Below are positions 1 to 64,000 of a DNA stretch of 64,000 nucleotides, in pieces. Both the position numbers and the translations under genes were made by a program. This stretch comes from Anthoceros angustus (taxonomy: Eukaryota; Plantae; Anthocerotophyta). Under the pieces are notes generated by a model, which searched no databases, was not told where the DNA came from, and saw nothing but the letters and a program-made list of their open reading frames with translations. The first letter of the stretch is position 1. Each line of letters opens with the position of its first letter. The stretch spans positions 124,001 through 188,000 of the forward strand of contig VJWM01000108.1 of assembly GCA_010909165.1 (NCBI GenBank). Reading direction: 5' to 3'.

Positions 1-214
1 ATTTAAATATTATTCATTTTATAATTGATTTATATCATAAAACATGAGGTAGTTAGTTAGCTGATTGGTAACGTAATCAATTAATTAGTTAACACATATG
101 TAATCAACCTTCATACTTGCTCACTCTAAAAGAGGCTAAGCAACTTATGTACAAGCATAAAAACAATTGCTTTGAGAAATTTAGGAGATTAACCGGCAAT
201 AAGAACCCAGTGCT

Positions 215-291
215 TGGAAATTCGGGTGCTCATTGGAAGTTCAAGTGCTCTTTGGAAATTCGGGTGCTCATTGGAAGTTCAAGTGCTCTTT
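215..291. repeat. Tandem repeat, about 38 bp x2
   Basis: TTGGAAATTCGGGTGCTCATTGGAAGTTCAAGTGCTCT occurs twice in tandem. Confidence 0.85.
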
Positions 292-1189
292 GTTACGGGA
301 ACCGCTGTCATAAAGAAGCTGTCCTAAATGATTAATGTTGGGACCAACCTCTATTGCAATGCTCACATAAAAATTATGAGAACGTTCATACTTGATCGTT
401 ACGTTATAAAAAAATTAGTTATTTATAAACATACTTATCTCATTTAAACATATGTATAAAAAGATGCAACTTAAACTAAACGAAACGACATGCCTATTCA
501 ACTTAAGACATGACCCTAGACCAAGGGGTACACTTATTAACTAGGTAACTGTTGGTATCATTGCATATTGAATGGCTTAAACCCCAAACCCTAATATGAT
601 TGACACAAACATCTATCTACTTCTTCACATCTTTCCCTGCTCCCCCGATCCTTACAGTTTTTTTTTCTCCTTTGATTCTACATGAATGGCACAAACCCAA
701 GACGTAGCTTGGGTCTTGAGGGGCTTGACCCTAGTAGTGTGAACAGAGCTAACCCAGAAATTGAGAGGCTTGTTTCTGGTAGTGTACAATATGTGGAAAG
801 CTTGAGAAGAACTTCTTGCAATTTTGTTTATCAGGATGAATACTAAGTGTTATTTGGAGCAGAGTGTAACGAATGAGATGTAGGAGAAGGAACCGTGGAA
901 TCTCTAGTGGAGACTAATTCCGGGAAAAGAAGGAAGTCCGCTTTCAATTTCGTCCGTGGATTGGTGCCAATATTGAAGTCTTATCAAAACAGGTACATGA
1001 AGATATTGGAAGACGGAAAGGAGGCAAAGGACAAGAGACACAAAAAAATTTTGCCCCTTGAGAACAAAAAGCTTTATGCTAATATTGACGTAGGCCTTGG
1101 ATACATAGTGCCTTGAAAGGCATTCGAGACAAACATCAAACTCTTAAGATGTGTAGTTTTTTATTGAGGTGAAAAAACGATGAGAAGAG

Positions 1190-1255
1190 CCCATCCAGGA
1201 GGGAACAACCAAAGGGGACCCGGGGGTCGAGGTGGAGAGGAGCAACTGAGCTCCC
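1190..1255. repeat. Dispersed copy of the ~57-bp unit that is tandemly amplified at 53648-53985
   Basis: CCATCCAGGAGGGAACAACCAAAGGGGACCCGGGGGTCGAGGTGGAGAGGAGCAACTGAGC aligns with CCATCCAGCAAGGGACAGCCCAGAAGGACCCGAGGGTCAAGATGAATAGGAGCGACTAAGC. Confidence 0.65.
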
Positions 1256-1492
1256 TTAAGTAGATCCATTTTAGAAGCTACTAAGAAACAATTTAGTGCA
1301 AAACTATAATGCAAAAAAATAAGCTGCCAAGAAATAAACAGAGTGCTAGAAGTTCTTGCCTTAGGAGCTGCTAAAAGGGCAAAGTGACAAAGTTCTTTAG
1401 CTTCAGCTCTCATCAAAGCTTGATGGTTTCTCGCAGCCCGTGTGATTGAGAAGCATTGTCTTCAAGCAACGTGCTTACTCCTTGTCCCCTTC

Positions 1493-1625
1493 TTTACTTG
1501 GCTTACTTTCTCGAGGGGTAATCTCGCACCGAAGAGCCTTCGTTTAGGTGTATAGCTCTTTACTTTACTTACTTTCTCGGGGGGTAATCTCACACTGAAG
1601 AGCCTTCATTTAGGTGCATAGCCTT
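1493..1625. repeat. Direct repeat, about 65 bp x2
   Basis: TTACTTTCTCG.GGGGTAATCTC.CAC.GAAGAGCCTTC.TTTAGGTG.ATAGC occurs twice. Confidence 0.85.
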
Positions 1626-1639
1626 TATAAAGTCTTCAA

Positions 1640-1940
1640 TCCATGAGTTCAGCGTTATTAAGCTTGATATTGTGAAGAATGCACCATGCATATGAGGTTT
1701 GCATAAGGTACTTTGGCTTTGCCTTCCATGGCTTTCTTTCTATAATTCCCTGGACACATTTCAGCTACCTAAAGGCTGCTTCGATCACTATACGCGTGGA
1801 CGATTGCTTGAAGTTGTACAAACCTCCCTTTGCACTCAACCTCCAACTAGGCAATGCGGTTAACAACTAAGGCATGTATATATCAGGGTACCCTGCGAAC
1901 AAGGTCTCATGTGGCTTAATGTCAAGATCCTCTTTCCATA
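1640..1940 (-). mobile_element. Degenerate PIF/Harbinger (DDE_Tnp_4-like) transposase fragment
   Basis: Minus-strand translation LYNFKQSSTRIVIEAAFR*LKCVQGII...YAWCILHNI fits the Harbinger C-terminal motif (N..S..R..IE.AFG.LK...CC.LHN); internal stops are present. Confidence 0.75.
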
Positions 1941-2910
1941 GACGAGCTCGAGATGCAAGATTTTTTTCACTTTTTAAAACGACAAAGGCTTGTTTTAAGG
2001 ATTTTTTATGAAACACGGGCCAAAAAAACGATTTCTTGGAAAAGAAAAGTTAAAAAAAGCATTAAAAATTCAATGGCGTCTTTTTAATGACTCAAAGCAT
2101 GAAGCAAAAATATCATCTTTTAAAGGGAAAAAGAAGAAGAAGAAATCATGGAAAAAATGGTGGTCCATACCACCGCTGAATTTACCTGAATGTTTTTCAG
2201 CCGTAAAATCTGGCGAAACATGATTGAAAACCAAGTTGGAGGAGGCATAGAAAAACTAAATAAGTTATTTGGGACCGAATTCACAAATGAGCACATATAA
2301 GAAATACTATGTTAATATACAGCTGCAACAAAAAACTCCTTGTTTGCAGCTGCAACAAAAAAACTCTCGTACTCCCCCTACCCTGGAGGCAGAACATGAA
2401 CAGCTCCGGCCAATACAACATCCCATCAGCATGGCCAAAGGAGCGCATATCCTGCTGGTCGTTTGAGGTCCATGAAGGGCCTGATTGCTGGTCGGTTGTT
2501 CTGTTTGATCAGTTTGTTTCTGTGGAGGCTTTAGGAGTCCTGTGGTTGGTGGAAGGCGTCCATCAGGTATGCCCCTTCGTTCTGGACTGGTGATCTCGAC
2601 CGCAAACAACACTGAGATAAAATAGTGACGTCCCAAATAAGCGTCAAGGCTTCCAAAACAAAATTTGAAATATCCATCGGAGAAAAGCTGATCTTCCCGT
2701 CAATGGTCAGTCACACAGACCTTGCCAAGCAATTGCCGCTGTGGCATGGATGACCCTTCACATCTCTAACTTACTCGCGAAACCACTACACCGTCCACGG
2801 TCTCTTCCGATGCGAACGACAGCAAACGGACGTCTACAGCGGTGACTTGACTCGTTGCGCCAACCAGTGCCTGGCGCTATGATAGGCAATCATAAAAGAA
2901 TGTTAAGGCT

Positions 2911-5006
2911 TCAAATCCTAGGATCCTGTGGTTGGTGGAAGGCGTCCATGAGGTACAGCTTTGCAAAGCTCTGCCCAGCAAACCTGGGAAGACGAGATCA
3001 CATATGAGATGAGATTCGACATGAGAAAGGTCAGGATTGGAAACAAAGACATGAATGAGCATGTGTGTACCCATTGATCTGACTGCAGTAGTTGTTGATC
3101 TGATTTGTTATCAGATAACTGTCCAACCGAGAAGGTTCCGGGATGGTCTTGAAGATAGCGTTGTTGGGATCCTCCTCAGGAAGCGGATCCTCGTTTGAAG
3201 ACTTTCGGGCCATGTTCTCTTGTCTGAACACAGGCCAAGATGAAGTCACATCATAAAGCGATAGTAACATTTTCCAGATGTGGAAATCATAATAAACTCA
3301 AACCTTCTCTTTTGAAGCCAGGCTTGTTGCTGCGCCTGCTGCCTTGACAAGTTCCTGTAATAATACTGGAACTGTTTCCACAATACACCGAACGTCATAT
3401 TACAGTCCATTGGCCACACACATCATAATTTCAGGAAGAGTAGAACGATCGAACATGAAGAACCACTTTCGTTTCACAAACTCTTACCTTTTGCTGCTCC
3501 ATTGCAAGATCATCCATGCACTCAATAAGAAACTCCAGGTTCTTCTCCACAAATGGGTTTGTTGACAGAACGAGCCTGTCAAAATCACACTGTAAACCAA
3601 AATATCAGTCCAGTGATGACCCACACATACTACTAATAAATAGATTGTACGAGTAACAAATGGATTCACAATCCATACAATGCCAGAAACGAGTAGGCAA
3701 CTGGAAAGCTACCTGTGTGGCTGCAGCATTCGTCTCAAGTTCAGTCATGAGAGCACTAACTAAAACTGAGTTTGAAATTTTCACCTGCAATGAGCAATTG
3801 CTACCGTTTATAAACGACTGACCACTACATACCAATGACAGATCCATATTTCACAGCCAAAGACACCAACAATCTCCAAGGACGAGAAATTTCTTGAAGA
3901 TAGAATACTCACAGGGATCTCCTCAAAAATATCTGTCCATGTCATGTTCTTCTCCCTCAACCTGATCAGCCCAAAAGCCCGTATTCATCAAAATCCCATA
4001 TCCACATCTCATTTGCAACAGAGTCAGCAACAGTCTCGAGCACAAGAGGAAATAGACAGGGGCTCATCATAGGTAGAGACTTACTTTTCTCCCGTGAAAT
4101 TCTGAGCACGGTACAGGTCCATGAAGGCGTCTGTCAGCTTTAGCGCCTTCAGGGCAAGCACTCCTTGTCCAGAGCGAAGAGGATCGTAAATGATACAGAC
4201 ACAACGCTTGATGTTCTCCTGAGAACCGTATTCCATCTTCATCAGCACTTTGCCCTAAAAAGCAAACTCACACAAGTGTTTGACGGCTTCACAAAGAAAA
4301 TCCCACCTGATAGTTCAAAAAGGTCTCTATCAACTCCACAGTCTGAAAGGAGCCCATGTAAGTTGACTGATACCTGCAGGAAGACAGGGCATTTACTCCA
4401 CCCACCGAGCAGAGCTTTAACAACATGTCAAAGTCTCTGCACCACAACTGATCCCTAAAAGGTTGCACATACCATCCAACAGTGTTGTTGTCAACATTCA
4501 CCTCACGGAGGCATCGCATCATTTCCAGCTGGTAATTAGCACCATCAGCCTCAACCTCCTCGTCCTCCTCCCCACCTCTGCTCTGCTAATATCAATGATG
4601 AAACATTAGCCAACTGTGCGAGCCAATGGAAAAACGAAAACAGGTACAGCTTGAAGGCTTATGGAACCAAGGAAACCAGGATACAGACCGGGAAGGGGAA
4701 ACAATTCGTGACCTCCAGGACCTTGCCGATGTCCAGTCCCAGAAGCTGACCCGTGACAAGAGCTGGAGCGCATTCCTTGCAATGCTTGATAATTTTCAAA
4801 GCAACCTAAGAGATCACCACAGATAAGCTCCTGAGCAGCAAAGGCCCCCAACATCACCCATTCCCGCGGTCCACCAACAATGGACCGAACACACAGGGTT
4901 CTACGTAGCGTACCAGGCCATCAATCTGCACAATCTTCAGGGGAACCGCAACCTCCTCTGAAGCCGCAGCCTGCGCAAATGAACGGGGGGCAGGAGCGTC
5001 CGCCAT
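2911..5006 (-). CDS. eIF3h: Eukaryotic translation initiation factor 3 subunit H (multi-exon)
   Basis: Exons translate to [14 protein letters not shown]...VQIDGL / [11 protein letters not shown]...[22 protein letters not shown] / [18 protein letters not shown] / [31 protein letters not shown] / [16 protein letters not shown]; GT-AG introns. Confidence 0.95.
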
Positions 5007-5793
5007 GGTCAGACGCCAAAGTCGCTCACGCCTGGCTAAACGTTCCGACCTAGAGCTGACCCGAACTGAACAGAACTGAGGCTTCTACTGGCTACTCTAA
5101 AAACCTATATATGTCGCGGTTGTGCCGCATTCCATGTGCACCAAAGCGGTACGTTATTTAATTAATCATGTAATGTATAAAAAGAATATTCAGTACCTAC
5201 CTAAATTATATTTTTACCAAATGTGGAATGGATGTGTATACTTACTCATCAAAAAGCATTAAAATTATACTTTGCGTCTTTTTTTTACCCACCAACTTGA
5301 ATCTTGGCATAGGGAGATATACTACGCACCACCATGTTGTGCAACTGATTCACATACGTGAAGCTTGCTTAAACCTAGAACCTCATCATCGTCATTTGAC
5401 ATCTTTCTCCATTAAAATTCTAGCCCAACATAGCCCAATGGCCTCTGATAGCCAGATAGTAGCTTATGAATACATATTTGCAAGATGACCACACAGGTCT
5501 GCAGAAGCAACATGATCAACAATTTAGTTTGTGGCTCCATCGGTCCTGAAGGTATGAGCATCTCCATCTTCAGCACCAATATGTTCAGACAATTGAGAAC
5601 TGGCTGACTTGCCAAGATGTTAGGCACAAAACTCTACAAGCAAAAAAGAGTTGAGATTGGTCCTCGGATACAATGGAATACATGCAAAAATAATGAAGAC
5701 CGTACTCGGATCTTAAACAGGTGACTTGGGGTAATTCCTATCTAGTTCAGTTCGATGGCATGTCTATGGGATCATGGTTCGTCATTTACAGTT

Positions 5794-5993
5794 CGTTTAC
5801 CAATTCAATTCAATCTCGAAACTTAATTGTCCAAGTTGGAGCTGAACTATTTAGTTGGCACACGGTTCGTGTAACTGAACTATAAAATTGAACCGTTTAC
5901 CAATTCAATTCAATCTCGAAACTTAATTGTCTAAGTTGGAGCTGAACTATTAAGTTGGCAGACGGTTCGTGTAACTGAACTATAAAATTGAAC
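5794..5993. repeat. Direct tandem repeat, about 101 bp x2
   Basis: CGTTTACCAATTCAATTCAATCTCGAAAC...GAACTATAAAATTGAAC occurs twice with about 3 mismatches. Confidence 0.9.
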
Positions 5994-7949
5994 GGGTGTC
6001 AGTTTGGGTGAAGTGCCAGTCCATAAGGGTCTTTAGATTGTTGAGAAGCTTGATCGTTCCTCCCCTCCATAATATTAACTATTTACTCACTTTGGTTTTC
6101 ATCCAAATGTCTAGATGGCCGATTGTTAGAGTTCTTCATTGTTGTAGTTGTAGCTCTATAAGGAAGGTAGGTTTGTATTACATCAAGCCGTGATTACTTT
6201 ATTGATGAGTGAACTTCAGGTTAATTGTTCCAACTACAAATCCTTATATATAAGTAGATAAAATGGATATGATTAAAGGATTAAAGCCTCTTTATTCACA
6301 TTTAATTACATTTACCGCCTTGGTGCTACAGACTTGATCAGATGGCTTTCACTAGATTGGGGACTAAAGAGTCTTCAGATGTAGTGGCCAAATTATTTGG
6401 TGCAGCTAAGTCGTGCTCACTATCAAAGGTTAAGTAAGGCGTTTTGTGAGCTCGCTTATTTTTTATACAATTCTCCATGTGAAGAGAAAATATTTGAATT
6501 TCCTAGGGGAAGGACATTATGATCCTCCAACCTTATCTGATTCTGGATCTTTGGGAGATGAGCACATGATGATGAGGACACAATTATATTTGCAATTTAA
6601 GATTCTCCCATGCATGGATACCTGCATTCATTTTATACAGTAGTCATGTACCCTAACAAAAATGCACACTCTTTTCCTCTAGCTCTGCGGGCTTGTTAAG
6701 TTTTCATCTAGTCCCGCTTCCACAATGATGAAGTGCGCCTGCCTGCCAACTACCAGATTGCTCGATTGTACTCATCTCATTTGCTTTTCATCCCCTGTTC
6801 AGTTCTGGTGAAGCATCTACTCTTCAATATATAACTCTAAAGAGAAGATGTAAGGGGATTTTATTCTTTCGTCCGCATCAGAGTTAGCAAATATCAGAAT
6901 CTTGTATTAGATGCTCAAGTTCGTACCATCTTTATCCTTTCTAGTGTAAGCTCATTTTTCCTTCTTGTTCATTCATGAAATATCCCGAATATTCATGTTA
7001 TAATGACTGCATCTCGACTTGCAATCAACTCCCACCTGTCTTTCTCTCATACTGCTGAACAACACATGAAATCAATCTAGTGTAGATGGTTCAGCAAGAA
7101 ATCCAACTAGTATAGACAAACCAAAAGATGGAAATCCATGAAAACCAAAACTATACCTTGCAGCCTCCTGCAAGATTGAATCTAACTTCTGTTTGCTCTA
7201 CCCCACTGATTTGTTTATGCCCTCAATAACATAACATTAGTAGGATCTGCCCACAACTAATTGGACAAAGTGAAGCAAAAAGACAAAGTAAAGAAGGGAA
7301 AGCAAGGAGATTGAAGGGGGCAACATGGGAAGCAAGGAGAGAAAAGGGGTATGTTGTCCTAGTCGATTGAACATGGATCAAGGTTTGCAAAAAGAGTAAT
7401 TCTCTTCAATCTTTGTAGATATGAAAGCTAAGGGATTTAAAGTGACCTTCAGCCCATAACAGGGACGATCATCAATGAATTCTTTCCAGGTAACGAGGGA
7501 ATGATGCTACCTATGCACACCATCTTCTACATGTTCAACTCTATCCTCGAGGGAATAAACGTTATTATCTATATACTCCCTTATTTTTACTTCATGGTGC
7601 AAACGAAACCATTGAAGGAGTAATAAAATCTAACACCCAACAGGGTGCCAACAATCAAGTCGGCAGTCGGGATGAAAATCGATGCAGGGAGGATTGTCGC
7701 AGTTGTTGCAGCCTGACGTGATGTATCAATGGATACCACCTAATTTTCAACTGGTGTTACCTCATCCTCATCCTCATCCTCATCCTCAGTTGGTGCACTG
7801 CGACGTATCCTTGAGATGACCTTTTTCGTTTTCCATAATCTTTTTCACTTTCAACTCACTTGCTACTTTTTTCAACAATGTCCTCCCTCTTAGTTTTATA
7901 GGCTCTTGGTGTAAGAATGATATTCACTCCATTTTGAAAGCCAATGACC

Positions 7950-8450
7950 AATACCTCCTCTCTAATTACAGGTTTATCACTATGGAGTCTAGACATGCTA
8001 AGATCTATAGCTCTTGTTCAGAGATTGTAACTACTTCCTTCATTGAGGAGGTGCGTGCCCGGGATCAAGCTGGTCTCCGTCCTAGCTGGAATTGTCCTGT
8101 TTGGACAATATTGTCCCGTTTAGACAATATTTTTGCTCATCGGGCTATTTTTGATTAGGCTTGGCACCTCAAGAAGCATATCTTTTGTTCATTTATGAAT
8201 TTTAAGAAAGCTTTTGACTCTGTGCCTTGGGACAAATCTTTTGATAGATTAAGATATTTGAGGATGCCTCCGCATCTCTAGCATACTACTTCTCTTCTAT
8301 ATAGTCGAATTCATGGTCAAATACAGAGTCATATGGCTTGTCTACATATCAAATTCCCATCTAGTTTGGCGTTCGTGAGGGTGACCCATTGTTTCCTAAT
8401 CTTTTTGGACTGTATATTGACGAGCTTGAAGAGTGGCTTTTAGAAATAGG
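7950..8450 (+). mobile_element. Degenerate non-LTR (LINE) reverse transcriptase fragment
   Basis: YRFIT..., DQAGLRP, FMNFKKAFDSVPWD and a decayed GVREGDPL..NLFGLYIDELE-like motif, broken by stops and frameshifts. Confidence 0.75.
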
Positions 8451-9124
8451 CTTTTGCAGCCAACCTTGTATACATCATCGCATGGAGGTACTTCAAGCAA
8501 CAAACATATTGAGGCCAAGGAGCTTGCTTGCCAAGGTGTAACGCAATTGTTTAAAGATAGATTCCTTCAATGAACTAAATTACTATTTATTGAAAGGAGG
8601 GCAAAGATATAGGCGTTGCATTTATGGGCAACCTCATTTTTGAGCCATTGTTACTTCAAAGTAGCTATGTTTTGATAGGGTGTGAACATTATGTTGAACA
8701 AATTTCTGTTTCATTTGATTGAAGCCAAGTTGGGGAAAAATAAATATTTTTTTCGTCCAAAATCAAAAAAACAAAGTTAAAAAAAAAGACGGGGCTTCAA
8801 GTTTCAGGCCCTCTACTCCGACTTGTACTCGGACGGAGGCGGTGCCTCGAGTCCAAAGCAACCTAAGGCCGCAACTGACCGTATTCAGCAGCGGGAAATC
8901 CCAAACTCGGAAGAGTTTGAGGTCCCTGGTAGTTTTCTATACAACTTGTTACCGACCGTTTCTGACCGTGGAAATGGGAAAAATTCTTTACAAGCAGCGT
9001 CGAAGATCTGGATACACGGCACAGGTACACTAAAACTACCTAGGTACACCTACTCGTTTGTCATCTTGGCTAACATCCATGGAGGGTGAACGAAAAATAT
9101 CGAGACTGGAACCGGGATTCGTAA

Positions 9125-11170
9125 CTACCTCAACAGAGCAATCTCAATCAAAAATTTATTGAGTGACTGAGGTTTAGAGAAGAATGGGGAATGATCACTG
9201 CCTTTTACCCTGAACACCTTCTCAGGAGGATTTAATCTGAGGATGCTTTCATGAATAGACTGACTGAAAACATTATCATCTGTGGTTTCAACATAAAATC
9301 GTCTCACACTGCCATAGTTTTCCTCGGTTAGGTTGAGCTTTTCCATTGCCGGGGCGAAAGGAACCGGCCTGACGGCCACGGTTGCTAAAGCCACATCCTG
9401 GATCATAGCAACGAGACCCATTAGATGCTTTGGACAAAATGAACTTGCCGACGCCAGGAACAAGTGACCAAGATACAGGCCAACTCACAAAACAGGTTAT
9501 TACGCTGGGAGGACTTTGGGCACACCAAAAGAACGGGGGACCTACCCTGGCTGGACTGAGGTTATAAAAAAGATCCTTTAAAAGCTGCTTGTCGAACTCG
9601 ATGGCGGTTGGAGGCTTTGAATTCCCGTTGCCAAAAGAAAATTTCTGAGCCACCTGAAGCAGGCCATCTGTATCCTGTCCCTGCTAAAAGACGAAGCAAC
9701 TTCGTTAGCATCTGTACAAACTTGTTCCAAGGTAAACCATCTAAAGCCAAAATTGGAGTGAAATTGCTGGAAGAGAGATCTACCAACGAAGAGTGACATG
9801 GGAGAACCCACCTGCTGCGTGAAAACATCGTAGGCCCTTTGTCCGCTAGTTACCATAGTTGCAGCCACAAAAACCGCTTTTGAGATCTTCCCAGGGAAGT
9901 GCTCCATGGCTTGGGAGATGCAAGCACCACCAATATTGTGGGCAACCAGAATTACCTGAATCCAATACCTTCTCATCAATGACAGGATGCAAGTGCGGTT
10001 CCAGGACAGAAGTTCAGAATATAAGATGAAGTAGCAACCTCAGTAGGAACATCGAGGTTCTAGGTGGTGAGAGGAAATCTATACCAGCCATCCAAATCTG
10101 CACTCGAGAAAGTTGGCTACCATACAACGGGCAAATGAAAGCGTTACGACAAAAAAGCGGCTCACCTTCTCCGACTCCGGTAACTGTTTCAGGAAATCGA
10201 ACAGAGGCTGCACATATTCTGAGAGGGTGGTAACAATATTGGGGTCCTTTTGATCAATTCCCGAGCCCACGAGATCAAGGGCAGTAGTAGCAAATCCAGC
10301 TTCTTGCAATAACGCGATAACCTTATACCAGCACCAAGCACCATGCCCTCCTCCATGAACTAGAACGAAGTGCTTCGACGGCAAATCGGCTGGCAGACTC
10401 TCGACCTGATAAAATCACCCGAAGTAAGAAACCTGAGAGAACTTAAACAGGTTTCCTAAAGAGGCAGATATCCGCAAGTAAAACAGGCACATAATTGTCA
10501 CAGAATTATCCCTCACGGCTCAAACCCCGTTCTGCAATCCAGACATCATCCCGGCACACTCCCGAACGGCCATAGCATAGTGGCCTATCCCACAGGAATG
10601 CAAGACCAACTGGCAGCTTGTGCACGGAGGGCTACTACTTCTCGAGACGTCTACAGATGAGACTGCGACAGTTCAATGACGACGGACCTGAGCTAGAACT
10701 CACGGATCAGGCTAGGACAGTCAGCGACTAAATTCGGTTAGCAACAACAGGAGCAACAGCAACAGCAACGACAAACAGCAGCAGCAACAGCGTCCCATCC
10801 CTGTTCCACAGACCTTGGAGGCATTGGCCAGCTGGACGGGGTTGAGCAGCTGGTCGGAGTTGTCGCGGGGCCGCGCGCTAAGGCTCCGGGGGAGCTGGCT
10901 GCGCTTGCCGAGGGAGGCAGGGCCGGCCGGGTCGGTGTGCCGCTGCGACATCGCGCGGTCCAGCCGGGCCTGGATTCTCTGGTGCTGCTGCAGCGCCAGG
11001 GCCAGAATGGCCTCGTCCTGCAGCGCCACCGCATCCTTCGCAAATCGCTTGCTCCTGCTGAGCTGCGGAAGGACGGGCAGCGGGAGCTCGCCGCCGCCAT
11101 CCCTAACTTCTTCGAACTCTACCGTCTCGTATTCTTCACCTTTGCTGGGCCGCCAACACAGATTCCCCAT
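9125..11170 (-). CDS. Methylesterase (MES11/MES13-like alpha/beta hydrolase), multi-exon
   Basis: MGNLC N-terminus; HFVLVHGGGHGAWCWYK; VILVAHNIGGACIS; KGSDHSPFFSKPQSL. Confidence 0.92.
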
Positions 11171-11871
11171 CGCTCCTGCCCTGCCCTCTCGCGCTGCCGG
11201 AGCCAAGTGACCGCAAGGAAGGGTATCACAGGGTTTAGGGTTCTAGAGGTCATTCATTCCAGTAGACGTTGTTGTGCGGTGCTCTCCGAACCATGCGAGA
11301 TAGTCACTATCACACGGCTCACCAACCCGAACTACCCTTATGAAACCCACCTAAGACCAATTGCCGCGCTCTGAGTTCTCTGGCGCAAGGTAATCTGTTT
11401 TCGACGCGCCGCCGATTCACACCAGCAGCCTTTCATATCGTTCAGTTGAATCACATCCTTCGGCCTGCGGTCTGAATTTGCAGCATAAAGCCTGCCGCCC
11501 GCGGCGGCCTCTTCACAGGGCCCTGCCGGAGCATAGAACTCCTATACAACTTTCTTCATGGATCTCCCTGATTATCTACTGGGTTGCAGTCTTCATATAG
11601 CGGTTTGACGGCGCTTTGTCGGACTCTGTGTCTTGGCTTACATGGCACATAAACTATGGCAGGGCCTTGCTAGATGAGAAGCAAGCTTGCGTCAAATAGT
11701 TATTGCATAATCTTCGCTAGCTGTGTTTTGGAAAAGCGCTCACCAGCCATAGCGAACATCTTCGTTCGGATGTCGCCCGCCGCCCGCCGGCCCAGTCTTA
11801 GAATGGTTGACCAGTCGCTCAGACATGCTTGCTTAGGGTTCGTGATGTGATAGTAGTTGGCCTGAATGTGT

Positions 11872-12190
11872 GTCCAAATGGCATAGGCCCAATGGACACA
11901 CATTTATAAGAACGTCGTGATTAAGCATCCTGAGCTTAGATCGATACTTAGATGGGGTGCCTGAGCTTAGATCGATACTTAGATGGGGTGCTTGAGCTTA
12001 GATCGATACTTAGATGGGGTGCTTGAGCTTAGATCGATACTTAGATGAGGTGCCTGAGCTTAGATCGATACTTAGATGGGGTCCCTAAAGGGAGTGGATG
12101 CCCTTGGTGCAAGTTGCTTAGGCACACATGGTACAAGTTGTTAAGTACCAAGTGTTCTTAGTGGACTTCAATAAAATTTTTCTTCTTCTT
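11872..12190 (+). mobile_element. 5S rRNA-derived SINE-like element, copy 1, with an internal 31-bp x5 array
   Basis: AGAAC/TTAAGC/TACT.AGATGGG motifs at 5S-like spacing; AATAAA plus (CTT)n tail; homologous to 28991-29190. Confidence 0.7.
11929..12083. repeat. 31-bp tandem repeat x5
   Basis: CCTGAGCTTAGATCGATACTTAGATGGGGTG x5 with 0-2 mismatches each. Confidence 0.95.
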
Positions 12191-12351
12191 CTGAAAGTTT
12201 TTCTTTTTAGGGTTTTAGGAAGAAAACCCTGAGGGCTGAGCCAGACGAAGAAAGGCCTCAGAGAAAGGACTAGAGAAAACGCTTAACTTGATGTCGATTG
12301 CACACACAGCTTGGCGGAGAGTAACTCGGTTTGAGGTGCTGCATTGCAGCA

Positions 12352-15300
12352 ATGGGGGAGCCGGTGGCGGAGGAGAGGGTCCACGTTTCGCTGATGCTTC
12401 CTCCGGAGATGTATCCCTCGGAAGAGGACTTTCTGTACGAGGAGGAGATTTTGAGGAATCCGTTCACCCTGAAGCTCTGGTGGCGGTATCTTCAGGCACG
12501 GAGGGAGGCTCCGTTCAAGAAGCGGGCTGTGCTGTTCGAGAGAGCGCTGAAGGCCCTGCCCGGGAGCTATAAGCTGTGGTATGCTTATTTGAGGGAGAGG
12601 ATGGAGGCTGTGCGCGGGCTGCCTCCCACGCACCAGCAGTACGACGCACTAAACAACACCTTCGAGAGGGCTATTGTGACGATGCACAAAATGCCGCGCA
12701 TTTGGGCTTTGTACCTCCAGATTTTGGTGGAGCAGAAGCTGGTCACCCGGACCCGGAGGACGTTTGACAGGGCTTTGTGCTCGCTGCCTGTGACGCAGCA
12801 TGACAGGATTTGGGAACCGTATCTGAAATTTGTGAGCCAGCAGGGTGTGCCGATTGAGACTTCTCTGCGTGTTTACAGGCGGTATTTGAAGTTCGATCCC
12901 AACCATGTGGAGGATTTCATAGAGTTTTTGGTGTCTGCGAAGAGGTGGCAGGAGGTAGCGGAGAAGTTGGCTCAGTGTTTGAATAATGAGACCTTTCAGT
13001 CTGTGAAAGGCAAAACCAGGCACCAGCTGTGGCTGGAGTTGTGCCACTTGCTCACCACCCATGCGCAAGATGTCTTAGGCTTGCCGGTTGATGCTATCAT
13101 TCGTGGTGGGATTCGCAAGTTCACTGATGAGGTAGGTCAACTTTGGACAGCTCTTGCAGACTACTACATCCGTAGAAGCTTTTTTGAGAAAGCCAGAGAT
13201 GTGTATGAAGAGGGAATGATGACTGTAATAACTGTGAGAGATTTCACTCTCATTTTTGATGCGTACACTCAATTTGAGGAGAGCATGCTGGCAGCCAGGA
13301 TGGAGACAATGGATGTGGGGGATGAGTTAGAAGAGAGGACTACTGTGGCATCGGAGGCAGACAGGGACTTTGAAAATAAGAAGGAAGGCACTACCCATAA
13401 CGGGGCTGATTCTCTTCCTTCAAAGAGTGGCCGGGCTGGTCTGAAAAATCGCTTTCAGAAATGGGAGCGTGAGCTTTTGTCAAACTTCTGGTTGAAGGAT
13501 GATGTCGATGTCGACTTAAGGCTCGCCAGGCTAGAACACTTGATGGATCGCCGGCCGGAACTGGTTAGCAGTGTTCTCCTCAGGCAAAATCCACACAATG
13601 TGCATGAATGGCATAAGAGAGCGAAGCTTTTCAAGGATAACCCAGCCAAGCAGATCCTTACATTCACGGAAGCTGTCAAGACGGTGGACCCATTTAAAGC
13701 TGTGGGCAAGCCACATACTCTATGGATGGCGTTTGCCCATTTGTATGAAGCCCACAACGATCTTCAGAATGTAAGGGTGATTTTTGATAAGGCCGTGCAG
13801 GTTAACTACAAGACGGTTGATGATCTGGCCACCTTGTGGTGTGACTGGGCAGAAACTGAACTGAGGCATAATAACTTCAAAGGTGCTCTGGATCTAATGA
13901 GACGTGCAACTGCTGAGCCCAATGCTGCAGTGAAGAGGAAAGGTAAGCACTTCTGGGCGGGTAGTCATGCACATGAACTTGGACATGAGGAGTTTGTATA
14001 TTGTTGTGTAATATGCCGTGTGCTTGTGGGCTGCTTACAGTTGCTGCAGATGGTGAAGAGCCAGTTCAGATGAAGCTCTTTAGGTCTTTGAAGCTGTGGA
14101 CATTCTACGTGGACCTTGAAGAGAGCCTTGGGACTTTGGAGTCGACTAGAGCTGTTTATGATAGAATATTAGATCTGCGGATTGCCACACCGCAAATCAT
14201 AATCAATTATGCTTTGCTGCTTGAGGTTTGGTTCAAATGTCCTTCATTCGTTACGTTCTTCTACTCCTGAAAGTTGTCAACGGGATTTGAGCTGACAATT
14301 ATTGTGTCCTTACATCAGGAGCATAAATATTTTGAAGATGCTTTTCGAGTTTATGAAAGAGGTGTGCAAGTATTCAAATACCCGCATGTTCGTGAGATTT
14401 GGGTCACATACTTGTCCAAGTTTACAAAGCGCTATGGTGGAAAGAAGCTAGAAAGGGCACGTGATTTGTTTGAGCAGGCTCTTGAAAAGGTAAACTTGTC
14501 TTGTGTGGTTAAGTGGTTCGGCTTTTGCAAAGTGGGTGAAGTGCTACGAGCTAACTCTTTTTGTGAACTTTTGTCAGGTCCCTGCAGAGGATGCAAAACC
14601 TCTGTATCTACAGTACGCAAAACTAGAAGAGGACTATGGTCTGGCTCGACATGCCATGACCGTATACGACCGGGCTACAAAGGCTGTCCCAGACACCGAG
14701 AAGATGAGCATCTATGAAATCTATATCTCAAGGGCAGCAGAGTTTTTAGGTGTCCCCAAGACGCGAGACATCTATGAGGTTTGACTACTTCCATTTGGCC
14801 CTCATTTGGGGAACTCTGGAAACACGCATTGCTTGAACTGCTGGTGATAAAAGCGTAGGCCTAGCCCTCGATTCCTAGTTGTATGATGTATCTAATACAC
14901 TAGTGATTTTGCAGCAAGCCATTGAGTCAGGGCTACCTGACAAGGATGTGAAGATCATGTGCCTAAAGTATGCAGAGCTTGAGCAAAATCTTGGCGAAAT
15001 AGATCGAGCTCGGGCCATTTACGTGCACGCATCACAGATGGCTGATCCAAGGTCAGATTCAGAGTTCTGGAACAAGTGGAATGATTTTGAAGTGGCACAT
15101 GGCAATGAGGACACGTTTAGAGAAATGCGGCGGATAAAGAGGAGTGTTACTGCCAGCTACAGTCAAGTAAGTCATTTGGTTGGCAAGTAATTTGACGGAG
15201 CTAGCTATCCACCTCTGTTGCTGGTGAAACGGTTGGAGTTTTTGCGCAGTATCTAATTTCCCCGTGGGACGTGAAACAGATGCACTTCATATTGCCGGAA

Positions 15301-15666
15301 TATTTGATGCAAGCTGACCAAGGAAAGTCGACAAGAGAAGAAGCTGTGGATACTCTTAAGCGGGCTGGGGTTCCTGAAGATGAGATGGCGGTTCTGGAGA
15401 GACAAATAGCTGCACAGAGCAACCCAAGACGGCCTGGAGAAGGAACTCGGGTGATGGGCTTTGTGAGTAGTGGAGTAGAGACGGTTGGCCAGGCTGAACA
15501 ACCGAAGGTGGTTGCAAACCCGGATGAGATTGCACTTGAAGACGAAAGTGAAGAGGAGGATGAGCCAAAGGTTGATGTAGCTGAAAAACCAGTTCCAGAT
15601 GCCGTGTATGGAGGCCTGGCTCCGATGGGAGCTCTGGAGCGGCTGAAGAGGCAAAGACTGCAATAA
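12352..15666 (+). CDS. SYF1: Pre-mRNA splicing factor SYF1/XAB2 (HAT repeats), multi-exon
   Basis: YEEEILRNPFTLKLWWRY, ERALKALPGSYKLW, LLRQNPHNVHEW, KYFEDAFRVYERG, HGNEDTFREMRRIKRSV, NPDEIALED. Confidence 0.97.
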
Positions 15667-17039
15667 AATTCCCCGTGTTCAATAGCGAGGAGATCAAGCT
15701 ATATAGTTGGTTACCCTGCTTCGCATCCATGCCGTGCACGTGTTGCCTGAGTGGAGAAAGATATGAAGAGAGAAAGATATGAATGGCGTTCGACATGCAT
15801 GCTCTTGCCTTGTCCTTGGACGGCCGGTCCAGAATGACGGGCCCAGGCAGTGTATGGCGTGGGAGACTTCAGAAGAGGTTAAGTCAGGTTGACCCCACCA
15901 TAATCTTGGTGGGTCAGCACATATTGAGCACGGGGAAACATTGCTTGGGGGCGCTTGGTACTGTCTGCCCAGCACCATGTGTGATGGTATTCAACAGCTC
16001 CTGCAAATCCTAAAGCTCCTGTTTCACGGGAAGGTCATTGTTTATTGGTGCTGATCACAAGCACCGACCAGGACCCAAGTTACTGGGCGCACGTAGGAGG
16101 AAACCTTGGGGAGGTGTCTCAAATTCCTCTCCCCGTCGTCTTCGTTTCACGCTCTCGAGTCCGACGGGGCAGAGGGGCAACTGCAGGAGGTCTTCATCAC
16201 AGGCAAAAGTTGCAGAGAGTTTATGACTGGCTGTAGACATTGCTGCTGTAGGTTGAGTTTTGTGGGAATGGTCATCTGAGAGTCTCTTGGAAGAGAAGAG
16301 CTTGAAGGGTTTGAATTGTACTGTAGCAGGAAGAGCCTCCAGGGAAGGGAATCAAGTTCATCGTGCAGTATATGTAAGAAAAGGGACTGGCAAGTTGTAA
16401 TCGTCTTGTCACATACTTCTGTCCCGTCGCGCGCCTGCTCATCGTACCGTCCCTGTGGCACGAACCCCGACGCACCTGCCGGTATCCTCTCTCCCTTCCC
16501 GGCGACCATCCCTTCTCCGGCAACTGGCTCTTTTTTCTGGTTGCCTCAACACCCTCAATACGCTCCATCAGTCCATGGTTGGTTGGCCAGCTTCTACCAG
16601 CCCGGATCGTCACGGCCTAACTCATAGCCTGGCAACTCCAGCTCCAGGTTCGGCTCGACGCCGGGCTGTCGCCTAATACCAGGCTCGGTTCCAAACCTCG
16701 CTCACGGCCGATAACCGACCACCGGCTTCCTCATCTGCGACTTCCTCATCTGCGACTTCCTCATCTGCCTTAACCAAGATGTGTTCCAAGCTAGACTAGA
16801 TTTCAAAGATGCATCTTCCTTCTTCTTTCCCTTCCTTGACCTGTTTGTATTTGCTATCTTATTTACCAAATTCCAGTGAATGTTCGAGAACGTTTAAGAG
16901 AGCAAGAGGGGCAGTGAAAGTTTGCCAACAGAATGCCTACAACTACAAACCAAGTCTTTGTTCTTGATCTGTGCATGGTTTAAAAGATGTAGTGACATGA
17001 AATTTCCCTTATAGCAACTGGTGTATTGAATACCAAGCA

Positions 17040-17290
17040 GGAATCCTACTGTCTTTACGTGTTGGTGGACTAATATGGTGGAAGATGACATGGTTGTATC
17101 CGATTCTTGACATTTGTTTGCCTGTGTCAGTGCATGTGTGGGGCATCCCGGCGTCATTGGAGAACTAGGCCTTCGAAGTTCAAAGCCATTTTTTTCGTGG
17201 GCAGCAGTTTGGTAGACCTGGATGCAGAGTGTGTCAACTTGGAAGAAACCTACAGTGTGTCTGACAGATTTGGGGCCTCATTTCACGTGT
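17040..17290 (+). pseudogene. PPR (PLS-type) relic
   Basis: TFVCL...FVGSSLVDLDAECVNLEETYSVSDR resembles FV.SSLVDMYAKCGSLEDA..VFD. Confidence 0.65.
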
Positions 17291-17529
17291 CCTCTTCATT
17301 GAAACTGTCGTGCAAGCTGTGAACAAACTTTGGCATTTATGTTTGTGCACAAGCATTTATGTACAAACAAAGCCCACGGGCCACTGCCCCACCGGCCAAC
17401 ACATGAGCATGCACCTGCTGGCAGTGGCCATCCAGTTTTCGAAGTCTGCAGTGCGAACCCCTTGCACCTGCTCTGGTGTCTAGCGAGAAGGAGATCACGG
17501 GCGGCGCCCACGACCACAGTGAAGTGCTA

Positions 17530-18620
17530 CTCTACACTAAATTGACACGAAGGTAGTGGTGAGCTGAACAGTGCCTTGCACTCTGTGGAGGCATTCACAA
17601 AGGCAGATGGAAGGATCACAGGTAGTCGATTTGCTATCAGATTCACTTCCTTGGTCTCCAATCTGTGCAGTAAGTTGCTTTCCTTTCTCCAAATCCCGAT
17701 TGTCCACACTTGCAATTGCGTGCGGGAGGCATCCATATGTCACTGGATGGACATGCAACATTCCCTTCCTTGCGACGAAAGCCATGGCTGTGTGAATGTT
17801 GACATGTAGTCTTGGACGAGGTCCCGCTCACCTGACTTGGAGGAAGGAATTCTTGCTAAAAAACGATGTGTTTGCCCAGGAACCTAGACTCTTAAAAGCC
17901 CAGCAGGACACAGACATGGACGGAATAGCTTGCTCACGCTTTCAGCCTTGGGCCCCTTTCGTAACCTGCAGGGATGATCCGGGAGCGATGATCGCTACCC
18001 GTTCAGGTCACGATTATACAGTCTTTATTCTGATCTTAAGGAGAATACAGGTCTTGTATTCAGATTTCCAAAGAACACAGGTCTGTCAACCTCCACACAG
18101 CCATGGATTCTGGTGGAGCAAGCACATCACGGGCTTGCTACAAACGGCCAGCCAGTAATGCCGTCCCATGGCCATGCTGATGCAACGCTGTACTGGCTGC
18201 AGCAGTTCATGTTGTGCCTCCAGGGGGAAGTTTATATTGTTGTTGAGATTAAACCATGAGCTGAGCATACGATGTGAGCATGCAGAGGGAGGTCGATGAT
18301 TCTATGGCGAAGTATCTGGCTCTGCTATGGGTGGCCATATCTACGTATGGGTTGGACACCATCGTGTGCACCTTCCCTTCACATGCCAGGCTGCAAGATC
18401 CTGTGGATGCTGCTCAAGGATTGAGGAAGCCCTTCATGGATGTTGCTCAAGGTTTGAGGAAGCCCTTCATCTTCACAATGCTGTGCACCAAAGATCGAAG
18501 CCATTGCTGCTGCTAACTCTGTGATGATTGAGGAAAGCCATGATAGCAGGCTATCTCCAAATTCCAGCAGGGTATGGAGCAGCAAGCCCTTCGCATTATG
18601 CAAAGAAGAAGGCATCCCTG
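17530..18620 (-). pseudogene. Rearranged relic paralogous to the 5' part and upstream region of the PPR gene at 24.5-28.3 kb
   Basis: VTYGCL...LEKGKQLTAQIGDQG (L-motif-like); DNA similarity of about 17925-18620 to about 27540-28260. Confidence 0.7.
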
Positions 18621-19197
18621 CCCCCGTGGGTTTGCCATTGTAAAGGATCGGAGGTCAAACCTCAAAGCCAGACGGCAGTGTGTTTGTAGCTAGCCTGGAC
18701 CCAGCGGGTGCAACCGGCCAGTGAGCTTGTTTGTAATGGCTTCCAAGCTGCACATTGTATGCCAAACGTGTCTCGCAGATCCATTGGATGACATTGTGCG
18801 GATTGCACGCTAGCTACCGTCACATTCCTCAGTGCATTGCATATGTGTACAAGAAACGTTGTAACACAATGTGCTACCAAGAACTGCCTGCAATGACGGT
18901 CACCACAAGCTTGCACCTTGAAGCAAGAATGATCGAATGCATCAAGCAGCTGTGAATTATTAACAGGCGGCAGCAAACTCTGACCCTCGTCAAGGACATA
19001 GACGAGTCATGAATACGTGTGAGGAGTAACACAGCCCAAGTTTCCACTTTGATGAAATCACAACTTTGGAAATTAAAGATGTAGCCGCCATTCAAAATAT
19101 AGATGGACAAAGTTGGTGTGAGAATTCCCACCACTTGAAGTCTCTCACACACGATGCTCCACACCTGACGTGTTGTCCCTGACAAAATCTTGTGTGT

Positions 19198-20394
19198 TCA
19201 TGCGGACAGCATCTGAAAGCTGGCTGCGTGGAGCTTGTAATCAAACTTGTGGTCGACCTCCACAAACTTCATGTCCGGGTTGGCCACAAGCACACCCCAT
19301 GCAGAATCCTTGGTATCAAAAACCAAATGGCCCAAATAAGAGTGTTGGGCGTCGGAAAACGAGAACAAGAGCAGGTCTCCTGCCGACTGAACGCCGTCCA
19401 AGCTCAATGTGTCCCAGTTGCAAGTTTCGGGATTCTTGCACCTGCTCAGAAGCTCCAACGTCACGTCTTCAGGAGGCTCGGGAAAGGGGCGCCAGGCTTC
19501 CGGCTCGGGAATCACAATGCCCATTCCCTGACTGGTTATCACCAAAAGAGTCTGGCCGTGGGCGTGTGGTATGACCAGGCAACTCGGTGAGCTTGAAAAC
19601 ACGTTCCCCCAGGCGTTCGTAAATGCTGGCGTCTCCCGATTGTACAACGCAGTTCCCGAGCTTGAGCTCACAAACAGTAGCTCCGTCCCCGACCTGTTGG
19701 GTGCCAGCAGATAATCACCCCACACAACGAACTGAAAAGCCCAATCCGGACACTCACGTCGCAGGATGGGGCAAGCGGGGGTGATCGTCTCCCACGTGTT
19801 GGTGTCGCTTCTGTACACACTCAATCTCGGGCTCCGGGAGATGCCACCTGCTGATGCTGAGCTTACTGCCCACGTGACATACACCTCCAGAAGGTGTTCC
19901 ACGGGCAAGTGCACAATCTGCACATTGCACACCTGGATGCAGCTCCTCATAATCCCGTTCCGCCCATAAAAGGGTGGCAGCTTGGCATATGTGTGATTGG
20001 TGACATCAAGGACGCAGATTTCCTGTCTTCCGGCCATGAAACACACAAAACCGTTGTCATGGCTAGACCATTTCAGTTTCAGTGGACGTCGACGCCCGGA
20101 ATCGCGCAATGCAGTCAGGTCAAACTTCTGGGAACCTGGCGGGCTTGAGGTTGTCCCTTGGACTTGCTGGACTCTGCAACGTGTCTTCACCCTGAAAAAG
20201 TGGGGCAGCCTCCTGCGAATCACCAATTCCAGGCTCACCCTGCGCAGCCTTGCTTGCTTGGGCTTAACCCAACACGTACCACATACCAAGGTCGGTCGAA
20301 TGTGCCACCTTGGGTTGGAGCTTCTGTTTTTATCGATGCACACCGTGAGCAATGTTAACAACCATACAACACAGATTGGCACAAGATTGAGCAA
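19198..20394 (-). CDS. Uncharacterised protein with an F-box-associated/kelch-like beta-rich region; true start uncertain
   Basis: 398-aa ORF; HDNGFVCF...ICVLDVTNHTYAKLPP and VYRSDTNTW resemble plant F-box C-terminal domains; no clear F-box seen. Confidence 0.5.
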   Translation of the reverse strand: MLNLVPICVVWLLTLLTVCIDKNRSSNPRWHIRPTLVCGTCWVKPKQARLRRVSLELVIRRRLPHFFRVKTRCRVQQVQGTTSSPPGSQKFDLTALRDSGRRRPLKLKWSSHDNGFVCFMAGRQEICVLDVTNHTYAKLPPFYGRNGIMRSCIQVCNVQIVHLPVEHLLEVYVTWAVSSASAGGISRSPRLSVYRSDTNTWETITPACPILRRECPDWAFQFVVWGDYLLAPNRSGTELLFVSSSSGTALYNRETPAFTNAWGNVFSSSPSCLVIPHAHGQTLLVITSQGMGIVIPEPEAWRPFPEPPEDVTLELLSRCKNPETCNWDTLSLDGVQSAGDLLLFSFSDAQHSYLGHLVFDTKDSAWGVLVANPDMKFVEVDHKFDYKLHAASFQMLSA

Positions 20395-21399
20395 GGTTGG
20401 AAGTCACCTTTGTTACAATGCTCACACACAAATTTTGAGAACCTTTGGATATGTGAACCTACCTTATAATCTTCGGTGATGCGTCATAGATATTGGTGAG
20501 TGCGAACAATGAACCTCTCGTCGTTCCACGACCAACCGAGCAAGCGCCCATCAACGGCTTGAACAACGCTCCTTCTGCCATCTCGCTACCACTCCACAGA
20601 CGTCTGGAAATGATGTTTGCTAGGGCAGCAGTCCTCGTAGTAGATAACACTCGAGCACTTGAACTTGCACGGACGAATCTTGACTATCCCCCCAGAACTT
20701 GTCAAAGCGCGTCCGAACTTGTGGGCACGCCATCTATCTCTTGAATATTCTCAAAGCAATATTTTATGCTTGTACAAGAGTTACATAACCTCTTTTGTAC
20801 ATAATAAATGAGGTTCACTATGTGTATAAATGTTAACTAATTAGCTAATTTTTATAATATAATGAGTAAATATGAAAGTTAATTTTTGTTAAAGTTATAT
20901 TATTAAAATATATAATAAATTAGTATCTTTAAACCTTTTGATATTATGAACATCTTCACCACATTTTTTAAGTCTAGAAACTCTAAACATTATGCAACAT
21001 ATAAATAACTATTATTCTTCTTTTTAAACGATTAATCTCAAGTTTGCTCTCCTCTCTAGGTCCCAATACCATCGTCAAGTCTCAAACCACGAGATTGTAA
21101 TTAGTTTAATCTTAAGTAACTATACAGTTGTTTAGTGAGAAAAGCCTTATATTTATTTTCCTGCTGATTTTATGCTGAGACAAACGTAAAAAAATCAAAG
21201 CACTTCCGCTAACATACAATTGTCACTACTCAGAACACTAACAAGGCATGTGAGGTAGCTGTTCAATGGAGACTTTATTTAAAAGGAAGAGATGGGAAAA
21301 CCCATCTACCCTGAACCAAGGGGGGACAACCTAGTGAAGTGCCAAGAGCTAGGGGGCTAGCCCCCACAAATGCCAACCCCTAGCTATACCACCCTGATT

Positions 21400-21800
21400 A
21401 TGTCTGGTCTGAAAAGAGGAAAGGCCTACTTACAACTAGTGCTGATGACACCACGCCTCCTGTGCTCGTTGCCGTCCTGTAAATGGCGTTGGCCAACGCC
21501 CTCTGCAGGGCGATGGATACCTGCTGTCGAAAAAAAGCCACCACCGAGGAAAGAGGGAGACCCTCTGCAGGGCGATGGATACCCGCTGTCGAAAAAAAGC
21601 CATTACCGAGGAAAAAGGGAGACCTACCCCGTTTCAACGAATCTGCTAGTCTTTAGTGCAATCCTTAATGAGCTGGAAAAAATCCTTGCCCATAGCCCCG
21701 TGAGTCTCAATGGCGTGCCTATCCTGTAAAGGTATGTACTTGTGTACCTTGGCAGTCGTGCATCTCTCTGCCGCCCAGCCCGGAGGGTTGTGATATAAGC
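21400..21800 (-). mobile_element. 3' fragment of a CRE-like non-LTR retrotransposon (restriction-like endonuclease C-terminus)
   Basis: AAERCTTAKVHKY...AIETHGAMGKDF...FFRQQVSIALQRALANAI; contains an internal ~60-bp duplication. Confidence 0.7.
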
Positions 21801-22434
21801 TACAACCTAATAATTCCATCCTAGACAGGCAAGACCCTCCCATTAGGCAAATGCCCAAGACATCTCTGCTGTACATTGATCTTGCCCCGGATCCCCATAT
21901 GTATATATGTACATGGTGCATGCATGTTAATTATAAATTGTTAATAATATGTATATACAAGATAAGGCTGCAACATTCAAAGGATCTTTCTCTCCATGCA
22001 TGCACGACAGCGTTGGGAGTAGGACAGCAGCTGTATGAGAACTTTTCGGAATTACTGCATCTAGTGCTGAGTGAGGCTACTTGAATTTCAGGGGTTGCTA
22101 AATGCAAGTACGCGGTGCCGGTTAGAGATTCAAGCATTTGCTGTGCTTGTTAGAGATTCAAGCATTCGCTACTCCAGTATAGAAGGCCAAGGGCGGATAG
22201 AAGGTCATAGCCTATTGGGTTAGATGAAAAACCTCACTACCAGAGTATATAAGGTGGACTCTGTAGTGCTTATGACACACAAGTAGCTAGATAGCTTGTA
22301 GGTAGCTTTGCTAGTGTGTAGGTGTCATGTATCCCCTTGGTGGAGTAATATAAGAATACCCTTGTTTCAGGGAGATCTTCATATTCTAACAGTCCCATCT
22401 CAGATCCTCGGTGCACAAGGAGATATCGATGCAG

Positions 22435-22560
22435 AGGAAGAGGAAGCATATCAAGACGCTCAGGAAGCCTATCAAGACGCTCAGGAAGCCCATCAAGACG
22501 CTTAGGAAGCCTATCAAGACGCTCAGGAAGCATATCAAGACGCTCAGGAAGCATATCGAG
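22435..22560. repeat. 21-bp tandem repeat, about 5.5 copies
   Basis: AGGAAGC(A/C)TATCAAGACGCTC repeated. Confidence 0.9.
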
Positions 22561-24529
22561 ACCGCCTGCCAAATTCCGCGCGAATCAGCTGGTGCCACCA
22601 GCCTGGTGGTGGTGGTGGATTCCTCACCAACTCACTGTTTCCTAAGCGTCCTGCCAGTGGCCCTGGATGTGCGCCTTCTTCCCTCCCCGTGAATCTATGC
22701 AGGGAACAGAAGTATGTACTAAGAGCATTTCCAAGAATCGTCGAATTACGTCGGAGGTTGGAAGGGAAAGTGTATCAGAAGCCATTGCGCATGTTGATTG
22801 AAACTCATCTCCATCAAGCCTGGTCGTGGGCAGGAACAGGAAATTATGACATGCCCAAAAGAATTGTCCTCCGGCCCATGTCGTTCAAATTTTGGAGAGT
22901 CGCCAAGAAGCAATGCAGTGGGGATGAGAAGACAGGCCGGCCACAGCAAGGAACGCGATTCAAAGCATGCCAAAAATCGTCTTGGCATTTTGTTCATGTC
23001 TCGAATTGTGAGTGAACTCACCTGTGAACACGTCCTTGCTGCCGTGCGCGTATTAGGAATGCAAAGAAATGGATGCAGAACAACTGTCTTGCGTACCCAG
23101 TTCTTTCAAGGCATCCGGATCCGCACTCTCAACGATACAACGTCTTCGCTGAGGCGACCATGCCATCTTCCAGCATATCAGTCCAGCACATGTAAAGACA
23201 TGGGGATCCCTGGCTAATGCCCTGCCGGGAATACACCAGTTGCTATCAAGGAAATTCCATGTCAGACTCTAGACTGCATCTTTTCGACCATACGCAAATC
23301 AACAACATGCAAGACTTCGTTTGTAGCTGACGTGTTGGTAGCTGTCAGTCTCGTAAACTTTTGCGACTTGCCCTTGTGTTCGTAAACGTTTCCCCAATGT
23401 CAAGTAGTCTCTCAATGCCGACCCGGCCCGCCCTACCTCCTTCGGCAAGGGCAGCCAGCTCTCGTTTCTTGGCCAGTGCAAGTGTAGGGCTCTAAACCCT
23501 AAGTCCAGGAAGGCGCTAGCCACTGCATCCACCATGCCCGCCTTGCAGCACGCAATTTCCTCCAGCCCTTTCTTCAGGGCAGGGTACGGGGAGTGGAACA
23601 CACGACACTCTGCTTGAACCAGAGCTCCAGGGACCTGTGGGCAATGGCCGACAATCCATCACCGGCCTGCTTTTTGATAATGTCGCGGACCCATCAGCGT
23701 GCCTCCAAGGGCATATTGTGTTCCATTTCGCTGGGCTTGACAATGTTTGAGTCTTGGGAAAAGTGGAGACTACCAAATTCCAAAGTACCCTCCAGCTCAG
23801 GAATCCGGAGGCATGGCCTGAATGAATGGTCAGGAACCGGAAGATAATTACACAGCACAAAATGAAGAATGATAATTCTGGCATTGTGGCATTGGGTGGC
23901 AGAGCGAGCCGAGGTGAGAGCAGCCTAGACACTGGCAACATCTGCGATGTTTGCAAGATTTGTGCATGTTCCACACGATGTCATGAGGGTGTGAGCCGCA
24001 GCAACTGACCCATCTCCGCTATCGGTTGTTCGGGGCTGTCACAGAGGGCTGCAGAGGTTGCTCCGGATACCTCCCAGCAGGAAGGCGGAGGCGGTGAGAA
24101 GCAGAACCTGGAGAAGGCATTCGTAACCGCAACACGAGGTCTGGTGGACAAAAAAGGCGCGAACGAGGGCAGGCTGTCTAACATCCTCACCCAGCGGGAC
24201 GAGGATGTTGCCTATTCTGGAGGCCGCCTCACCGGCAACGACAGCTCCCGCGTCGCCCAAGTCCCCAACCTCATCGACACAGTGAAGGAAACGCTCCGGC
24301 AGTCTGCCGAAGGGAGGGACTCAGATTGAATCCTGGGCTTGTGCAGCACCAGACCACATTCTGCATTCGATGTAAATGTCCTGAACAACAAACCACGATC
24401 CAGGGCTTTGTAAAGGAAAACCTTTCACGGTCTCTACCGCCCATGGCTCCTCATATCTCCAGCGTCCAAACAGCTCATTGGTCTGTGTTCCATGGTGACC
24501 TGTTGAATGTCGAATTGAACCTTGTTCAG

Positions 24530-27500
24530 TCAAAATTCCACCAGAAAAGTATGCACCATTCCGTCCATGTCTGTCCACCAGCTGTGGCCTGGCTGCTTCC
24601 ATGCTTTGATTCCTATTCGCCTCGCCTGCATCTCCTGTGCCTTCTCCCACATGTGTGCTTCGGTGTATATGTTCGACATCAACACATATGCGGCTGCATC
24701 CTGCTTGTCCAGCTTCACTGCTTCATGGAAGGCATGGTGTGCCACCTCCACGTTGTTCCACTTTCGACAAGCGCCCAATAGAGTGTGCCAAACTGCAGCA
24801 GTAGGTGGTACAGGTATGTTACCTACCAGAGCTAGTGACTCGTCCAGCCGGCCTGCACGACCCAGGAGATCCACCATGCATGTGTAGTGCTCCACGGTGG
24901 GAGTGATGCTATAGTGGTTGCTCATGGCCTCAAAGTACTGTCTCCCCTGGTCCACTAGACCCGCGTGACTGCACACTGTTAGTACATGAAGGAATGTAAT
25001 CCCGTCGGCCCGTATGCCGTCTTCTTTCATTCTCCGGACCAAGTCGAAGACCACGGCACTGTCTCCTTGTCGGGTGTATCCTGCAATCAGTGCATTCCAA
25101 GTGACACGGTCTCTTTCCGGCAATGCCTCGAACACTTGCTGTGCATCAATCATGCTCCCAGACTTCCCGTACATGTTTATCAAACTGTTGGCTACAAGTA
25201 CATCAGCTTGAAGCCGTTGTTCTTGAATCTGTGCATGCAGCTGCCTTCCCAAATGCAAAGCTGCCACATCTGCGCACGCCTGAAGGAGGCACACAAATGT
25301 CACAGCATCAGGTGCCACCGTGCCAGCTTCTTGCATCGCACTGTAGAGACGAAGAGCTTCCTGGACTGTGCCTTGCTGAGAATACCCTGCTATCATGCTA
25401 TTCCATGCCACCACATCCTTCCTACCAAGTTTGTCAAACACTCTGTGGGCGGTTTCCAAGCTGCCACACTTTGCATACATAGTTACCAAACTGCTGGCTA
25501 CAACTACATCGCCTTGAAGCCCTTGTTCCCTGATTCGTGCATGAAGTTCCTTCCCTTGCTGCAAAGCTGGAGTGCCCACACTCGCACATGCCTGCAGGAG
25601 GCACAAAAATGTCACAGAATCGGGTGCAGCCATGCCCTCTTCTTGCATATTGCTGTAAAGACAAAGGGCTTCTTGGCCCATGCCCTGCTGGGAATACCCT
25701 GCTATCATGGCATTCCACGTCACTACATTTTTGTGACCAAGTCCATCAAACACTCTGCGGGCATCTTCCAAGCTGCCACACTTTGCATACATGGCTATCA
25801 GACTGCTGGCCACAAACTCATCGCCTAAATGCCCTTGTTCTCTAATTTGTGCATGAAGCTGCTTCCCCTTCTCCAAAGACGAGTTACCCGAACTTGAACA
25901 TGCCTGGAGGAGGTACACGAACGTCTTTGGATCTGGTGTAGCCATGCCTTCTTCTTGCATAGTGCTGTAAAGAAAAAGTGCTTCCTGTCCCAAGCCCTGA
26001 TGGGAATAGCCTGCTATCATGGCATTCCAAGTCACCACATCTTTCTGCCTGATTTTGTCAAACACTCTTCTAGCGTCTTCTAAGCTGCCACACTTTGCAT
26101 ACATGTTTACCAAGTTTTTGCCTACAAATACATCAGTCTCATGTCCTCGGTCTGTAATTTGTGCATGAACTTGTGCCCCCTTCTCCAGTGCTGAAGTGCC
26201 CAAACTTCCACATGCCTGCAGGAGGCACACAAAAGTCAAGGAATTGGGAGCAACCGTGCCGTCGTCTTGCATAGAGCTGTAAAGACGAAGGGCTTTCTGG
26301 CCCATGCCCTGCTGGCAATACCCTGCAATAATGGCATTCCATGTCACCACATCTTTTCGAGCAAGTCTGTCGAACACTCTTTGGGCATCTTCCAAGCTGC
26401 CACACTTGGCATACATGTCTACCAAACTGCTGCATACAATCATGTTGCCCTCATGTCCTTCTTCTCTTATGTGTGCATGAAGCTGCCTCCCTTTCTCCAG
26501 GGCTGTGGTGCCCACACTGGCACATGCCTGCAGGAGACACACAAATGTCACGTAATCAGGTGCCGCCATGCCTTCTTCTTGCATTCTGCTGTAAAGAGTA
26601 ATGGCTTCCCTGCCCATGCCCTCCCGACAATATCCTGTGATCATAGCATTCCAGGTCACCACGTTTTTTTGGCCAAGTCCCTCAAATACTGCTCGAGCGT
26701 CTACCAAGCTGCCACACTTTGCATACATGTTCACCAGACTGTTGCCTATAAATACATCAGCTTCATGCTCTTGTCCTCTTATTTCTGCATGAAGCTCCTT
26801 TCCTTGCTCCAAAGCCGGGGTGCCCACAGTTGCACATGCAAGTAGGAGGCACACGAAGGTCACAGCATCGGGTGCAACCATGCCTCCCTCTTGCATAGCA
26901 CTGTAGAGACAAAGGGCTTCCCGGCCCATTCCCTGCTGGGAATACCCTGCTATCATGGCATTCCACGTGACTACATTCTTTTCACGAAGTCCTTCAAACA
27001 CTGTTCGAGCATCTTCCAAGCTGCCACACTTCGCATACATGTCCACCAAGGAACTAGAGACAAAGTAGCCAGGCTCAACGCCACTGGCCAACACATCAGC
27101 ATGCACCTGCTGTCCACTTTGTAAGTCTCCTCCCTTTGCACAAGCTTGAAGTGCTGCCACAAATACATGGCCATCTGGATTGGCACTAGACCTGCGCATC
27201 TGATGATACAGTTGTATGGCCTGCGTGTCTTGCCCGTGTCTACTATGTGCAGAGATTATGGAAGACCACATGAAGGCATCTGGTTTGCCAACGGCGGTGA
27301 ACACATCCATCGCTTCTTGTAACCTGCCATGAGAAGTGTACATTCGCAAGATGTGGTTGCACAAGAACGTATCAGATTGATACCCGTTTCTCACCGTGAA
27401 AGCATGCACACGGCGACTCAGAGCAAGATCTTTCTTGACTGAACATTTTTTGAGGACAGTCTGCAAGAGAGATATGGGAACACAACATTCTGTCTCCACC

Positions 27501-27547
27501 AGAACTCCTAACGCCTCCACAGACTGAGTGACATGCCCTGATGACAT
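24530..27547 (-). CDS. PLS-class PPR protein with E1/E2 domains, ending just after a PGxSWW box (organellar RNA-editing-type factor; no DYW deaminase domain)
   Basis: Intronless 1005-aa ORF; ~104-aa P-L-S triplets (LVDMYAKCGSLEDA, VVTWNAMIAGY, PD.VTFVCLLQAC); HYTCMVDLLGRAG; AAAYVLMSNIY; KQPGHSWWTD...VHTFLVEF*. Confidence 0.95.
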   Translation of the reverse strand: MSSGHVTQSVEALGVLVETECCVPISLLQTVLKKCSVKKDLALSRRVHAFTVRNGYQSDTFLCNHILRMYTSHGRLQEAMDVFTAVGKPDAFMWSSIISAHSRHGQDTQAIQLYHQMRRSSANPDGHVFVAALQACAKGGDLQSGQQVHADVLASGVEPGYFVSSSLVDMYAKCGSLEDARTVFEGLREKNVVTWNAMIAGYSQQGMGREALCLYSAMQEGGMVAPDAVTFVCLLLACATVGTPALEQGKELHAEIRGQEHEADVFIGNSLVNMYAKCGSLVDARAVFEGLGQKNVVTWNAMITGYCREGMGREAITLYSRMQEEGMAAPDYVTFVCLLQACASVGTTALEKGRQLHAHIREEGHEGNMIVCSSLVDMYAKCGSLEDAQRVFDRLARKDVVTWNAIIAGYCQQGMGQKALRLYSSMQDDGTVAPNSLTFVCLLQACGSLGTSALEKGAQVHAQITDRGHETDVFVGKNLVNMYAKCGSLEDARRVFDKIRQKDVVTWNAMIAGYSHQGLGQEALFLYSTMQEEGMATPDPKTFVYLLQACSSSGNSSLEKGKQLHAQIREQGHLGDEFVASSLIAMYAKCGSLEDARRVFDGLGHKNVVTWNAMIAGYSQQGMGQEALCLYSNMQEEGMAAPDSVTFLCLLQACASVGTPALQQGKELHARIREQGLQGDVVVASSLVTMYAKCGSLETAHRVFDKLGRKDVVAWNSMIAGYSQQGTVQEALRLYSAMQEAGTVAPDAVTFVCLLQACADVAALHLGRQLHAQIQEQRLQADVLVANSLINMYGKSGSMIDAQQVFEALPERDRVTWNALIAGYTRQGDSAVVFDLVRRMKEDGIRADGITFLHVLTVCSHAGLVDQGRQYFEAMSNHYSITPTVEHYTCMVDLLGRAGRLDESLALVGNIPVPPTAAVWHTLLGACRKWNNVEVAHHAFHEAVKLDKQDAAAYVLMSNIYTEAHMWEKAQEMQARRIGIKAWKQPGHSWWTDMDGMVHTFLVEF

Positions 27548-28990
27548 AGCTTGCTCACACTTTCAGCCGTTACGACCCTTTCGGACCCTGCAGGCCTGCC
27601 ACCATGACCGGGCAGGGATGATCGTGACTCTCTCTGGCAGGTCTTGACGAGCTGGGGTCTTTGAAAATTTGCTACTCCTCGCACCTTCATTGCTCAGCAA
27701 CTTCCACAATGACCTTCGTTTCCCAAGTGAGCTGAGCGGGAGCTCTTCCAAGACCAACCGTCAACCTCCACACAGCCATGGCTTGCGGTGGCGCAAGCAC
27801 ATTACGGGCAACAAGTTACCAGCAACATATGCCCTCCCATGGCCATACTGATGCGATGCTGTAGTGGCTGGAGCACTCATGGTGTGCCTACAGGGGGGAA
27901 GCAATCGTTGCTGCAGGACAGCTGAAATCGTGACCACACCATGTGAGCAGAAGAAGGTCGATGGTTCCATGAAGGATCTGGTTCTGGGCCGTCACAGCCA
28001 TGCTCTCATCATCACAAGAAGGTGTGGGTTATGCCACGTTGTGCATGCAAGGCGTGCTTCCTCAACAGGATGTGGTGACATAGATGGCTCTGATAGCAGA
28101 ATACTTCCAGCAGGACCATGGATCAGGGATCCCTTCATCTTCACAGTGCTGTGCAGCAAGAAGGCATCGCTGCCCCTCACTCTGTAACATTTGTGGAATG
28201 CGAAATGCAATGATAGCAGGAAATCTCCAGCAGAGAATATTGGGCCACGAAACCCTTCGTCAAAAGGAAGGGAATGTCCGCGAAACCTCCCCAGGGTTGG
28301 CCCCCGGTGTGCGCTCATGACTGGGAAGAGTCCAAAGACTCCGTGTCAACCGAAGCGACACTAAACCCCCCCGGCCTCCCCGGCCTGGTTGCCAATATCA
28401 GACCACGGCGCAACAAGCCCTGAAATTGCTCACATACAGTTAGGGACCCATCCGTGGCACCTTTGAAGAGCGGGGCACACAAGCTAGCGACCTCCCAAGA
28501 GATCGAGTCGGGCAGGAGGAGATTGTGAATGGTAGCCAGATTTGATGTCAGCAGCCCACAGCATTCACCAACCTGTTCACATACAGGCTTTGCTCATTGA
28601 GCTAGTCAGCTGAGAGAGTAGTGAAAGGGCCAGCACGAAACCGTGCAATTTCAGGATCCAGGGCCCCCTTCAGCTCCATGCACAGCATTTTGATGTCCAG
28701 ACACAGGCTACTCGCCCACCAACAAGCCTCTTCCTTTGAGTGCCGAGGAGAACGGGATGAAAGACCTCGTGTCTGCCAAGAAGCCTCCAGCAATTTGGAA
28801 ACTCATACAGATGCAGCTCAGATGGTAGAGCCTTGCTCAGACGGTAAGAGTTCCAGGGATCGATGCCCTACAATTCGACTTTTGGCACAGTTGCGTGAAG
28901 ATTTATTTTTAAAAATAATTTGGCGATGCAGTTGAAAATACGACAAAATAGCGGAAATAACCGACTACGGGACCCTGACTACGAAAGCCC

Positions 28991-29190
28991 AACCCTCACA
29001 TTTATAAGAACGTAGTGATTAAGCATCCTGAGCTTAGATCGGTACTTAGATGGGGTGCCTAAAGGGAGTGGATGCCCTTGGTGCAAGTAGCTTAGGCACA
29101 CCATGGTACAAGTTGTTAAGTACCAGATCCCATGACGGAAATCCGTCCTTCGTGGACTTAAATAAAATTCTTCTTCTTCTTCTTCCTCTC
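28991..29190 (+). mobile_element. 5S rRNA-derived SINE-like element, copy 2 (5'-truncated), with a 13-bp TSD
   Basis: ACTACGAAAGCCC at 28978-28990 and 29191-29203; AATAAAATT(CTT)n tail; 5S-like internal promoter motifs. Confidence 0.8.
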
Positions 29191-29239
29191 ACTACGAAAG
29201 CCCGACAAGGGTCCTACGAGATACTAAAGATGAGTGAGT

Positions 29240-29600
29240 ACAGATCATATACGTATGAGACCTGATCATATACGTATGAGACCTGCGAGACGATAACGAT
29301 CATATACCTGCGAGACGATAAACATCATATACCTGCGAGAGACGACAAACATCATATACCTGCGAGAGACGATAAACATCATATACCTGCGAGAGACGAT
29401 AAACATCATATTCCTGCGAGATATGATAGATCATATACCTCTGAGACATGATAGATCATATACTTGCGAGGCAATAAATATACCGGCGAGATAGTAAAGA
29501 TCATATACTTGTGAGGCAGTAAAGATCATGTACATGCGAGACAATGAGAAACATTTACCTATAAGACAAGATAGATCATATATCTACGAGGCAATAAAGA
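29240..29600. repeat. Degenerate ~21-26-bp tandem repeat array
   Basis: Units of (G)ATCATATACCTGCGAGA(GA)CGATAAA. Confidence 0.85.
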
Positions 29601-30029
29601 TCATTTGGGATGGGTGGCACCTCATCCTAGTAAAGATTCGATCTCCCCGAACGAGTTCCAATGAACTCATGACTATTGTGGAGTTAAAAATGATTTTAAA
29701 ACCAAAGATAAAGAGAGGAGATATTTGAGAACTGAAAAGGAGAAAAATGATGATTTAAAGATGATGGGAAAAAAACACCAATATAGTAGAACTTTGGAAA
29801 AGGTATTTTTAATGATTGAATGATGAAAAGAAGAAAACAGCGGAGCGGGGAGATTCATTTCTCACTAACATCATATCTTCAATAAATAAGAAAAGAACCA
29901 TGGAGATTCATTTTAAATACTAAAAGAAGATGTTGCAAATAACGATCTACTGCAAGGGAAATCGGCGCACCCATCAGCGAGAACTAAGTTTTGCAATTTT
30001 TTGTCGCTAGTTTTAATGACTCTGCCAAG

Positions 30030-30390
30030 ACCTTGTAGCTTTTCTTGTCATTAGAAGAGTTAGTGGAAAAGGAAAAGGGAGATTAGAAGAAAAGGAGCTA
30101 GGGAATTATTCTCCTTGTCCTTCTTCAATGACTTTGTAGCCTCTTCAATGACCTCGCAGCTTCTTCAATGACCTCATAGCTTTTCTTATATTAGAAGAGT
30201 TAGTGGAAAAGGAAAAGGGAGACTAGAAGAAAAGGAGCTAGGGAATTATTCTCCTTGTCCTTCTTCATTGACTTTGTAGCTTCTTCAATGACCTCGTAGC
30301 TTTTCTTATATTAGAAGAGTTAGTGGAAAGGGAAGAGGGAGACTAAAAGAAAAGGAGCTAGGGAATTATTCTCCATGTCCTTCTTCTTGC
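30030..30390. repeat. ~120-140-bp tandem repeat x3
   Basis: TTAGAAGAGTTAGTGGAAAAGG...GGAATTATTCTCC.TGTCCTTCTTC occurs three times. Confidence 0.9.
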
Positions 30391-32265
30391 TTTTGCTTCC
30401 TTTTGGCTAAAGATGAAATTGCAAATGTATTTGAACTTTGAAGGAAAATTACAAGGGGTTTTTCTTTCGCATGTTGTAGCTAGTTCATATAGGGTTAGTC
30501 TCTGCATTGGATAAGAGCACACTGATCTTTCTTGAGCGAGGCCTTGAAGAGAAAATCTTTTTTCAGCATTTAGTATTCAGAATACTGAAAGAGCAAAAAC
30601 TAGACGTTGAATATACAGGAAAAAGAGAAAAAGATTTTGGATTCGTAAATCGCACTTGTCCAAACCGCCTAGAAGCTTTTGGAGATTTAGAAGTAAGGTT
30701 CAACTTGCGACTCGAGGCCTTTTGATTTTGCATGAACAATGAGTTTTAATGATCTCCTCCAATGATGGTTGCATTACTATTCCATGTTGTTTGTGTGCTT
30801 GCCTTGGTGTAGCCTGATTTACCTGATTCTGTTGAGTTGTATACTCTGTTGAGTTGCATACGCATTATTGTTTTTCAGAATTATTGTGAAATGAAGGAAG
30901 AAGTGACAGGCGAATCCAAAAAATCGAAGCTTTAATCAAAAGCTTTAATCAAAGCACATGAAGTAAGAAGTGACAGCTATATCATCAACTTGGAGCTTTA
31001 TTCCAAAAAGTGAAGTGTGTTGTGTGCTAGTTGTGTGAAAATGATTGTTTCACTATCATGTGAAAGAATCATCTGCCATAAAATATTTTAAAGCATGAAT
31101 TTCTTGTAAGCAGGAAGCTCTTTATACCTAAGATATCATATTAGGTGAAAATAACTTAATTTGGTACACAAATTCATTTCACTTCACTTTAGTTTTATAT
31201 GCTTCAATAGTTCACTCTAGAAACTTGACATGCCGGAGACGATGGGAGTCCAACCCAATCCGACAGGGACCATAGATTAATCATCTGTTAAAAGTTTTTT
31301 TATAAATTTATTATTTCAAGATAGAAATAATTAAAGCTTGGTATACCAAAAATATTATAATCATTGTTATCGATTTTGTGAGATCATCCATTACAAATAT
31401 GACATCACAAATTTCATGACATACTTGGAACTCTGTGGTACACTTTGAAAGAGAGTTGGCGGGACAAGGTGCAAAGATCTACCTGTTAGAGTTCTCAGAA
31501 TATGGATATCACCTATGTATACTCATTTCAAGGGTAGGCTACGCCGGACAACGTGACGTACGCCGAGCGCAGGGCCAGAATCTGCATGATTTCCTGGCAG
31601 AGAAATTCGTAGTGATTCCCGCACGATGATATGTGCACAAAACCATGTGCTACAAGAACGTCGTGCCATTAGCGTGGAACAACTCGGAACTCGGCGGTGA
31701 ATCCTCCACGATGCTCGGCTAAGACAACGTCGACGACTTGAAGGCAACACTCTAAACTGGCCGTAGAGGATCCACACCATGGATTTCATATCTGCTACAC
31801 CGCACCTGCTGAGGTACGTTGAAAGGCATGGTCACTACCCGGGTATCCTCTGGGATACTGGTGGACAAGAGCTCCAACCCTACGAACCAAACGGCCAGGC
31901 CAATTCACAAGTGTTAAACAGGTGGGAGGGAGGAAAAACCGATCAGATCCAGTTCCGTGTCTTATACGATAACCCCAAAGATGAGAATGAGGGGGACAAG
32001 GTTCGTTGTTCACGCGTTGACTCAGAACTGAGACTATGTATACGAGCATACACATGGGTGAAGAATCCGCTGTACAAATCCAAGTTTGAAGTCACACATA
32101 GCCTGCCTTCCAGTCCTACCAGACTCCGACGAGATTACGTTGCAGCCCCAAAATGGTACAACACGGAAACCGCTTTGGTCAGGATGCCAACAGCTCAGCT
32201 CGACCAATTAATCCTACCTAGTTAGCTACAGGTAGGAGGATTCCAGTCCAGCACAGAAGTTGGAA

Positions 32266-33045
<780 letters not shown>

Positions 33046-33443
33046 TTTCTCCTTCCGCGAGCGTGTGCAGCGCAGCGAGACTGCGGTGTCTTGGGAGAGC
33101 ACTGCAGCTGGGAGGAGGCGGCGGCAGTGGGCGACCGCAGTGCCATTTGTGGCCAGCGCCCGGTCGTCACAAGCCTGCCAACCCTAAACCGCGTAACATC
33201 CTCGGCAATCCGCGTAGTACGGCTGGCCGGGTCGGGCCCAAGGAGACAGAGCCCTAACCCGGTGCCCGGTCCACGACCCGTGCTCTCCAGAGTCCTGTCA
33301 CGGGCCACCCGCGCTCGGTCGTTGGGAGCTCCGTTCTGGATGGTCGATATGTCGGACCAGTTGAAAGTTGTTTCGCTCTGTTTTCGTGCAGGTGACGCAA
33401 CAAGCAGAGAGATAATGAGGGAATTTATTTCATAAAATTTTCT

Positions 33444-36400
33444 CTACAGCACTTTTTGCACAGTTAAGAAGCCGGGATCTTCCTCGTTGGCATGTTTTAA
33501 ATCCTCAGCTGATCCCACCGCAACGACCAACCCGTTGTCTCGCACTGCTTCCAAGGCATCTGCAAAGTCCTTGAAATCCTTCACACTGCAAGTTACAGAG
33601 ACCAGAATCAGAGATACTAAAATAAATAGTCCAGGCTGGAGATATCTCAGTTCAACTGCATCTGCAGCTCACCTAGTGGACAGCACCTCCTCCCGTCGTT
33701 GCCGTCTTTCCTCCTCTGTGATACCTAATAAGTAGCGTCTCATGCTGCAAAAGCATAGCACAAGATGGTTAGCATTTGGAAGATGAATGTGTGTAGAGGT
33801 GTGGTAAGTTTCGGGCAGTGACAAACCTCACGCGTCCCTTGGCATCTGGTAATCTATAGGGCTCGATATCCCCAATTGCGCCAATGATGGCTTTAGTAAG
33901 GGCATCTTCACCCAGGTCCAATTCTCGAAGGAAGTCGACGGTCCCATCATAAACTTCGATAGTCTCCATAAGATTTGGGTCTCGGTATGATATGAATGAG
34001 TATACACCTATACAGACGAAAGAGGAGGGAACAAAAGGTTAGTTGTAAGCTGCTACAAAGTCTGCAGGATGGTTTTATGTTGTCCGACTATTTGTCACCT
34101 GAGTGTACGTTGAAGTCAGAGAACCCTCCATAGGCACCACCGCTGACACGGACACGATCCCAGAGCCATGTAGTCCCAATATATTTAGTGATCACATGGG
34201 CACTGCCATGGAGTTTATAGCCTGCCTGATATATGTTTGCAGCTTTCGCTACGTAATTAACCTGAAGAAACGACAGTACAGAACATTAGTCCGAAAATAC
34301 AATTTACCCAAAGAAAGATGTCATTGTGTCGAATGTCCTCCAGCTTTTGCATGTCATGGATGGTACCTTCGTAGGAATTGCAAAACCTTCATTCTTTAGA
34401 GGTAGTCTGGAGTTCCATCCCCGAATCTCTGAATTGTTTTCTGGCAAGGAGTCCAGGAACATAGACACGTGTGGATCTGCAAGGGCAAGTGTCTTCTCAT
34501 CCGCTGTCAGATTTACAATTGCACTCTTTGAGAGCAGGGAGGACCGGATCCTCTCCAATGAGGCTGAGACAGTGGGCCAATCTTCATCTACTTGTTTTAC
34601 AAGTTTCTGCAGATACTGAAGGTAGCTGTCATAAAATCACAGAAACGTGCGTCACAGGCGTTTCCAAGATGAAACACAACTGCTCTACTGAATGAAGTCA
34701 CAGAATCCCACTGTGGAATCCAACTCACCTCAGACCTCCCTGTTGCTCAAGCACCCAGCCGGCAACATTAAACATCGCCTCCAACCTTGTTGTGGCAATG
34801 CCATGGCCAGAACCAGTGAACGCACTCTGAGAAACCAGATGCAACCTGGCTTAGTAGAGGACAACGAACCCAACAACAACTGACTCCCTACTGCTGCACA
34901 CTGCATCTTCTCCTCCTACCTCCATCCTGGACCTGCTTGATAGAACGAACTGCTTAAATCTCTTTTGATCAGTAAGCTGCACATCTTGTAACACAATCCG
35001 CATCTGCAAAAAACAGACGATTGATCACAAATAAATGAACACAAAAAGATGTCATTGACCACATGAGAGCGTACCACAAAAGTTTTCAGGCGAGTCATAC
35101 CAGCTCAAACAAATCGGACACTCGTGGTGCTGTGGCTTTGCCTGAATGAACAGATGACTAGATATATCCGATTTCCCACGAATGGAAGATGTAGTTGGTC
35201 CAACAGACAACCCGCCTGTTTTGATTTGATCAGCTGTTCCAGTTGCACAAAGTCCATGTCCTTGGTCCCCATCTCAAGCAAAGCTTGACTGTCATGACAG
35301 AGTCATCATTAACTCTATGCAGCATCAGGTTAGCTTAGATAACTAAGTAAGAAATGCTGACATACCAGAACAGGGCACCAGCGGAAGAAGCTCAGGGTCT
35401 ACAGTACGCATATCAAATCCGATGTCTGCGTACAGCACATCATTTGTAGATATATCATGTCGTAGGATGGTTGCTCCTTTCCGATGGTACCTTCGTAGGA
35501 ATTGCAAAACCTTCATTCTTTAGAGGTAGTCTGGAGTTCCATCCCGAATCTCTGAATTGTTTTCTGGCAAGGAGTCCAGGAACATAGACACGTGTGGATC
35601 TGCAAGGGCAAGTGTCTTCTCATCCGCTGTCAGATTTACAATTGCACTCTTTTGAGAGCAGGGAGGACCGGATCCTCTCAATGAGGCTGAGACAGTGGGC
35701 CAATCTTCATCTACTTGTTTTACAAGTTTCTGCAGATACTGAAGGTAGCTGTCATAAAATCACAGAAACGTGCGTCACAGGCGTTTCCAAGATGAAACAC
35801 AACTGCTCTACTGAATGAAGTCACAGAATCCCACTGTGGAATCCAACTCACCTCAGACCTCCCTGTTGCTCAAGCACCCAGCCGGCAACATTAAACATCG
35901 CCCAACCTTGTTGTGCTGTGGCAATGCCATGGCCAGAACCAGTGAACGCACTCTGAGAAACCAGATGCAACCTGGCTTAGTAGAGGACAACGAACCCAAC
36001 AACAACTGACTCCCTACTGCTGCACACTGCATCTTCTCCTCCTACCTCCATCCTGGACCTGCTTGATAGAACGAACTGCTTAAATCTCTTTTGATCAGTA
36101 AGCTGCACATCTTGTAACACAATCCGCATCTGCAAAAAACAGACGATTGATCACAAATAAATGAACACAAAAAGATGTCATTGACCACATGAGAGCGTAC
36201 CACAAAAAGTTTTCAGGCGAGTCATACCAGCTCAAACAAATCGGACACTCGTGGTGCTGTGGCTTTGCCTGAAATGAACAGATGACTAGATATATCCGAT
36301 TTCCCACGAATGGAAGATGTAGTTGGTCCAACAGACAACCCGCCTGTTTTTGATTTGATCAGCTGTTCCAGTTGCACAAAGTCCATGTCCTTGGTCCCCA

Positions 36401-39400
36401 TCTCAAGCAAAGCTTGACTGTCATGACAGAGTCATCATTAACTCTATGCAGCATCAGGTTAGCTTAGATAACTAAGTAAGAAATGCTGACATACCAGAAC
36501 AGGGGCACCAGCGGAAGAAGCTCAGGGTCTACAGTACGCATATCAAATCCGATGTCTGCGTACAGCACATCATTTGTAGATATATCATGTCGTAGGATGG
36601 TTGCTCCTTTCCGATGGTCGACCTGCAGGACATCATAGAACACATTTCACATGCTCCAAGCAAACAACATACAGGTACAAGGAGTTGCGTAGAAGTGAAG
36701 GAGATCATACAGCTATGGGAATGACAGGTGGTTCCTTCGGCAGGTCAGCCAACGACAGGCATGGGACAACTTTCAGTGCCTCAGGTGGATCAGGTGTCTC
36801 CTGCTTTTCTTTGAGTTTATCAGTGGCAACAACAAGCTCCTCAAGCTCCTCTGTCCTTAATTTAGCCTTCAAATGGCGAAGTCTATCTCGCTCGGCCGCT
36901 TCATCAGCATCAGACTTTTGAGGGTCAGGCTGCAAAAGATGCATTCCTCAACTGCATCAGAAGAGACTCAACAGCTGCACAGGGTGGCACAAGAACAGAG
37001 CCACAAACTGAAGTCTTTTGCAGCAAAACAAGTAGTAGATCAATAATTCCATTTCAAACAATCAGCATACCTGAAGCTCAATAGCTACTCGATGAGGATT
37101 GTCCAACAAATATTTGTGAATAAGCGGGGAGAAAACAGCTTTGGGACCTCCTGCGGCCAGCCTAGCCTTAAAATCCTCCAAAGGCTTAGCAAACTTTAAT
37201 GGGTCAAACGGATCACCACCATATATCCACTTCGTCTGTAACCATTCAACCCAGTTGTTACATGGTGCTGACTCCCACTACCACACCCTTGGTGGTAAAA
37301 AGGACATGTACAACGAATCCTAAGAGGGAATCAACACATTCTGCACTATCCTCAAAATTCACTCCAAACAAAGTAGGAGCCAACCCATTCCATGCCGTGA
37401 TTAACATTTCCAGAGAAAGACAGAGTCTGTCAGCGAGTGCTTACCATCGATCGAAGCATGAGAGAGAGTCCTCTGGGAAATGATCCAGTGTTGTTTTCAC
37501 GAAGTTGAAACTCAACAGTGTTGATGGATGCTTGCACTGCCTCCTCAGAGAAGCCCTCATCAGCCAATTTTTTCAAAGTTTCAGTTATCAGGTCCTCTAC
37601 TTTTTTTACATCATCCTTCCCAACACCTTTCAAACCAACCATGAAGGTTGGCTGTAGCAAATCATCCTCAAGACCATCCCCAACGAGTGCCTCGCCCAAG
37701 CCACTTTCCAGAAGCGTCTTCCTTAAAGGAGCTGCTGCAGAGTTCAGCAGAATATGGTCAAGAAATCCTAAAGCCAGCTCTGTTTGCAAGTCCAGCTGTG
37801 TGTCCGCAAGGACCCACCCTAGAACTACCATGTACTTCTTGTTGACATCACCAGCCGAACTTGCGGCATACTTTGCAACCACCCTTGCTGGTTCAGAGAA
37901 AAGCTTTTGAATTTTAATTTCTGACTCCTCTGCCGATGAGCTGGCCTCAAAACTATCGAGGTATCCTGCAGCCAAGTGGATCCAGATCAGTTTGACGTGT
38001 ACCACCCACCACTACCAGCAATGCAAGAAGAAATATATCTTACCACTTAAAATCCGAAGTCGCTCGGCTGGATCATCATCACCATAGAACCAGACTCGTG
38101 CGTTGGTGGGGTGGTAGAATTTGCGGTGAAAGTCCTGACCACCAAGAAGCTTCAGTATCAGGGAGGTCTGCATTTCTCTGCGACATAAAGCACGAGATGT
38201 GGACCTGTCCTATTCGATTCCATAAATAGAGGTTATGATTAACAGCATAACTCACCTTGAATTCTTTGAAAGTAAGATTTGGAATCACAGCTGGGTCCCC
38301 TCCACTGTCAACCTTATATGTATTGTTGGGAAACAAATTCTGCACGGAGACTCACACATTAGCTACAAGCTCACGTTCCAGCACTGAGGTACTGTCTTGT
38401 CTTATGATGGGGTCCAGCATAATTCGATGTGTTCCAATACCCTTTGAGCTACACGACCGAGTATAGTTTCAGGCTGCGAATATGCTCCTTTCATCTCGTT
38501 GAGAACAACACCCTTGTAGGTGATTTTCTCTGAAGGATCGTTGAGTTCATAATGCCAACCTTCCTGCTGAAAGGTCTGGATGTCATTCACACACTGAGGG
38601 AAGAACACAGCATCTAGATAAACATCCACCAGGTTGTAGAAATCCTGTTCCGGACACAAAGCAGCTCACTGATTATCAAGGGAATACAACATAAGACGTT
38701 AACAGTTGCACAGAGTGGCATGAAACAAATTTATCTGCAGCAATATCATAACCATTACCTTCAGATTCGTGGACGCTACAGGGTAGCAAGTGCGATCCGA
38801 GTAGGTGAAAGCATTCAAGAAAGTGTGCAGACTTCCCTTAAGAAGCTCCACAAATGGCTCCTTCACAGGATATTTCCTAGACCCGCAAAGCACACTGTGC
38901 TCTAAAATATGTGGTATTCCCTTGGAGTTTTTGCTGCAGAGTCCAAAGCCCACCTGTCACCCAGTTTTCTGGACGGCATTCTTACTAGCAACAAGCATCT
39001 CCCTATGCTTGCACCAAGCTCAGCAGAAGAACATCACCGGCACAAGCTACATGTGAACAGTAAAGCTTAATCTCCCAAGCAACTGATATCGAGTATACTA
39101 CGTTCCCAAACTGGTCTGGTATGTGCACGCACTAAGGACAAATATACTTACGGAGGAGTCCGAAAAGTGATACCAAAGACCTTGTTCTCATCGTCAGTGC
39201 TCACAGACATAACTTCAGCCCCGGTCTTTTTGTGCCGATAGAGCACAGCTGTGCACTGGTACTCGTCTATGAATTGGTCCTCGACTTTCTCGAATCCAAG
39301 TGCCTGAACAGTATCGGGGTTTGCCTCTGATTCACAGCCCCAGAAATCGTCAAGCCCACTACGCAGAAGCAGGATGACAAATTCCGTCGAAAACGAAGAA

Positions 39401-39940
39401 CACTCTGAAGGCAGTCCAGCTCAAACATAGGACCATGGCAGTTTGCATTGAAGAAGGGCCATTCCAGAATGCGCAGGCCACGCAGCAGGTATCCACTTTA
39501 TCCATACAGCACCAGAATTCCAGTTACAAGACCTCATTCAATCCACCCAATTTATGAAATGAAACATACCTAGTCTAGGAGGGGGAGCAGCAACGGCCGC
39601 CTCAACAGTGCTGATGTTCCTGGTTCGGGAAAAGGCCGGAAGAAACACTGGCCTCCTGCTCAGCAGACGGCCAGTCCATTGCCAGCCCCGCAGCATCCGG
39701 GGATTGCCGGACTGCAGCCCGGAGCGGGCATTGCCGAATCTGGGAAGCAACACATGAAATGGCCGACTGGGGCCTGACCGTGTGACGGCACTCAACACCG
39801 TGGGCTGCACAGCAAGCGGGCCCCGAAGGGCAGCCTTGGCGTGCATTGATGCAGCCCGCACCACACGCGTTCCTGCCAGGATGACCAGCTCCAAAATCCC
39901 CAATTTCAGGTCTCAATCTCCTCTCACTCGCAGCGAGCAT
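33444..39940 (-). CDS. PreP: Presequence protease (M16C pitrilysin-type peptidase) with organellar transit peptide, multi-exon; contains an internal tandem duplication
   Basis: GIPHILEHSVLCGSRKYP (HXXEH), FLNAFTY, YKGVVLNEMKG, LRENNTGSFPRGL, C-terminus PGFLTVQKVL*; the start at 39940 assumes a 55-nt first intron. Confidence 0.93.
34359..36617. repeat. ~1.13-kb tandem duplication inside PreP
   Basis: About 34359-35482 matches about 35483-36617; differences are mostly small indels; GATGGT microhomology at the junction. Confidence 0.92.
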
Positions 39941-40955
39941 GCAACGTCACTGAGATCCAATCAGATCAGCTCCCTGCCTGCATTTGCATTAGGGCTATAA
40001 GATCAAAACCCTAATCGATCAGATCAGAAGCGAGCGGACCAGGACCAGCTTCTAGCACATTCGGTGCTTCAGCGGGTCCAGAGTGCGATGCGTCGTTTTT
40101 CTTTTAAATTTTGTTGCTTTCACAACAACGGGAGGATGTTGGTACCAACGCACTTAAACGCTCTCACCTCTCATGCTCCCTCCTCACCGTTAGGGTTCAG
40201 GGTTCTGCATTCGGTGAAGTACAGCGTGCATTGACTGAATAGGGTTAGGGTTCGGGACCATTCAGGACAGTCAGGACGAGCAGCAGGGACGAGGCTCTCG
40301 CTGCTGCCGCCTGTGTCAGCAGGAGCTTCCGTTGCACGCTGCACCTGATAGGTTAGGCAGGCCTAACCAGTTTGGAGCGGGAATTTGTGAAACAGTCCAA
40401 TGTGGCTTTTTGGATGGAAGGAAGTAGGCAGCGAGAAGTTTTCATCATTTGGAACGATTTCGACGAATCTGACAAGCAAGGAACAGAGGAAGACAGGCAC
40501 ATACAAGGCATTTCTGCTGTCCAGAAAGTAAGGAGAGCTGGTAGTAGAGTTCTGTTCTGCATTACAAGGTGGGAACACTCGGGAAAAATGGGAGAAGCAA
40601 GAGCCACATCCTTAAAAAGACAAAAGAGTTATTAATTAATGACGAATCGCGTAAGTTTGTGAGGTTTGCATGCTGTAAGCAAAAAGGGATTGGTGCGTCA
40701 GGCAGCGAGAAGGCAGATTCCTGTCGCCGGCGAGGGACAAATTCGGAGCGTCATCAACACCGTTAAGGATCAAGCTTTGTGGGCCAAGGTAGGCGTCCCT
40801 TTGCCCTTTTATGTAGCTCGGTGGATGTTCCAGTCAAAAAACGAGGACGCAATCTGCTCTCCCGCCTTTGCTGTTTTCAGAGAGTGTCCCAGTTGTGTGG
40901 CGTCTTGCTCAGAGCAGAGGTGTGCTTGGCACGTCTTTCTTGTGCAGAGGTCAGG

Positions 40956-43900
40956 ATGTGCGGAATACTCGCAGCCCTGGGCTGCCAAGACACGTCGCTC
41001 GCAATGCGAGCTCGCATCCTGGAGCTTTCCGGGAGGTGGGTGGTGGGAATTGGGATTCTGGTTGCATTTTCGAGCAGAGCACAGCAGCATTTCCCGGTGG
41101 GCTGAAGTGGGCGGTCGGACTGTTGCAGGTTGCGACATCGAGGGCCAGATTGGAGCGGGCTGCACCATTCCGACAAGTGCTTCCTGGCGCATGAGCGGCT
41201 CGCCATCATCGATCCTGCCTCTGGCGATCAGCCTCTGTACAACGAGAGCCAGACCATAATTGTGACGGTGCGTTTGCGCATTTCGTGGAATTGGGTTGCA
41301 CTGGTGGGGAAGAATTGAGCTCTGAAGAGTGGAAATTTCTTTGGGCGGAGTAGGTGAATGGAGAGATTTACAATCACGAAGAGCTGAAGAAGTTGATGCC
41401 TGAGCACCGGTACCGCACGGAGAGTGACTGCGAAGTTATTGCGCACCTCGTGAGTGATCAGATCTGGCGCCTCTGGTGATCAGTCTTCGTCTTTGGAGTT
41501 GGAGATTCTAGGAGGTTGTGCCGGTTCTCGGTCTGGCTTTGCCTTGCCTGTTGTTTAGGTCTCTTCGAGATGATGCGTCTTGAATTTTGCGTCTGTGTTG
41601 TGTTCTGGAACCGTAGTATGAGGAGATTGGTGAGGAGATGGTCTCAAAACTTGACGGAATGTTCTCCTTCGTCCTGCTCGACACTCGAGATAACAGCTTC
41701 ATTGCCGCTCGTGACCCCATTGGCATCACTCCTCTGTATCTCGGCTGGGGTGTTGATGGTATGGATCCTGCCGCCCTTGGGCCTGGTGCTGTGCCTCCAA
41801 GATGTCAATCTCAAAATAACATGTTGATATGGGTCTTGATGGGCGACAGGGTCGGTGTGGTTCGCCTCTGAGATGAAGGCTTTGACAGACGCCTGTGAAC
41901 GATTTGAGGTGTTCCCACCAGGCCATCTCTACTCCAGTAAGCAAGGTCAGTGTCAGTGCACAGAGGATGGATGTGATATGAACCTGGTTGGAAGCTTGCA
42001 GGCAGCTGGTGGCCTGTCTCTGAGAAATCCATGGTGGCCTTGTTGCAGGCGGCTTGCGAAGGTGGTACAACCCTCCTTGGTTTGCTGAGACCATTCCCAG
42101 GACACCTTACAACCCCCTCGCACTCCGAGATGCTTTCGAGAAGGTGAGACCGAGACACGCCTCGTCAGTGGCTGAAAGTTGAGCAGGTGGAAACCGTCTT
42201 CTGCCTCTGCATCTCATACCCAGACATCGTGTTGCACAGGCTGTCATCAAAAGGTTGATGACGGATGTTCCCTTCGGTGTGCTCCTATCGGGAGGCCTAG
42301 ACTCATCCTTGGTGGCTGCGGTTGCGTCTCGCCACCTTTCCAGCACAAAGGCTGGAAGGCAGTGGGGTTCCCGGCTCCATACATTCTGTGTGGGGCTAAA
42401 GGTGCTGCAGTTGGTTACCTGCTTTGTTGTTTTGTAAATGCTCCACTTCCCCTCTTTAGTTACACCTCACAATCTTTCTTTTCTGTCCAGGGTTCTCCTG
42501 ATTTGATAGCTGCGAGAGAAGTTGCTGACTACCTCGGTACGCAACATCAGGAGTTCCATTTCACTGTGCAGGTGGGCTCGCACTGTCTCTCTGATAGGCA
42601 AAGCAGCCGTATCTCCGTCACTGCTAATGGCTTCCTCTGACTAACAGGAGGGTGTGGATGCCCTGCCCAATGTGATCTATCACGTGGAGACATATGACGT
42701 CACAACAATCAGAGCTAGCACGCCCATGTTCTTGATGTCCCGCAAAATCAAAGCCTTGGGTGTGAAGATGGTACTGTCGGGTGAGGGATCCGACGAAATC
42801 TTTGGCGGTTATCTCTACTTCCACAAAGCACCCAACAAGGAGGAGCTACACAAGGAGACGTGCAGAAAGGTTCATCTAGATGTTATGAATGCACTTCTAT
42901 TCCGTAATGTGCCAGCAACATGGATTTTTTGCTAACCAGTCAGGAGTTTTGTGAATGCAGTTGAAGGCTCTTCATTTGTATGATTGTCTTAGAGCCAACA
43001 AGTCGACCTCTGCATGGGGTTTGGAGGCTCGCGTCCCTTTCCTGGATAAGGACTTTATCAATCTGGCGATGGATCTGGACCCTGCTGAGAAAATGGTGAG
43101 GCCACCCACATTACCTTGTCCCACAAACTTCTGCTAGCTCGACGGCGTAATTTGTGATTAATCGTAATCGCGTGTACCAGGTCCGGCCCAAGGAGGGGAG
43201 GATTGAGAAGTGGGTTCTGAGGAAGGCATTCGATGACGAAGAAAAGCCCTATCTTCCCAAGGTGCACCATCTATGCATGACGCATGTTGCGTTTCCGAAA
43301 TTCACCGAAAAGTCCGTCAGCCAGCTTTGGTGCCGTTGTGTTTACGTTTCGTGGTGAATTGCAGCACATTCTGTACAGGCAAAAGGAACAGTTCAGCGAT
43401 GGAGTCGGCTACAGTTGGATCGACGGGCTAAAAGCACATGCCGAGAGTCATGTAACACTCCATCCATCCCTGGCCCAAATTTACGAGCTGCTCTGTCAAG
43501 CATGTCGTACTAAACCCCCGGTGCACGCCATCCTCCTCCAGGTCACAGATCAGATGATGCTTAACGCCAAGCACATCTACCCGCACAACACTCCCGGAAC
43601 CAAGGAGGCATACTACTACCGCTTGATCTTCGAGAAGAAGTTCCCCCAGGTTAGGCCTGAGCCTTAACCCTAATCTTAGCCCTAACCCTAACGCGACCGG
43701 CTCGCCATGCATGAGAGAATTGTGGTGTAGCATTTCACGCGTCCGTGAACTGACGCGCTCGCCTAACGGTGTGCAGCAATCCGCGCGGCTCACCGTCCCG
43801 GGAGGCCCCAGCGTGGCCTGCAGCACCGCGGCCGCCGTGGCCTGGGACGAAGCCTGGGCCAAGAACCTGGATCCGTCGGGAAGAGCCGCCGCCGGTGTCC

Positions 43901-43995
43901 ATCTGGCTGCTTACCAGGAGAGCGAGAAGACTGCCCCTGCCCCTGCTCCTGCTCCGCCAGCGGACGGCGTCCTCCTGCCTGTTGTCACAGTCTAG
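40956..43995 (+). CDS. ASN: Glutamine-dependent asparagine synthetase (class II GATase), multi-exon
   Basis: MCGILA start, [74 protein letters not shown]. Confidence 0.97.
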
Positions 43996-44410
43996 CTTGC
44001 ACGGCTGCTACCGTAGGCCCCGTCATTGAGGTTGCAAAATCACAGCGCCGCGTGACATTCTTTGCTCTCGAGCTGAAGCCTGGTGTCTTCTTCCAGCGCC
44101 AGATCATGCAGGACGGAGTTCATGTGCAAGCTCGGATTTGTGTGCACCTAGTCTACGCTTTGGTCAGCAAAATTTGATGTGTTTATTGGTAATTGCGAAT
44201 CTTGCAATTGCAGGATGGCGATTCTTCCTCGTCGAAGCTCCAATTTTGTTGCAAGTTGCCGTTTCTCGTGTTGTTAACAGTACGAATGCAACACAGGCAT
44301 GTCCTGCATCCTTGCAGCGGGATTGTCGTACCGATTTGGTGAGCTTGCATGTTTGAGAACAACTGCGAGGGACGGAAGTACTGTAGGGATTGCGAAATTG
44401 CACGATAGAG

Positions 44411-45469
44411 ATGGCGCGCCACGCAGCAGCGGGGTCGGCTCCGCTGCCGCCATGGCCGCGGAGTGACGAGCATCCGCCGCGCTCCGCCGTCTTGTGCCTG
44501 GTGCTGCTGCTGGGAATCGCGCTGCCGGTGGCGCTGCTGCACGCGCTCGCGCCGCGGGCGGAGGGAGCGGGACGGGTCGCCGAGGTGCCGGAGACGCTGG
44601 AAAAGGCGCTGGCGGCAGTGGCAGTGGACGGGACAGTGGTGGTGTGCACTGTGAGCGAGCCTTACGTGCCGTTTCTCGACAACTGGCTCATCAGCGTGGT
44701 GAAGCAAGGGCGGGGGCGGCACCACGCCGTGCTGGTGCTGGCGGAGGACATGGCGACGCGGGACCTGGTGGCCGCGCGCTGGCCGGGCCACGCCGTCCTG
44801 CTGTCGCCCTCACCCGCACTCGCCGCGTCCGCGGCGGAGAAGTTCGGTTCACAGGGCTTCTTCAACCTCACGTCCCGCAGGCCCCGCCACCTGCTGCGCA
44901 TTCTGGAGATGGGCTACTCGGTGCTGTACAACGATGTGGACATGGTGTGGGTCGGGGACCCTTTCCCCTTCTTCCGCGGGGAGCACGACGTGTGGTTTGC
45001 GGACGACATGGCGGCCGTGAAGCCGGCCGGGCACTCCTCCGGGTTGCCTCCGCCGGGGAAGAAGGGGCGGCCGTACATCTGCAGCTGCCTGCTCTTCATG
45101 CGGCCGACCCCGGGAGCGAAGCTGCTGCTGCGGGCGTGGATGCAGGAGATGCGGCAGAGGCCATGGTCCAGGCAGGAGAAGGTGAACGACCAGCCGGCTA
45201 TGAACTGGGCGCTCATGAACACGGCGGGAATGGTGGACGTGTATGTTCTGCCCCAGGCTGCGTTTCCCACCGGAGGGCTCTATTTCAGAAACCACACCTG
45301 GCGGAGAGAGCAGGAGGGGAAACAGGTGGTGCTGCATAATAACTACATTGTCGGCCTAGAGAAGAAGATCAAGAGGTTTCGACAGTTGGGGCTGTGGTAC
45401 CTGGATACACCTTCTGATGCGGCCTTGTCACCTCTCTACTCCGAGATGGTCGGCAGTACACTGACCTGA
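44411..45469 (+). CDS. GT77 nucleotide-diphospho-sugar transferase, RGXT/MGP4-like rhamnogalacturonan-II xylosyltransferase; intronless
   Basis: Type II TM anchor; KFGSQGFFNLTSRRPRHLL; YNDVDMVW (DxD); LPPPGKKGRPYICSC; LPQAAFPTGGLYF; HNNYIVG. Confidence 0.9.
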   Translation: MARHAAAGSAPLPPWPRSDEHPPRSAVLCLVLLLGIALPVALLHALAPRAEGAGRVAEVPETLEKALAAVAVDGTVVVCTVSEPYVPFLDNWLISVVKQGRGRHHAVLVLAEDMATRDLVAARWPGHAVLLSPSPALAASAAEKFGSQGFFNLTSRRPRHLLRILEMGYSVLYNDVDMVWVGDPFPFFRGEHDVWFADDMAAVKPAGHSSGLPPPGKKGRPYICSCLLFMRPTPGAKLLLRAWMQEMRQRPWSRQEKVNDQPAMNWALMNTAGMVDVYVLPQAAFPTGGLYFRNHTWRREQEGKQVVLHNNYIVGLEKKIKRFRQLGLWYLDTPSDAALSPLYSEMVGSTLT

Positions 45470-46200
45470 TTGATGCTACATCCACTGCCAAAGACTGAAC
45501 ACTTGAAACGTAGATGCAATTCCTTTATGAACTCCATACCGAGTAATGAAGAGGAACACAAAGCGACTTCAGCACAATTCTGGAGTTCGCCATCACATTA
45601 TGCTTGAAAAGTTGCCTTCACTTTTCAGGAAACAAAGCAGCAAGTGAAGTTGCCTTTTCACACCTGTTGGCAAGATGCCGACAAAATCCAAGGTCACAAA
45701 GACACTTGCACAACCAGTGGGGGAGTCGGGCAGAGAGGCACATCCCACTGGCAGCAAACACAGAAGCTCTCAACCTCTCTCGTCTTCTAAAAAAAACAAC
45801 ATTCTAGAAACTCCAGCAAGGGCAGAGCCGGGAGCGTGACTGCCATCTAAGCCACCACAGTCCAGCAAAGAGAGTTGCCCACCTTTGGCAGACACGACTC
45901 GTTATTAGTGTTGAGGACCATCACTTATTAGCCACTGCTCCAAATATCTAAACACCTGCCTCTGCCCTGGACTGTGGAGTAGCTAGAACCAATGGCACAA
46001 TACGCTACACTACACCACCTACACTTAAGTCAGCTCGAGCCACCTATTGAGTCCATTATTACGCGTGACCTTTCTGTACAGTTACATGTCAATCACCTGT
46101 GTTCATGTCAGCAACTTGCTATCGACCTGACTAAATCCTGCAAAGAATCTTCAATCTTACTCCTACAAAGAAAAAAAAAATAAGGGGGAAAACACACAAG

Positions 46201-49200
46201 TCATTGGAACCTTTCAAAATTCGGAAGCGAAAGTGAAAGACCGTTGGTGTTAGGCCGAATCTGCAGGTTAGACTCTATGGGTAGATTATTTTGCATATTG
46301 AAGGCACCTATCTGAGACCTTGACATATTGCCGTCGAACGGATTGTTTAACAGATTTTGCTGTTGGGCCGGCCGACGCCCTGCATGCACTGAGGCCTCCG
46401 CCTGATGATGGGACATCAACTCAGGTACTTCAGGCTCCGGAGTCCCCAAGGAGGGCTGTTGCTGCACTCACAAAGCCCGCGAAGATCAGCATTTCTCGCA
46501 TCGCTTGAACGGCAACACCTTCGATGAAAGAGAAACCAAGGCGAATGACTAGCCCCGGCAAGGGTTATGACAGACTCAAAGTACAATACACACTGTCCCC
46601 TCGCTCAATCAACCACAACATGCAAAAAGGCAGGCAGGTGTAGTCATCGAACCTGGCTTGAATACATGGGAGTTGCCAAGTTTGCTGTTTGATTGGCATG
46701 ATAAGGTTGTGGAGGCCAAGTAGAAAGCCCGAAGCCTGCTGTCATATCTTGAGAGCGTCCACCAGAAACTCCCCCACTGTAGCCATGCTGTACCATGCCC
46801 ATCTCCACCTTCTCTTTCTTTATTTCCTCAATGTACGCAGAATCCATGGTCTCCATGTTCAAGCCGTGCAAGCCACCTCTCAAAGCCGTAGGCACCATAG
46901 ATCGCATGCTATCTGACTGGCAACTATGGGAAGGCATCTGCTCACTTCCCTCTCCTTGCGAGCCCGCCATGTAGTAGGTACTCGGTTGACATTCAGAGCT
47001 GCCACCAGAATCCCTAATCATGTTTCAGAAAGTGGGGGCAGTGAATTAAAAACCAACCTAACGAACGAACGATAGGGCCATCGAAGAAAAGCAAAACTTC
47101 TTTTCCTCAGCTTGTACTCCGTTATGTCGCACCTTATTTGAGAAGCATTCTGCTGCATGACAGAGGATGATGAATGTTCCATGAAATCCTGGAGCTGACT
47201 GCTCTGTATCCCTGACATCCATCCCCACGGCAGGTACCCTGGGATTCCTGGTGGTGCTCCACCCACACGGCTTTGCAAGTTTGCATAGATCTGCAGATGT
47301 GAATAGGAGATCGGTGCATGAGCTTTGTGCACCACACCTAGGGCACACCTTTTCAGATGCACAGCACACTTGTCGATGCAAATGATGCATGCACACAGGT
47401 AAGCACCTGCTGTAAGCTTGAGAGGGGATTGTTTGCGTCGGTCTCCTGCTGCATTTGGACAGGTTTCAACGTTCAGCACATGGAGGAACTAGACAGTGAC
47501 ACAAGGAGGCTAGTCCTCAAGAGCCTGTATCCGTGCACAGTAGGTACATCGAGGTATACCTGGTTCCTAAGCCCCACAAGGTTGTTGTTCAGCACTTCAA
47601 TCTGCGCCAGAGTACCAGCTGGTTGTTAGACAGCATGACATCCCGAGTGCACACCTTGAAGAAACGCTTACACACTACGACGGCCTTGGGCAACACGGTT
47701 CGCAGAGAGAAAGCCCCTGCAATCCATCACCGTTGACGTACCTTTCGCGCCCGAACTTTCCGCAGAGCTTCCGTTATGTCTTCCTCCAGACGAAGAAGCT
47801 GAGCTAGCGAGGTGCACTGACGGAGTTCGTTTTCATCAAATAACCTACAGCCCCAGGGCAGACATGCCTCAGAACACTTGGCTGAAGTGCAACATGCCCT
47901 TGGAGCAGCGGTCGCTCCCAATCCCGAATCCGAGCCAGCCGAGCCCCGCTCACTCTAAGGCAGTTCCGTTGCTAGCAACGGCTCTAGAGACCACTAACCT
48001 CGCCTTTTGCTGAGCTATCTCTTTCTCCTGTGTCAGCCTTTTGATCTCATCTAGCAGCTGCAAAGCCAGACGACACAAGCAAAGCATAAGCGCTTCACTC
48101 TCAACCATAACACGGAGCGGAGCGAGTGAAAAACGATGACTCCAAACCTACAGCAGCAGAGCCTCTACTTACCCCTGCTGTGTCAAGGTTTCTGCTTGGC
48201 ACAAACAGAAGCAGCCGACATGCAACACAAGACAACGCCCTGTCAGACCATTATCGCTTCGTTCCGCAGCGGCAGCCACAGAAACCAAGGAGAACGGTGC
48301 CAAACCTGGACTGTGGACCGCCGTCGTTCCGCTCAGCATTCAGCTTCTTCACGGCCCGGTTCAGGTACTGCCGGAGGACAGGACAAGGCAGGCACGCCAG
48401 TCAGTGCGATGCGCTGGCAAGGAGGGCTGTTGCTGCACTCACAAAAGCCCGCGAAGATCAGCATTTCTCGCATCGCTTGAACGGCAACACCTTCGATGAA
48501 AGAGAAACCAAGGCGAATGACTAGCCCCGGCAAGGGTTATGACAGACTCAAAGTACAATACACACTGTCCCTCGCTCAATCAACCACAACATGCAAAAGG
48601 CAGGCAGGTGTAGTCATCGAACCTGGCTTGAATACATGGGAGTTGCCAAGTTTGCTGTTTGATTGGCATGATAAGGTTGTGGAGGCCAAGTAGAAAGCCC
48701 GAAGCCTGCTGTCATATCTTGAGAGCGTCCACCAGAAACTCCCCACTGTAGCCATGCTGTACCATGCCCATCTCCACCTTCTCTTTCTTTATTTCCTCAA
48801 TGTACGCAGAATCCATGGTCTCCATGTTCAAGCCGTGCAAGCCACCTCTCAAAGCCGTAGGCACCATAGATCGCATGCTATCTGACTGGCAACTATGGGA
48901 AGGCATCTGCTCACTTCCCTCTCCTTGCGAGCCCGCCATGTAGTAGGTACTCGGTTGACATTCAGAGCTGCCACCAGAATCCTAATCATGTTTCAGAAAG
49001 TGGGGGCAGTGAATTAAAAACCAACCTAACGAACGAACGATAGGGCCATCGAAGAAAAGCAAAACTTCTTTTCCTCAGCTTGTACTCCGTTATGTCGCAC
49101 CTTATTTGAGAAGCATTCTGCTGCATGACAGAGGATGATGAATGTTCCATGAAATCCTGGAGCTGACTGCTCTGTGTATCCCTGACATCCATCCCCCACG

Positions 49201-50983
49201 GCAGGTACCCTGGGATTCCTGGTGGTGCTCCACCCACACGGCTTTGCAAGTTTGCATAGATCTGCAGATGTGAATAGGAGATCGGTGCATGAGCTTTGTG
49301 CACCACACCTAGGGCACACCTTTTCAGATGCACAGCACACTTGTCGATGCAAATGATGCATGCACACAGGTAAGCACCTGCTGTAAGCTTGAGAGGGATT
49401 GTTTGCGTCGGTCTCCTGCTGCATTTGGACAGGTTTCAACGTTCAGCACATGGAGGAACTAGACAGTGACACAAGGAGGCTAGTCCTCAAGAGCCTGTAT
49501 CCGTGCACAGTAGGTACATCGAGGTATACCTGGTTCCTAAGCCCCACAAGGTTGTTGTTCAGCACTTCAATCTGCGCCAGAGTACCAGCTGGTTGTTAGA
49601 CAGCATGACATCCCGAGTGCACACCTTGAAGAAACGCTTACACACTACGACGGCCTTGGGCAACACGGTTCGCAGAGAAAGCCCCTGCAATCCATCACCG
49701 TTGACGTACCTTTCGCGCCCGAACTTTCCGCAGAGCTTCCGTTATGTCTTCCTCCAGACGAAGAAGCTGAGCTAGCGAGGTGCACTGACGGAGTTCGTTT
49801 TCATCAAATAACCTACAGCCCCAGGGCAGACATGCCTCAGAACACTTGGCTGAAGTGCAACATGCCCTTGGAGCAGCGGTCGCTCCCAATCCCGAATCCG
49901 AGCCAGCCGAGCCCCGCTCACTCTAAGGCAGTTCCGTTGCTAGCAACGGCTCTAGAGACCACTAACCTCGCCTTTTGCTGAGCTATCTCTTTCTCCTGTG
50001 TCAGCCTTTTGATCTCATCTAGCAGCTGCAAGCCAGACGACACAAGCATAAGCGCTTCACTCTCAACCATAACACGGAGCGGAGCGAGTGAAAACGATGA
50101 CTCCAAACCTACAGCAGCAGAGCCTCTACTTACCCCTGCTGTGTCAAGGTTTCTGCTTGGCACAAACAGAAGCAGCCGACATGCAACACAAGACAACGCC
50201 CTGTCAGACCATTATCGCTTCGTTCCGCAGCGGCAGCCACAGAAACCAAGGAGAACGGTGCCAAACCTGGACTGTGGACCGCCGTCGTTCCGCTCAGCAT
50301 TCAGCTTCTTCACGGCCCGGTTCAGGTACTGCCGGAGGACAGGACAAGGCAGGGCACGCCAGTCAGTGCGATGCGCTGGCAAGGGGAGGGCCACACAACA
50401 AAAGCCAAAGCTCCGGCCGGTTCTTCGGCCAGCAAAAACGAGAACGCTCCCTACCTCAATATTCTCAATCTTCCTGCATTCACCAGCCGGCCCGTCCCGT
50501 GCAACATGCACACACAAGCGAGATCAGACTTGCGCGCAACCGCAACGAAACGCGCAGCAAAGCACACAGATCCCTTCCTACCGGAGCCTTGCTCAGCTCA
50601 CACATCCAAACAGCGCGGAACGGCAAACCAAGGACGGACCTCTTGGACCGCTCGTGCTCCGGGCAATCGGCATACCGGTTTATGATATCCTCAATCCTGC
50701 ACCTCACAAAAAGCAGCAGCGCAGCGTCCGTGAGACGAATTGGCAGCGGGAGACGGCGGATCGAAAGGAAAAAAAGCTCGGTATCGCAGATCCTCCCGCA
50801 CCGGACGTTGGAAAATTGCGTGAGCTTCCCGGAGGGAGAGAAGACAATGAGGCCGATGTCGATGCCGCACAGAACCGAAAGCTCGTGCGCCTTCTTGATG
50901 AGCCCGTTGCGGCGCTTGGAGTAGGTCACCTGGCGGTTGGTCGGGTTCTCGATCTTCTTGATCTCCAGCTTTACGCGGCCCAT
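46201..50983 (-). CDS. MIKC*-type MADS-box transcription factor, multi-exon; contains an internal tandem duplication
   Basis: [39 protein letters not shown]; RIEDIINRY; several short I-region exons; K-like [16 protein letters not shown]. Confidence 0.9.
46447..50385. repeat. ~1.97-kb tandem duplication inside the MADS gene
   Basis: GAGGGCTGTTGCTGCACTCAC at 46451 and 48422; copies differ mainly by small indels; CAAGG(GG)AGGGC microhomology. Confidence 0.92.
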
Positions 50984-51094
50984 GGCGCCCGGCCGCGGCA
51001 CCAATGCTTGCTCTTGCGAGCTCTTGCAAACGAGCAAGCTCTTGCTTACAAGAGCGGCGGCAGCGGCAAGCAGCTCTCGCAGCAGAGGCAGGCG

Positions 51095-51128
51095 GCAGCG
51101 GCAGCAGCAGCAGCAGCAGCAGCAGCAG
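51095..51128. repeat. (GCA)n microsatellite in the MADS 5' leader
   Basis: GCAGCAGCAGCAGCAGCAGCAGCAG, about 110 bp upstream of the ATG. Confidence 0.85.
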
Positions 51129-52899
51129 AACGCGCGTTCTGGGCAAGGACGGACGGCCGGGGAGGCGGGGCTGGCCTGGCACGCTGGCAGACGGGTGGAA
51201 AGAACGATGGAGTGTGAGCGAGGCGGGCCGGCCTGGGGGCCTGGTCGCAAACCCTACGGAGCGATTGCAGGAGGGCGTTGACTTACGCCCGGCGCCTGAT
51301 ACGACCGCCGGGTGGGGGCGGGGTCCGCGACCGACGGGCGCCGGGGAGGCGAGGATCCAGCCCCTCGGATGCCTGGGATCGCCTCGCGCGACCCTCATCC
51401 CTCCCGTACCACGACAATCACGGCGCCACGGTTTCGCCGCGTTTCGCCACCGGCAAATCTCTTGGGAGCCACGTCCTCCAGAAGATTCCGCTGCGCCACC
51501 CGCATGCATTGCAGCCATTACGGCGTGCCGTGCGCTATCCCCAAATCCTGTGCCCTCTGCGTTTCCGCTTTGCTTTGCTTACCGTGCCGTAATACTCTCC
51601 GATTACGCGAATGAATCGCGTTCGCGTCTCGTGAGTCGAGGAGTCGAGATCTGGACGCGAGCCGATCTTTCCATCGTTCTTGCCGGCACAATCCTGGGGC
51701 AGCCCCTGGAGGTTGTGAGACCTTCTTTGCAGCCGAAGCTGCAGGACGCGCAGCCTGTCCGTGACACAGTCTTGTTTTGCATCTTCGGTCAGCCCGGACT
51801 CCCTCGTGGAACTTCAGCGCAGCAACTTGCTTGACCCCCGATGAGGTTTGCATCGAACCTAGTGTTTCTACCCTCATACATACTCTTGGCTGTCTCGTTG
51901 TGGTGTACTTTTCTCGTTTTTTTCTGCCTTTGCTTGCCAGATCCGTGCATTAGCATTAGGCAGGGATGGAAGTACGTTTGTCATTTTGGACCAGTTTCAA
52001 GAGCTCCGAGAAAGGGATTGACGGTAGCAAGCTTGCTCTTGTTGATGGCCATTTTCTGAATTGAAGGACAAGATCTGCCTCTGCAACTGCTTTACAGGCC
52101 GCATGTTTCGTTTATTAGGTTCTGCTGCTGCAAAGTATCGGAGCAGCGGGTTTCTATGCATCCAATAGTCGAGCATATATAGATTCCTTTGGAAAGGGAA
52201 AAACATGCTCAAGGATTGTTTAGGTTTTGTGCTTCCGTCTCTGGCCTGCAAGTGCTGATTCTGACATGGCAGGTGAAAGAGGGTTTGGCCCGTCTGAAGT
52301 CTCTCACTGTCCTTGTCCTTGTGGATGCAGTTTTTAATGCACATATAGATATGTCCGTGGTACATGTTTGTTTGAGCCCGTACTCTCATGTTGCGGCCAC
52401 TGGCCACATGCTCTTAGGCGACGGCGTCCGGACTCCAGCACGCGAGCATCATTTCGCTGAGTCGGAAAGGCAGCGGATGTCCACGAATAGATGTAGAGCA
52501 TTTACGCAACTGCTTCACCGACCAAGCAACGCCATCGCCCTTTCTAGGCAAGTGGCAGGGCACCATTGGCTTCTCCCGGGATCAAATCTATTAATCCGTC
52601 TTCTACCTGGTTCTTTCCAGCAGCGTCCGCGGAACGTGTGACGATTTTGGAGAATGCTTGAGACGCCTGGGTTCCCCGGTAGAAGTGTGAAGAAACCAGA
52701 ATACCGCGATGTTTACACTTGAGAATCTGGAGGCATGGTGCCGGGTTTCAATTTCCAAATGTATGGAGAGAGCGGCAGCAGGCGATGTGACAGTCGCGTA
52801 AAGCGTTCAATGCGGGTAACCATCAGGAGGGAGACAGAGAGAGTTCCACTTTTCTGAGGGAAACAACTCCAAGCTCCACATGAACACCTCGGAAACACG

Positions 52900-53040
52900 A
52901 GCTCCACACAAACATCACAGAGGGACACACAAGGGGATGTCGTTACAAAGCTCCACACGAACATCACAAAGGGACACACAAGGGATGTCGTTACAAAGCT
53001 CCACACAAACATCACAGAGGGACACACAAGAGGATGTTGT
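52900..53040. repeat. ~48-bp tandem repeat x3
   Basis: AGCTCCACACAAACATCACAGAGGGACACACAAGGG(G)ATGTCGTTACAA. Confidence 0.9.
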
Positions 53041-53149
53041 AACGACAGGAGGACTTTAGTTCACAACATATGCTTACCACAGTCTCCTGCTTCCTACTGG
53101 AATCGATTACTACGTGCCCTTAGGCCTTCTCTAGTTGTTTTTGTAGGCC

Positions 53150-53490
53150 ATGTTGCTGCCGTAGTCCATGCAGAACAAGTGCCTCTGGGTCGAGACCTTG
53201 CTGTGCATATCCCGCAACCGGGGGCATTCGATGTCACCACATCCCTTGTGGGCAAGCTGTCAAAAAAACCCCGCGGGGCCTCTTCCAGTTCTCCACCTTT
53301 TGCATACATGGACATGTCCACAGGGGGAGTTGCCAGGAAACAAGTCAGGAGGAACGCCACTGTGCAGCATTATCAGCCTTTTCTGCCACATCCCAAGTCT
53401 GCAGCAAAGTGCCCAAGCTTGAAGGGTTGCTACGGAGACGCCAGCATCCGCCATCACACCTGGCCATTGCATTTCATGGCCCAGTTGTTT
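53150..53490 (-). pseudogene. PPR relic
   Basis: VDMSMYAKGGELEEAPRGFFDSLPTRDVVTSNA, frameshifted. Confidence 0.7.
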
Positions 53491-53647
53491 CTCATATCTA
53501 GATAGCCCAAAGTGATTTTAATTGTCTGTATCGTAAAATAACAATGTAAATAGGAGATTATACTGCAGCATATTCATATATAACAATTTCATGAACTTGA
53601 AAGTGACTTTTTGTTATCTTAACAAGGAAACAACGATGGCAAGAAGC

Positions 53648-53985
53648 CCATCCAGCAAGGGACAGCCCAGAAGGACCCGAGGGTCAAGATGAATAGGAGC
53701 GACTAAGCATCCTACCAATAACCAAGGAGGAACCCGAGGGTCAAGATAAATAGGAGCGACTAAGCATCCTACCAATAACCAAGGAGGAACCCGAGGGTCA
53801 AGATAAATAGGAGCGACTAAGCATCCTAGCGACAACCAAGGAGGACCCCGAGGGTCAAGATGAAAAGGAGCGACTAAGCACTCTACCAAAAGCTACCTCC
53901 TACTCCCAAAACAAGCACATCCAGCAAGGGACAACCAAGGAGGACCCCGAGGGTCAAGATGAAAAGGAACGACTAAGCACCCTAC
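53648..53985. repeat. ~57-bp tandem repeat, about 5 copies
   Basis: AACCAAGGAGGA(A/C)CCCGAGGGTCAAGAT.AA.AGGAGCGACTAAGCA. Confidence 0.9.
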
Positions 53986-54439
53986 CTAAAGCGCTGGCCC
54001 TTTCCTAATTCACAGCTTATTTCAGATAGCGGGTCTCAATTGCCCTTCGAAGGGCTCTCTTGGAGGCAATCCTTCACAAGGCGGTGATAGCAGATGACGC
54101 TTCTTCCTCTTCCTCCGTGATTTGCAAGCCTTTTGTTCTTCCTGCATATGATGCCATGCGTGCGGGTGTGGCATCATATGTAGTAACTTCTCAACACTTG
54201 GTATTATTATTTTTCCTCTTCTACTATGCGGTTCTTCTACCAGAGACAGATTCTCGTTATGGGGCTCACGTAAGTACACAAATGAGAAGTAGAAAATAAT
54301 GCTCTACGATTAACATGACACGGGTGGATGGATTTTCATAATGGGACTCACATTATGAGATAAGACTATTGAAAGTAAATGTGATGATTAATCTAATGTA
54401 AAGTGGTTAGATCGATGTCCATCCTTTTTTTACTAACTG

Positions 54440-55656
54440 AGAGGCCAGTACAAGGCTGAGAGAGCCCAAAGGATGAAGCGAGAGGCCAGTGCAGGGGCTG
54501 AGAGAGCCCAAAGGATGAAGCAAGAGGCCATTGCAGGGGCTGAGAGAGCCTAACTACTTAAGAAAGCCGTCGGGGAAGAAAGCTCCTATGAGAGTAGGCT
54601 AGTGACCCCAAATTGCAATGGCATGGATGCATGCCAGCGAGCTAGATCGCCTGCTGAGCACTCGAAGACCCTTGGGCCACTGATGTCCTCAGAGTATCCA
54701 TAATCTTCTTTTCAAACCCCTGGAGCCGAGAGAGGAGGACCGAAGATGGAGGCAACGTATGGGTGAGGCAAAGTGTGGGTGAGGTAACCAGGGCGCCGAA
54801 CAAAACAGGAGGAAAGAATACCGAAGGCCACATGAGCATCTCCAAGAAAAGGGAGGTCCTCGATGTGGGATAGGTCCTCCGCAAGAACCTGGTCAAGGAA
54901 GTTGTCGATGAAGTCAGGGGAGCCGAAGGGGAACCCCAAAATCTGAAGACCCAAGGCTGGAGCAATTTCCCTAGCAAGGAACTGCAAAGTGGGGAGGATC
55001 CCTTACGGGGACCAGACACGGCATTGGAGAGCTTGACATTTAAGCCCACCAAAGAGAGCTTGGCCTTGAAGCCCACCAAAGAGAGCTCATGGGAGAAGAG
55101 CTCAAAGGCCTCCTTGACCTTATCTTGAGGCCCAAAGATGTGAGAGTCGTCTGCAAGCGAAGGCCAAGGATGTGAGAGTCGTCTGCAAGCGACGGAAAGT
55201 GACCTTATCTCAAGGCCCAAGGATGTGAGAGTCATTTGCAAGTGACGGAAAGTGACCTTATCTTAAGGCCCAAGGATGTGAGAGTCGTCTGCAAGTGACG
55301 GAAAGTGACCTTATCTCGAGGCCCAAGGATGTGAGAGTCATCTGCAAGCAACGAAAAGTGACCCTATCTCGAGGCCCAAGGATGTGAGAGTCGTCTGCAA
55401 GCGGCGGAAAGTGACCTTCTCTCGAGGCCCAAGGATGTGACAGTCGTCTGCAAGCGACGGAAAGTGACCTTATCTCGAGGCCCGAGGATGTAAGAGTCGT
55501 CTACAAGCGACGGAAAGTGCCCTTATCTCGAGGCCCAAGGATGTGAGAGTCGTCTGCAAACGATGGAAAGTGACCTTATCTCGAGGCCCAAGAATGTGAG
55601 AGTCGTCTACAAGCGACGGAAAGTGACCTTATCTCGAGGCCCAAAGATGTGAGAGT
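54440..55656 (-). mobile_element. CRE-like non-LTR retrotransposon RT fragment (downstream part)
   Basis: SLADDSHIFGPQDKVKEAF...VGLNVKLS...GLQILGFPFGSPDFI...AHVAFGILSSC; continues past the LTR insertion at 63750-64000. Confidence 0.75.
55117..55656. repeat. 53-bp minisatellite (about 10 copies, left arm)
   Basis: GGCCCAAGGATGTGAGAGTCGTCTGCAAGCGACGGAAAGTGACCTTATCTCGA. Confidence 0.93.
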
Positions 55657-55822
55657 TGCCATGCCGTGTGATACTAATCTCTGCACTTGGGATTAGTGTT
55701 TGATTAGCATTAATTAATCTAATTACTTATCTTCAAGTAAGTAATTAGTGTTCATTAATCTAAGGTGCTTATGTTAATTAAGCATTGATTAGTGTTAATT
55801 AAACATGGTTAGCAATAGCTAA

Positions 55823-58630
55823 GTGGATAAGCTCAAGTAATATGCTTTGGCATATTCCTTGCATATTATAGTGTATTCTTAGGATATTTCTGGCATATGC
55901 TGATGCCAATAGGATATCTTAGGAATATGCCGATGCCAGGGTCTAGTATATATAGACCCTTCCATTGAGGACAAGCTCAGATCATAGCTTGTCCTCTAGA
56001 TATGCAATGCAAGAGCGTTGTGAGGAGGCCAAAGCTATGACTCCGAGAGCGATGTGTGAGGAATTTGCGTGTTGTTCTCGTGGGGAGAGTGTGTTTGTGC
56101 CACGACGTGCGAGCTACTCCCTCCTGTTGTTACAAGCTATGATCTCGCTTGTGTACACTAGATAGGCGTGCTAGGCGATGCTAGGCGGTGCTAGGCGAGG
56201 CTAGGCTAGGCGATGCTAGGCGTGCTAGGCGAGGCGAGGCTAGGCGATGCTAGTGTGCAGGCGAGGCTAGGCGAGGCAAGGCCAAGGAGAGGCAAGGCGA
56301 GGCGAGGCAAGGCCAAGGAGGCGAGGCTAGGCGAGGCAAGAAGCCAAGGCCAAGGAGGAGGCGGAAGCCCAAGTCCAAGGCCAGAGGAGGCGAAGAAGCC
56401 CAAGTCCAAGGCCAAGGAGAGGAGGAAGAAGCCCAAGTCCAAGGCCAAGGAGAGGAGGCGAAGCCCAAGGCCAAGGAGAGGAGGCAAGAAGCCAAGTCCA
56501 AGGCCAAGGAGAGGAGGCGAAGAAGCCCAAGTCCAAGGCCAAGGAGAGGAGAGAAGAAGCCCAAGTCCAAGGCCAAGGAGGAGGCGAAGAAGCCCAAGTC
56601 CAAGGCCAAGGAGAGGAGGCAAGCCCAAGGCCAAGGAGGAGGCAAGAAGCCCATACCAAGGAGAGGAATGAGGCTCCAAGGGGCTGGCCTTTTAAGGCCA
56701 ACCAACCAAGGAGAAACAAGAGTATTTTACTCTTGGGCCCGGATTCCAAGGGATAAGGGAAGTGGATAAGCTCAAGTAATATGCTTTGGCATATTCCTTG
56801 CATATTATAGTGTATTCTTAGGATATTTCCTGGACATATCGATGCCAATAGGATATCTTAGGAATATGCCATGCCAGGGTCTAGTATATATAGACCTTCC
56901 ATTGAGGACAAGCTCAAATCATAGCTTGTCCTCTAGATGCAATGCAAGGCGTTGTGAGGAGGCCAAAGCTATGACTCAGAGCAATGTGTGAGGAATTTGC
57001 GTGTTGTTCTCGTGGGGAGAGTGTGTTTGTGCCACGACGTGCGAGCTACTCCTCCTGTTGTTACAAGCTATGATCTCGCTTGTGTACACTAGATAGGCGT
57101 GCTAGGCGATGCTAGTGTGATGCTAGGCGAGGCTAGGCTAGGCGATGCTAGGCGTGCTAGGCGAGGCTAGGCGATGCTAGTGTGCAGGCGAGGCTAGGCG
57201 AGGCAAGGCCAAGGAGAGGCCAAGGCGAGGCGAGGCAAGGCCAGGAGGCGAGGCTAGGCGAGGCAAGAAGCCAAGGCCAAGGAGGAGGCGGCCCAAGTCC
57301 AAGGCCAGAGGAGGCGAAGAAGCCCAAGTCCAAGGCCAAGGAGAGGAGGAAGAAGCCCAAGTCCAAGGCCAAGGAGAGGAGGCGAAGCCCAAGGCCAAGG
57401 AGAGGAGGCAAGAAGCAAGTCCAAGGCCAAGGAGAGGAGGCGAAGAAGCCCAAGTCCAAGGCCAAGGAGAGGAGAGAAGAAGCCCAAGTCCAAGGCCAAG
57501 GAGGAGGCGAAGAAGCCCAAGTCCAAGGCCAAGGAGAGGAGGCAAGCCCAAGGCCAAGGAGGCAAGAAGCCCATACCAAGGAGAGGAATGAGGCTCCAAG
57601 GGGCTGGCCTTTTAAGGCCAACCAACCAAGGAGAAACAAGAGTATTTTACTCTTGGGCCCGGATTCCAAGGGATAAGGGATAAGGGATAAGCTCAAGTAA
57701 TATGCTTTGGCATATTCCTTGCATATTATAGTGTATTCTTAGGATATCTTAGGAATATGCCGATGCCAATAGGATATCTTAGGAATATGCGCCAGTATAT
57801 ATAGACCTTCCATTGAGGACAAGCTCAAATCATAGCTTGTCCTCTAGATGCAATGCAAGGCGTTGTGAGGAGGCCAAAGCTATGACTCAGAGCAATGTGT
57901 GAGGAATTTGCGTGTTGTTCTCGTGGGGAGAGTGTGTTTGTGCCACGACGTGCGAGCTACTCCCTCCTGTTGTTACAAGCTATGATCTCGTGTGTACACT
58001 AGATAGGCCGTGCTAGGCGATGCTAGTGTGATGCTAGGCGTGCTAGGCGATGCTAGGCGTGCTAGGCGTGCTAGGCGAGGCTAGGCGATGCTAGTGTGCC
58101 CAAGGCTTGAGGCTAGGGAGAGGCCAAGGCCAAGGAGAGCCCAAGTCCAAGGCTTGAGGCCTAGGAGAGGCAAGGCCAAGAAGAGGCCCAAGTCCAAGGC
58201 TGAGCAAGCCCAAGGAGGAGGAGGCGAAGCCCAAGTCCAAGGCCGAGAGGAGGCGAAGCCCAGTCCAAGGCCAAGGAGGCAAGAAGCCCGAGTCCAAGGC
58301 GAGAGAGGCGAAGAAGCCCAAGTCCAAGGCCAAGGAGAGGAGGAGAAGAAGCCCAAGTCCAAGGCCAAGGAGAGGAGGCGAAGAAGCCCAAGTCCAAGGC
58401 CAAGGAGAGAAGAAGCCCAAGTCCAAGGCCAAGGAGAGGAGGAGAAGCCCAAGTCCAAGGCCAGGAGAGGAGAAGAAGCCCAAGTCCAAGGCCAAGGAGA
58501 GGAGGCGAAGAAGCCCATACCAAGGAGAGGAATGAGGCCTCCAAGGGGTTGGCCTTTTAAGGCCAACCAACCAAGGGAGAAACAAGAGTATTTTACTCTT
58601 GGGCCCGGATTCCAAGGGATAAGGGAAGAG
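55823..58630. repeat. ~930-bp unit x3 (LTR segment plus CTAGGCG and CCAAGG low-complexity tracts)
   Basis: GGATAAGCTCAAGTAATATGC recurs near 55825, 56764 and 57685. Confidence 0.88.
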
Positions 58631-58677
58631 TGGATAGGCATGGGTATGTCATCAGTCCATTTGATTTCACTTTCTGT

Positions 58678-58742
58678 CCAAAACTCCTAGCACCCCATCC
58701 AGGTACTGATCCACCCACGGGTGCTTAACTGGAGTTCTTATG
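58678..58742 (-). other. 5S rRNA-derived segment (A-box/IE/C-box-like)
   Basis: Reverse complement TAAGAACTCCAGTTAAGCACCCGTGGGTGGATCAGTACCTGGATGGGGTGCTAGGAG compared with plant 5S CAGAACTCCGCAGTTAAGCGTGCTTGGGCGAGAGTAGTACTAGGATGGGTGACC (from memory). Confidence 0.7.
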
Positions 58743-59148
58743 TCTTTGCTATCCAACTCACCCAGCTCACATTTTTGATCATAGCCTGCAGAGTATTTGT
58801 ATGCAATTTTAACATGCATAGATACTTAGAGGTTTCACTAATCACGATCTAAGATAGCGGGTGTGTTAACCTTGATTAAGGGTTTGATCTAGCCACTAAC
58901 CGCCTGGAGTGCATGCCCGACACACTCGATCCGGACGGAGCTACCAACCAGCAAGTCCATCGAGCGAATTCAAGTCCCGACCAAGAGGAGAAGTGCGAAC
59001 ACCTCGATTTTGGTACCGAAGGGCGGAGGAACCCAGACACAATCAACAATCTTTGAAGGATCTGTGAGTGGCAACACACAAGACACGTTAGTCTTTGCCG
59101 GACAACTCGGAAGCGACAGAGGAGGACTTGTCTCTTGGAGTCGCCAAG

Positions 59149-60290
59149 ATGGGAGGAGACAAGGATCGAATGGAGTTGTTCACAGGACGAGCGGCACCTT
59201 GCCACCGGAGGACTTCATCGAGAAGTACGGTGTGCGGAGATGGAATTGAAGACCGGATACACGAAGCGATACGGCTTCATCCAAATGCCAAGTACTTGGG
59301 GATGAAGCATTGGCGTGCTATCGCGAGCACAAGGCGAGGTTGTTGAGCGCATTGGAGGACCAGTGAGTAGCAGTTCAAGCTCAAGGAACCAGGCAGACAG
59401 CAGTGGCACCGAGTGGGCACGATCCCATCAAGAGATGTTTGACATCTTCCTACCGGAGTTTCCTGCAAGCACGGATGAGAAGATCTCCGATGACACACTT
59501 CAAGATGAAGTCAGCGAGACTCGAAGATGGCTTATCAAGAATCGACCGGTTGGTACGTGACACCAAGATCATGAGTGACCGATGGCCGCAGAGAAGTACT
59601 TGCAGGCATTGCCATATACGCGCATGAAGGTGCAACAAGCGGTGCACAAGACGAAGGGCAACACTACACCCTCAAGGAAGTGTACGAGATGGTCGACAAG
59701 ATAGGGCCCGACACTTTCTCTCGTCTTTGCAAGTGATTACTCCAAAGACAAGTAGGAGTGGTGGACGACATGACCGACGCGGAGGTCGAGTGGAGGAGCT
59801 CGGCGAGACAAGCCACCCCACAGCCCAAGTGACGAGCCCTGCGTGAGGTGCCGAGGACGGACCATTCCCTCATGAGTGCGAGCATGCATTCGGAGGAGTC
59901 AAGGGTGAGGAGCCATGCCCTAGGTGGGAGGTGGGCACAATGAAGCGGCATGTTGGGAGAAGCATCCGAATTGCGGCCTACGGGTTATCGAGCAGCAACC
60001 CGGCCAATGCATCTGCGTCAACCTCATCCACAAAATCAGAAGAGCAAAGGCGCGTGGAGGAGGCGAAGTCCCGTGGACAAAAGAAACGGAAGCATCAAAG
60101 AAGACGATGGACAGCTACGTGGCACGCCTCGCAAAGCTGGAGAAGTTGGTGCGGAAGGCGAAGATCAAGGAGAGCAGCAGTTCATCATCAGAGGACGAAG
60201 AAGATGAGCACAAGCTTGGATACATGGCGATCGTGACCGGATCCAAGGGCAGGGAAGAAACCTCCGCAGCCTACGAGAGAAGATAGCAGG
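59149..60290 (+). pseudogene. Gag-like coding region with a CCHC knuckle (frameshifted)
   Basis: MGGDKDRMELFTGR...; C..(C)...GHNEAACWEKHP near 59915-59970. Confidence 0.6.
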
Positions 60291-60698
60291 AAGAAACCTC
60301 CGCAGCCTACGAGAAGATAGCTCGAGGAAGAAGAGGATGTCTTGACACCGCAGCGGAAGACACGGAAGGAAGCTTGGATCCTCTTCCCGAACCTATGCCA
60401 AGATGCCAAAGTCGTTTGAGCCATTGCCAGAGCAACTGTGGGAGCAACATCAAAGTCCAGTGGGCGATGGAGAAACCCATGCAGATTGTCGACGGAGACG
60501 ATGGCACAAAAGCTTCGGAGATGCCATGTTTCACCTACAAGACATGGGGTTGAGCGTGAAGGAAGTCGGGGTTTGACTCGGCGGATGTTGACAACCCTTG
60601 AAGACGAAGCAAGTGTCCAAGATTTGCCACAACAGTGGCAATGATGTCATTGCGACCTCGAGCCAAGCATCTCGTGGAGAAGCGGAATCTTTGCACGA

Positions 60699-61100
60699 GT
60701 GGCTTTGGTCAACAATCGGGAGAGGCACATTGAAATCAATGGATTCGCACCAAGGAGGGTGTTGATTGACACCGGAGCACAGCCGGTGATCGTTGGAAGA
60801 AGAGTGAAGGAAGCGTTGGGTCTCCACCAAGAAAGGTTGAAGGAAACCAAGTGGAAGATCCAGACCGCAGCTGGGACCACGGAGCATGTGTTGGGGGTGA
60901 CAAGGTACAAGCTGAAGGTTTCATTCAAACCAAGAACAGCAGACTTCACCTTTGTCGAGGTACACTGCTTGGTCACTGATGCAGACACATTTGATGTCTT
61001 GCTGGGAGCGGACGCTTTGTACAAACCTGGAGTCATGGTGGATTTGTGGACGGAGATGCCTACTATCGACCAGCCGGAGAAGCTGGAGCAAAACCGATGA
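60699..61100 (+). pseudogene. Retropepsin aspartic protease
   Basis: RRVLIDTGAQPVIVG ... FDVLLGAD. Confidence 0.85.
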
Positions 61101-61485
61101 ACGGATTGCCCGCATCCCTCCGCACTGGCAAGGATCATGAGAACCTCATTGCCAACAGGCTCACCCAGTGTTTGGCGCCAGAGTGAAGGACACGCCATAC
61201 GTGCTTGAACCTCTTGGCGTGTGTCTAACAACCGCAATGGACCTGATGGAGGATTTCGACGAGGAGGAGGAAGACAAGCTAGGGTTGCAACCACCCTCGG
61301 AGGAGGTTCTTCAAGTCAGCCGGACGGAGCTGGTGACTGCAGCAATGAGCCGTGCAAAAGCTGTGGAGGATGGTGCAAGAGGACCAGTGTCCTATGAGCC
61401 GGAGAACTGCTGTAAGTTCTTGCCTAGGGTTGAGCTGTTTGTGACCTAAACACCGGTCATCACATGGCGACCTCGGGAAGGCGGC

Positions 61486-62449
61486 ATAGTGCTCGTGGAA
61501 CTCTTTGGAGGCATCGATCGGCTTGGGCGGTGCTAAAGTGTGGCATCAAAGTGCGAAGATCGTGCATTGTGACCCGGATCCAAAAGCAAGGATTGTGTCA
61601 CGAGCGTAAGAGACTTGATGGGGGAGTACCCTAACCTCCTGACGTGGGAGTCAGTGAAGGGTTACCAGAAGGCGCTGCCGATGGATGTTCGCATGATAGG
61701 GTTGTCCCATTTGAGTTGTCTTGGGCAACCGGTGGACCTTGTCATCGCAGTTGGGAGTGTCAAGGACTATCCTCTGCGAGGCAAGGGTCAAGGTCGAAGG
61801 ATCCACGACGGCATTGTTCTATGACTGATGAGGATCTTGCGCTTGATCCGAAAGGGCAAGAAAGGCCTTGTGGATACATGTTGGAGAATGTGCCCATGCA
61901 TGAGCGTGAAGAAGCAAGTTCGGAGGACTTTGCCACGATCCGAGGAGTGTTGGGTCGGGAGCTTCTATTGGATGCGACTCAATTTGGTTCGAGGGCTCAT
62001 AGGTTGAGGTCCATGTGGACTAACCTTGCTCCCTTGGAACATTTGAAGTGTGCGAGGTCGTTCACCAAGCGACCTAATCATGTTGTCAAGGATGTGCTAG
62101 CATCGGAAGGCATGCCCAACAAGTCATCAAGGCGACAAGCCGCACTTCCTGTGAACACGCTGGACACCCCATGGCGGCTTGGCCAACCTTTGTGTCCAAG
62201 TCCAAGTCTTACGCCTTCAGGAACCATGGCCCTGGCGTTGTGGTGGACAGACATGGCGAGGCCTTGGGAGAGCCAACAGCCACAGAGAGGGAGTTGGCCA
62301 TGGGATTTGCTGCCGGAGCCACGAAGACACCGGGAGTGACCGAGAAGGAACGGTGTCGATTGCTTGGGCAAGCATTTGACATGAACATGATGACCTGGTT
62401 GTTTAGCGCTGGAGTCGCTACCAACTTCAAACCAAGAAGGCGGGGTTGA
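61486..62449 (+). pseudogene. C5 cytosine DNA methyltransferase domain (frameshifted) inside the retroelement
   Basis: Motifs in order: IVLVELFGGI (I), VDLVIA(G)WECQGLS (IV), MLENVP (VI), DATQFGSRAHRLRSMWTN (VIII), PTATERELAMGF (IX), RCRLLGQAFDM (X). Confidence 0.85.
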
Positions 62450-63749
62450 AGCAGCGGGTTCGGTGGGTGAAGGACATTCCAACACTCGCATCTCAACAGG
62501 AGAAGGCGAGTTTGGAGGGCAAGGAGAGTGAGCACATAGAGGAAGCGTGCAAGCCATCTGAGCCACAGCCACATGAGTGGTTAACAAGCACCGAGTTGAA
62601 GTGCAATCAATGGCGTCAGCTAAAAGAGTTGTCGGAGGCATCGCGACATGTGTTTGCTTTCACTCTTGTGGAGATGGGGAAGCACACCAAAGGGAAATTC
62701 CACATAGAACTAATCAAGGATGAACCAAGTGTTCGCAGGAGGCACAGCTCGAAGGCAAGAAAATGACGAGCAACCGGGGAGAGTAGTCCACATAGCAGGC
62801 CCATGAGGATGTCAAGACAAGCCTCCACTCATGGACAAGGTTCATAACCTCGACGACATTCCGAAGGAGATTGGTTTTGTGCACAATGCGCTACATGAGG
62901 TGCGTACGTGTGTAGTCCTACTAATGATAATGTTTTGACTTAGAGTCTCACATTATCGGGGGATTGGTTGCACCTATATATCTGCGTATTAGATTTGTTT
63001 GCTTGGTTGTTGGTCGAGTGCTTATATGAATTCAAGTGCTTACCTCGTGCGGCTGTCGCGTGTGATACTAATCTGCACTTGGGTTTAGTGTTTGATTAGC
63101 ATTAATTAATCTAATTACTTATCTTTAAGTAAGTAATTAGTGTTAATTAATCTAAGGTGCTTATGAATTCAAGTGCTTACCTCGTCGACGGTCATCTGTG
63201 ATACTAATCTGCACTTGGGTTTAGTGTTTGATTAGCATTAATTAATCTAATTACTTATCTTTAAGTAAGTAATTAGTGTTAATTAATCTAATGTGCTTAT
63301 GTTAATTAAGCATTGATTAGTGTTAATTAAACATGGTTAGTAATAGCTAAGTAGATAAGCTCAAGTAATATGCTTTGGCATATTCCTTGCATATTATAGT
63401 GTATTCTTAGGATATTTAGGATATCGATGCCAATAGGATATCTTAGGAATATGCCGATGCCAAGGGCTAGTATATATAGACCTTCCAATGAGGACAAGCT
63501 CAAATCATAGCTTGTCCTCTAGATATGCAATGCAAGGGTGTTCGAGGAGGCCAAAGCTATGACTCCGAGAGCAATGTGTGAGGAATTTGCGGGTTGTTCT
63601 CGTGGGGAGAGTGTGTTTGTGCCACGATGTGCGAGCTACTCCCTCCTATTGTTACAAGCTGCATATATATATCTGCGTATTAGATTTGTTTGGTTGGTTG
63701 TTGGTCGAGGAAGTGCTTATATGAATTCAAGTACTTACCTCGTGCGACA

Positions 63750-64000
63750 GAGTCGTCTGCAAGTGATAGAAAGTGACCTTATCTCTAGGCCGAAGGATGT
63801 GAGAATCGTCTACAAGTGACAGAAAGTGACCTTATCTCGAGGCCCAAGGATGTGAGAATCGTCTGCAAGCGATGAAAAGTGACCTTATCTCGAGGCCCAA
63901 GGATGTGAGAGTCGTCTGGAAGTGACCAAAAGACGTAGTCGCAAGCAGTGGAAGCTGGCCTGGATAGGGCCTTGTAGTGGGCGATACCAAATAGAGCGTC
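63750..64000 (-). mobile_element. Right arm of the 53-bp minisatellite plus upstream CRE-like RT coding sequence
   Basis: About 4 more 53-bp units; reverse complement of the window end reads DALFGIAHYKAL...FWSLPDDSHILGPRDK. Confidence 0.78.

Follow-up and report, generated by a model that had tools for sequence, protein, structure and literature searches.

SINEs of plants have been described as tRNA-derived (SINE2), for example the p-SINE, TS, and Au families. These elements are small, are flanked by TSDs, end in a simple-repeat or A/T-rich tail, and lie near genes. The 5S-derived SINEs form another kind, SINE3, exemplified by zebrafish SINE3, AmnSINE1, lepidopteran HaSE3, bat MEG, and springhare Ped-1. 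They are short and non-coding, and carry an internal promoter of the 5S type, with box A, IE, and box C, at the 5' end. In the heads of SINE3 and of Ajax, an element of nemerteans, it is mainly the promoter blocks that are conserved, whereas their flanks have diverged (PMC10886601). In Ajax and in the plant Cassandra TRIM, the 5S part is limited to the promoter core, which presumably recruits Pol III. Both belong to the LTR elements and have paired LTRs, PBS/PPT, and 5-bp TSDs. The origin of Cassandra has been attributed to the hypothetical insertion of a SINE3 into an LTR (PMC10886601). The SINE3 kind is known, and the plant kingdom is where none has been described. According to a 2024 MBE review, 5S-derived SINEs are unknown in plants, and literature on SINE3 and plants, and on hornworts and SINEs, yielded no report of one. 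In this respect, the literature agrees with an initial sequence-only reading of the locus.

Here we describe two dispersed copies of a short, non-coding, non-autonomous element in a 64-kb stretch of DNA, hereafter the window. Like SINE3 elements, it has a TSD and a LINE-type tail, and its resemblance to 5S is concentrated in the promoter blocks, with divergent flanks. It differs from them in its host, which is a land plant, in its tail, which is (CTT)n instead of A-rich or of the animal LINE type, and in the 5' hairpin of the full-length copy. With Cassandra and Ajax it shares the restriction to the 5S promoter core, but it bears the marks of target-primed insertion. Its size, TSD, simple-repeat tail, and proximity to genes are similar to those of plant SINE2 families, but it lacks both the A/B box pair and the tRNA-like fold.

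Insertion anatomy of the two copies

The copy that defines the insertion (copy 1) has the following features.

28978 to 28990, + strand: 5' TSD of copy 1, ACTACGAAAGCCC; its last 4 nt, GCCC, are also those of the family sequence where copy 1 is truncated
28991 to 29190, + strand: SINE copy 1, 200 bp, 5'-truncated by ~23 nt relative to copy 2, no internal T4 run
29004 to 29058, + strand: 5S ICR-like head of copy 1, with a box A-like core (TTAAGC), an IE-like segment, and a box C-like segment (TACTTAGATGGGGTG)
29161 to 29190, + strand: 3' end of copy 1, consisting of AATAAAATT, (CTT)5, and CCTCTC; simple-repeat tail
29191 to 29203, + strand: 3' TSD of copy 1, ACTACGAAAGCCC, an exact sequence match

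Within the 64 kb, the 13-mer ACTACGAAAGCCC is present at the two junctions of copy 1 and nowhere else. The chance expectation for such a match is 0.03, even with one mismatch tolerated. The sequence-only reading had described a 200-bp element between perfect 13-bp TSDs, ending in (CTT)5 after AATAAAATT, and both parts of this description hold. In particular, AATAAAATT occupies 29161–29169, (CTT)5 occupies 29170–29184, and CCTCTC follows at 29185–29190. An AATAAA-(TTC)n tail is visible in the SINE family here. The termini of copy 1 are AA...TC, and a motif scan finds no internal T4+ terminator. The sole open frame through the element has no relatives in a peptide search; the only return from a second search with a SINE-derived peptide, a Bartonella YadA-like adhesin, is spurious.

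The second copy (copy 2) is longer.

11862 to 11869, + strand: candidate 5' TSD of copy 2, CTGAATGT, which agrees at 7/8 positions with its partner CTGAAAGT at 12191–12198
11868 to 11902, + strand: 5' hairpin of the full-length element in copy 2, GTGTGTCCA ... TGGACACAC
about 11870 to 12190, + strand: SINE copy 2, probably full length at its 5' end (±3 nt)
11906 to 11960, + strand: 5S ICR-like head of copy 2; AGAAC at +40, TTAAGC at +52, and TACT at +76, numbered from 11870
11929 to 12086, + strand: internal tandem array of copy 2, a 31-nt unit repeated 5.1 times with 96% matches, comprising the IE/box C-like segment

This copy, which the sequence-only reading had placed at 11872–12190, is real; we place its start at about 11870. 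When the tandem array of copy 2 is collapsed, copies 1 and 2 are 92% identical over 174 aligned columns. The similarity ends at the boundaries of the element, and the flanks are unrelated. Indels of a subfamily-like kind distinguish the two copies, which have the 3' region and the microsatellite tail in common; the 3' region of copy 1 contains 16 nt that are extra relative to copy 2, and a T5 run immediately precedes the tail of copy 2. The array of copy 2, five tandem IE/box C-like 31-mers, may represent a multiplied promoter element.

The 5' end of copy 2 extends ~23 nt beyond that of copy 1 and includes the hairpin. Copy 1 is therefore read as 5'-truncated, as had been proposed, and a 4-nt microhomology (GCCC) is present at its truncation junction. 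The pairing of CTGAATGT with CTGAAAGT is weak taken alone (chance ~0.09, by our estimate), and the 5' end of copy 2 is therefore uncertain by about 3 nt.

The long exact TSD, the microsatellite tail, the 5' truncation with microhomology, and the dispersed copies point to LINE-mediated, target-primed insertion. Copy 1 is very probably a real and young SINE insertion. The same anatomy bears on whether the element could instead be a Cassandra-type TRIM LTR, either a solo LTR or a fragment, with a 5S-like segment. In plants, the known carrier of 5S sequence is Cassandra, whose likeness to 5S is also confined to the promoter core. However, the two copies found here are separated by 17 kb of gene-containing DNA, form no LTR pair, and have no PBS/PPT context. 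They end in AA...TC instead of TG...CA, and the TSD is 13 bp instead of 5 bp. In addition, the microsatellite tail is positioned at the end of the element, and the 5S-like block is positioned at the 5' end instead of in the middle of an LTR. A Cassandra-type origin is thus highly improbable, and the preference of the sequence-only reading for a target-primed SINE is borne out.

A tRNA-derived SINE is also rejected. ARAGORN calls no tRNA in the element and returns only noise at relaxed settings, there is no B box resembling GTTCRA or GGTTCGA, and Rfam gives no tRNA match. Alternatively, the copies could be retro-pseudogenes of a cellular small RNA, transcribed by Pol III and not annotated, that a LINE occasionally copies, with no dedicated SINE family involved. 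The window contains only two copies, both near gene 5' ends, as such an origin would allow. Against it stand the subfamily-like indels, and the LINE-style 3' region and microsatellite tail that both copies have in common. Moreover, the RNA fold of the whole element is no better than that of shuffled sequences (z −0.8), and no Rfam family matches it. We consider a small-RNA retro-pseudogene improbable, and retain the reading of the copies as members of a SINE family.

No LINE or other sequence sharing the 3' region of the SINE is found in the 64 kb (blastn with word size 7, nhmmer). Exact-pattern scans of public metagenome, genome, and viral contigs (two each) return zero SINE matches, and two Logan contigs from SRR33208241 (21 kb, a distant relative) contain no SINE copy.

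Both copies lie close to the 5' ends of genes, and the two genes are located in the 17 kb between the copies.

12331 to 14073, + strand: long exon of SYF1 (splicing factor), directly downstream of copy 2
24530 to 27547, − strand: intronless E-motif PPR gene, 1005 aa

A distance of ~140 bp separates copy 2 from the downstream SYF1 open reading frame, and copy 1 is ~1.4 kb upstream of the PPR gene. The closest relatives of the two proteins in the protein collection belong to land plants, namely mosses, lycophytes, and ferns (56% identity for PPR, 73% for SYF1), and the PPR protein itself has no entry there. The host is accordingly a land plant that has no near relatives in this collection. Eight further ORFs in the window have no Pfam domain.

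The surroundings of copy 1 contain other features. A tandem array with a unit of 25–27 bp (29281–29604, ~13 copies, 76–88% matches) begins ~80 bp downstream of the copy. About 120 bp upstream, at 28810–28872 (+), a tRNA-like fragment can be recognized by eye, with a D-arm-like GCTCAGATGGTAGAGC and a T-arm-like GGGATCGATGCCC followed by CTTTT; it is called by neither ARAGORN nor Rfam. The opposite strand has a box C-like motif, TACTAGGATGAGGTGC, at a distance of 420 bp from copy 1 and preceded by GAACTCG (29617–29632, −). Its alignment with 5S is gapped and near background, and the motif may be a decayed head or a chance occurrence.

Comparison of the head with the 5S rRNA gene

The sequence-only reading had attributed a 5S promoter to a head of the form AGAAC..TTAAGC..TACTTAGATGGGGTG. 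This head is present in copy 1 at 29007–29057. As a reference, we used plant 5S oligonucleotides with gene coordinates (PMC5974128), which come from angiosperms and not from the 5S gene of the species itself. Positions 37–87 of 5S align with each SINE copy without gaps and with 32/51 matches. The gapless background, taken over ~128,000 positions of the window, has a mean of 12.7, an SD of 3.1, and a maximum of 26/51, which places the SINE match 6 SD above it. The binomial expectation of a 32/51 match is 0.0017 per window, for a 51-nt range that was picked after the alignment had been inspected.

The spacing of the motifs also corresponds to that of 5S. In copy 2, the first bases of AGAAC, TTAAGC, and TACT fall at +40, +52, and +76, and the same numbers apply in the 5S gene (angiosperm oligonucleotide numbering). 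Box A, IE, and box C are thus found in 5S order and with 5S spacing, as in the SINE3 class. A type-1 promoter sets the start site by distance. Therefore, the +40/+52/+76 register is one that a type-1 promoter would require.

The similarity is modest in other respects. The identity of the head to 5S is only 57–63%, with ~9/15 matches in box A and 3/6 in the IE (base count by hand). Stringent local alignment to the 5S ICR (+2/−3) leaves the head at background level. No convincing 5S similarity is found outside the ICR, either in the first 36 nt or after box C. The Rfam 5S model RF00001, which the sequence-only reading had named as a check, gives no match in the whole window at the gathering score and none at E ≤ 10 in four sub-regions (700-nt and 100-nt inputs). 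The SINE is neither a 5S gene nor a full 5S pseudogene. The claimed promoter match is supported at the level of sequence and spacing, and gains no support from RF00001.

These observations raise the question of whether the element is a genuine SINE whose head is not from 5S rDNA, in which case the resemblance would have arisen by chance or by convergence, and any promoter would be of other origin. The missing Rfam match, the background-level stringent score, the identity of ~60%, and the absence of convincing similarity in the first 36 nt and beyond box C are in line with such a head. By extrapolation, the per-window expectation would also yield a few equally strong chance matches in a genome of several hundred Mb. 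On the other hand, a 51-nt gapless match 6 SD above the window background, lying at the exact 5S distances from the 5' end, argues against a chance resemblance. Furthermore, no Rfam family of any other kind accounts for the head, and no alternative promoter motif is found in it.

A 5S-like fragment at 58.7 kb

A further sequence in the window bears on the same question.

58689 to 58748, − strand: solitary third 5S-like fragment; nothing else in the window matches 5S as well, and its similarity to the SINE head is significant

The fragment corresponds to approximately positions 36–90 of 5S, with 74% identity (z 9–13, angiosperm 5S oligonucleotides). When the window is scanned by permissive gapped scoring, it ranks first among ~5,100 tiles, followed by copies 1 and 2 at ranks 2 and 3; the background matches need several gaps and look random. 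In an nhmmer search with a profile built from the two SINE copies, the fragment is matched with an E value of 0.003, exactly over the ICR part. In a three-way alignment of 5S, the fragment, and the SINE, all three sequences have the same base in 27 columns. In 12 columns the fragment sides with 5S alone and in 9 with the SINE alone, and in 4 the SINE sides with 5S alone. The fragment is thus intermediate between 5S and the SINE, which fits descent of the SINE head from a 5S-derived sequence. It is single-copy within the window and is followed by TTTT. Possible identities are an old 5S-derived retroposon head and a piece of a 5S pseudogene.

RF00001 also fails to detect this fragment, although it is clearly 5S-like in sequence. 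The silence of Rfam on the SINE head therefore carries little weight, and the model appears to be powerless for pieces that comprise only the promoter and do not have the fold of 5S. Both the intermediate position of the fragment and the failure of the model to find it count against a head of non-5S origin, which we regard as unlikely, though considerably less so than the Cassandra-type and small-RNA origins. The head of the SINE is probably a diverged 5S type-1 promoter, to judge from its sequence and geometry.

The fragment lies ~50 bp outside an array of repeats. At 55680–58640, units of ~925 bp are arranged three in tandem, and partial copies with 96–97% identity occur at 63208–63965, 7.5 kb downstream. 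Each unit contains a TATATATA motif and GC-rich sub-repeats of 33–35 bp. No Pfam domain is found in the local ORFs tested at these repeats, which resemble an LTR-type element in which some parts have been amplified in tandem.

Proposed origin and significance

The explanation that best accounts for the observations together, and that we consider reasonably likely as a whole, is a young, 5'-truncated SINE that has a head of the 5S-ICR type and was copied by a LINE; Pol III transcription, the use of TFIIIA, and a LINE partner are what we infer from it. In this model, the first ~90 nt of a full-length member would keep the order, the spacing, and the 5' distance of the 5S ICR (box A, intermediate element, and box C), and the sequence outside the ICR blocks would have diverged from 5S past recognition. 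TFIIIA, TFIIIC, and TFIIIB would assemble on the type-1 promoter of the SINE. RNA polymerase III would start ~50 nt upstream of box A and continue until it meets a T run, either in the tail or past it. A LINE protein would recognize the 3' region together with the tail, and the LINE endonuclease/reverse transcriptase would insert the SINE by target-primed reverse transcription, which would account for the 13-bp TSD and the (CTT)n tail.

Since the copies lie near gene 5' ends, the SINE family may also influence the regulation of nearby genes. In a wider context, we see an evenly balanced case for a SINE family that has a 5S promoter and was recently active in a land plant of bryophyte grade. 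This family would be the first of the SINE3 type in plants and maybe a living counterpart of the SINE3-like progenitor proposed for the 5S segment of Cassandra. If plants do have a SINE with a type-1 Pol III promoter, the proposed origin of Cassandra would become testable by direct sequence comparison. Such an element would also provide a natural reporter of TFIIIA-dependent transcription outside the 5S arrays.

Follow-up and report, generated by a model that had tools for sequence, protein, structure and literature searches.

Plant transposons are held in check mainly by cytosine methylation, and a transposon with its own de novo methyltransferase reverses the roles. The closest described system is KnitGypsy-Dnmt3 of the alga Klebsormidium nitens, a Gypsy element that carries a DNMT3 and has its repeats in the order A-coding-B-A-B (PMC5890265). 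In that paper (de Mendoza et al. 2018), K. nitens is the sole charophyte case, the capture is treated as specific to the K. nitens lineage, and the species surveyed include no hornwort, no liverwort and no Chara (PMC5890265). The initial annotation of the present locus had cited the same paper for DNMT-bearing elements in charophytes; this holds for Klebsormidium, whereas Chara does not appear in the species table. According to the same paper, KnitGypsy-Dnmt3 gave no methylation in yeast, a result that its authors deem inconclusive, SymbioDIRS-Dnmt3 gave de novo CG methylation in yeast, and methylation of the element's own cDNA was proposed (PMC5890265). Of the later texts, PMC12344493 states only 'streptophytes', citing the 2018 paper, and a 2026 preprint cites 'streptophytes (Gypsy-DNMT3)'.

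We analysed a stretch of 64,000 nucleotides of the hornwort Anthoceros angustus (contig VJWM01000108.1), hereafter the window. It holds an element whose parts are listed in Table 1. We consider it fairly probable that this element is a frame-broken, internally deleted copy of a multi-copy Gypsy-type family, and that the conserved DNMT3-like domain of the family methylates the element's new DNA.

Table 1. The element, its parts and its target site in the window.
Feature	Positions	Strand	Basis or remark
Whole element, 8093 bp	55657..63749	+	TG start, CA end; layout A1-internal-B1-A2-B2
Left target: part of the 53-bp tandem array (9.3 copies), ending with GAGT (55653-55656)	55164..55656	.	4-bp target-site duplication, left side
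Terminal repeat A1 (about 480 bp), with an AT-rich hairpin close to its beginning	55657..56144	+	94% identity to A2
Leader: three tandem copies of a unit of about 925 bp (the 3' portion of A, with purine-rich simple repeats)	55821..58640	+	4 substitutions and 18 indel events between units 1 and 2
Gag, frameshifted; a zinc knuckle (GH..C..HP) has its end at about 59930-59965	59150..60250	+	Homologous-gag profile E 2.8e-4, top among 2429 ORFs; limits approximate
Retropepsin protease (DTGA)	60732..61064	+	Pfam PF13650 (Asp_protease_2) E 2.9e-11; family profile i-E 8e-32
DNMT3-like C5 cytosine methyltransferase domain	61483..62419	+	Motifs I, IV (Glu-Cys), VI, VIII, IX and X in canonical order
Linker and stretch leading into RT (62593-62754)	62420..62755	+	Cut where RT begins; profile E 8.9e-9 among three frames
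Filler of about 100 bp in place of RT, RNase H, integrase and most of the PHD finger	62756..62859	+	Intact relatives have about 890 codons here
Last 12 PHD finger residues (GDWFC..C) and pol stop	62860..62898	+	i-E 0.007 in the whole-window scan; E 9e-5 locally
Repeat B1, with a weak purine tract (62958-62963) before it	62969..63056	+	91% identity to B2
Repeat A2; the B|A junction has undergone a tandem duplication of 136 bp (63025-63301)	63057..63660	+	Repeat comparison
Repeat B2, ending GACA	63660..63749	+	Repeat comparison with B1
Right target: GAGT (63750-63753), then the 53-bp array resumes in phase (3.4 copies)	63750..63926	.	Right target-site duplication

The element splits the 53-bp array in phase and is flanked on both sides by GAGT, which gives a target duplication of 4 bp, or of 5 bp if the last A is assigned to the target. 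In other copies of the family the 5' end likewise starts with TGTCA, after dissimilar flanks. TG…CA ends with a target duplication of 4-6 bp are a canonical Ty3/Gypsy trait. Two full LTRs are absent, however, since the 5' end carries repeat A alone, and no tRNA primer-binding site was found behind A1 (no TGG follows it). Ordinary paired LTRs were therefore rejected in favour of split repeats, A-internal-B-A-B. The initial annotation had called the element an LTR retrotransposon with its own C5 methyltransferase in a land plant; the Gypsy-type family, the host and the methyltransferase stand, and the ends are split repeats instead of two ordinary LTRs. DIRS and Ngaro elements have a tyrosine recombinase and lack both a protease and a target duplication. 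In the window element the protease and the target duplication are present, no tyrosine recombinase was matched by Pfam in the 16 ORF fragments scanned, and the relatives carry an rve integrase; a DIRS element was thus also rejected.

Two folding features were observed in the repeats. The AT-rich hairpin with which repeat A nearly begins lies at 55703-55763 and 63093-63155; it was seen in the A2' copy, and it may contribute to priming or to recognition of the ends. For the region around the B|A junction, the folding z is -4.2 against 200 shuffles. No tRNA was found within the 64-kb window, and no Rfam match within 52000-64000.

The initial annotation had placed the methyltransferase between a retropepsin and a Gypsy pre-RT stretch, and both were recovered (Table 1), the retropepsin motif LIDTGAQP at about 60762. 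It had also stated that RT and integrase are lacking. Across the whole window, profiles for RT, RNase H and integrase gave nothing better than an i-E of 0.4. Because the pre-RT stub and the PHD tail adjoin the filler at a point where intact relatives have about 890 residues, the copy is recognizable as an internal deletion of gag-PR-DNMT-RT-RH-IN-PHD. It is a derivative and not an autonomous member of the family.

The methyltransferase domain is whole. In a frameshift-aware alignment, its full extent matched a 330-position profile, built from 164 homologous domains, at 622 half-bits, compared with 30-43 in 12 codon shuffles and 39 on the reverse strand. With an X placed at every break, the match reached an E of 2.8e-104. 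The motifs follow one another as the initial annotation had read them: ELFGG at 61498, WECQ at 61752, ENV at 61884, RAHRLR at 61992, WTN at 62016, ERELAMG at 62285 and LLGQAFD at 62360. One letter is excepted, the leading G of its 'GWECQGLS', which is out of frame in the window and falls on a break. The protein search used only the 110-residue core of the domain as query, and the match of the N- and C-terminal parts is therefore an independent check. Among 1.84 billion proteins, this core found 205 matches at E<=0.001, the best at 41-48% identity. The DNA_methylase profile PF00145, proposed earlier as a check, missed all five unjoined DNMT fragments (among 16 unjoined window fragments scanned), because the domain has diverged too far and has too many breaks; it was the frameshift-aware family profile that detected the domain. 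Among 32 scanned homologues, picked mostly by length, PF00145 was found in 18 at E<=1e-4 and missed 14 at that threshold, and RT, RNase H or integrase domains were present in 27.

The family profile ranked DNMT3A/B first (DNMT3A E 3.6e-23), DRM next (7e-13) and bacterial enzymes last (M.HhaI 1e-8). An AlphaFold model, made for the intact relative P0430 and not for the window's own copy, has a complete predicted fold (pLDDT 96) and a TM of 0.70 to DNMT3A/B structures. Judged by its sequence, the window domain is an unpermuted C5 methyltransferase domain that is related to DNMT3 and has the catalytic motifs, and it groups with the retrotransposon DNMT3s. Glu-Cys in place of Pro-Cys at motif IV, already remarked upon in the initial annotation, proved to be the commonest form in the family, with 117 of 199 full-length homologous domains having Glu-Cys and 69 Pro-Cys. 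Glu-Cys as a sign of decay was therefore rejected; it is the family norm. The catalytic Cys is conserved in 191 of the 199 domains, EN in 196 and HRxR in 193.

These counts bear on whether the domain is an enzyme at all. It could instead be a binding or targeting module that grips DNA or SAM and, together with the PHD finger, steers or shields the integration complex. The replacement of Pro-Cys in 117 of the 199 domains would suit such a module, as would the different places that the DNMT occupies in pol in sister lineages and the CpG content of the element (observed/expected 0.56-0.85), which is not depleted beyond that of host genes (0.43-0.93). The Klebsormidium domain, moreover, was without activity in yeast (PMC5890265). 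The catalytic Cys, Glu and Arg positions, however, are conserved in 96-98% of the 199 domains, Pro-Cys and Glu-Cys forms both occur within each architecture, and the fold predicted for the intact homologue is complete. We consider a mere binding role unlikely and favour an enzyme.

The copy is frameshifted, as had been claimed. The frameshift-aware alignment places at least nine breaks in the DNMT domain, all nine of them missing bases, with no stop codons, and aligned contigs point to a few further breaks. In the neighbouring 925-bp units, 18 indel events stand against 4 substitutions, and nearby host ORFs of 1010 and 582 codons are unbroken. This pattern fits long-read errors left in repeats, and some of the breaks may be of that kind. 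Among the 12 rows listed of 48, contigs of other copies have extra letters at four of the nine breaks and stop fitting at four others. Over their 464 aligned bases, repeats A1 and A2 show 18 substitutions, of which 11 are transitions, so the copy has also aged.

The element stretch was present in six sequencing runs from three organisms and three studies. Contigs of each of the runs X1, X2 and X3 cover 30 of 30 bins of 58700-63800, and 638-1046 contigs per run fall on 61440-62900 in all four of four runs. The sequence data thus describe a multi-copy family in which the DNMT domain is family-wide in three organisms. When the organisms were compared, 15 of 17 scorable differences in the DNMT were synonymous, against 29% expected (p 5e-7); 19 differences were listed and two, lying on breaks, were skipped. 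In the linker and pre-RT stretch, only 5 of 20 differences were synonymous (Fisher p 2e-4 vs DNMT). The count was made from those 40 of 122 places that had the best support, and what it compares are mixtures of contigs, not pairs of copies. The substitution pattern marks the DNMT domain as being under purifying selection within the family, and supports its retention by selection as part of the element's polyprotein.

The filler is covered by contigs of X1 only, at a depth of 171-325, and not by those of X3, X4 or X5; no joint that skips it was found in contigs of X3-X5. Upstream of 62861, a PHD motif goes on in contigs of X1 and X5, and from such loose ends it follows that longer, probably full-length, copies exist. 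Five contigs of X5 keep the frame from the DNMT into the linker. The frames of the window copy are broken, and four homologues are single PR-DNMT-RT-RH-IN ORFs.

The surroundings of the element are of host type. The gene for an RG-II xylosyltransferase (44387-45466) has land-plant relatives at 54-66% identity. In a tree of 50 rows it lies outside 44 vascular-plant rows (95/93) and a moss group (100/99); this tree is without a named hornwort or liverwort, and the long window branch allows for long-branch joining. A PPR gene at 24533-27562 on the minus strand is intronless, has 1010 codons, belongs to the PLS class with an E motif and ends as an E+ stub before any DYW domain. Its WW signature we take to be that of the WW subclass. 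Hornworts are enriched in PLS-type E+ PPR genes, and liverworts have few PLS genes. Taken by themselves, the xylosyltransferase and PPR genes make a hornwort the likely host. An exact look-up of three host ORFs found none of the three. At 46770-50350, a tandem duplication of about 1.97 kb, with blocks of 100% identity broken by indels, covers part of a MADS-box gene (SRF-TF 50483-51253) and is either recent or an assembly artefact. Degenerate PPR-like fragments were seen by eye on the minus strand at 52500-53900, where Pfam matched neither of two ORFs scanned; a tandem array with a 57-bp unit lies at 53675-53889. A broken frame at 54640-55130 (minus strand) runs into the 53-bp array that the element splits and has no Pfam match; by its motif it resembles the C-terminal part of RT in non-LTR retrotransposons of the CRE type.

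That the stretch is algal contamination, a chimera, or the result of a single capture of a host DNMT3 gene is extremely improbable. That the organism A of the runs is the host is itself presumed, which leaves such a reading some room. Yet the element interrupts the 53-bp array, which resumes in phase, and has made a target duplication there; host-type genes of similar GC are only about 3 kb away; and the domain is multi-copy in three organisms. A host DNMT3 origin of this one copy conflicts with an intronless domain that ends without DUF3444 and is 38-42% identical to retrotransposon DNMTs. Host gene capture was accordingly rejected, since the domain is family-wide and multi-copy, lacks DUF3444 and falls in the retrotransposon DNMT group. 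The purifying selection on the domain likewise speaks against a one-off host-gene insertion.

Comparison of 309 relative proteins revealed two recurring architectures. The commoner is RT-RH-DNMT-IN-PHD, complete in 102 of the 309, and its named cases are chlorophytes. The other, PR-DNMT-(RT-RH-IN), is the design of the window, with named cases in Klebsormidium (GAQ93235.1), Mesostigma and Closterium; the complete order PR-DNMT-RT-RH-IN(-PHD) is found in P0357, P0358, P0361, P0376 and the locus L033. One Cymbomonas protein has PR-DNMT-IN and groups with the chlorophyte type. The chlorophyte Gypsy group with RT-RH-DNMT-IN-PHD is large (P0001, P0022, P0338, P0344, P0345 and others), and the literature search found no paper describing it. 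The named homologues are all algal, with no land-plant protein among them.

A concatenated tree of the 47 rows in which protease and DNMT were both present, unrooted and without a DNMT3 outgroup, split 19 chlorophyte-type rows (SH-aLRT 97) from a remainder that includes the window. The window and the Klebsormidium elements thus fall together on the side away from the chlorophyte type, both in this tree and in a further one for which 82 of 169 domains were dropped at random from the chlorophyte-type set; the trees are unrooted and give no supported sister relation between the two. In the DNMT-only tree, also unrooted, the window adjoins the chlorophyte-type group (SH-aLRT 92). The protease tree places it among PR-DNMT elements with a support of 80. 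The closest relatives of the window sequence reach only 41-43% identity, and its branch is long.

Horizontal transfer from a green alga into the plant lineage, in place of descent, would explain why the named homologues are all algal and none from a land plant, and why the DNMT-only tree sets the window beside chlorophyte-type elements. We nevertheless hold it to be distinctly unlikely: there is no near donor (best identity 41-43%), the PR-DNMT-RT order is the one seen in streptophyte algae, and in the concatenated tree the 19 chlorophyte-type rows group without the window. Because no relative exceeds 43% identity, the sequence comparisons favour descent from a streptophyte ancestor over a recent transfer, with trees that do not resolve the matter.

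Environmental sequences were also searched. With a window fragment or P0357 as query, no relative was found among viral contigs, and with the alignment A2 as query only distant phage-type methyltransferases were found (28 loci, with no RT, integrase or protease match). A metagenome scan gave four loci, three with the family DNMT and one without a domain match; element ends were found in none. L002 (DNMT-RT) and L003 (DNMT-RT-integrase, on a 30-kb metagenome contig) are decayed, AT-rich copies of 33-38% GC. L033:3-6632 is an intact gag-PR-DNMT-RT-RH-IN-PHD with a single in-frame TAG between the DNMT linker and RT. The TAG is followed by CAA TCA, a CAR-YYA read-through context, and seven database proteins of the close group of L033 terminate at or near this position; from this sequence context, the L033 DNMT would be made at Gag level. 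L033 (CADCWO010000201.1) is a eukaryotic retrotransposon contig filed within a cyanobacterial GTDB genome bin, and P0327 is labelled as a bacterial MAG protein; both labels look like contamination.

The deleted form and the L033 stop raise another use of the enzyme, namely that its main targets lie in trans, in host chromatin or in sister elements, and that RT-less copies persist by supplying it. The window copy retains gag-PR-DNMT with the rest gone, and the depth of the filler in X1 indicates that its junction is real DNA there. The TAG CAA TCA stop of L033 after the DNMT would set the DNMT at Gag level, and A. agrestis is nearly without CHH methylation. Depth sums are not copy number, however, and internal deletions are ordinary; in addition, the selection signal compares organisms with possibly full-length copies, and so does not speak to selection after the deletion. 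We regard action mainly in trans as very unlikely.

In the reading that we prefer, the DNMT domain would be made within the Gag-Pol polyprotein, released by the protease and packaged in the particle. The packaged DNMT would methylate the cDNA de novo, at CG by analogy to DNMT3 and SymbioDIRS-Dnmt3, and a new insertion would arrive pre-marked and thereby evade recognition as foreign DNA or lower its cost to the host. For split-repeat elements, the internal junction has been proposed as a template for rebuilding the ends. The internal B|A junction may serve in this way during reverse transcription, and the integrase would then join the TG…CA ends to the target, giving the 4-bp duplication. The window copy would have needed the RT and integrase of a full-length partner, or it lost both after insertion. 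The family would descend from a streptophyte lineage common to Klebsormidium, Mesostigma and Closterium. By analogy with SymbioDIRS-Dnmt3, which methylates CG de novo in yeast, the domain most likely serves to methylate the cDNA of its own element inside the particle; the inactivity of the Klebsormidium domain in the same assay (PMC5890265) and the lack of extra CpG loss in the element speak against it.

A broader scenario is possible but doubtful. A single capture of DNMT3 by a Gypsy lineage would have preceded the chlorophyte/streptophyte split, the domain would have moved within pol, and it would still be an active Glu-Cys enzyme in land plants, where a hornwort RT-less, non-autonomous sub-family spreads while keeping the enzyme and makes transposons a source of de novo cytosine methylation. 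If such an active RT-less sub-family is real, transposons themselves supply de novo cytosine methylation in a land-plant genome.

The Gypsy-DNMT3 kind is already in print for one alga (PMC5890265). Measured against that account, the new points are the hornwort host, an RT-less form that retains the DNMT, Glu-Cys as the norm, and a wider spread in green plants than the single capture of the paper. The initial annotation was aware of no characterised embryophyte case, and our literature search found no land-plant DNMT retrotransposon either; most subscription papers, and the 2018 main and bioRxiv supplements, lay outside its scope, which may affect novelty. The split-repeat design and a selected domain in a land plant with a small genome suggest an old green-plant lineage and not a Klebsormidium quirk. 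Hornwort methylomes have already been mapped (PMC10952607), and the function of the domain is thus a testable question in hornworts.

Several known systems can be set beside the window element. With the host plant DNMT3s (PpDNMT3a/b), it shares a DNMT3-type catalytic domain with the canonical motif order; the host genes differ in having a C-terminal DUF3444 and in sitting outside gag-pol (PMC6453930). Behind the window DNMT, Pfam gave no DUF3444 match, and the stretch matches the pre-RT profile instead. The EpiLTRs of Euglena and Cymbomonas are likewise LTR-type retrotransposons with a C5 methyltransferase, but in them the DNMT, a sister of DNMT4, is accompanied by DAM and a chromodomain, and their authors hold them to be distinct from Gypsy-DNMT3 (bioRxiv 10.64898/2026.05.21.726589). 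SymbioDIRS-Dnmt3 and the split-repeat DIRS/Ngaro elements resemble the window in their A-B-A-B repeats and in a DNMT3 within pol, and SymbioDIRS-Dnmt3 is the only case with demonstrated de novo CG activity (PMC5890265). DIRS/Ngaro elements differ in using a tyrosine recombinase, whereas the window has a protease, TG…CA ends and a target duplication, and its relatives carry a DDE (rve) integrase. The chlorophyte Gypsy elements (Scenedesmus KAF8056149.1, Haematococcus, Monoraphidium, Chromochloris) have the same DNMT subfamily at about 40% identity, with GWECQ the commonest form, and a PHD finger at the end of pol. Their DNMT, in contrast, lies between RNase H and integrase, and they form a separate group in the concatenated tree. 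KnitGypsy-Dnmt3 is alike in its unpermuted, intronless DNMT3-related domain within a Gypsy polyprotein, in its A-coding-B-A-B repeats and in purifying selection on the domain; the PR-DNMT order is also that of K. nitens GAQ93235.1. The window differs from it in the land-plant host, in Glu-Cys at motif IV where Klebsormidium has Pro-Cys, in a copy without RT, RNase H and integrase, and in not being a supported sister of the Klebsormidium sequence. Finally, set against the single-lineage capture put forward in the 2018 paper, homologues are found here in Mesostigma, Closterium and chlorophytes as well.
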